Assembly (NCBI GenBank): GCA_010909165.1
Contig: MU008168.1
Location: forward strand, 1,364,001 to 1,428,000
From: Anthoceros angustus
Taxonomy: Eukaryota; Plantae; Anthocerotophyta
Direction: 5' to 3'
DNA: 64,000 nucleotides
In this document: piece by piece, positions 1-64,000 of the stretch
How the letters are laid out: every line of letters starts with the position of its first letter
How positions within the stretch are numbered: the first letter of the stretch is position 1
Position numbers and translations under genes: made by a program
Notes under the pieces: model-generated
Database searches by the model: none
Seen by the model: the letters and a program-made list of their open reading frames with translations, nothing else
What the model was told of the DNA's origin: nothing

Positions 1-3000
1 GAAGATATCCCCCTTCAAAAATTATCGGTTTAGGAATCAAGACTATTACGATAAATTTCTTCAACTCACCTTGGACATGCCCGCAGCGAAGAGCGAGAAG
101 ATCGAGCAGTTCATCGACGGCACGAAGAATGATCTCGGTGGCGTGAATCAAACGGATCAAACACAGGCGATGCAATGAGAACCGCTATCAACTACGGTAG
201 CAATAAATACAAGCATCTCAACAGAGGCGTCAAAGCCGAGATGGGGTCGGTGGCGGTGTGAAGAAGCCCGTATTCAAGATTCTCACGAAGAGAAAAAAAT
301 ACCGAGAAAACTTGTGTTTTCACGCACTTCTGAGACCACGGATCCGGGCTTGCCACATAGGAAGGAGTTCATCGCTGGCTTAAGGAAGCAGGTAAGTCTA
401 CTCGTACTCTCCGGACAGACTTCCAATGTCAAGTGGTCACTCGGTCACCATAGAAGAGGTATGAGCATAGCTCCGGCGATGTCTCGAAGTTGTGCCATGG
501 TAACAAGCTGGGTGTAACTGGATCATGTGCCAATCAAGTTGTTAGTGAGGTGAATGGAGAAAGCCACTAGTTTGCTAGACTCGGTGCTAGTCACCACTAT
601 GTCTCATTAAAGTGAAAGCGAGGTTAGTCATCTGGGACAGGACACATCCTTGTATGACCACGGATGGGCGAGACAAGCAAGGTGTACATCTGCGAAGTTG
701 CTTCCCGGTGGTTACACGGAGGTCCACAGTTCTGATGCCAACCATGCCATGACATGATCATTGGCAAACCTTGGCTAGCCAAACACTCCAATGGATTGGA
801 GATAGATCGGTCAAGTAATGTAGTTAATGAACCTCAACCAAGAACAAGACGTGATGAAAGGGACAACACGCCCCCGACAAACACTTGTTTGCCGTGGTCG
901 GCTCTTAGTAAAGCTACCGCCCACCAAGTTCCTGTATGTAGCGCCTCAAAAGGTTCTCCCTTTAGAAGGAACAATGAGTCACGTACGCCAAGCTGTGGAA
1001 GATGAGGCACTTACCGAGATGAAGGACCACAAGTGAGTATGAGGACGTTGCAACACCCACAGGATCGCCACCCCGAGAGCTATCGACCACTGCATCGAAT
1101 TAGTACCGTCATAAGCCGTGAGCATACCACCACCGGCCTCCGTGACCAAAAAAGTGAGGAGACTGCCGTTGACGACTTACAGCAAGGGTTCATCCGGCCT
1201 CCCCTTCGTGCATTGTTGGTGGAAACCAGATGGAGGTCAAGGCCTATGTATCGACTACGTGGGTTTAAACCGAGCCATTAGAAACGTGTACCGTATGCCA
1301 CGACAGACGAAATATTAGACCAAATGGGGCCGAGATTTTACTAAGGTGGATCTCAAGGCCCGGCCCATCGATTCGAATCAGAAGGGATGAATATAAACGC
1401 TGCTCAGACGAGACATGGGCACTTGAGTTCATCGTGATGCCCTTTGGCCTCACAAATGCACCACCCACCTTTCAAGGTCTCGATGCAGAATCTCGCGCCT
1501 CCTCCGCGTACCGAGGTTTTCCTCGATGACATCCTAATATACACGTCTGATCCTGCAAGCCATTATGAGTTGGTTAGGAAGGTGTTTGATCTTCTACGCA
1601 AGAACAAGCTCCTGGCAAAACGCAGCAAATGTGTATTTATGAAGGAGGAATGTGAATACATGGGCCATCCGATCACAGATGGTATCAAGGTGGACACAAA
1701 AATCAAAGCGATATCGGAGTGAAGCCTCAGATATCACACAAGGGTTCCTGGGCATATCCGCTTCTACCGGAGATTTATCGTGATTATACAAGATTGTCGC
1801 CCATTGACGGACGCCTCCGCCTAACTGCCAAAGAAAGAGCTTCTTAGGGACTTGTAGCAAGACAAGCTTTTCGAGGCCCTCAAGGAGGCTCAGTACAAAG
1901 ACTGATTAGCAAAGGCCAATCCAAAGTTATTCACAACACCGATGCTTTGGACTTCGCCATGGGGGCGATTCTCCTGTGAGGGCAAGGTCATTGCCTATGA
2001 GTCACTAAGCTGGTGCAGCTGAACTACCGCATATGACAAAGAGATGTTGGCCATAGTGCACGACCGAGAACTTGGCGACATTACCCGCTTGGTCAAGTTC
2101 ACATGCCACACCGATCATCATTCATTGCAAAGACTTTTTTCACCAACCCAACCTCGAACAGGCGCCGCTGCTGGTTGGCATTCAATTTCAACCGATGTCA
2201 CCACTAATGTGGTGGCCGATGCCCCGAGCCGGGCTGCACCCTCATGACAACCCACCAACACCATCACTTGGAGAGAGGCTCTTCCTCGAGACCCACATTA
2301 TGGACAATTTATCGGTATCAGATGTACAACAGTACACCTACCCCACTCATGCAAGAATACACATTGAAAGATGCGTGCCTATAGTAAAAGGTCGACTCGT
2401 TATACCCGAACAACTAGCGATGTGAAGAGGTCCATTCTTCATGATCTCCACGATGACCCCATCTCGGCCATCTTGGAGTCGATAAGACATATGCTAGAGT
2501 AAAGGAGCATTTTACCGATGCGGGGCCGATGCTATTAATTGCGCGCTCGCACTCTTGCCAAGCTAAGACCGAGAATCGGAACAAATGTCTCGCATTTCCT
2601 CCGCATCCCCATCGGCAGATTCCACCATCTCCATGGACTTTATCACACACATCTGCACTGACCGGTAAGGATGATTCGGGTGGTCATGGACCGCCCAAAA
2701 CTTGCCACTTGATCCCTACCATGCCAATGTTACAAAGAAAGAAACTAGCTCGGCTCATCCGAGAAATTTTATGGAGCTCCTGATGATAGTGTCCGGCGAG
2801 ATACGAAGTTTTTAGGCTCGAAGACCTTCACAGAGACGCTGGAATCCAACAAGACCTCTCGTCCTCATGTCACCCGAGTCTGGACGCAGAGCACAATCAG
2901 TGCTTGAAGATATGTTGCGCACTTCACTCACGACAAGCAAGGGCGGGAAACCATGTTACCTCTTGAATATGCCTACAATTCTTCCCCATGCCGGCTGTGG

Positions 3001-4000
3001 TAGCTCCTTCAAGCTCCTTTACCAGGCCCCCTCCGCCTTGGCCTATGGCCCAGACAAGATGTGATGGCGCAATGAGTGGTCAAGACTTGTTCCACGAATC
3101 CAGAAGCACGAAGCAAGCTCACAGCACTAATCGATATTACAGTTGGCTTAACCAAAGACTGGCCGACATGTGAGCTACTGTCAGTGATGGTGGCTGGATG
3201 AAACCGATCGATACCCCTCCCGGTTCAAGAAGCACAAACTTAGCTACCGATTTGGGACCATTCCGGATCAAGCAGTGAACTGGTGCCCACCGAGCTCCCC
3301 GTGACATCATATGTAAGACATTCCATGTCTCCATGTCAAGCCCGTCACACGACCACCGTGACTTACAGCAGACCATCACCCCCGTTGTTCACAAATGTTG
3401 CCACAACAACGCATGTCACCGGCAACGCATCAAGACACTCGACCCTCCTCCAACCAAAGACACCACCACCAAACGAAAGCAGAGACCTCCATCCAGAACT
3501 CGACCGGATCATACTGGCCAACGCCAGCCCGCCATCGCACTATCACATTATCCGTGCGCAAACCCGACGAGCTTGCATCCGGGAACAAAGACCGGTGTCG
3601 CAGATTTCTCTACCATTCTTGATGGTCGGAGGACCGCACCATGCCTAATGGGGAGAATGTGACTCACTCCGATAGGGTACCCACACAAACTTCGCTCGCT
3701 ATGGCGCAGCAACCTAACGGACGCAAACGAGGCGACGGAGATAATAACAGACTTACTAATGTAGAAACGGTAAAACCAGACTAACCTCGTTATCCAGAAT
3801 TAGGAAATAGCCGATTAAATATGGGTAAATTCCGTAAATTAGAATCGAGGTAGAATCAGTAAACAAGAACCGATTGATTTCCCAAGAGTTCTTAGCATGA
3901 ACGAGGCCGGGACCTATATGTACACAAGAAACAAGAATGAAAGATGCCCATTCCTAGACTCATCGCCTAACCCCAGAGCCGAGGATTGTTGCATATTACA
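1..4000 (+). mobile_element. Degenerate Ty3/gypsy LTR retrotransposon (5' part outside window)
   Basis: Frameshifted remnants in gypsy order: protease LLDSGASHHY (~573-600), RT VMPFGLTNAPPTF (~1435-1473) and VFLDDILIY (~1515-1543), RNase H and integrase pieces, GPF motif (~3255). Purine tract GGGGAGAA 3650-3657 is followed by a TG...CA LTR. Confidence 0.85.
3658..4000 (+). repeat. 3' LTR of the gypsy element
   Basis: Starts TGTGAC right after the polypurine tract and ends ATTACA, where copia RT sequence begins. Confidence 0.65.
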
Positions 4001-5916
4001 TGTCGAAAGGAAAATTGGAAAATTGCCATTAGGTCGAGGCTGGATTCACTAAGAGCTAACAAAACATGGACACTTACCACCTTACCTCCATATAGAAAAT
4101 TAGCTCCTAAGTGGACATTCAAGATAAATGCAGATGGCGATAGAGAGGTACAAGGCGTTAGTAGCTAAGGGCTATTCTCGAACACGGTTTTGATTATGAT
4201 GAAACCTTTAGCCGGTACTTAAGATTACATCACTTAGAACCCTCATAGCACTAGCCTCTCATCACGATTATGAGCTCATGCAATTAGATATAAAAAGCCT
4301 TTTATATGGGGACCTACAACACACCATATACATGGAAATACCGAAGGGATTAAAGTCAATGACGACTATACAATGCATGCAATTATTAAAGGCACTCTAT
4401 GGACTTAAGGTGCTATGGAATGGTACTCTAAATTGGATGAAACTTTAGAGGCCTTAGGGTTTACAAAACTAGACTCGGATAGTAATATCTACATTAGAAA
4501 ATCGATGGTGTTTCATTCTACTTGTATCGTAGATGATATAGTACTAATGTCTAACTCCAAACCCATGCTAGAAGAAACTAGGTCAATGCTTTCAAAGCGT
4601 TTTGCTATGACCACTAGCATTGATCTTATTGTTTAGGTATTCAAATTGTTAGACATAGAGAGTCTAGAAGCATATTTATACATCTCCAAATATATACGGA
4701 AGTTCTAGCTAAGTACAAGATGCAAGACTCTAAGCCCATTTCCACGCCAATGGAAGTTAACCTTAAGTTGATTAAAGGCATCGAGATTCAACTCGGATCT
4801 CGACACCAATGAGTTACCCTACTCTTCAGCAATGGAAGCCTTATGTATTTAATGGTAGACGACCGAGACCTTGCTTTTCGTGGGAGCACTTTCTCGGTTT
4901 ATCATCTTCCACACAAGAACACCGGAAGGCCATTAGCGCATATTTAGATATCTTAGATCTACTGGATATGGGACTCTGACAATCTCCCATCAAGGAAGAT
5001 GAGCACCTTCATCGAAGGATATAGTGATGCCGATTGGGCGGAGACAAAGCGTTAGGAAAAGAAACGGCTATGTGTACTGCCGGGCACTACAAGTTGGAGC
5101 AGAAAGCAGTGTGATTGCTCTAAGTTCATGGCGAATATTTCTCCTTGACACATGCTTGTAAGGAGGGATTATGGCAGCTTTTAAATTATCGAGTTGGGAG
5201 AAATTCAAGATCTCCCAAGACCTCTCTATTGTGATAACTGTGAGCTATCTCACTTACTTACTCCAAGTTCCACTGCAACCAAACACATAGAGGTACAATT
5301 TCATTTTATCCATAAGCAGCGAAGGACGGAAAGTTCAAGTCATATATTGGCCGACGGAACAAATGACAAATGATATCCTCACCAAGGCTCTCACAAGCAT
5401 CAACAACATTGTGCATCAATGGGCCTAAGAAGACTATCTCAAGTCTTTTAGTAACAATTAATTCTCAAGTATATAAGTCCTAAGTTTAATGCTAGCTCAC
5501 TAAGTGGAGTGTTGAGATAAATAGTATCGCTAGCCTAATTTAGGCACGTTTCCTAGTAGTTCGTGCACGAAGCGTTATGTCACCGCAGTTACTTTTCAAG
5601 GCACCGTTCACGAACATAAAACTCAATGTCTGCTAAATGTGATTGACTCCCTTGTTCTCATTGAGACCGATCGTAATGCATTGAATATTTTACTGAAGGG
5701 ATGGCATTTCCCCACCTCCCTCATCCGTATCGAGGAATGGAGGTGTAGCTTTATCTCTGCGGAGGGAACCACCCAGCCCTTCTCCTTTATATTGTTTCGA
5801 CCAAACGATATCATGAGCACAATTGAAACCGCGCGCGCTTGAAACCCAGTGGTAACAATCATCAAACTTTCACCTTAAACTCGCGACATTGAGGATCACT
5901 TCCAAGGCGTTCGACA
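4001..5916 (+). mobile_element. Degenerate Ty1/copia RT-RNase H region plus 3' LTR
   Basis: WKIAIRSRLDSLRANKTWTL, DYDETF, CIVDDIVL, GYSDADWA and KHIEVQFHFI remnants with many frameshifts. A purine tract precedes TGTTGA at 5510. Confidence 0.85.
5510..5916 (+). repeat. 3' LTR of the copia remnant
   Basis: TGTTGA...TCGACA near-inverted termini after the purine tract; the right boundary is inferred. Confidence 0.55.
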
Positions 5917-6129
5917 GAATAGTACTAGTCTAAGCCAAGATGAGGTTCACCCATTCCAGTGAGGATTGGCCATACTGTGTGTGTGATGACCAAGTCCTCG
6001 GAAAATCCATCCCGCATCTTCCAAGCATGGTTGCACATAAAAGGAGCTGGAGTCAAAGGATACCCAATCGCGTGCTCACAACTAGAAATGCAGATGGCTT
6101 GTCGGGAAATTTGGGTGACCAAACCGTTG

Positions 6130-6415
6130 TCCTTTGTTGTGTTTATCCCCTTTGTGCTTTGTCTGCCTCTAGGTGGTCGACGCTCACTCTCACTGGCCGC
6201 GCTAATAGCACACTCCGCAATCCTGTGGTCTCGGATGGAGGAGGAGGAGGATCCATGCAACGAGCTACCTCAAGAGAGGAGGATCCACGATGAGCTAGCT
6301 AAGGAGATGGAGGAGGAGGATCCTGTAACTAGCCTCTCAAAGAGATGGAGGAGGAGGGGAAGATCCTTGCAACTAGCTACCTCAAGAGAAGATCCATGCA
6401 ACCAGCTACCTCGAT
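6130..6415 (+). pseudogene. 5'-only fragment of the local F-box gene family
   Basis: Homologous to 7270-7720 (ttgttgtgtttatccc leader; MEEEEDPCNELPQE-type repeats) but stops before the F-box core. Confidence 0.7.
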
Positions 6416-7389
6416 GGTGACACACATCCAACGGGTAAGGTTAGCTATATTATCATTATTTATTAAAGAAGCACTTTTATTAAAGCTTCAAGGCTTAAGC
6501 TTCAAATATATATATAAATATAGAATATATAGAGATTTTTCTTGTGACAAGTTATATATATATAAATTTATAAAATTAATAGTTATATAATTTAAACTAC
6601 CATAAATACATAGGATATTGTACATAATTATTGATAAATGATTTATGACAAGCCAAGTTTATATATCATACTTTTCTAGATATATTTCGAGATCCTGTCA
6701 TCGATCATGTTTGTTGATTGATCACCTTGTTCCTTGACTAATTGAAATAGGGGTACAACTCATAAGTAGAATAAAACAAAATTAAAAAGAATTCTTGAGA
6801 ACTGATGTAATATCTAAATTAGTGGCTTCCTCTATATGGATGACACTCGTTTGACTCATTACTCTTTGGTTTTGGAAGACTTGGTGACTTTCACCTACTT
6901 TTCATTTTCACGACATTAATTAAAACTTTTGGACTCTCAATTTCAGCTTTATTGAAACGCTAATCAGTCACTTTAATATAGATCACCTATACTATAATTT
7001 ATTGATATTTATTATAAATAATCATATGATTCATTGATTCAATTTTGGACCCTATCCATTAGCAAGGAGTTCTTGGTAGACAGGTTTGAGCTACATCTAA
7101 ATGACAATCAATCAAGATATGGGAATCGACTCCACTATCTACCTAATTTACTAAATTAAATAAACCCTAATAATCCCAAAGGAATCGTACCCTAAGGTAA
7201 ACCCTAACGAAGATTTAACTAATGACCCTCACCAACGAGGATAAATTGTGGACCCTGAAGGTTTAGTCTACAACCCTTGTGCTTTGTTGTGTTTATCCCT
7301 TTGTGTTTGTTGCGTCTCGAGGAGGTCGACTCGCGCTCACTTCGAGTGCCGCTGGGAGCTTGGACATATCGTCATCGCACGTTCCAGCA

Positions 7390-8880
7390 ATGCCAGGGTC
7401 TGGGATGGAGGAGGAGGATTCAGGCAACGAGCTACCTCAACAGATGGAGGAGGAGGATTCAGGCAACGAGCTACCTCAACAGATGGAGGAGGAGGATTCA
7501 GGCAACGAGCTACCTCAACAGATGGAGGAGGAGGATTCAGGCAACGAGCTACCTCAACAGATGGAGGAGGAGGATTCAGGCAACGAGCTACCTCAACAGA
7601 TGGAGGATCAGGCAACGAGCTACCTCAACAGATGGAGGAGGAGGATTCAGGCAACGAGCTACCTCAACAGATGGAGGAGGAGGACGATGCATGCAACGAG
7701 CTACCTCAAGACATGGTGACAAAGATCCTGGCTCGGCTGTCGGTGCCGAGCCTGATACGGTCGCGGGCGGTTTGCAGACAGTGGAGGGAGGCGGTGTCAT
7801 CGCGGCCCTTGTTCCAGGAGCGGGTGGAATCGCGAGCGAGAGGGCGTGACCGGATGCTGGTGGTGGTAGGCTTCCTACCCGACTCTGGCATCGCCTCTTG
7901 CGTCTACGACCCGTCATCCAACCGCTGGCACAAGCTTCAGCTCCCGAATGGCTGCGAGGCTCTCGAGCCAGGTGGGTGAAGCTCCCGAAGATATCGCCGG
8001 GCGGTGGCCTGGTGCTGTCCACCTTGTCCCCGGCGCAAGGCTGGGACGTGGGCATCCCGCACCTGGGCAACCCGGTGACGGGCTCCTGGACCACCCTACC
8101 GGAGTTCCCAGACCTCCTGCGGATCGATCACGTGCATGGGATGTGGGTGGACGCCGAGGCTTGCTCCTTCAAGCTCGTGGCTGTGGACGTGATGTGGTGG
8201 GGCTTCCTGATCATCGACGATCCCATCTACACCGGCGTCTTCGATTCCAAGCTGGGGACATGGAGTGTGAAACACTGCGTCTCGCCCATGCCCGATCAGG
8301 AGGCAGTCAGGTACAACCAGGTCCATGGGGCCGTGTTTGTAGGCAGCGTGCTCTACTGCCTTACCACAAGGTGCAATCTGCTGGCATTCGACCTGGAGCA
8401 GGCCAGCTGGAGCTGGTTGGCTGTGGCGGCCCGGCCTCGCCCATTCCGTTTGCTTGACTGCAACGGGCCCGTCAACGTGCGGGGCCGGCTGCTGTGCTTG
8501 GCCGTGGGCAGGACCGCAGGACCCATGACAGAGTTCGGTGTAATGCTATGGAGGTTTGGGAGCTGGACTTGGCGCGCATCGCCTGGACGGTGGTGGCCGC
8601 CATGCCCGCTCCCATGGTCAGTCACTTCTGGCGGCCTGGCCCGCGTCCGATCGTCGACGGATTTCACTTCACGCCTGCGTATCGCCATGACATCATGGTC
8701 GTGGCGGGGACGACGAAGTTTACTTTAAACGGGAGGGGGGGACAAGATTGCGGCTGTCGATTTGCGAGAAGCGACTCCGACTTGGAGATGGCTTCCGCCG
8801 GGCCCGACCATCAGTTTAAGGGAGTCTCCATTCCGTGGATCCTTGGCTGCAATTCGGCAGCGGGAATCAAGCCAGATTAG
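7390..8880 (+). CDS. F-box protein with acidic N-terminal repeats (apparent frameshifts ~7607, ~7945, ~8560)
   Basis: F-box motif NELPQDMVTKILARLSVPSLIRSRAVCRQW followed by an F-box-associated beta-propeller-like region (NPVTGSWTTLP, FVGSVLYCL, LLAFDLEQASW). The domain is split across ORFs 7248..7979, 7898..8728 and 8494..8880. Confidence 0.8.
7405..7710 (+). repeat. 39-bp coding minisatellite (MEEEDSGNELPQQ), ~8 units
   Basis: atggaggaggaggattcaggcaacgagctacctcaacag repeated, with one 32-bp unit at ~7600. Confidence 0.95.
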
Positions 8881-9349
8881 GCTAAACATGACAGTATTCA
8901 TTTTGTGCTAGGAGTCTTGAGTCCTCACTGTTTACATCCTTGGCTGCAGCCTGCAATTTGGCAAAAGCAGCATCAGTCGGAACATGCATTCAACAACTGT
9001 CTGCAGCATTCACTTGTAGTAGCTGCATGTATAGCTCTAGGCTAGCTAGCTTTAAATCCAGCTTTTGTCTAGCTGTGTTCTGCAATCAAAACACCCTTTG
9101 CCTCCCATACCTGCCTGGAAAGTAGACCAAGAATTCGCCATGATCCTGGATGTTCTCCTTCTCGCACAGATGGCTTCAACACCAACCGTCGCGTGAGGTA
9201 GGTGACCTCCGCTTCCTGCTTCAGACGTGCATTCGCGCTCTAGCTACTTTTAACGCAATCCTCTCCTTTCTCCCACCAGAAATCTTTGTAGCAACTCAAT
9301 GCTCGCCACTGCAGGTTTCCTGCTAGCTTCTGCTACCTTTCTCAGTGTT

Positions 9350-9570
9350 TCAGTCCGCTCTACCTATGCACGCGCTTCCTGGGGTCCAGCCCAACAATGC
9401 TTTCAAAACACCACATAGCTCTCTCCGCATCCCCAAGACTTTTGCAGGCATTTAACAAACATCTCAAACCCACAACAGGACTTCGGCCCTCACGTGACAG
9501 TAGCATACTAGTCCCTCGTGACTGACGTGCAACGAAAAGCAAGTAAAGTAGCACCATCAGGCTGATGTAT
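9350..9570 (-). pseudogene. PPR (PLS/E-type) gene fragment
   Basis: Frameshifted QPDGATL...SHEGLV (PD..TF..L.ACSH.GL-like) followed by LLNACKSLGDAERA...LDP (E-motif-like). Confidence 0.5.
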
Positions 9571-10089
9571 CAGGCTGGGCGAATAACATGCTCACGGTTC
9601 CAGCCGTTACGATGCCCATTTCCAATCCCTATGTTCAGGCTTAATAGCCGGAGAGCTCGGTTTGGAAGAAAAAGCACCATGGCCCATCTGCATATCCAGC
9701 GAAACGACTGCAAGTATGCAGGAGGATGGCATCACTCTGCTCGACGGAATTCTGTCTTGACAGATGGCGAGGAAGAGGCCTGATTCAGGCTCCTTGCATC
9801 AAATCCTGTAACAGCTCGAATCCTGGAATTGAGTGATATCGATCAATTGCAAGGCAATTCCTTCCTTGGCTGCATGCAATCCGCTTCAATGGCATGCACA
9901 TTTGATGTGATGAACTCATCCTAATTTTGCACTTCGCTCACATGGTACATATGCATCGCAGGTGATGCGTATACATGTTGCACCCTTGCTGAATTATACA
10001 CCAAGCACCTGGGCTTCGATGGAGCACAGCCACGCCGACCAGGCAGGTATTGGAGATAAAAGGATGCTTTGATTGCAGAACACAGGTGG

Positions 10090-12410
10090 ACAAAAGCTGG
10101 ATTTGAAGCTAGCTAGCCTACAGCTATATACATGTCGCTACTACAAGTGATTGCTGCAGACAGTTGTTGAATGCATGTTCCGACCAATGTTGCTTCAAGC
10201 TGCAGGATTGCAGGCTGCAGCCAAGGACGTAACAGTGAGGACTCAACATCCCTAGCACAAAACGAACACTGTCATTTTTAGCCTAATCTCGCTTAATGCC
10301 CGCAGTCGAATTGCAGCCAAGGATCCAGGCAGTGAAGACTCCCTTTTAAATTTATTGGGGCAGGCGGAAGCCACCTCCATGCCGGAGGCGTTCCTCGCAA
10401 ATCGAGAGCCGCAATCCTTTGATCCCCACCTCCTGCATAAAGTAAACTTCGTCGTCCCCGCCACGACGATGAGGTCATGGCGATCCGCAGGCGTGAACTC
10501 CAATAGGTCGAAAATCGGACGCGGGCCAGACCGCCAGAAGTGACTGACCATGGGAACGGGCATGGCGGCCACCACCGTCCAGGCGATGCGCTCCAAGTCC
10601 AGCTCCCAAATCTCCATATGATTATACGGAACTGTGTCATGGGTCCGCGTGCCTTCGGCTAAGACAGCAGCCGGCCCCGCACGTTGACGGGCCCATTGCA
10701 GTCAATCAAACAGAAGCGGGAGGCGTTGCCACAGCCAACCAGCTCCAGCTGGCCTGCTCCAGGTCGTAGGCCAGCAGCTTGCACCCTGTGGTAAGGCAGT
10801 AGAGCACGCTGCCCACAAACACGGCCCCTGGGACTCGTTGAACCTGCCTGCCTCTTGGTCGGGCATGGGCGAGGCGGAGGTCGACACACTCCATGTCCCG
10901 AGCATGGAATCGAAGACGCCGGTGTGGATGGGGCCGTTGACGAACGGGAAGCCCCACCACTGCACATCCACAACCACCAGCTTGAAGGAGCCAGCCTCCG
11001 TGTCCGCCCACATCCCCTGCACGTGATTGATCCGCAGTAACTGTGGAGCTCCGGTAGGGTGGTCCAGGAGCCCGTCACCGCTGCCCAGGTGCAGGATGCG
11101 GAAGCCCAAGCCCTGCGCCGGGCACCTGGTGGACACCACCAGGCCCCGTCCGGCGATACGTCCGGGATTTTCACCGACCTGGCTCGAGAGCCTCGCAGCC
11201 ATGGCGGGAGCTGAGCTTGTGCCATCGGTTAGACGACCGGTCGTAGACCCAAGAGGCGATGCCGGACCCGCGTACGAAGCCTACCACCAGCAACATCCGG
11301 TCCCGCTCTCCCTCTCGCGATTCCACCCGCTCCTGGAACAAGTGCCGCGATGACACCGCCTCATTCCACTCTCTGCACACCGCTCGCGACCGGACCAGGC
11401 TCGGCACCGACAGCCGAGCCAGGATCTTTGTCACCATCTCTAGAGGGAGCTGGTTGCATGGATCCTCCTCCTCCTCCTCCTCCTCCATCTCTTGAGGTAG
11501 GTCGTTGCATGGATCCTCCTCCATCTGTTGAGGTAACTCGTTGCCTGAATCCTCCTCCTCCTCCTCCATCCGAGACCCTAGCATTGCTGGAACGTGCGGT
11601 GACGACATGTCCAAGCTCCCAGCTGCAGCCACAGTGAGCGCGGGTCGACCACCTCGAGACAGAACAAAGCACAAAGGGGATAAACACAACAAATCACCAG
11701 GGACAATAGACTAAACCGTCAGGGTACACAATTTATCCTCCTTCTTCAGCTTCATTTAGTTTTATCTTCGGTAGGGTTTACCACACGTTTGGGTTCCTTA
11801 GGATTTACCTTATGATACATTTAGTACACTAGGTAGGTAGTAGATTCGATCCTTGTACTGCATACCTCGGTTGATTATTACTTAGATGCAGGTTAAACCT
11901 TGTTGATCAAGAACTCTCTGAGTGAAGATTAAATTAATAAAGATTAAATCGATAAATCATATAACTATTGCTAAAAATATTTTAAATATTAAATATTGTT
12001 ATTTAAATTTAGATTATGAACATGATAGTGATCTATATCAAAAGTGAAAATTTAGAATTTCAATAATATTCCTGAAAATTAAATTACTTGTTTACCGAAA
12101 CCGAAAGAGTAGCGAGTCAAAATGAATCTTTTTGAGATAAACGAAATTGCTGATTTAAAAATTACATCAGTTTTTCAAGAATTCTTTTGAATTTTATTTT
12201 ATTCTTCTTTTGAGTTGTGTTTTGTTTTAATTGGCTGACAAACAAGGTGATCAATGAGCAAACATGATCCAGGACGGGTCTAGTAGCGTATCTAGAAAAG
12301 CATAAAGTATTGACTTTTTTGGCTTGTCATGAATCTGAAAACTGATACATCTCTAGAAAAGTATAAAGTATAGACTTTTTTGGCTTGTCATAAATCTGAA
12401 AACTTATACA
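10090..12410 (-). repeat. Right arm of the inverted duplication
   Basis: Reverse-complement match to 6630-9115. Confidence 0.85.
10282..11584 (-). pseudogene. F-box paralog (multiple apparent frameshifts; pseudogene or sequencing error)
   Basis: CNQLPLEMVTKILARLSVPSLVRSRAVCREW; the C-terminal region is colinear with the + strand copy but spread over five or more ORFs. Confidence 0.75.
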
Positions 12411-13207
12411 TTTATTTGAAATAAAATCTGGAAACAAATTTATACAAATATGTTACTATAAAATATGGGAACTGTAAGATGTTTCTAGGTTCTTCACAAC
12501 CAATGCAAAATACGATGAACTACCTAATATTACCACATTTTTTACAACATGCCTAGAGAATGTGTTCATATGAAATAGCCACATGGGACGTGAGGCCTTA
12601 TCAAGGGCTTGCCTTTTGGTTTAACACTACTGCTTAAATTTGCTCACCTTGAGCACTGGTACTAATTATACAGCAGGGCATGTAGCCGCACTCACATATT
12701 GTCCAAAGAGATTGGAAGAGGCATGAGCACAAGTATTTAGTGGACACCAACCAAGCTGCGTCAAATCCATGAATTGATCTAATTGAGGCATTTTCTCGTC
12801 TACTAGTTTTCAATTTAAGAGACCTCATCAGACAAATGAGGCAGAAGGGCCTGCTTTTTGGTTTAACAATGTTGCTTGCCTTCTCAATGCCTGGAGAATT
12901 GGTGCCTTCCACAAATAAAGAAGGTGTCTCAGTTGATGATGACGCGAAGGATACCTTCCCTTGGGGGCTGGATCAAGTATAACATGGGCATGATGTGGGG
13001 ATTGAAATTGTATGGACGACCCAGGTGACCTTATGCCTGAGTTTTTGACTCAGCCCTCTGTTTTCCCCGACTCTTGTCCAGCTATGTATGCTCCATCCCT
13101 GGCCTCTTCACCTCAAGCAGCACCTATCTCTATTGTTCCTGCTCGAGAGGGAGAAGATGAACAGGCCATTGTTGATCCTTATGAAAACAGAGAAGACTTT
13201 CGTGCTC

Positions 13208-13240
13208 AACACCATAATATTTGAAGCGGCTGAATATACA
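13208..13240 (+). repeat. Left TIR
   Basis: AACACCATAATATTTGAAGCGGCTGAATATACA, the exact reverse complement of 30209-30241. Confidence 0.95.
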
Positions 13241-13449
13241 AACCCTCTTCCGCAAATCAGAAACCCTCATGTTCAAATCTTGACAGTACCTATAATGCAT
13301 GATTAAGCATGATTTGATTCTAAGGGATGGGTGTTATGTCATCTCAATGCAATTTCACGCATTAGTTAAATCGCCTCTAGTTATGGTGGTTGCCTTGAAA
13401 TAGGCGTTTTGGACGTAAGCCGTTAAAGGCTTTTGAAGGTGAAGAAGGC

Positions 13450-16400
13450 ATGCAGCGCCACCGTACAAATCATTACATAAAACTTTCAACCCATGAACAG
13501 AAAGCGTACCTACTGCACGTCAAAACAAGGGACTCACAGGCCTTGCCCGGAACGCTATCCATGACTACTTCTACGGTCTTGCGCATGATGAGGTCTTCAA
13601 AGTTGTCGTTCTCCTCCATGATATTTCACAGTCCGAGGAGCCACCTCCACAACCGATGGCTTGTGCATTTTGGAGGCCACATCGTGTCCAATGTTTGCTG
13701 CCCAACGTCAAGGATCTCTGATCGGCGCTTTCTCTGGAAGACCCCAAAGAAACAACTTGAGCTTGTGACAAACCTTTTCCGACAATGTCACTTCTTTAGC
13801 CAGGCGGGTTGGACCACGGCGGTGAGGCTCGTGGGTCAACTCCTCATCGGCGTCCGGCAAAACTTCATATCCATGGATCCTCGATGTATGAACTCTGCGT
13901 TGTCCACATCCACGGCAATGCAATTCGACCGCATAGGAGCGACCATCGTTGTCGATCCACTTCACACGTCTAAAATCCAATCTCCCTCCTTCGAGAAGTT
14001 TTGATGATTCTCATCATCGGGCCCAATGGCCTCGACGCACACACCACCAGCTTATCGAGGGATGTATAGCGGCTTCTTCCACGATGTCATGCCCAATGAT
14101 TGCGTCCGTTGTTGAAGGAACCACGGACATTATTGGGGAGCATGGAAATTTTGGCCAACACATGCGATGTTAAGCCCCACCAAGCGTAATGTATTCCACG
14201 ATCGTAGCCCCTAGATTGCATATTAGTCTTGTCCCATACAAATGACACCAACCTCCCCGACCACTTCGCATTGCCTCCCTCACGTGTGGTGCTCCTCCAC
14301 ACCGTGCATGACTATCATCCGTATCTCATCGCAACTTGTCATATCATGGAAAGCATGGAAAACCGTACTCACTGCAAATCATAGTGACATCATGTTTTCC
14401 CTTGTTAAATCCTCGGGGCACATCCATGACCATCAATGTGTATTTCGAATCCATGAAGCCCCTCATGTCAACGATATCCCTTGCCATAACACGGTACTTC
14501 ACAATATTCTCTGTTCGGGCTGAAAGATTGCAGGCCTTCTTCCATGTCCATGTCCGCCATAGCCCTCTGCTCCTCCTCCAAGCCTTTCCAAGTGTGCACT
14601 TCAAGCACAAAAGCTTGAAAAGCGTCTAGTAGTTTCTTCAGGTCATCCACATCCTTTACTTGCTGTAAACGACAAAAGATTATGTCAATATAACGGACGG
14701 ACATTCACTGGAAGGACATTCACAGGACAAAGGCATATACTGGAAGGGCAATGACTGGGGCGCCGGCATGCCGGCGCCCCAGTCGTCGCCATTCTAGAGA
14801 CCTTCTCGAATGGGAGGCGTTGGCGGGGCGCCGGCATGCCATTAAGTCCTCAAGTCTATCACGGACTTGGAGGCTGCTGGACGGCGCCGGCTGCGCGCAT
14901 GCCCTCCCCATTCGGCAGTGCGAAGGAGCACACGGGCGCCGGCATGCCGGCGCCCGGTCAACTCCGTTCCATGGCGGGGGCGGGGCGCGGCCGCGTCGGC
15001 TCTCAAGGAAAGCAACCGAGTGGCGCGGCATGCGGCGCCCTCTCAGAATGGAGGATAAAGGACACCTACCTTTCCCTCAAACGCGCTTTGAAATCTTGCG
15101 ATGACCTCGTCCGTAGAGTGTTGAGGATATTCTTGCGGACTTGGTCGAATGAGTCACACCCCAAGTGTTTGGCCATCGCCACAGATCACATGAAACTTCT
15201 TCCTCGGTGATTTCCTTCGCCATCCCATTGAGGTCCGAAGCCCGTCAAAACCTTCTCTGTTGCACTTATCAACATTTGTTGCCCACTTTCCCAGTGGGAT
15301 GCCTTGAAAACTCCTCCAAGGCTTGCCTTGCATCTCTTTAGGCTTCAACAATGCGCCATCCCCTTGGTCATCGGTGACTTTCGTTTGCCCTTGCTCTTCT
15401 TGCTTGTACTGCTGCAACATGTTTACTTTGTTCGCAACTCCATGGACTCCCACTTGCTGAATATCTTGTCCACATTCGCCCACACTTTGCCTTCCAACCG
15501 AGATGCATAGAATGTGGGTCCTGTTGTCTACCTTGTTACATTTATCTTTCGTCCTCGCCTTGGTCGATCGGTCAAGCACCTTGTACAAGTTGAATTTCCG
15601 GTTCATGGTCATGTTGACACCATCCCTCTTCGCGATTTGCAGCTCGTCTCTCAAATACCTCACACCTCAATAAAATTCATCTTCCGCCTCTTGTCGGACA
15701 TGGTGTTGTGGTCGGTGGCTAAGACTCTCATTTCCGGAATAGTCGACCACAATACACATGAGCCTCAATCCTTTGGAGGCTTGCCTTCCCAGTGATATGT
15801 CCGAGTCTTTGCATAGCATATGTATGGTTTCCTCAAGCACTCCCATCACATATTTTTAGCCACGAACGCCAATCCAGACTTGATATCATTGCATTACGCG
15901 GATCAATCATGCAAAGCGAGGCAAGACTCCTTCCTCGATTCTCCCTTTGAAATCACCACAGCTAGGTAGTTCGTCCAAGCCTCGTCCACTTTTCGGATCC
16001 GGGCATGAGTCGGAAAGCGGTCTCAAGTATTCCAGCTTAACGAGCGGTTTAACCACTTTCTTCCCATATGCGGCTTCTCTAACGGTCTTCAAATAATCCT
16101 CATCCAACGGCGCCTCAACCTTTCTTCATCGATCGACACATGAAGTGTAGGAATATCTTGGATGGCGGATGGCTTGCCCATCATTGTGCCTTTCTTCCTC
16201 CCCATGGTATGCTGGTTCCCCATACCTTTCACATCACATCTGCGGTAGGTGCTTTCCGCTTAGTGTAACATCCGAGGATACTCGGGCACCACCGTAATAA
16301 CTGGGGGGCGCATGCCCATCTGGCACCGCTTCGCTTCGGGTGCATGCCCACCTGCCCCTTCCTCCCGGCCGCATCTGTTCCCACTCCCGGTCACTTGGTT

Positions 16401-17593
16401 GGCTCCGGTTCCAGCGTCTCCATATGTCGGGTGCCGCTTTCCCATGAAGGCACATCAGGCGCGGCATGCGGCGTTCTCGCCGCGCGCCGCGCCAAACACT
16501 TGAGGGTGCAACACGCGCACTCGCGCCTCATCCGCCCCTCCTCTCCCTCCTCGTCTGCATCCCGGCGTATGTCGCTGCAGAGCTGCCGGAGGTTCGGCGC
16601 AAAGTCCATGATGATATCCGCCTCCTTGCATCTTCCCCGCCGGACCCGTCCGCATCCATTGTCCAGAGTACATCGGTATAGGGCCATCTTCCTCGTCGGA
16701 AGGGCCCACTCGCTCATCAACATGAGGAGGTCGGTCCTCAATTGCGAACTCGGCGTGCACTTGTTCTTGGAAGACATCTCCCTCCATGATTAATCGGACT
16801 GTGATGACCCCACAGGCATCTCAGTCTTCACGGCGCAAACAATAGTGTTGAAATGTCGGATATCGGGATGGGGAGGAAGGTGCAGTGAATTTGAAGGCCT
16901 AAGTGGCCCGACACCGGTTTCAGCTTTCTCGAAATTGCATTGCCAGCTCCTTTGGTTCACATTTCTTGGCTTGAAAGCCATCTATCACGAAGAGGAACAC
17001 CTTGTAATCATCGGGGTGTGCGGCAAATTATCAACGCCATAGGGTCTTGATGTGCGAGCACTTGCACCTCCGGATGCAATGTGTCCATCTCCAAACTTGC
17101 CCACAATACCCATCCGGCTCTTGTGATTAAAGCCCCGGGTAGCTGTAACCCACAACTTCAACAAGGGTGTCCATATTGCCCCATCTTCCGTGGCTCACTT
17201 GCAGGTTAGAAACCATTCTTTGTCCAATGCAGCTTTCCTCAACTTTGGCTTGTGTGTCTCCAGATAGTCTCCTCATACGTGTATGGCGATGGATTGGGCT
17301 CGGGTGCTCTTCTTTTGCTCGAGACATTCCACTCTTCTCCTCTGTTCCTCCATGCGCTTTGGTGCTGCTGTCTTTGCTGAATTCGAGACCCGACCTTAGA
17401 ACACCACCTGCGAGTTAAAAAGCACGGAAAAGATGGATTCGATTCACACCAACATGCCTGAAAACGCTCACCGGCAATGGAGATTCGCAACGATCTCCTG
17501 TCGGCGCCTTGATTTCCGCGCCTTCTTGCCTTCACCACAATCCGGGGTTGTCGGCAGCTTCCGGCAGTCTTTCTTGCGCCGTCCACTCGCCAT
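13450..17593 (-). CDS. Multi-exon, frameshifted gene: ParB/Srx-like domain plus beta-class DNA amino-methyltransferase (N6_N4_Mtase-like)
   Basis: ParB-like GNHTYAMQRL...AHVYCG...LATDHN (15700-15835). MTase: ARDIVDMRGFMDSKYTLMVMDVPRG (motif IV region ~14410-14485), FVWDKTN (~14225), KPLGPMMRIIK/NFSKEGDWILDV*SGSTT...RSNCIAVD (motif I region ~13905-14030). GT-AG intron 14663-15069. Gene ends are approximate. Confidence 0.7.
14750..15050. repeat. GC-rich palindrome cluster within an intron
   Basis: GGGCGCCGGCATGCCGGCGCCC perfect palindromes at 14758-14779 and 14933-14956 (24 bp); GCATGCGGCGCC at ~15028. Confidence 0.85.
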
Positions 17594-18967
17594 AATCACC
17601 TGCAATCGGTGACACACACAGTGTGAGTTGGAGCAAAAAGCTAGCGATTGCCACAATACCTTGATTTCGTCGCGATGGCGCCTCTAGCCCTCTGCGTCGC
17701 GCCCGCTCGCCCGAGATGGGATTAGCGCCGAATTGGGCGAGTTGCGCCCAAGGTGCCGCGCGATGGTGTGCTTCCGTGGATTACGCCGCGCCGACCTCCG
17801 TGAGCACTCCGTCGAGCTTCACCAAGAAGCGCGGATGTGGCTCCTCTCGGTTATACCCTTTTTAGAAGCGGACATCCGTAAGAAACCCTAATGTGGTGGT
17901 AGTGAAATATAGACCATCGCCAATATTTAAACCCCAATACCTGTCTTATTTATACCGGATATGACACTATCTCGATCATTACCTTTGTTATATCACAATA
18001 AATGCAATCTATTTTCACTGGATATCCTCGCCGCCACCGAACCATCGATGCAATGGCGGTGGCGTTCTGGTGGTATCTGGGTAGCATGTCTTATGCCCTC
18101 TTAATTGAATAGCGCGCCGTGTTGGCGGCAATAAGAGGGAGGTTTGGTGGTTGAAGACCCATCCGGTATGTTCCAAGCTTGATGTTCGTTTGCTTTGCCG
18201 ATCGTCTAAGTCGGGCACCGCCAAGATCTTGCATTCTATCCATGGCTTGGGCGAGGATGAGGTATTCTCTGAAGTCAACACGGTGATCATTTACGCTACG
18301 AATGTGGGAAGTCATTGCACGTCTGTTTGTTCTAACGCTCCGTTGCGGAGGTCCTTGTTCATGGAGTCCGTGGGTGCAACAAGGTCCTTCTCATTCATGC
18401 GAGAAGAAGAAGGTCTTGGAAGGGACGGGGAAGGAACTCATGTGCACCATCGCTTGGCGCTCCTAACTCAAGCCCGGCACAATCCCTACTAGAAGGTCAT
18501 TTCTTTGATACCCACTCCATGCCTTTGCGAAGACCAAATGTCACAATGGGGATCCTATGTATGGTTCACATTTTCTTGTTTGACTTGAATAGCAAGGTGT
18601 CACAAACGTAGAAATGGTCTTAAGCGTACTTTGTTCCATGGGATGAAACCGATGGTCTTCCTTTGCGAGCTAGGAGAACACACGCGATCGCACCCAAATG
18701 TAGGAATACAGTGTTGCCACCTACTCCCGGAACTTGAATAGGTGTGTGGGTGTGGGTGGAAGCCAGTCGGAGGGAGAAAGGCGGTCGTCGTACAAATCCG
18801 GCCTCCCAAGGGGTGATCGGATCTTTGTTTGCGGGGCAATCACGAACACCGGTATGGTGGGCGACCGGTTCATTCCGTTGTTGATGTGCTGCATACACCT
18901 CAGAGGAAACGAAATGGTGTCTCTTATCAGCCGAAGCCGATGAGTCAGACAATGCAGGCGGAGATAT

Positions 18968-19156
18968 TAATGTTCTTAGAGAACTTGGACAGCGAGAGCT
19001 GAAAGTCTCAAACAAAACTGATTGAATTAATTAAATAAAACAATGTCTCAAGTGTCTTAATACTACAAACCTAAATCAATAGTCACATGAGTATTGGGTA
19101 TATATCACTATGCCTAAATAACCCTAAGGAGTGCAAAGTTAATCCATATCGTAACA
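18968..19156 (-). repeat. Copia 3' LTR
   Basis: Matches 25504-25700; adjacent to the PPT. Confidence 0.9.
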
Positions 19157-19923
19157 CTCCCTCTTAAGCTTCACGAGCTTAGAGTCGTGCGGTCACATGG
19201 TCAGGAATTCATTACGCGCCACCAGCTGAACTCGAGCACAAACGTGCCGGAACTCATAAGATGGCGTGCAATTCCTCTTCACAAGCATCCTGGCAATCAT
19301 CCTGCTTCGCTTGCTTTGCACTCACACAATCTCTGTTGTGGATCGCCATGTCGCAAAGTACTGGCCAGAGCTATCTGCAAGCCGAAGCAGAGAAGCCAAA
19401 AGCTGGTAAAGCAGTCAGACAGAGGACGCCATCGCCGCCAGTTCGGAGAAGCTCCAAGCTCAATACGAGACCGCGCCTGTCAGCTGGGACGAAAGCTGTC
19501 TCATCGGACAGACCATGTCGCTTAGAGGGTACACAATCAGCATGGAAGTGAAACTGCGCTGGGGAAAAACGACTGACTCTACTGGACAACCCCCTTTGAC
19601 GGACGAGGAGGTGAAAGGGGAGATGGACTTGGTTGGACAGCTGCGAGAAGCAGCAGCGCTGTTGAAACAGATAAAAGAGGCAGAAGAGATTGCGGTCGAC
19701 TGCAGCAGGGCGATTAAATCAGCGTAAGGCTTCATCCGCCTGTTGTGACCTTGAATTGTTATTCTCCCACTCATGCTCAGTAAATCAGGAGGCTAACAGC
19801 TGCATGATGTGATCCTTGCAGGAGATAGGAATCCGGCAGTACAGGAGGCTGTTGACGGTGTAATCAAAACATAACCTCGCCATCAGGGAGCACAGGCTCC
19901 CACCCCCATACCCACCAGATAAG

Positions 19924-22900
19924 TTACACTCCTTTCTGTTCCTCTAGCTTATGATAGCTGGTGATGTCCTGCAGCCCTAGTCCTGCCATATGCAAGTAAT
20001 GTCGGTGCTTGGGCAGGGCCTTTGTTAATATGTCAGCTGTATTGTCATCTGTATGCACATAACCTACTTTCACCACACCTCGTTCTACAACATCTCGTAT
20101 GTAGTGATGTTGTATTTCGATGTGCTTAGTCCTTGCGTGAAAACGCGGATTTGCCACTAATGCAATCGCCGACATGTTATCACACTGAAGTAGAGTTGGT
20201 TCTGCCTGCTGTTGTCCAAGGTCCTTAAGAAAAACACGTTCCCACTCGGCTTCCTTGGAGGCATCAGTCAGGCTTTTGTATTCCGCTTCTGTAGAAGATA
20301 GGGCTATAGAAGCTTGCTTTTTACAGCTCCAGCTTATGGCTGCTGATGATAATAGAAAACTGTATGTGGAAAGACTCTTGCGGCTGTCACTATCTGACGC
20401 CCAATCGGCATCAAAACCTCGTAAGGTAAGCTGCTTTCCACCACTGCTTCTATAGCATATGCCATAGTGTTGAGTGCCTTTTAAGTAACGAAAGACTCTT
20501 TTGGCAGCTATCCAGTGAGCGCGTCCAGGACGCTCTAAGAATTGGGAAAGTGTGCTCACAGAGTACTGTATGTCAGGACGTGTCCAATTTCCAACAAAAA
20601 TAAGGCTCCCTACTGCGTGTCTGTATGGAACATCAGCCATTTCCAGTTTCTCTTTCTCTGATTGTGGGCACTGCAGGCTTGTCAGTTTAACACCCATGGC
20701 TGATGGTGTAGTCAGCTGGTCTTGCTTGGTCCAGCTTAAACTTGACTAAGATGTCTTGTATATACTGGTACTGATGTATTATCAAGAGGCCTTCTGATCT
20801 GACACGAAGCAACTGTATGCCTAGGCAGAATCTCAATTCCCCGATGTCTTTCATCTCGTATTTACAGCTTAACATAGTTTTGACTTCTTCTAACAACTTC
20901 TTGCTGTTGGCAGCTAGGATAACGTCGTCGACGTACAAGGCAAGGACAACATACTCTTGTCCTCTTGTGAGTCTGTAAACATTACCATCAGCTGCACTTT
21001 GCTTGAAAGATCTACTTAGAAGGTACAGATGAATGTTGAGATACCAAACTCTGCCGCTTTGTTTCAGACCATAGATAGTCTTTAGCAGTTTGCATACTTT
21101 CTTTGGACAGGTCTTGTCTTCGTATCCCTCAGGTTGAGTCATGTATAGGTCCTCGTCTAATGCCCCATATAAGAATGCAGTGCAGACATCCATTTGGTAT
21201 AGTTCCAGGTCAAATTCTGCTGCCAGGGCAAGGATCATCCTTATTGACTGAGATCTAACAACAGGAGAGAAAGTCTCCTGATAGTCTAAACCTTCAACCT
21301 GTGTGAAGCCCCTGGCGACTAATCTCGCTTTGTACCTAGCTATCTCTCCCTTCTCATTTAGTTTTAGCTTAAAGACCCACTTACAGGAAATGGGTTTTCT
21401 GCCGGATGGGAGATCTACCAATTTCCAGGTCTGGTTCTTTACAAGGCTATTAAACTCATCATCTACAGCAAACTTCCATTTGTCTTTTTCTGGACTTGTG
21501 AAGGCTTCTGTTAGTGATTTGGGTTCTAAGTGAATTGTTGTTGATGCAGCATGGACAGCCTGGGCATATGAAGTACGGAAATCAATGGATTCATATCTGG
21601 GTTCTGTCCATTGATCTGGAGGTGGCCTGTTACGGCCAGATCGCCGGGGAGGTGGATCTGGTGCAGGACCATCAAGTGGAAGTTCCTCTTCAGCATAAAA
21701 ATCATCATCCTGTCCAGGTATTTCCATCTCATCAGGATTAATAGGCTCGTTTTGACCATCTTGCACTTGTTCAGCGTGTTCCTGGATATCTGGATCCTGC
21801 GGAATAGGATCCTGGATGTATGGATCCTGCGGAATAGGATCAAGGTTTGCTGGAGCTGTATTGACATTTGCTGGGATTGCATTTACAGGAGTAAGTCCTG
21901 TTTCGTCTGGGAAGTCAGATTCAGATGTTTCTTCTGTCTCCAGATGTGCTCCCTCAGCAGTTGAATTGGCTCCCTCTGAATCCAGATGTTGCGGATAACC
22001 AGGAGTGACAGGGCTGGTGGGCTCGAGGAATGTAACAGATCGAGCAAGAACAGCAGTCTGAGTGAGAGGATTGAAAAGCTTGTAGGCTTTCGATATCTCA
22101 CTGTAGCCAACAAATATGAGGGCTTGAGCACGGGGATCTAACTTTCGTCGTTTCTCTTCAGGTACAAGGCAAATGCTCGTGAGCCAAAAACTCGGAGATG
22201 AAGCAAGCTGGGTTTGCGGTTCCACATAGCTTCATAAGGAGTCTTCAACGGGACGGAGCTGGTAAACAATCTGTTAAGTACATATGTAGCAACTATAGCT
22301 TGCCCGAAATTTCGAGGTAAGCACCCACAAAGCATCTTTGCGTGTCATAGATAAGAGAGTTTGATTTTTACGTTCCGCGCGTTTCTTTGGGGTGTGTAAG
22401 GCAGTCGATTGTCTCTGACACCATGTTCTTGTAGAAAGCGCCGTGTTTACAAATTACATGCGTGTCGATGCGTAGATACTTAACCAATTTCCCTGTTTGG
22501 CGTTGTATAGTGAGGAACCAGTCCTTGAATAAGTCAAAGGTCTCACTTTTAAGGTGCAAGATGAATGTCCAGGTATAACGCGAGTAATCATCTGTGATAC
22601 ACAGGTAATAGAGGGCACCACCAATAGATGGCACATGTATCTTGCCTGATATATCAGCATGTACGAGCTCAAGGACATCCTTTGACCTGTATGACGCCAC
22701 ATGGGGAAAAGGGTGCTGCTTTTGCTTCGCTATAATGCAAGCCTCACAGGAAGGGAGATCTTTGAAACAACGAGGTAAAGGTTCCTGATGACATTCCTGT
22801 AAAGACATATCTACCAGTTTGTTTTGTTTACGTGACACAGCCGGGCATGCCAGAGGACTGCTAATTTTTGTGTGTCTGTGGACGCCAGGCCAGCCACCGC

Positions 22901-24327
22901 TTATGTGTAAAGACATCAAGCCTGTAGAGATCATTTTCAAGAATTCCACGAAGACATACAAAGACGGGTCTGTGTGTCTAAAGAACAAACAAGTATCCTC
23001 TGCAGCCTTCATGTGGTAAGTCCTCAATTGCATTAACTTGCTTAGAGACATCAAATTCTTAGCCATTGATGGTACATAAAGCACATCTTGCAAGGTCAGA
23101 ATGGATCCATCATGAAGACTGAATTTACAGATACCTTGTCCTTGTATTTGCAAACTTGATCTGTTCTGCTCATCACCCAGTAGCACAGTTGCTGAGGATA
23201 GGCTTGAATCGAGTATATAGAATTGATCTATGTCTTTGCATATGTGCGAGGTTGCACCGGAATCAAGATACCAGCTACCCTCTTTGTGCACAGAACGGGC
23301 AAGGGAGACAGTGAGGATCTTCACTGTAGGTTTGTTGTCACCTGACTGTTTTTCCCTGATAGCAACATTCGCAGTGCTCTTAGTAGCACGTTGAGGTTCC
23401 CCGGCTTTCTTCTTCTTACATTCTCTGGCCCAATGGCCAGCAATGCCACACCAGTTACAGTTCCCTGGTCTCTTCGAAGTTGAAGAACCATCAGGTCTGC
23501 CAACAAAAGGTGGTTTTCCTTTGCCTTTTCCCTTGTGAGGTCTGAAACCTGCTGCTAATACCTTTTCTGCTTTGTTTCTAGGAACGCCAGCAGACATTAG
23601 GCGTGACTGCTCTTCTTGGTATAAGGCACCAATCACCTCTTCGACAGTGACTGTGCTTGCCGAAGTACCAGCAGCACCAGCAGGCTTAATAGGCCCATTT
23701 TGGGTTGTGACAAAAGACTGATACGATGGGGGCAAGCTAGAAAGGAGCTTTGCAACTGCTTGCACCTCTGGTATCTTCTCACCAGTCAGTGAAGTAATCT
23801 GAGCTCTTAAGTGTCGAAATCTGCTAGTGTGAGACGACATCTTTTCTCCTTCCCTCATCCTCAATGTGTAGTACTGCATGCATAGACAAGGTCATCATGT
23901 TACGGATTACGATATGTCTTTTCCAGTTGTGCCCAGATGGCAGATGCTTCCGCGAGGAACTCAATATCTGGAACGAGATCAGTATCAAGACCATTGATGA
24001 GAAGAGCAATAGCAATGCTATTGTGTTGATCCCATTTTCAATATCGCGGTGTCGATTGGTTGTAACATTGGGATCCGGTTTCTTGTAGGTTCCATCTATG
24101 ATGTTCCATACACCACGAGCCAACAATGTTGTCTTCATGCGTACACGCCAAACCGAGTATTTGTTTCCGTTGAAACGATCTTTCTCTTTCAATTCGGAAG
24201 TAAATGTAGGACCGGAAGCTCCTGACATGATGTTAATGGATTGTACAGGAGATGGCTGTTGCAAACTAAGAGACTGGAACCGCTGTTCAAGCGAGTTCAG
24301 CAAGACATCAATGGACCCTATGGACAT
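19924..24327 (-). CDS. Copia gag-pol polyprotein (few frameshifts)
   Basis: gag FNGNKYSVWRVRMK; knuckle CNWCGIAGHWAREC; protease WYLDSGATSHIC; integrase LELVHADISG/ITDDYSRYTW; RT YKARLVARGF/LYVDDVIL; RNase H SWSCKKQ...LSSTEAEY. Confidence 0.95.
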
Positions 24328-25503
24328 AAATACTTACAAAGACGTATAAGAGCTATGGCTCTTAACAATCCAGGTAAGTATCTATGCGTTAAGGACAGCT
24401 AAGTGAACTGACCGTAGTATGCAGGGAAGGTCTAATGGGAGGGCTTAGCTTGGAGGGTAACAGGTGCGTTGCATCTGGGACTCTTCATGCTAACCTCCCC
24501 GTCAAGGTCTTCTCTCTGTGCATGGACGTTAGTTCATGAAACGGGACACAAAACGAAACGTCATGACAGCTTATTTTTGGTTAGTAACACCGCTTGAGTT
24601 AGTAACGTTTCAGTTTCTTGACCTAACTGTCATGTCCCTCTGTGATGAACAGGTATGTCTGAACAAGATGGACCTATCAGGATACAGAGGGAACAAAAAT
24701 GGTGAGAGGGCACCATCTGAATGTGTCGATTCAGATCTGGCTGTCCTCTCGCACCATCGCTGTGCGCTCCCGCTTGTCGTGTGCAGCGGAAATTTCAGGC
24801 CTCGGAGCCATCTCCAAAAGAAGGAATTGGAAAGCAAACTCCCTCGTCAGGCTGATGCATTAAATCTCCTCTTGTTGCAGAATCTGATCCTCGCAATTGT
24901 TTGGAGATGTGCTATTTCAGCGTCGGTCATACGCCCTCAATTAGCCAAGAGGGTTGTTCAGTATCTGTCCGGAGCTCTTCTACTCTGTTCTTCAGTATCT
25001 CCTGATTAGAAAGCAACAATGAAAGTGTTTTCTCCACACGGGTGACAGTTTCAAAAGTCTTGTTAACTATTCTCTGGATGTTTTGATTCTTGTGTGGAAA
25101 GTTGTGCTGATCACGTTGCACTGTTGCGGCTCTTGGTCGAAACAAAGATTCAACAGGAGGTAGAGCCCGAGGTTCGAAATGAAGATTGGGATTTTGTCCT
25201 CTCTGCTGGCAACGTGCTCTGTACAGGAAATCAGTATTGTGATTCCTGTTTATGTTGCACGTCGCTGATCTTCGACCTGAGTGTCTATCTGCAAATTGCC
25301 TTAGAATAATTTCGGGATAATTCTGCTCATATAGGTCTAGTACAGTTTCTGTAGGTACAAACTGATGATGCCTATTTGGTTGTCTTCCTTGACGACCAAG
25401 GCTATTCGTACCTGCAAAATCTGCACCCCTAGCAGAATATCCCTTTCGAGGCATTGTGCATAGGGATTACTAAGATGCAGAGCACATGGGCTCTGATACC
25501 ATA

Positions 25504-25700
25504 TGAATGTTCTTAGAGAACTTGGACAGCGAGAGCTGAAGGTCTCAAACAAAACTGATTGAATTAATTAAATAAAACAATGTCTCAAGTGTCTTAATAC
25601 TACAAACCTAAATCTGAATAGTCACATGAGTATTGGGTATATATACGGCCTATGCCTAAATAACCCTAAGGAGTGCAGGTTAAATCCATATCGTGAGGCA
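25504..25700 (-). repeat. Copia 5' LTR
   Basis: Matches 18968-19156; adjacent to the tRNA-Met PBS. Confidence 0.9.
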
Positions 25701-28700
25701 GATATTCCGATTCAAAGGCGAGCAGCAGTGTCTCTTCTACAGCCCGTGGCCACGCCCATGTGGTGATTTATGGCCATCTCTTTGCAACAAGTTGTGTCTT
25801 CCTATTTTGTCAAGGGATGGTCTTGAGCAGAGGACAAGGTTCTTGAGGCTAGGCGGTAGGAGGGAGTTATTCCTTCAATCTCTTGTTAGACGGATGTGAA
25901 TGCCAAATTCGAGACAAGGTTGTCACCTACATTATGGGAGAGCCCCAATGCTGTTTGCACGAAAGCATTTTCGAGTTCTGCATAGGCTCGCAAGATACGA
26001 CGAGTTGAAGAGCAGTATTCTTGAGCGCACCTTGGGATGGGGCCAAGCCGAATCCTCGTGTGCAATCCTCACATGCTCTTCTTTGCGATCGCGTGGATGG
26101 ACTCAACATTTCTTCTGTTGGCAGAAAGGTTGCCCAACGTTGTAGTGTACAACCTTCCGGACACATTCACGAAACTTGAGGTTTGGAATCGATTATCATC
26201 GACATGGAACAAGTGGCTGCGGTTTGTGTCATATGCATATTTCACGAGGCTATGGACGAGAAAATTTTAAGAGGGTGAAAATTCAAGTCCAACGGTTTTC
26301 GACATGTGCGTTATCGCGGGGTTGAAATACAACATCCGAGATCTTGGTCATCGGATTGATCAAATGCTGACATGGTTCTCCGTCATTTCACATAGAATCT
26401 TTGTAATAGGTATCATACTCTTTCGGAGAGCTAACCCTCTAGCGTCGCCGTAGATGCAAAGGCGTGGAATATCGCCGCCCACACGGCGGCGGCCATGTTG
26501 GAGCCATGGAATGAAGCGGCGACATCAGGTGCCTTCGAAGTGCGCGCAGCGCTTCGATGAGACGCCGCGTCGCGCCGGGAGCGGCGCGCATGCGGCGCCA
26601 TGCCAAGTCCGCGGCGTGCCACGGAAGCGCGGAGTGCGGCGCCCTCGGCGCCGGCATCCCCGTCTGAGGGCGCGCATGCGGCGCCCTCTCTGCGGCGGCC
26701 TGCTCTGGATGGCGCGTCGGGTAGGGCGGCGCGTCGGGTGCCGCCCTACCGGTCGGTGCATCCGGCGCCGCCGGATGGGGAGCGCCGGCATGCGGCGCCC
26801 CGTGGTGCGCCGCATGCGGCGCCCTTCCGGTCAGCATTGCCGGATGGGAGGCGGCAGCGGCGGCAGTGGGCAGCGCGCATCGGCGCCTACCATTCGGCTT
26901 CATCCACGGATGGGAGGCGTGGCAGCGGCGCGTCGAGAAGCGCCGGCATGCGGCGCCCTACCCACCGGTCATTGGCCCCACATCCGCGCCGGATGGGGCG
27001 TCAGCGGCGCCCCTCCCGATCGGGTTAAATGTCGGCGCCACGAAGAGTCGTCTCGGCATAGTTGCACTGCCGGATGGTTGGGCGCGAGCCTTCCTCCGCC
27101 ATGCCTATGCCGGTGGAATGATATTGGCCGGTGCCTCGATGACATGTTTCCGGCATGGTTGGGGAATAAAATGTTTGTATTTTTTAATGGGCTAACCCAT
27201 TGTAGGAACTAACCCATTGTCCTTTCTAAGCGGTTCGGTCTTGTGTTTAGCGGATGCATATCGGGGCGCTTTAAATAAACATCGAACACGGTTGATGAGC
27301 GAGAGGAAGAAGTTGATGAAGCATCGCACTAAAAGCTACATCCTCGAAATACATATTACTATGCATTGACGGGATGGATCAGAAGAAGACGGAGTTGCCG
27401 CATATTTTGAGATGGCGAAGGACCTGAAGGAGGACTGCCGCATAGCAGTCCACGTGGTGGGCTGCATGGTACACAATTATACTTTGAAAGCCAGGGCGTA
27501 TCTCCACTTTGCGAATCTGAGGAATGATGCAAACTTGACTATTGCTATTATTCAGGACGTTATCCACACGTATAATGGGTTCCTTCCGAAAATTCTATAT
27601 TTGCAGCTGGATAACACATGCCGGGAGAATAAGAACCAGTTGCTTTTTGCGTACCTCAATATGCTTGTTGAGGTGGGCACCTTTGAAAAGGTGAAGGTCG
27701 GATTTCTCCTCGTGGGGCATACACACGACCAAGTGGACGGATGTTCTCTTGCTTTCTAAACATCCAAGCACAAGGAGGTGAAAACCCTACCGACTATGGA
27801 AACCTTGATAACCGCAGTATCGCCCAACCCGGAGGTTCGGTGTTGACCGAGGTTCGGATTTCCGGACGTATGTCTGGCCTATAACAAAGGGCGCAGCAGG
27901 ATATCAGTACAAGGCTGCAGTGAAACAATTGAACAATCTATCGTTTCAACATCAGTTCAAAATCACACGAGAGGCAGATCGTGGGAAGTATGATTATCCG
28001 AGTAGCGATTCAACCTCTCCTCAGTGGGAGTCAGAAGATGGCTTGGAGTTCCTGACGTTTGTTCCGAACAGCGATATTAGCCCGGCACCTTTGATGGCGC
28101 TCCAAGCCAAGGACAAAAGAGGTGGTGTTGCGGGGATGACTGCTATTCAGGGGGTTGCTTACTTGCGGAAAGGAATGCTAAATCTACCAACATATGTCAA
28201 TGACGAAGAAGAACAATGGTGGACAATGTTCTGGAAGGATCAGGAGGAGATTGCATGTATCGTAGACAACAATATTGGTCTTGTGCTGGAAAAACCATGG
28301 AAGTAGTGCGGCGAGCAGCGGCCGGCGCAACTCCTTGTCCACCTCCGATGGCGGTTGTTGTTCTAGATGAAGCATTGTTGCGGAGATTCCCCAAAGGGAC
28401 ATGTACTTAGGACCCCACCGAGTGCGATCGTCAAGGACAAGAGTGTGAAAGGATGAATGGGGATATCATGGAGATAGAGAAAGGCATGTTCATTATAACG
28501 CCTTGTGAGGGTGACATACACATGAGCTTTCGGCTCGCAAAGGTTGTGGAAGTCCATTTCACCGCACTGATCCTTACTTACTTGTGCATTGGTGGAGGGA
28601 CGGACCACAGGGCCTCTGAAGGGAAGTATATGGCGGAAGTCATCCTCGAGTTGAGAGCAGCGAAGGGTCACCCGAAAAGGAAGGGGCAAACAACACAATC

Positions 28701-28750
28701 CACCTAATATACAAGTTATTCGTTCGGAAAAGCAGTTATCGTTTATTATG
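25701..28750 (+). CDS. Sola-like DDD transposase (frameshifted; N-terminus probably continues upstream of the copia at <18967)
   Basis: AERLPN...LP..TK.EVW...VS...F..LW...F, RVKI..RFSTC (26110-26320). After intron 26410-27250: CIDGMDQKKTELPH (D ~27368), LQLDNTCRENKN (D ~27610), LLVGHTHDQVD (~27710-27738). Confidence 0.75.
26430..27130. repeat. GC-rich GCATGCGGCGCC / GCGCCGCCGGAT motif cluster within the transposase intron
   Basis: At least five copies of GCATGCGGCGCC (~26588, 26674, 26787, 26813, 26946), inside GT(26410)-AG(27250). Confidence 0.8.
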
Positions 28751-29550
28751 GGTTCAAACGAGCATGAGGAAACATCTGTCTGTCTTGACAAGCGATCAAA
28801 GAGAAGATGAGTGCTCTGAGCCCACCTCAAGCCCCAACCCCGGATGGTGTAATGGGCGATGAATCGTGACCGACATATGTCAATGACGAAGAAGAACAAT
28901 GGTGGACAATGTTCGAAGGATCGAGGAGATTGCATGTATCGTGAACAACAATATTGGTCTTGTCTTTGGAAAAACCATGGAAGTAGTGCAGAGCAAGGCG
29001 CAACTCAACATCCACCTCCAATGGCGGGTTGTTGTTCTAGATGAAGCATTGTTGCGGAGATTCCCCAAAGGGACATGTACTTAGGACCCCACCGGTGCGA
29101 TCGTCAAGGACAAGAGTGTGAAAGGATGAATGGGGATATCATGGAGATAGAGAAAGGCATGTTCATTATAACGCCTTGTGAGGGTGACATAGCTTTACGG
29201 CTCGCAAAGGTTGTGGAAGTCCATTTCACCTTTGATCCTTACTTACTTGTGCATTGGTGGAGGGAGACCACAGGCATTGTCTGAAGGGAAGTATATGGCG
29301 GAAGTCATCCTCGAGTTGAGAAACGGCGTCACCCGAAAAGGAAGAGGGCAAACAACACAATCCACCTAATATACAAGTTATTCGTTCGGAAAAGCAGTTC
29401 GTTTATTATGGGTTCAAGGTGAAGCAGAGGAAACATCTGTCTGGCTGACAAGAAAGCGATCAAAGAGAAGATGAGTGCTCTCTGAGCCCACCTCAAGCCT
29501 GCAACCCCGGATGGTGTAATGGGCGATGAATCAGGCGTGAAGCCGACATA
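28190..29550 (+). repeat. ~680-bp tandem duplication of the transposase 3' region
   Basis: 28190-28871 repeated at 28872-29550; the copies differ mainly by indels; ACATAT microhomology at the junction. Confidence 0.9.
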
Positions 29551-30208
29551 TATCGCGGGAGGGACTCGAGTCGAGCGAGGAATGATCGGAATATGTGCCT
29601 TGTTCCGTACGGGTTTGCAAGGTGCCTTGTCCTGACCACTCGGAGGAAGCAACTTTTGTTCATTTTGTATGTTCGCGTCCACGATCGTGTGCCGTCGGCA
29701 AATGACTAGTCCTTTAAGGCGGTGCGATGCGGTTAAAGCTTGAAGAAGTGAGTCCTCTGATTGGCATCGAAAGTCATTCAACGTTGGGCGCCACGCAGGA
29801 CAAGTCCTTCGGGCGGACGTGGCGCCGGCATCTGGCGCCGGATCGGCGGTTCTTCCGTTCGGCCGTCCTTTTAACCGTTCTTGTTGTTCAAAACCTCGTC
29901 CACCATGTGCATATATGGGTGTATAGCAAGAGTATATACATATGTACGCATTCCCTCAAAGGGGCCCTGTGGTTGCGGGGTCGTTAACGGATCCTAATCG
30001 TATCGCATGGTCTAAGGACATGGGCATCGTTTCTAGCAAAACAATGCTCGTGCGATTAGGCGGACCCTTCTGTCACGGTGTGCGATATAGCATGTATAGG
30101 GCGGTCACGACCTGCAATACATGCCATCTTGCAGTGTATGCTCAAATATGGCCTGTCGATACCCATCGAAACCACATTTGCCGTATATTCAGCTGAAAAG
30201 CCGCTTCA

Positions 30209-30241
30209 TGTATATTCAGCCGCTTCAAATATTATGGTGTT
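30209..30241 (-). repeat. Right TIR
   Basis: Exact reverse complement of 13208-13240; a subterminal ATATTCAGC copy lies at ~30185. Confidence 0.95.
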
Positions 30242-31088
30242 GCTCTTAATTCTCAAGATTCAGAGACTGTTCCTGCTCCACCTTTAACTATGTTCCTTAA
30301 ATGAGCTTGCCTTCTCAATGCCTAGAGAATTGGTGCCTTCCAAAAAGGCATGCAGCTGCACTCACACATTGAGCACTTGCTGGACAACTACTTGATCAAC
30401 ATATATGCAAATGCCGTGCAGTGGAAGATGCATGCCAAGTTTTTGGCAGCGTGTAGGCGAGATTAGCCATGTCATTATCGTTTACTAAAGAGAACAAAGA
30501 TGGTCGAAGTCCCTGGACTGGTGCCCCATCGTGGGTTGTCCCCTTTCGCCTCGGGGTAGATGGGATTTCCCATCTCGTTCTTTTTATGAAGTCTCTACAT
30601 TCCACTAAAGAGAACTTTTGGTAAAGCTACTTCTAAAGTTTCAAGTATATACATATAATATGTAATATTTTCCTTGAAATAATTTTATACATGTAGATAG
30701 ATATATTGAAGACTAAATCTGGAATCATTGTTATCTCCATCATCTTTGTTCTCTCCGAGGTCCTTCTTTCCAATGGCTTAGTTGGTTATCCTTGTTTTTG
30801 CTTAGTGAATACTCCATTTTGCTAGCGTTTGTACCCGGACTTTTGGTTTATCCTATTTAATGTGATCACTATTTACCAAAAGAAAAACTATTAGGTGTGG
30901 TATGTGCAAGTGTGCTAATGAGCTAGTATATAGTGTGCCTAGTGCATGTAACCCACATTTTATGGGAGTGTCGTGTTCCCTCTCAATAAAGGCTCAGCTT
31001 TTTTTCTTATATATGAAATCAGAGCCATGTTCAAGAGCCTTGTAGAGTCCTCTTGGCACTAATGGCTGGATGCTTGAGCCAAGTCCTG

Positions 31089-32158
31089 TTGCATAGCTCT
31101 TAGCCTTGTGCTTGTGAGAGCTTGTGTGCAATTGCATAGCTCTTAGCCTTGTGCTTGTCGACTTGTGTGCAATTGCATAGCTCTTAGCCTTGTGCTTGTG
31201 AGAGCTGGTGTGCAATTGCATAGCTCTTAGCCTTGTGAGGAGCTGGTGTGCAATTGCATAGCTCTGTGCAATTGCAGCTCTTAGCCTGTGCTTGTGCAGT
31301 GCAGCCTTGTGCCTCAGCTAGCTGTGCAATTGCATAGCTCTTGGCCTTGTGCTTGTGAGGCTTGTGAGGCTTGTGTGCATTGCATAGCTCTTAGCCTTGT
31401 GCTTGTGAGAGCTCGTGTGCAATTGCATAGCTCTTAGCCTTGTGCTTGTGAGAGCGTCACAGGTGTGCAATTGCATAGCTCTTAGCCTTTTGCTTGTGAG
31501 AGCTAGAGTGTGCATTGCATAGCTCTTAGCCTTGTGCTTGTGAGAGCATGTGTGTCATTGCATGGCTCTTAGCCTTGTGCTTGTGACAGTGCAATTGCAT
31601 AGCTCTTAGCCTGTGTGCTTGTGAGAGCATGTGTGTCATTGCACAGCTCTTAGCTATGCCTTGTGCCTTGCATGCAATTGCATAGCTCTTACTTAGCCTT
31701 GTGCTTGTGAGAGCATGTGTGTCATTGCATAGCTCTTAGCCTTGTGCTTATGAGAGCTTGTGTGCAATTGCATAGTTTTTATAAGGCCTTGTGCTTGTGA
31801 GAGCTTGTGTGCAATTGCATAGCTCTTATAAGGCCTTGTGCTTGTGAGAGCTTGTGTGCAATTGCATAGCTCTTATAAGGCCTTGTGCTTGTGAGAGCTT
31901 GTGTGCAATTGCATAGCTCTTATAAGGCCTTGTGCTTGTGAGAGCTTGTGTGCAATTGCATAGCTCTTATAAGGCCTTGTGCTTGTGAGAGCATGTGTGC
32001 AATTGCATAGCTCTTAGCCTTGTGCTTGTGAGAACTTGTGTACAATTGCAAAGCTCTTAGCCTTGTGCTTGTGTGCAATTGCAAAGCTCTTAGCCTTGTG
32101 CTTGTGTGTAATTGCAAAGCTCTTAGCCTTGTGCTTGTGAGAGCGTCTGTGCAATTGT
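31089..32158. repeat. 43/47-bp tandem array, ~25 copies
   Basis: Unit gagcttgtgtgcaattgcatagctcttagccttgtgcttgtga, with a 47-bp ataag variant block near 31780-31990. Confidence 0.95.
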
Positions 32159-32221
32159 GAAGGTCTTGGTAGTAGTCCTTGTAGTGCACGTCTCCTGTGC
32201 GCGTTTCGTCGTGGTGCGTTT

Positions 32222-33055
32222 TGATGGATCGTCGTTATTATTGAAGCAATCAAAACAATGAAAAGAATATTCTTCGTTAAAAAGTGAATAGACTTCGTTA
32301 AAAGGTGAATAGAAGCCGGTGTGAAGGGAGGCCATTGTGGTGGCCGCGATGAGAATTGGGCAGCAAGGTGGGCTAATAGGAGAGTTGACGAAGGAGTCTA
32401 CTAAGGAGAAATGTTGCTTAGGAGCTTGGTGAGGAGCTCACTGAGGAATAAGTGCAATTTATCTAGGGTGCATGATGTGCTTGAAGTGTAAGAACTCTAG
32501 AGTTAAGCGTCCTTAGGGTGGATCAGATGAGATGCTTTTGTGTGAGGTATATAAGCCTATATTTGTAGAAGTCATATGGGAGCTTATTGGAGAGTGCTTG
32601 GGTGGTGCAAACTAAGTTAGATAGGAGGTGCCATGCAAGGGACCCTCTCTTGGCCTCAAGCCAACGAACTTGGGCGTCTCCTTGAGCCTTGGTCCCCTCT
32701 CTTGGCCTAAAGCCTTAGGACTCTTTGGTGACTCTCTCTTGCGCCAAGCATTGGGCACACTCTTCAAGCTCCACCTTGGCTTTAGCCCTCAGGGCCCCTT
32801 GCCTACTTGCATAAAGAGCTAGCATTGCCTAGCATCACTTTAGCAAGCCTAGCAGACTAAGCACACTAATATGTCTAGCACACTAATATGCCTAACAAGC
32901 CTAGCACACTAAGCACACTAGTATGCCTAGCACACTGGTATGCCTAACAAGCCTAGCACAGCACACTAGTATGCCTTAAACCTAGCACGCCTTAGCACAC
33001 TTAGCACACTAGTACTAAGCCTTGTGTGGCCTAGCATCCAGGATGGGGCCTAACA
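32222..33055 (-). mobile_element. Possible solo or truncated LTR
   Basis: Minus strand begins TGTTAGGCCC and ends ...CCATCA; internal TATA-like tract; ctagcacactaag minisatellite at 32820-33020. No partner LTR in the window. Confidence 0.35.
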
Positions 33056-34077
33056 AGTTTATCAATCTTAGCACGCCTATCTAGCATACACAAGAGATCA
33101 TAGCTTGTAACAATAGGAGAGAGTAGCTTGCACGTCGTGGCACAAACACTCTCTCCACAAGAACAACACGCAAATTCCTCACACATCGCTCTCAGAGTCA
33201 TAGGTTTGGCCTCCTCACAACACTCTTTGCATTGCATATCTAGAGGACAAGCTATGATCTGAGCTTGTCATGTGTGAAAAGGTCTGTATATACTAGCCCT
33301 TGGTATTGGCATATTCCTAAGATATCCTATTGGCATCAGCATATGCCAGAAATATCCTAAGAATACACTGTAATATGCAAGGAATATGCTAAATCATATT
33401 ACTTGTGCTTCTCCCCTTAACAATTATTAACCATACTTAATTAACATAAGTGATTTAGACTAATTAATTATTTACACACTTAAAGATAAGTAATTAGATT
33501 AATTAATGCTAATCAAATACTAAATCAAAACACTCAAATTAGTGTCACACGCCGTGGCCTGCTATATGTTCGAAATACAAGCCTTACTACCACCTCTACA
33601 TGCCATGGCTGGAACCTTTGCAGGGTTTGCACCCTTAGGCATCAACTTGGTTGGCCAGCTTGTTGGCACGCATACCACGCATACCGAATGCATGGTGTAG
33701 GTGGCACACTCTTGAACATGTAACCCTAAACCCCAGCCATCGATTTGCACATCGATTTGCACACCTCATGGCGAGCCGTTGTATTTGTAAACAAGAGCCC
33801 AGTTGTGGGATGCGGTGATAAAAGATGCCTAGGCATCTAAGTGTAGAATAATGACCAAAATTAATTGTTACACACACAAGCCGGCCGATGACGACTTCAG
33901 TATTCCTTACATCCATACAATGTACCCATCATAGGATCTCTATCAAGACCTGGTAGTGTCGTGAGCAGCATCATGTATGACTGTGTAACTATGCCCCTTA
34001 CCTTACATATGTGTGTGTGCAGACGCGTGTAGATCTGATCAAGTCAGCCCAAGTCAGACGTAGGGCGGGAAGGCGAC

Positions 34078-37000
34078 TTATGATCTGCGGCCGAAGGGAG
34101 CGAGAGGGCCGGGCGGGCGGTGTTGGCGAGCCAAGGGGTTCAAGTGCCTTAGCAGGCTGCCAAGCACAGATCGTGTCTTGCTTTTGCCAATGCCAGCTCC
34201 GTCGAGATGCGATGCGGCATGTGCGCCTCCTGCAATTCGCTGTTGCGACAGATGCATCTGGGCATAGGTTGCGGGAGTGGAGCAGTGGGAGTCGGAGGCG
34301 CTGCTGGAGTTCTCCATCTCGCTCTCGCTGGCCAGGTAGCAGTAGTCGTCGGAAGCGCTGGGGAAGCGCTGATGCCGTTGTAGCGTCCCAGAGTAAGAAA
34401 GCGAGGTTATGGCGGCCAGATGCGACAGCAGCAACCTGGCCTTGCCTTGCGCCCTGAGAGACCCCTCCACCGACAAAGCAATCAGAGCAGGCACCACGCC
34501 TTCTTCCTTCACCAGCTGGCTATGGTACGCGCTGTTGCCGCACAGCATCCACAGCGTGGCGGCCGCGTGCTCCTTCTCCTTCTCCGACCCGCTGTCTGAG
34601 TCTAGGGCATCGCAGAGCACGGCCAGAGTTCCGTTGGTGCCGGCTATGGTGTCCCGGCCTTCCTTGGCGGACGAGAGGCTGTAGAGCAGGGCCACGCATT
34701 TCTCCCGGATGCTGGATGCGGAGACGGCGGGGTCGTCCAGGGACGGAGACTCGCCGTAGTCTCCGGTGGCAAGGAGGCGAGTCAGAACGCGGACTGCCCC
34801 GGCTCGGATCACCCGCTGCCTGTTGCTCATGGAGATGCTCAGGTTGATGAGCGCAGTCAGCGCGTCCTTGCATCCCTGCTTGGAACCCCGCCGGAGGACG
34901 TGCACCAGCTGGCTGATGGTGCCCCGGGTTGATCCCATGTGAGCGTGGTTCTCCGGAAGGCAGGAGAGGGTGAGGAGAGCCGCCACCGCAGCTTCCTTCG
35001 TCTTGGCCCCAGCCTTTCCCCGGAGAAGCTCCACCAGCTCCGGGACCGCGCCCGCGGCCACAATGGCGGCCTTGTTCTTGTCGTTGTTGATGCCGAGGTT
35101 GAGGATTGCGAAGGCCGCCATCTCCTGTGCCCGGCGGAGGCTGGCCGGCTCGACATGCAGCTCGTGGTGGATGGCGGAGTGGAGGAAGGCTACCAGGGCA
35201 GGGATCAGGCCTGGGGACGTGGATCCTGTTCTGTTGCTGGAATCCGCCTGCCCTAGCTCTGCTCTGGCGTCGGCGTTCACCTTGGTGAGGATGCGGATCC
35301 TCTCTGCTGCCTGGGACTGGCGCTCCAGGGAGTCGCTCAGCAGCTCCTGCACCAGATGCTGGACCAGTTCCTGCGCTGAGTCGCTCCTCAGATCCGAGGC
35401 TGTTGTGCCGATTGTGCCGAAGGAGACCCGGTCCTGCAAATCCAGAAGAGGAGACCGGGGGTGCGGGGATCCGGACCCGCTGGATTCCGCAGATTCCAAG
35501 GGGCCCCCGTGAGGATCAGAGAAGGCCTCGAAGCTCTTGGTGCGGCGTGAGGAGCTGCCTCTGCCGGTCGGGTTTATCTGGAGCTCAATTTTCCTCCTCT
35601 CTAGCAGCGTCGTGTACTCCCCGGGCGGAGCACGTCCTGCAACGAAGGGCCGGCAGTATGGCGTGAGCGGGAGGATCTGTTGGAAGTTCCCGACCAACTT
35701 GGTCCTTTCTGTCAGAGCTGTGCCTTGCAAGAAGCGCGACGTGAAACGTGAAGGGAAACGGCAGAAGCGAGAAGTGTTACCTGGAGGATTCTCGTACGTG
35801 GAGCTATGCTGCTGTGATGGCGCACTCGAATGCTTGTCAGGACTAGAGTGATTGTCACTTGCTGGCACTGCATCACAGCTGTCCACCAAGCGCCCTGCTA
35901 CGGATGATCCTGCATCACCTACCCTAACCACAGAAAGATCTCCGTTGCTGCTCGTCTCCGGATCCCCCCTGGCAGCACCTCGCCCTTCAGAGTGTGTGAC
36001 CTTCCAAAGCATGTCGGTGGATGCTGTCAAGGGTTGCAACAGATGAGCGTCGCGAGCAGGGCCTTGGCTGGGCATGTTCTCATCCTTCTCTTCATCAAGC
36101 CTGTTGGCAGTTGATCCTCCGGACTCCAGGTGGTGGCAGTCGGAAGCATGTGTCGTTCTAGAAGATGTCACGTCCATGGCAGTGCAATTGACAACCTGAT
36201 TTACCAGATCTCTCCCCCCAATTCTATCGACAACTTCACCCTTGGAGCTGCTGCCATTATCAACAGCACCACCGCCTGCGTCACAGGGTGGAGAAGCACG
36301 CATGGCGTCCACGACGCCTAGAGCAGGCGCCGTGCTCTCTAAGTCTTCCCTGGTGATGCTGCAACTCAAGCCCTGATCCTGCCCTTGAGCAGCCGCTTCC
36401 TGCGTAACCTGACTTCCCTGTGCTGCCATTGAAGGGATAATAGCAACGTGACCGAGATGATGGTGGACTGGGCTGACAACATCTGTTACCAGATGTGTTG
36501 AAGCAGTAAGTAGTTGCTGGAGTCCTTGTGTTGGATCCTGTACAGACTTGCCGGAGTCACACCCAGAAACAGCTTGATCAGTATGAGGCAGCGGAGAGGG
36601 TGGAGGAGGCCCGCCCTCTGTAAGAGCACCACAAAAGTCCTGCCCTATACTCCGGCGCATCTGTAATTCGCTGCCGTCTGCAAGAGCACCATCCAGCAGC
36701 GCAAGGGACGATGGATGTCCCCACCATTCCAATTTTTCTTCAGGGTTGCGTCCGGAAGGCCGGGTGGCATCAGCCCTGGCAGGTAGGCTGCCTGGATCCG
36801 CACCTGTAGCAGCATACGACCTAATAAGGTGCGGAGAAGGAGCAGGCACATTATTGTCCGACTCTCTCCAACTTCCCTGCTGATGCAAATTAACAACGCG
36901 TGGCTGGGTGATGTCAGTGGGCCCTGGATGGGCTCTGGGCCCTGAGTCTGGAGAATCCTCCACCGCTCTCCTCCAAAGCGCGTGAACAGGAACAACCTCG

Positions 37001-63389: not shown

Positions 63390-63800
63390 TGAACTTAGAT
63401 CGGTACTTAGTTGGGGTGCGTAAAGGGAGTGGATGTCCCTTGTACAAGTAGCTTAAGCACACCATGGTACAACCTGAGCTAAGCTTAGATCGGTACTTAG
63501 TTGGGGTGCCTAAAGGGAGTGGATGCCCTTTGTGCAAATAAGCATCCTGAGCTTAGATCGGAACTTAGTTGGAGTGCCTAAAGGAAGTGGATGCCCTTTG
63601 TGCAAGTAGCTTAAGCACACCATGGTACAAGCTGAGCTTAGATCGGAACTTAGTTGGAGTGCCTAAAGGAAGTGGATGCCCTTTGTGCAAGTAGCTTAAG
63701 CACACCATGGTACAAGCTGAGCTTAGATCGGTACTTAAATGGGGTGCCTAAAGGGAGTGAATCCCCTTTGTGCAAGTAGCTTAGGTACACCATGGTACAA
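63390..63800. repeat. 85-bp tandem array, ~5 copies
   Basis: gcttagatcggtacttagttggggtgcctaaagggagtggatgccctttgtgcaagtagcttaagcacaccatggtacaagctga (copies at 63636 and 63721 are 85 bp apart). Confidence 0.92.
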
Positions 63801-64000
63801 GTTGTTAAATACCAAATCCCATGACGGAAATTCGTCCTTAGTGGACTTAAATAGAATTCTTCTTCTTCTTCTTCTTCTTCTTCCTCCATCTTGAAAGAGA
63901 ACAACTCACATCTTAAAAAAAAAAATTCCATTTACGGAGATAAAATATCTCAATTCGAGATGAACAACCCACCTTTTTAAAAAAATGAAAAACCATTTAC

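Follow-up and report, generated by a model that had tools for sequence, protein, structure and literature searches.

Transposons that encode their own DNA-modifying enzyme are rare, and they bear on how mobile elements escape from or exploit host epigenetic control. Does the locus at positions 13208-30241 of the 64,000-nucleotide stretch of DNA analysed here (the window) belong to such a transposon, and what could the enzyme of its family do? The best explanation, which we consider highly probable, is that the locus is a dead copy of a terminal inverted repeat (TIR) family that pairs a DUF7869 transposase with a methyltransferase (MTase) gene. The anatomy of the element, its homology to intact relatives in the liverwort Riccia sorocarpa, the conserved linkage of the two genes and purifying selection form the established ground of this explanation.

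Anatomy of the element and its transposase

The element spans 17 kb with a nested retrotransposon and ~10.3 kb without it. Its ends, its transposase gene and the nested insertion are arranged as follows.

13204-13207, unstranded: left copy of the target-site duplication (TSD), GCTC, matching 30242-30245
13208-13240, plus strand: left TIR, 33 bp, beginning 5'-AACACC, with a signature in common with the ends of Riccia element L001
18968-25700, minus strand: nested Ty1/copia LTR retrotransposon of 6,733 bp (gag, integrase, RT), recognized by its LTRs, TSD and domain order
25938-26348, plus strand: N-terminal part of the transposase, a remnant interrupted by in-frame stops
27268-28300, plus strand: transposase catalytic core (DUF7869) with motifs IDGMDQKKT, LQLDNTCRENKN and VGHTHDQVD
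28181-29532, plus strand: tandem duplication of ~675 bp in the 3' part of the transposase, its copies 90% identical
30209-30241, minus strand: right TIR, 33 bp, 100% complementary to the left TIR
30242-30245, unstranded: right copy of the TSD, GCTC

A first-pass annotation of this DNA had described perfect 33-bp TIRs, a GCTC duplication and a plus-strand transposase gene, all of which are present. The TIRs at 13208-13240 and 30209-30241 are identical at 33 of 33 positions (0 expected in shuffles) and GCTC is found on both flanks. The signature AACAYCnnnnnnTTTRAA occurs in the left TIR of the window element and at both ends of L001, and the TSD is 4 bp long in all three complete elements (GCTC in the window, TCTA in L001 and ATAG in the second Riccia element, L012). 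TIRs, a TSD of fixed length and an internal RNase H-like DDE/D transposase identify the locus as a class II TIR transposon. Excision of the element had also been proposed to rejoin a flanking open reading frame. This was rejected as evidence because 46% of random 21-codon stretches in the window are open; the joined frame merely grows from 70 to 84 amino acids.

Besides the decay of both genes, two features had been overlooked, the tandem duplication at 28181-29532 and the Ty1/copia element at 18968-25700, which accounts for 40% of the 17 kb. The retrotransposon possesses LTRs of ~190 bp that are 94% identical, a 5-bp TSD (GATAT at 18963-18967 and 25701-25705) and gag, integrase and RVT_2 domains in copia order. 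It landed between the two transposon genes at a later date.

The transposase gene is identified by a Pfam match to DUF7869 (E=5e-34) at 27370-27756 on the plus strand. Its core is decayed, with a frameshift at ~27403-27412 and an in-frame stop at 27757-27759. A homologue search yielded 2,562 proteins. Three aspartates (D423, D504 and D546) are nearly invariant and probably form a D-D-D active site. The AlphaFold2 model of the core, with pLDDT >90, is predicted to adopt an RNase H-like fold. A fold search against the PDB returned only generic RNase H-like matches and the transposase could therefore not be assigned to a superfamily by this route; a literature search for DUF7869 found no papers. 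The Sola superfamily reportedly also combines a 4-bp TSD with a DDD transposase, and by description it resembles the present family in the 4-bp TSD of three elements and in the three nearly invariant aspartates of an RNase H-like core. We know of no MTase cargo in Sola.

A methyltransferase gene remnant on the opposite strand

The left arm of the element contains a homologue of the Riccia MTase gene at ~13863-15764 on the minus strand, divergent to the transposase. It was recovered solely with a family-specific HMM built from the Riccia proteins, word-size-2 tblastn being the only other search to find this homology. The following segments can be distinguished.

15100-15764, minus strand: remnant of the N-terminal module ('LGGNH'/'DDNAD') of the MTase gene, found with the family HMM
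14720-15100, unstranded: GC-rich palindrome block, GCGCCG(G)CATG(C)CGGCGC, between the remnants of the N-terminal module and the MTase domain
13863-14514, minus strand: beta-class MTase domain remnant, a pseudogene, found with the family HMM and alignments
14514-14401, minus strand: motif IV segment, '...YTLMVMDVPRGFN', within the MTase remnant
14363-14295 and 14263-14189 ('VWDKTN'), minus strand: further segments of the MTase remnant
14003-13863, minus strand: motif I segment of the MTase remnant, 'GDWILDV*SGSTT...NCIAVDVD'

Conventional searches give a different picture, and the left arm could be viewed as the non-coding filler of a non-autonomous element with a chance resemblance to an MTase. 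Public profiles find no methyltransferase anywhere in the window. Pfam MTase and ParBc profiles had no match on six-frame, stop-free pieces of at least 28 amino acids from both arms, PDB phmmer none for two left-arm pieces, a protein homologue search none for a 170-amino-acid left-arm piece, and a tblastx comparison of the window element with the L001 MTase region was not significant. Regular expressions for DPPY-type, FxGxG, HPxxKP and ParB motifs likewise yielded nothing usable in the window, and a (D/N/S)PP(Y/F/W) motif was not found there in a usable frame; the DPPY-type expressions failed because motif IV of the family reads D(I/V)PY. Against a chance resemblance stands a colinear HMM chain of six matches, all on one strand and in the correct order, that scores 35.6 bits compared with a mean of 0.8 (sd 1.4) and a highest value of 11.5 across 200 dinucleotide-shuffled sequences. 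Segment by segment the similarity is weak, the best single one in the window reaching 12 bits. The matched segments are the most conserved motifs of the family (YTLxxxDxPxGF, VWxKTN, GDWxLD and NCIAVxxD), and the remnant has the same position and orientation with respect to TIR and transposase as its counterparts in L001 and L012. We therefore regard chance resemblance as exceedingly improbable and treat the left arm as a decayed MTase gene.

Within this gene, HMM positions 174-198, 253-273 and 263-298 of the N-terminal module follow one another at 15743-15669, 15494-15432 and 15420-15295. By eye alone, one more possible piece of the module was seen at ~16125-15910. In the MTase domain, motif IV precedes motif I as in intact relatives. 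A single Riccia exon corresponds to three MTase segments in the window, each in a different frame and separated by gaps of 38 and 32 nt. Motif I is broken by a TGA at 13964-13962 and lacks one glycine, reading 'DV*SGSTT', while motif IV reads DVPR in place of the family D(I/V)PY, with loss of the aromatic residue through substitution of arginine for tyrosine. The two divergent spliced genes described in the first-pass annotation are thus present as a transposase and, by the family HMM only, as a homologue of the N-terminal module and beta-class MTase. Neither is an intact spliced gene, both being interrupted by frameshifts and in-frame stops. Both are pseudogenes, and the window copy is therefore unable to write any mark.

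Conserved gene pair in intact Riccia relatives

Intact relatives were found in Riccia sorocarpa, where all four loci examined (L001, L004, L005 and L012) carry a DUF7869 transposase and an MTase gene in divergent orientation. Two of them are bounded by imperfect, homologous TIRs and a TSD: L001 at 4297-15227 with TSD TCTA, and L012 at 3166-12807 with TSD ATAG. One end was found for L005. L001, L012 and L005 possess 5'-AACA termini and 4-bp TSDs. Their MTase gene encodes a protein of ~690 amino acids composed of an N-terminal module with LGGNH and DDNAD motifs and a beta-class MTase domain.

A single capture of the MTase gene had been named in advance as one of the outcomes that would overturn the idea of a transposon with its own MTase. 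The pair is found in all four Riccia loci, across lineages whose proteins are ~30-50% identical and in TIR- and TSD-bounded elements, and between lineages the MTase gene shows pN of 0.10-0.21 compared with pS of 0.80-0.86, values that indicate strong purifying selection. The MTase gene is therefore not a one-off capture. A related possibility is that it is a host gene or recent acquisition that merely adjoins the transposase and is no component of the element, and two observations are compatible with this: distant DUF7869 loci lack an MTase, and the association has been seen in only one species besides the window. Yet the MTase lies inside the TIR and TSD bounds in three elements (window, L001 and L012), the divergent layout is the same in lineages with ~30-50% protein identity, the divergence of MTase and transposase is similar in size, and the protein is conserved in spite of saturation at synonymous sites. 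Taken together, this makes an adjoining host gene or recent acquisition very unlikely. A land-plant cut-and-paste family thus carries a beta-class amino-MTase gene divergent to its transposase, a pairing that the intact copies show to be old and, at the level of the family, conserved. The earlier proposal that a land-plant transposon encodes an epigenetic writer accordingly holds for the family and fails for the window copy with its two pseudogenes.

Distant metagenomic DUF7869 relatives were either too short or lacked an MTase, and those that lacked it show other neighbours (PhyH, JmjC-like); liverworts may therefore be the only group with the pairing.

The N-terminal module had been labelled ParB-like. 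This label finds no support even in the intact relatives, for which neither Pfam, PHROGs nor NCBIfam returned a match to the module and a 9-sequence profile gave 0 matches in the PDB at E up to 10. ParBc (PF02195) was not found, and 'LGGNH(S/T)xAA' is the only motif that recalls the ParB/sulfiredoxin box. The structure model of the Riccia protein P0157 has a pLDDT of 44, too poor for a fold search.

Predicted enzyme activity and possible role

The MTase domain of the Riccia relatives matches PF01555 (N6_N4_Mtase; E=1e-11), the sole Pfam domain found in P0157, and, from motif IV through motif I, the DNA methyltransferase family phrog_67 (E=1.4e-18). Its PDB matches are CcrM (E=1.6e-4), DpnA, MboIIA and RsrI. 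In L001, L005 and P0157, ADxPYGF precedes DLCxGSGTT, the IV-to-I order of the beta class. Similar to these phage and bacterial beta-class enzymes (CcrM, DpnA, M.MboIIA, M.RsrI and phrog_67), the family protein has motif IV before motif I, a motif I region that matches PF01555 and a domain that aligns to phrog_67 over its whole length. It differs in being encoded by a eukaryotic, intron-containing gene, in a motif IV of D(I/V)PY instead of DPPY, in a novel N-terminal module and in having no restriction partner.

Beyond the anatomy, we infer which base is methylated, which sites are targeted and what biological role the mark plays. The nearest named enzymes suggest that the accessory MTase most likely modifies N6-adenine. 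The first-pass annotation had linked it to eukaryotic N4-cytosine writers, and it is conceivable that the accessory protein is an N4-cytosine MTase that shares ancestry with Marchantia DN4MT1 or gave rise to it, both being beta-class PF01555 enzymes in liverworts. The catalytic motif of MpDN4MT1 is TSPPY, however, not D(I/V)PY; the best named matches of the family are adenine MTases; and DN4MT1 is described as having no extra N- or C-terminal domains, in contrast to the ~300-amino-acid N-terminal module of the family protein. MpDN4MT1a/b and the bdelloid N4CMT resemble it as PF01555 amino-MTases of eukaryotes but are host genes outside transposons with TSPPY-type N4C motifs. Judged by motifs, named matches and domain layout, an N4-cytosine enzyme is distinctly improbable.

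Activity is putative even for intact copies because D(I/V)PY departs from the catalytic (D/N/S)PP(Y/F/W), the first proline being replaced. The domain could be catalytically inert and act purely in DNA binding or regulation, as the Ile/Val at a position where nearly all amino-MTases have proline and the precedent of the inactive MTase domain of the DIRS1 transposon might suggest. The motif IV aspartate and tyrosine and the canonical GSGTT of motif I, which is intact in the Riccia copies, are nevertheless conserved across Riccia lineages, and the strong purifying selection on the gene also argues for an active enzyme; we consider inertness unlikely.

The idea is not wholly undescribed. A 2025 study reported accessory genes for a PF01555 MTase and a ParB-like protein in Plavaka, Zisupton and Mutator elements of red algae, with PAG2 consisting of a PF01555 N6A DNA methylase and SET, PAG3 of ParB-like and 2OG oxygenase domains, and internal arrays of inverted repeats that are suggested to be bound by a protein of the element (bioRxiv 10.1101/2025.02.11.637652). 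Compared by description and not by MTase homology, both systems combine, within a eukaryotic cut-and-paste transposon, a PF01555 amino-MTase gene with inverted-repeat arrays, which in the present family adjoin the accessory gene (18 in L001, 28 in L012). The present family differs in its DUF7869 transposase (EnSpm/Plavaka in red algae), its 4-bp TSD, its land-plant host, the absence of SET or 2OG domains from P0157 in a Pfam scan, and the fusion of the MTase to an N-terminal module of its own in one protein. The land-plant pairing would extend the red-algal result to embryophytes, accompanied by element-specific palindrome arrays and purifying selection. Fungal KDZ/Plavaka transposons are described as carrying TET/JBP genes; on that account they likewise represent DNA transposons with a DNA-modification enzyme as stable cargo, with a different transposase and with a dioxygenase acting on 5mC instead of an amino-MTase.

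In intact members the transposase would cut and paste the element and the accessory protein would methylate DNA, probably at the element's own palindrome arrays, thereby marking the element or regulating its transposition or silencing. Each Riccia lineage possesses its own arrays with many repeats, confined to the element interior (18 palindromes in L001, and 28 in L012, where 0.04 were expected), the candidate target sites being CCATGAnnnTCATGG and TGTATGCGCGCATACA. Tentatively, and with a probability well below even, we propose an undescribed, self-marking DUF7869 cut-and-paste lineage in liverworts, perhaps in other plants, in which the fusion protein binds the palindromes and deposits 6mA (or 4mC), controls transposition or counters 5mC/H3K9 silencing, and offers a possible entry route for amino-MTases into plant genomes. 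The pairing is known in liverworts, a group in which the non-canonical 4mC mark already has a proven role, and the intact Riccia proteins and obvious candidate target sites make the idea open to direct testing. The window copy, a mere fossil, points to the family and indicates that it exists beyond Riccia sorocarpa. It also contains palindrome remnants, with further copies at 16459 and 26807 in addition to the block at 14720-15100, which lies where L001 has a palindrome-filled intron.

Boundaries, nested insertion and plant surroundings

The anatomy of the element at 13208-30241 is real. The first-pass annotation had claimed perfect TIRs and a GCTC duplication, and both are present: the 33-bp arms match perfectly, the GCTC tetranucleotide lies directly outside each arm, and the inverted repeat has no further copy in the 64 kb (0 expected from shuffles). 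The TIR-bounded span is 17,034 bp, but the DNA transposon without a nested Ty1/copia retrotransposon is ~10.3 kb. The copia insert, which separates the transposon's two genes, has long ORFs for gag, integrase and RT, ~190-bp LTRs with 94% identity and its own 5-bp TSD, GATAT. Both this insert and a tandem duplication in the transposase region had been overlooked. The flanking ORF said to be rejoined by excision lengthens only from 70 to 84 codons and is uninformative because 46% of random 21-codon stretches in the window are open anyway. The DNA around the element is that of a plant and carries genes for PUB-ARM, X8, F-box and UMP synthase proteins (coordinates below).

Features of the element and its surroundings
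7248-8728, F-box/beta-propeller protein, host gene
13208-13240, left TIR, 33 bp, inverted, perfect match to right arm
18968-25700, minus, nested Ty1/copia LTR retrotransposon (gag, zinc knuckle, integrase, RVT_2)
28181-29532, tandem duplication of ~675 bp, 90% identity, 3' part of transposase region
30209-30241, right TIR, 33 bp, inverted, perfect match to left arm
34078-37524, ARM-repeat (plant U-box type) ORF, 1,147 aa, host gene
49480-50391, X8-domain protein, host gene
55093-56385, UMP synthase (PRTase + OMP decarboxylase), host gene

In the right subterminal region (30174-30241), part of the TIR is repeated ('TATATTCAGC...GCCGCTTCA') immediately interior to the terminal one. Immediately right of the element, a ~47-bp unit containing CATAGCTCTTATAAGGCCTTGT forms tandem repeats at 31818-31980 and is inverted-complementary to a site within the copia element (24336-24357).

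A broken DUF7869 transposase

The open stretch at 27370-27756 on the plus strand matches Pfam DUF7869 (E=5e-34). Searching 1.84 billion representative proteins yielded 2,562 homologues, the best of them 50-58% identical, and in the window only two plus-strand stretches, 25938-26348 and 27268-28300, show homology. Three aspartates, D423 (IDGMDQ), D504 (LQLDN) and D546 (GHTHxxID), are nearly invariant in the family alignment. The AlphaFold model of P0008, a homologue from Riccia sorocarpa, has a core pLDDT >90 and this core finds only generic RNase H-fold matches in the PDB (RNase HI, IstA and integrases, E ~1e-3). The near-invariant aspartates and the RNase H-fold-like core make 'DDD transposase' a reasonable label, but the generic fold matches do not place the protein in a superfamily. 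The plus-strand gene proposed earlier is present, but the window copy is broken: IDGMDQKKTELPH (frame 2) overlaps its continuation AKDLKEDCRIAVHVVG (frame 1) at 27403-27412, the two being contiguous in homologues, an in-frame stop at 27757-27759 follows GHTHDQVD, and the N-terminal remnant contains stops.

The methyltransferase gene in Riccia and in the window

In Riccia sorocarpa (GCA_046195345.1), P0008 has as its divergent upstream neighbour a gene of 689 aa that matches PF01555 weakly. Its exons encode 'YYVLGGNHTAAA', motif IV 'LAIADIPYGF' and motif I 'LLDLCAGSGTT', in the order of beta-class enzymes. The divergent transposase/methyltransferase (MTase) pair is found in all four Riccia loci examined, so the central idea of the first-pass annotation, a transposon carrying an MTase gene, is right at the family level. 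Between Riccia lineages the proteins are only 30-50% identical and the pair arrangement is the same. The full-length Riccia accessory protein P0157 (693 aa) matches PF01555 (E=1e-11), phrog_67 'DNA methyltransferase' (E=1.4e-18, spanning motifs IV to I), the CcrM model in NCBIfam and, in the PDB, CcrM, DpnA, M.MboIIA and M.RsrI. Between loci L004 and L005, non-synonymous differences amount to 0.10-0.21 per site against saturated synonymous differences of 0.80-0.86, so the accessory gene has been maintained by selection while the elements diversified. In L005 the last MTase exon, bearing motif I, occurs in two copies (3229-3810 and 4608-5306), pointing to a duplication or rearrangement at this locus.

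Complete Riccia elements
L001, 4297-15227, TIRs start AACAYC, TSD TCTA
L012, 3166-12807, TIRs start AACAGC, TSD ATAG

The signature AACAYCnnnnnnTTTRAA is common to the window TIR and L001.

Direct searches of the window element returned no Pfam MTase or ParB match on any six-frame piece from the two arms, no DPPY-type motif and no PDB match for two left-arm pieces. A family HMM built from the Riccia proteins was run on the left arm, and its best matches all lie on the minus strand in the correct order, with additional weaker matches between them.

Best matches of the Riccia-protein HMM
15743-15669, minus, HMM 174-198
15494-15432, minus, HMM 253-273
14514-14401, minus, HMM 445-483
14003-13965, minus, HMM 622-634
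13961-13863, minus, HMM 638-671

The best colinear chain scores 35.6 bits against a maximum of 11.5 in 200 dinucleotide shuffles (mean 0.8, sd 1.4); the minus-strand gene therefore exists, but as a pseudogene rather than an intact gene. Three window segments corresponding to one Riccia exon lie in three frames, with 38 and 32 nt between them. Motif IV reads MDVPRGF instead of the family's ADxPYGF, and motif I reads GDWILDV-TGA-SGSTT instead of GDWxLDLCxGSGTT. With two broken genes and a copia invasion, the window copy is a fossil, of value for pointing to intact elements in Riccia.

The earlier N4-cytosine reading is unsupported: N6-adenine is the more probable modified base, judging by the Asp-type motif IV and by which named enzymes are closest. 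The 'ParB-like' label is also unsupported: the N-terminal module has no match in Pfam, the PDB profile search, PHROGs or NCBIfam, and only its LGGNH box recalls the ParB/sulfiredoxin fold.

Palindromes and related transposon systems

A different palindrome characterises each element lineage, present in many copies and confined to the element interior. L001 contains 18 copies of TGTATGCGCGCATACA within 4565-14864, and L012 contains 28 copies of CCATGAnnnTCATGG within 3617-12573 (0.04 expected), some of them in 27-bp arrays that lie in the MTase gene and upstream of it. The window retains remnants of GCGCCG(G)CATG(C)CGGCGC at 14760, 14936, 15023, 16459 and 26807; one cluster separates the two MTase gene halves, at the site of a palindrome-filled intron in L001. 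The palindromes are candidate binding or methylation sites. They might be bound by an element-encoded protein, for which the transposase and the MTase protein's N-terminal module are the two candidates, and the MTase could act on the element's own DNA.

The concept of a transposon-borne amino-MTase is already preceded in red algae, in Plavaka elements of Bostrychia and in Zisupton, Mutator and Fanzor-encoding elements of other species (bioRxiv 10.1101/2025.02.11.637652). These carry the accessory genes PAG2 (PF01555 N6A methylase and SET) and PAG3 (ParB-like and 2OG oxygenase), with inverted-repeat arrays adjoining PAG3; fungal Plavaka/KDZ elements carry TET/JBP genes (as given in the same preprint). 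The survey of eukaryotic adenine MTases by Iyer et al. describes ParB-associated clades in algae, chytrids and haptophytes and lists none for land plants or such transposons. MpDN4MT1, which has a TSPPY motif and no extra domains, is set apart by description from the transposon MTase family, differing in motif IV and the extra domain.

In metagenomes, more distant DUF7869 loci lack an MTase and have other neighbours, PhyH and JmjC-like. On one such contig, L009 (2177-19724), the large ORFs surrounding an apparently intronless DUF7869 protein of 1,395 aa give PhyH, OTU-like peptidase and JmjC-like matches. The PhyH and JmjC-like neighbours indicate that other DUF7869 elements may carry dioxygenase-type cargo in place of an MTase.
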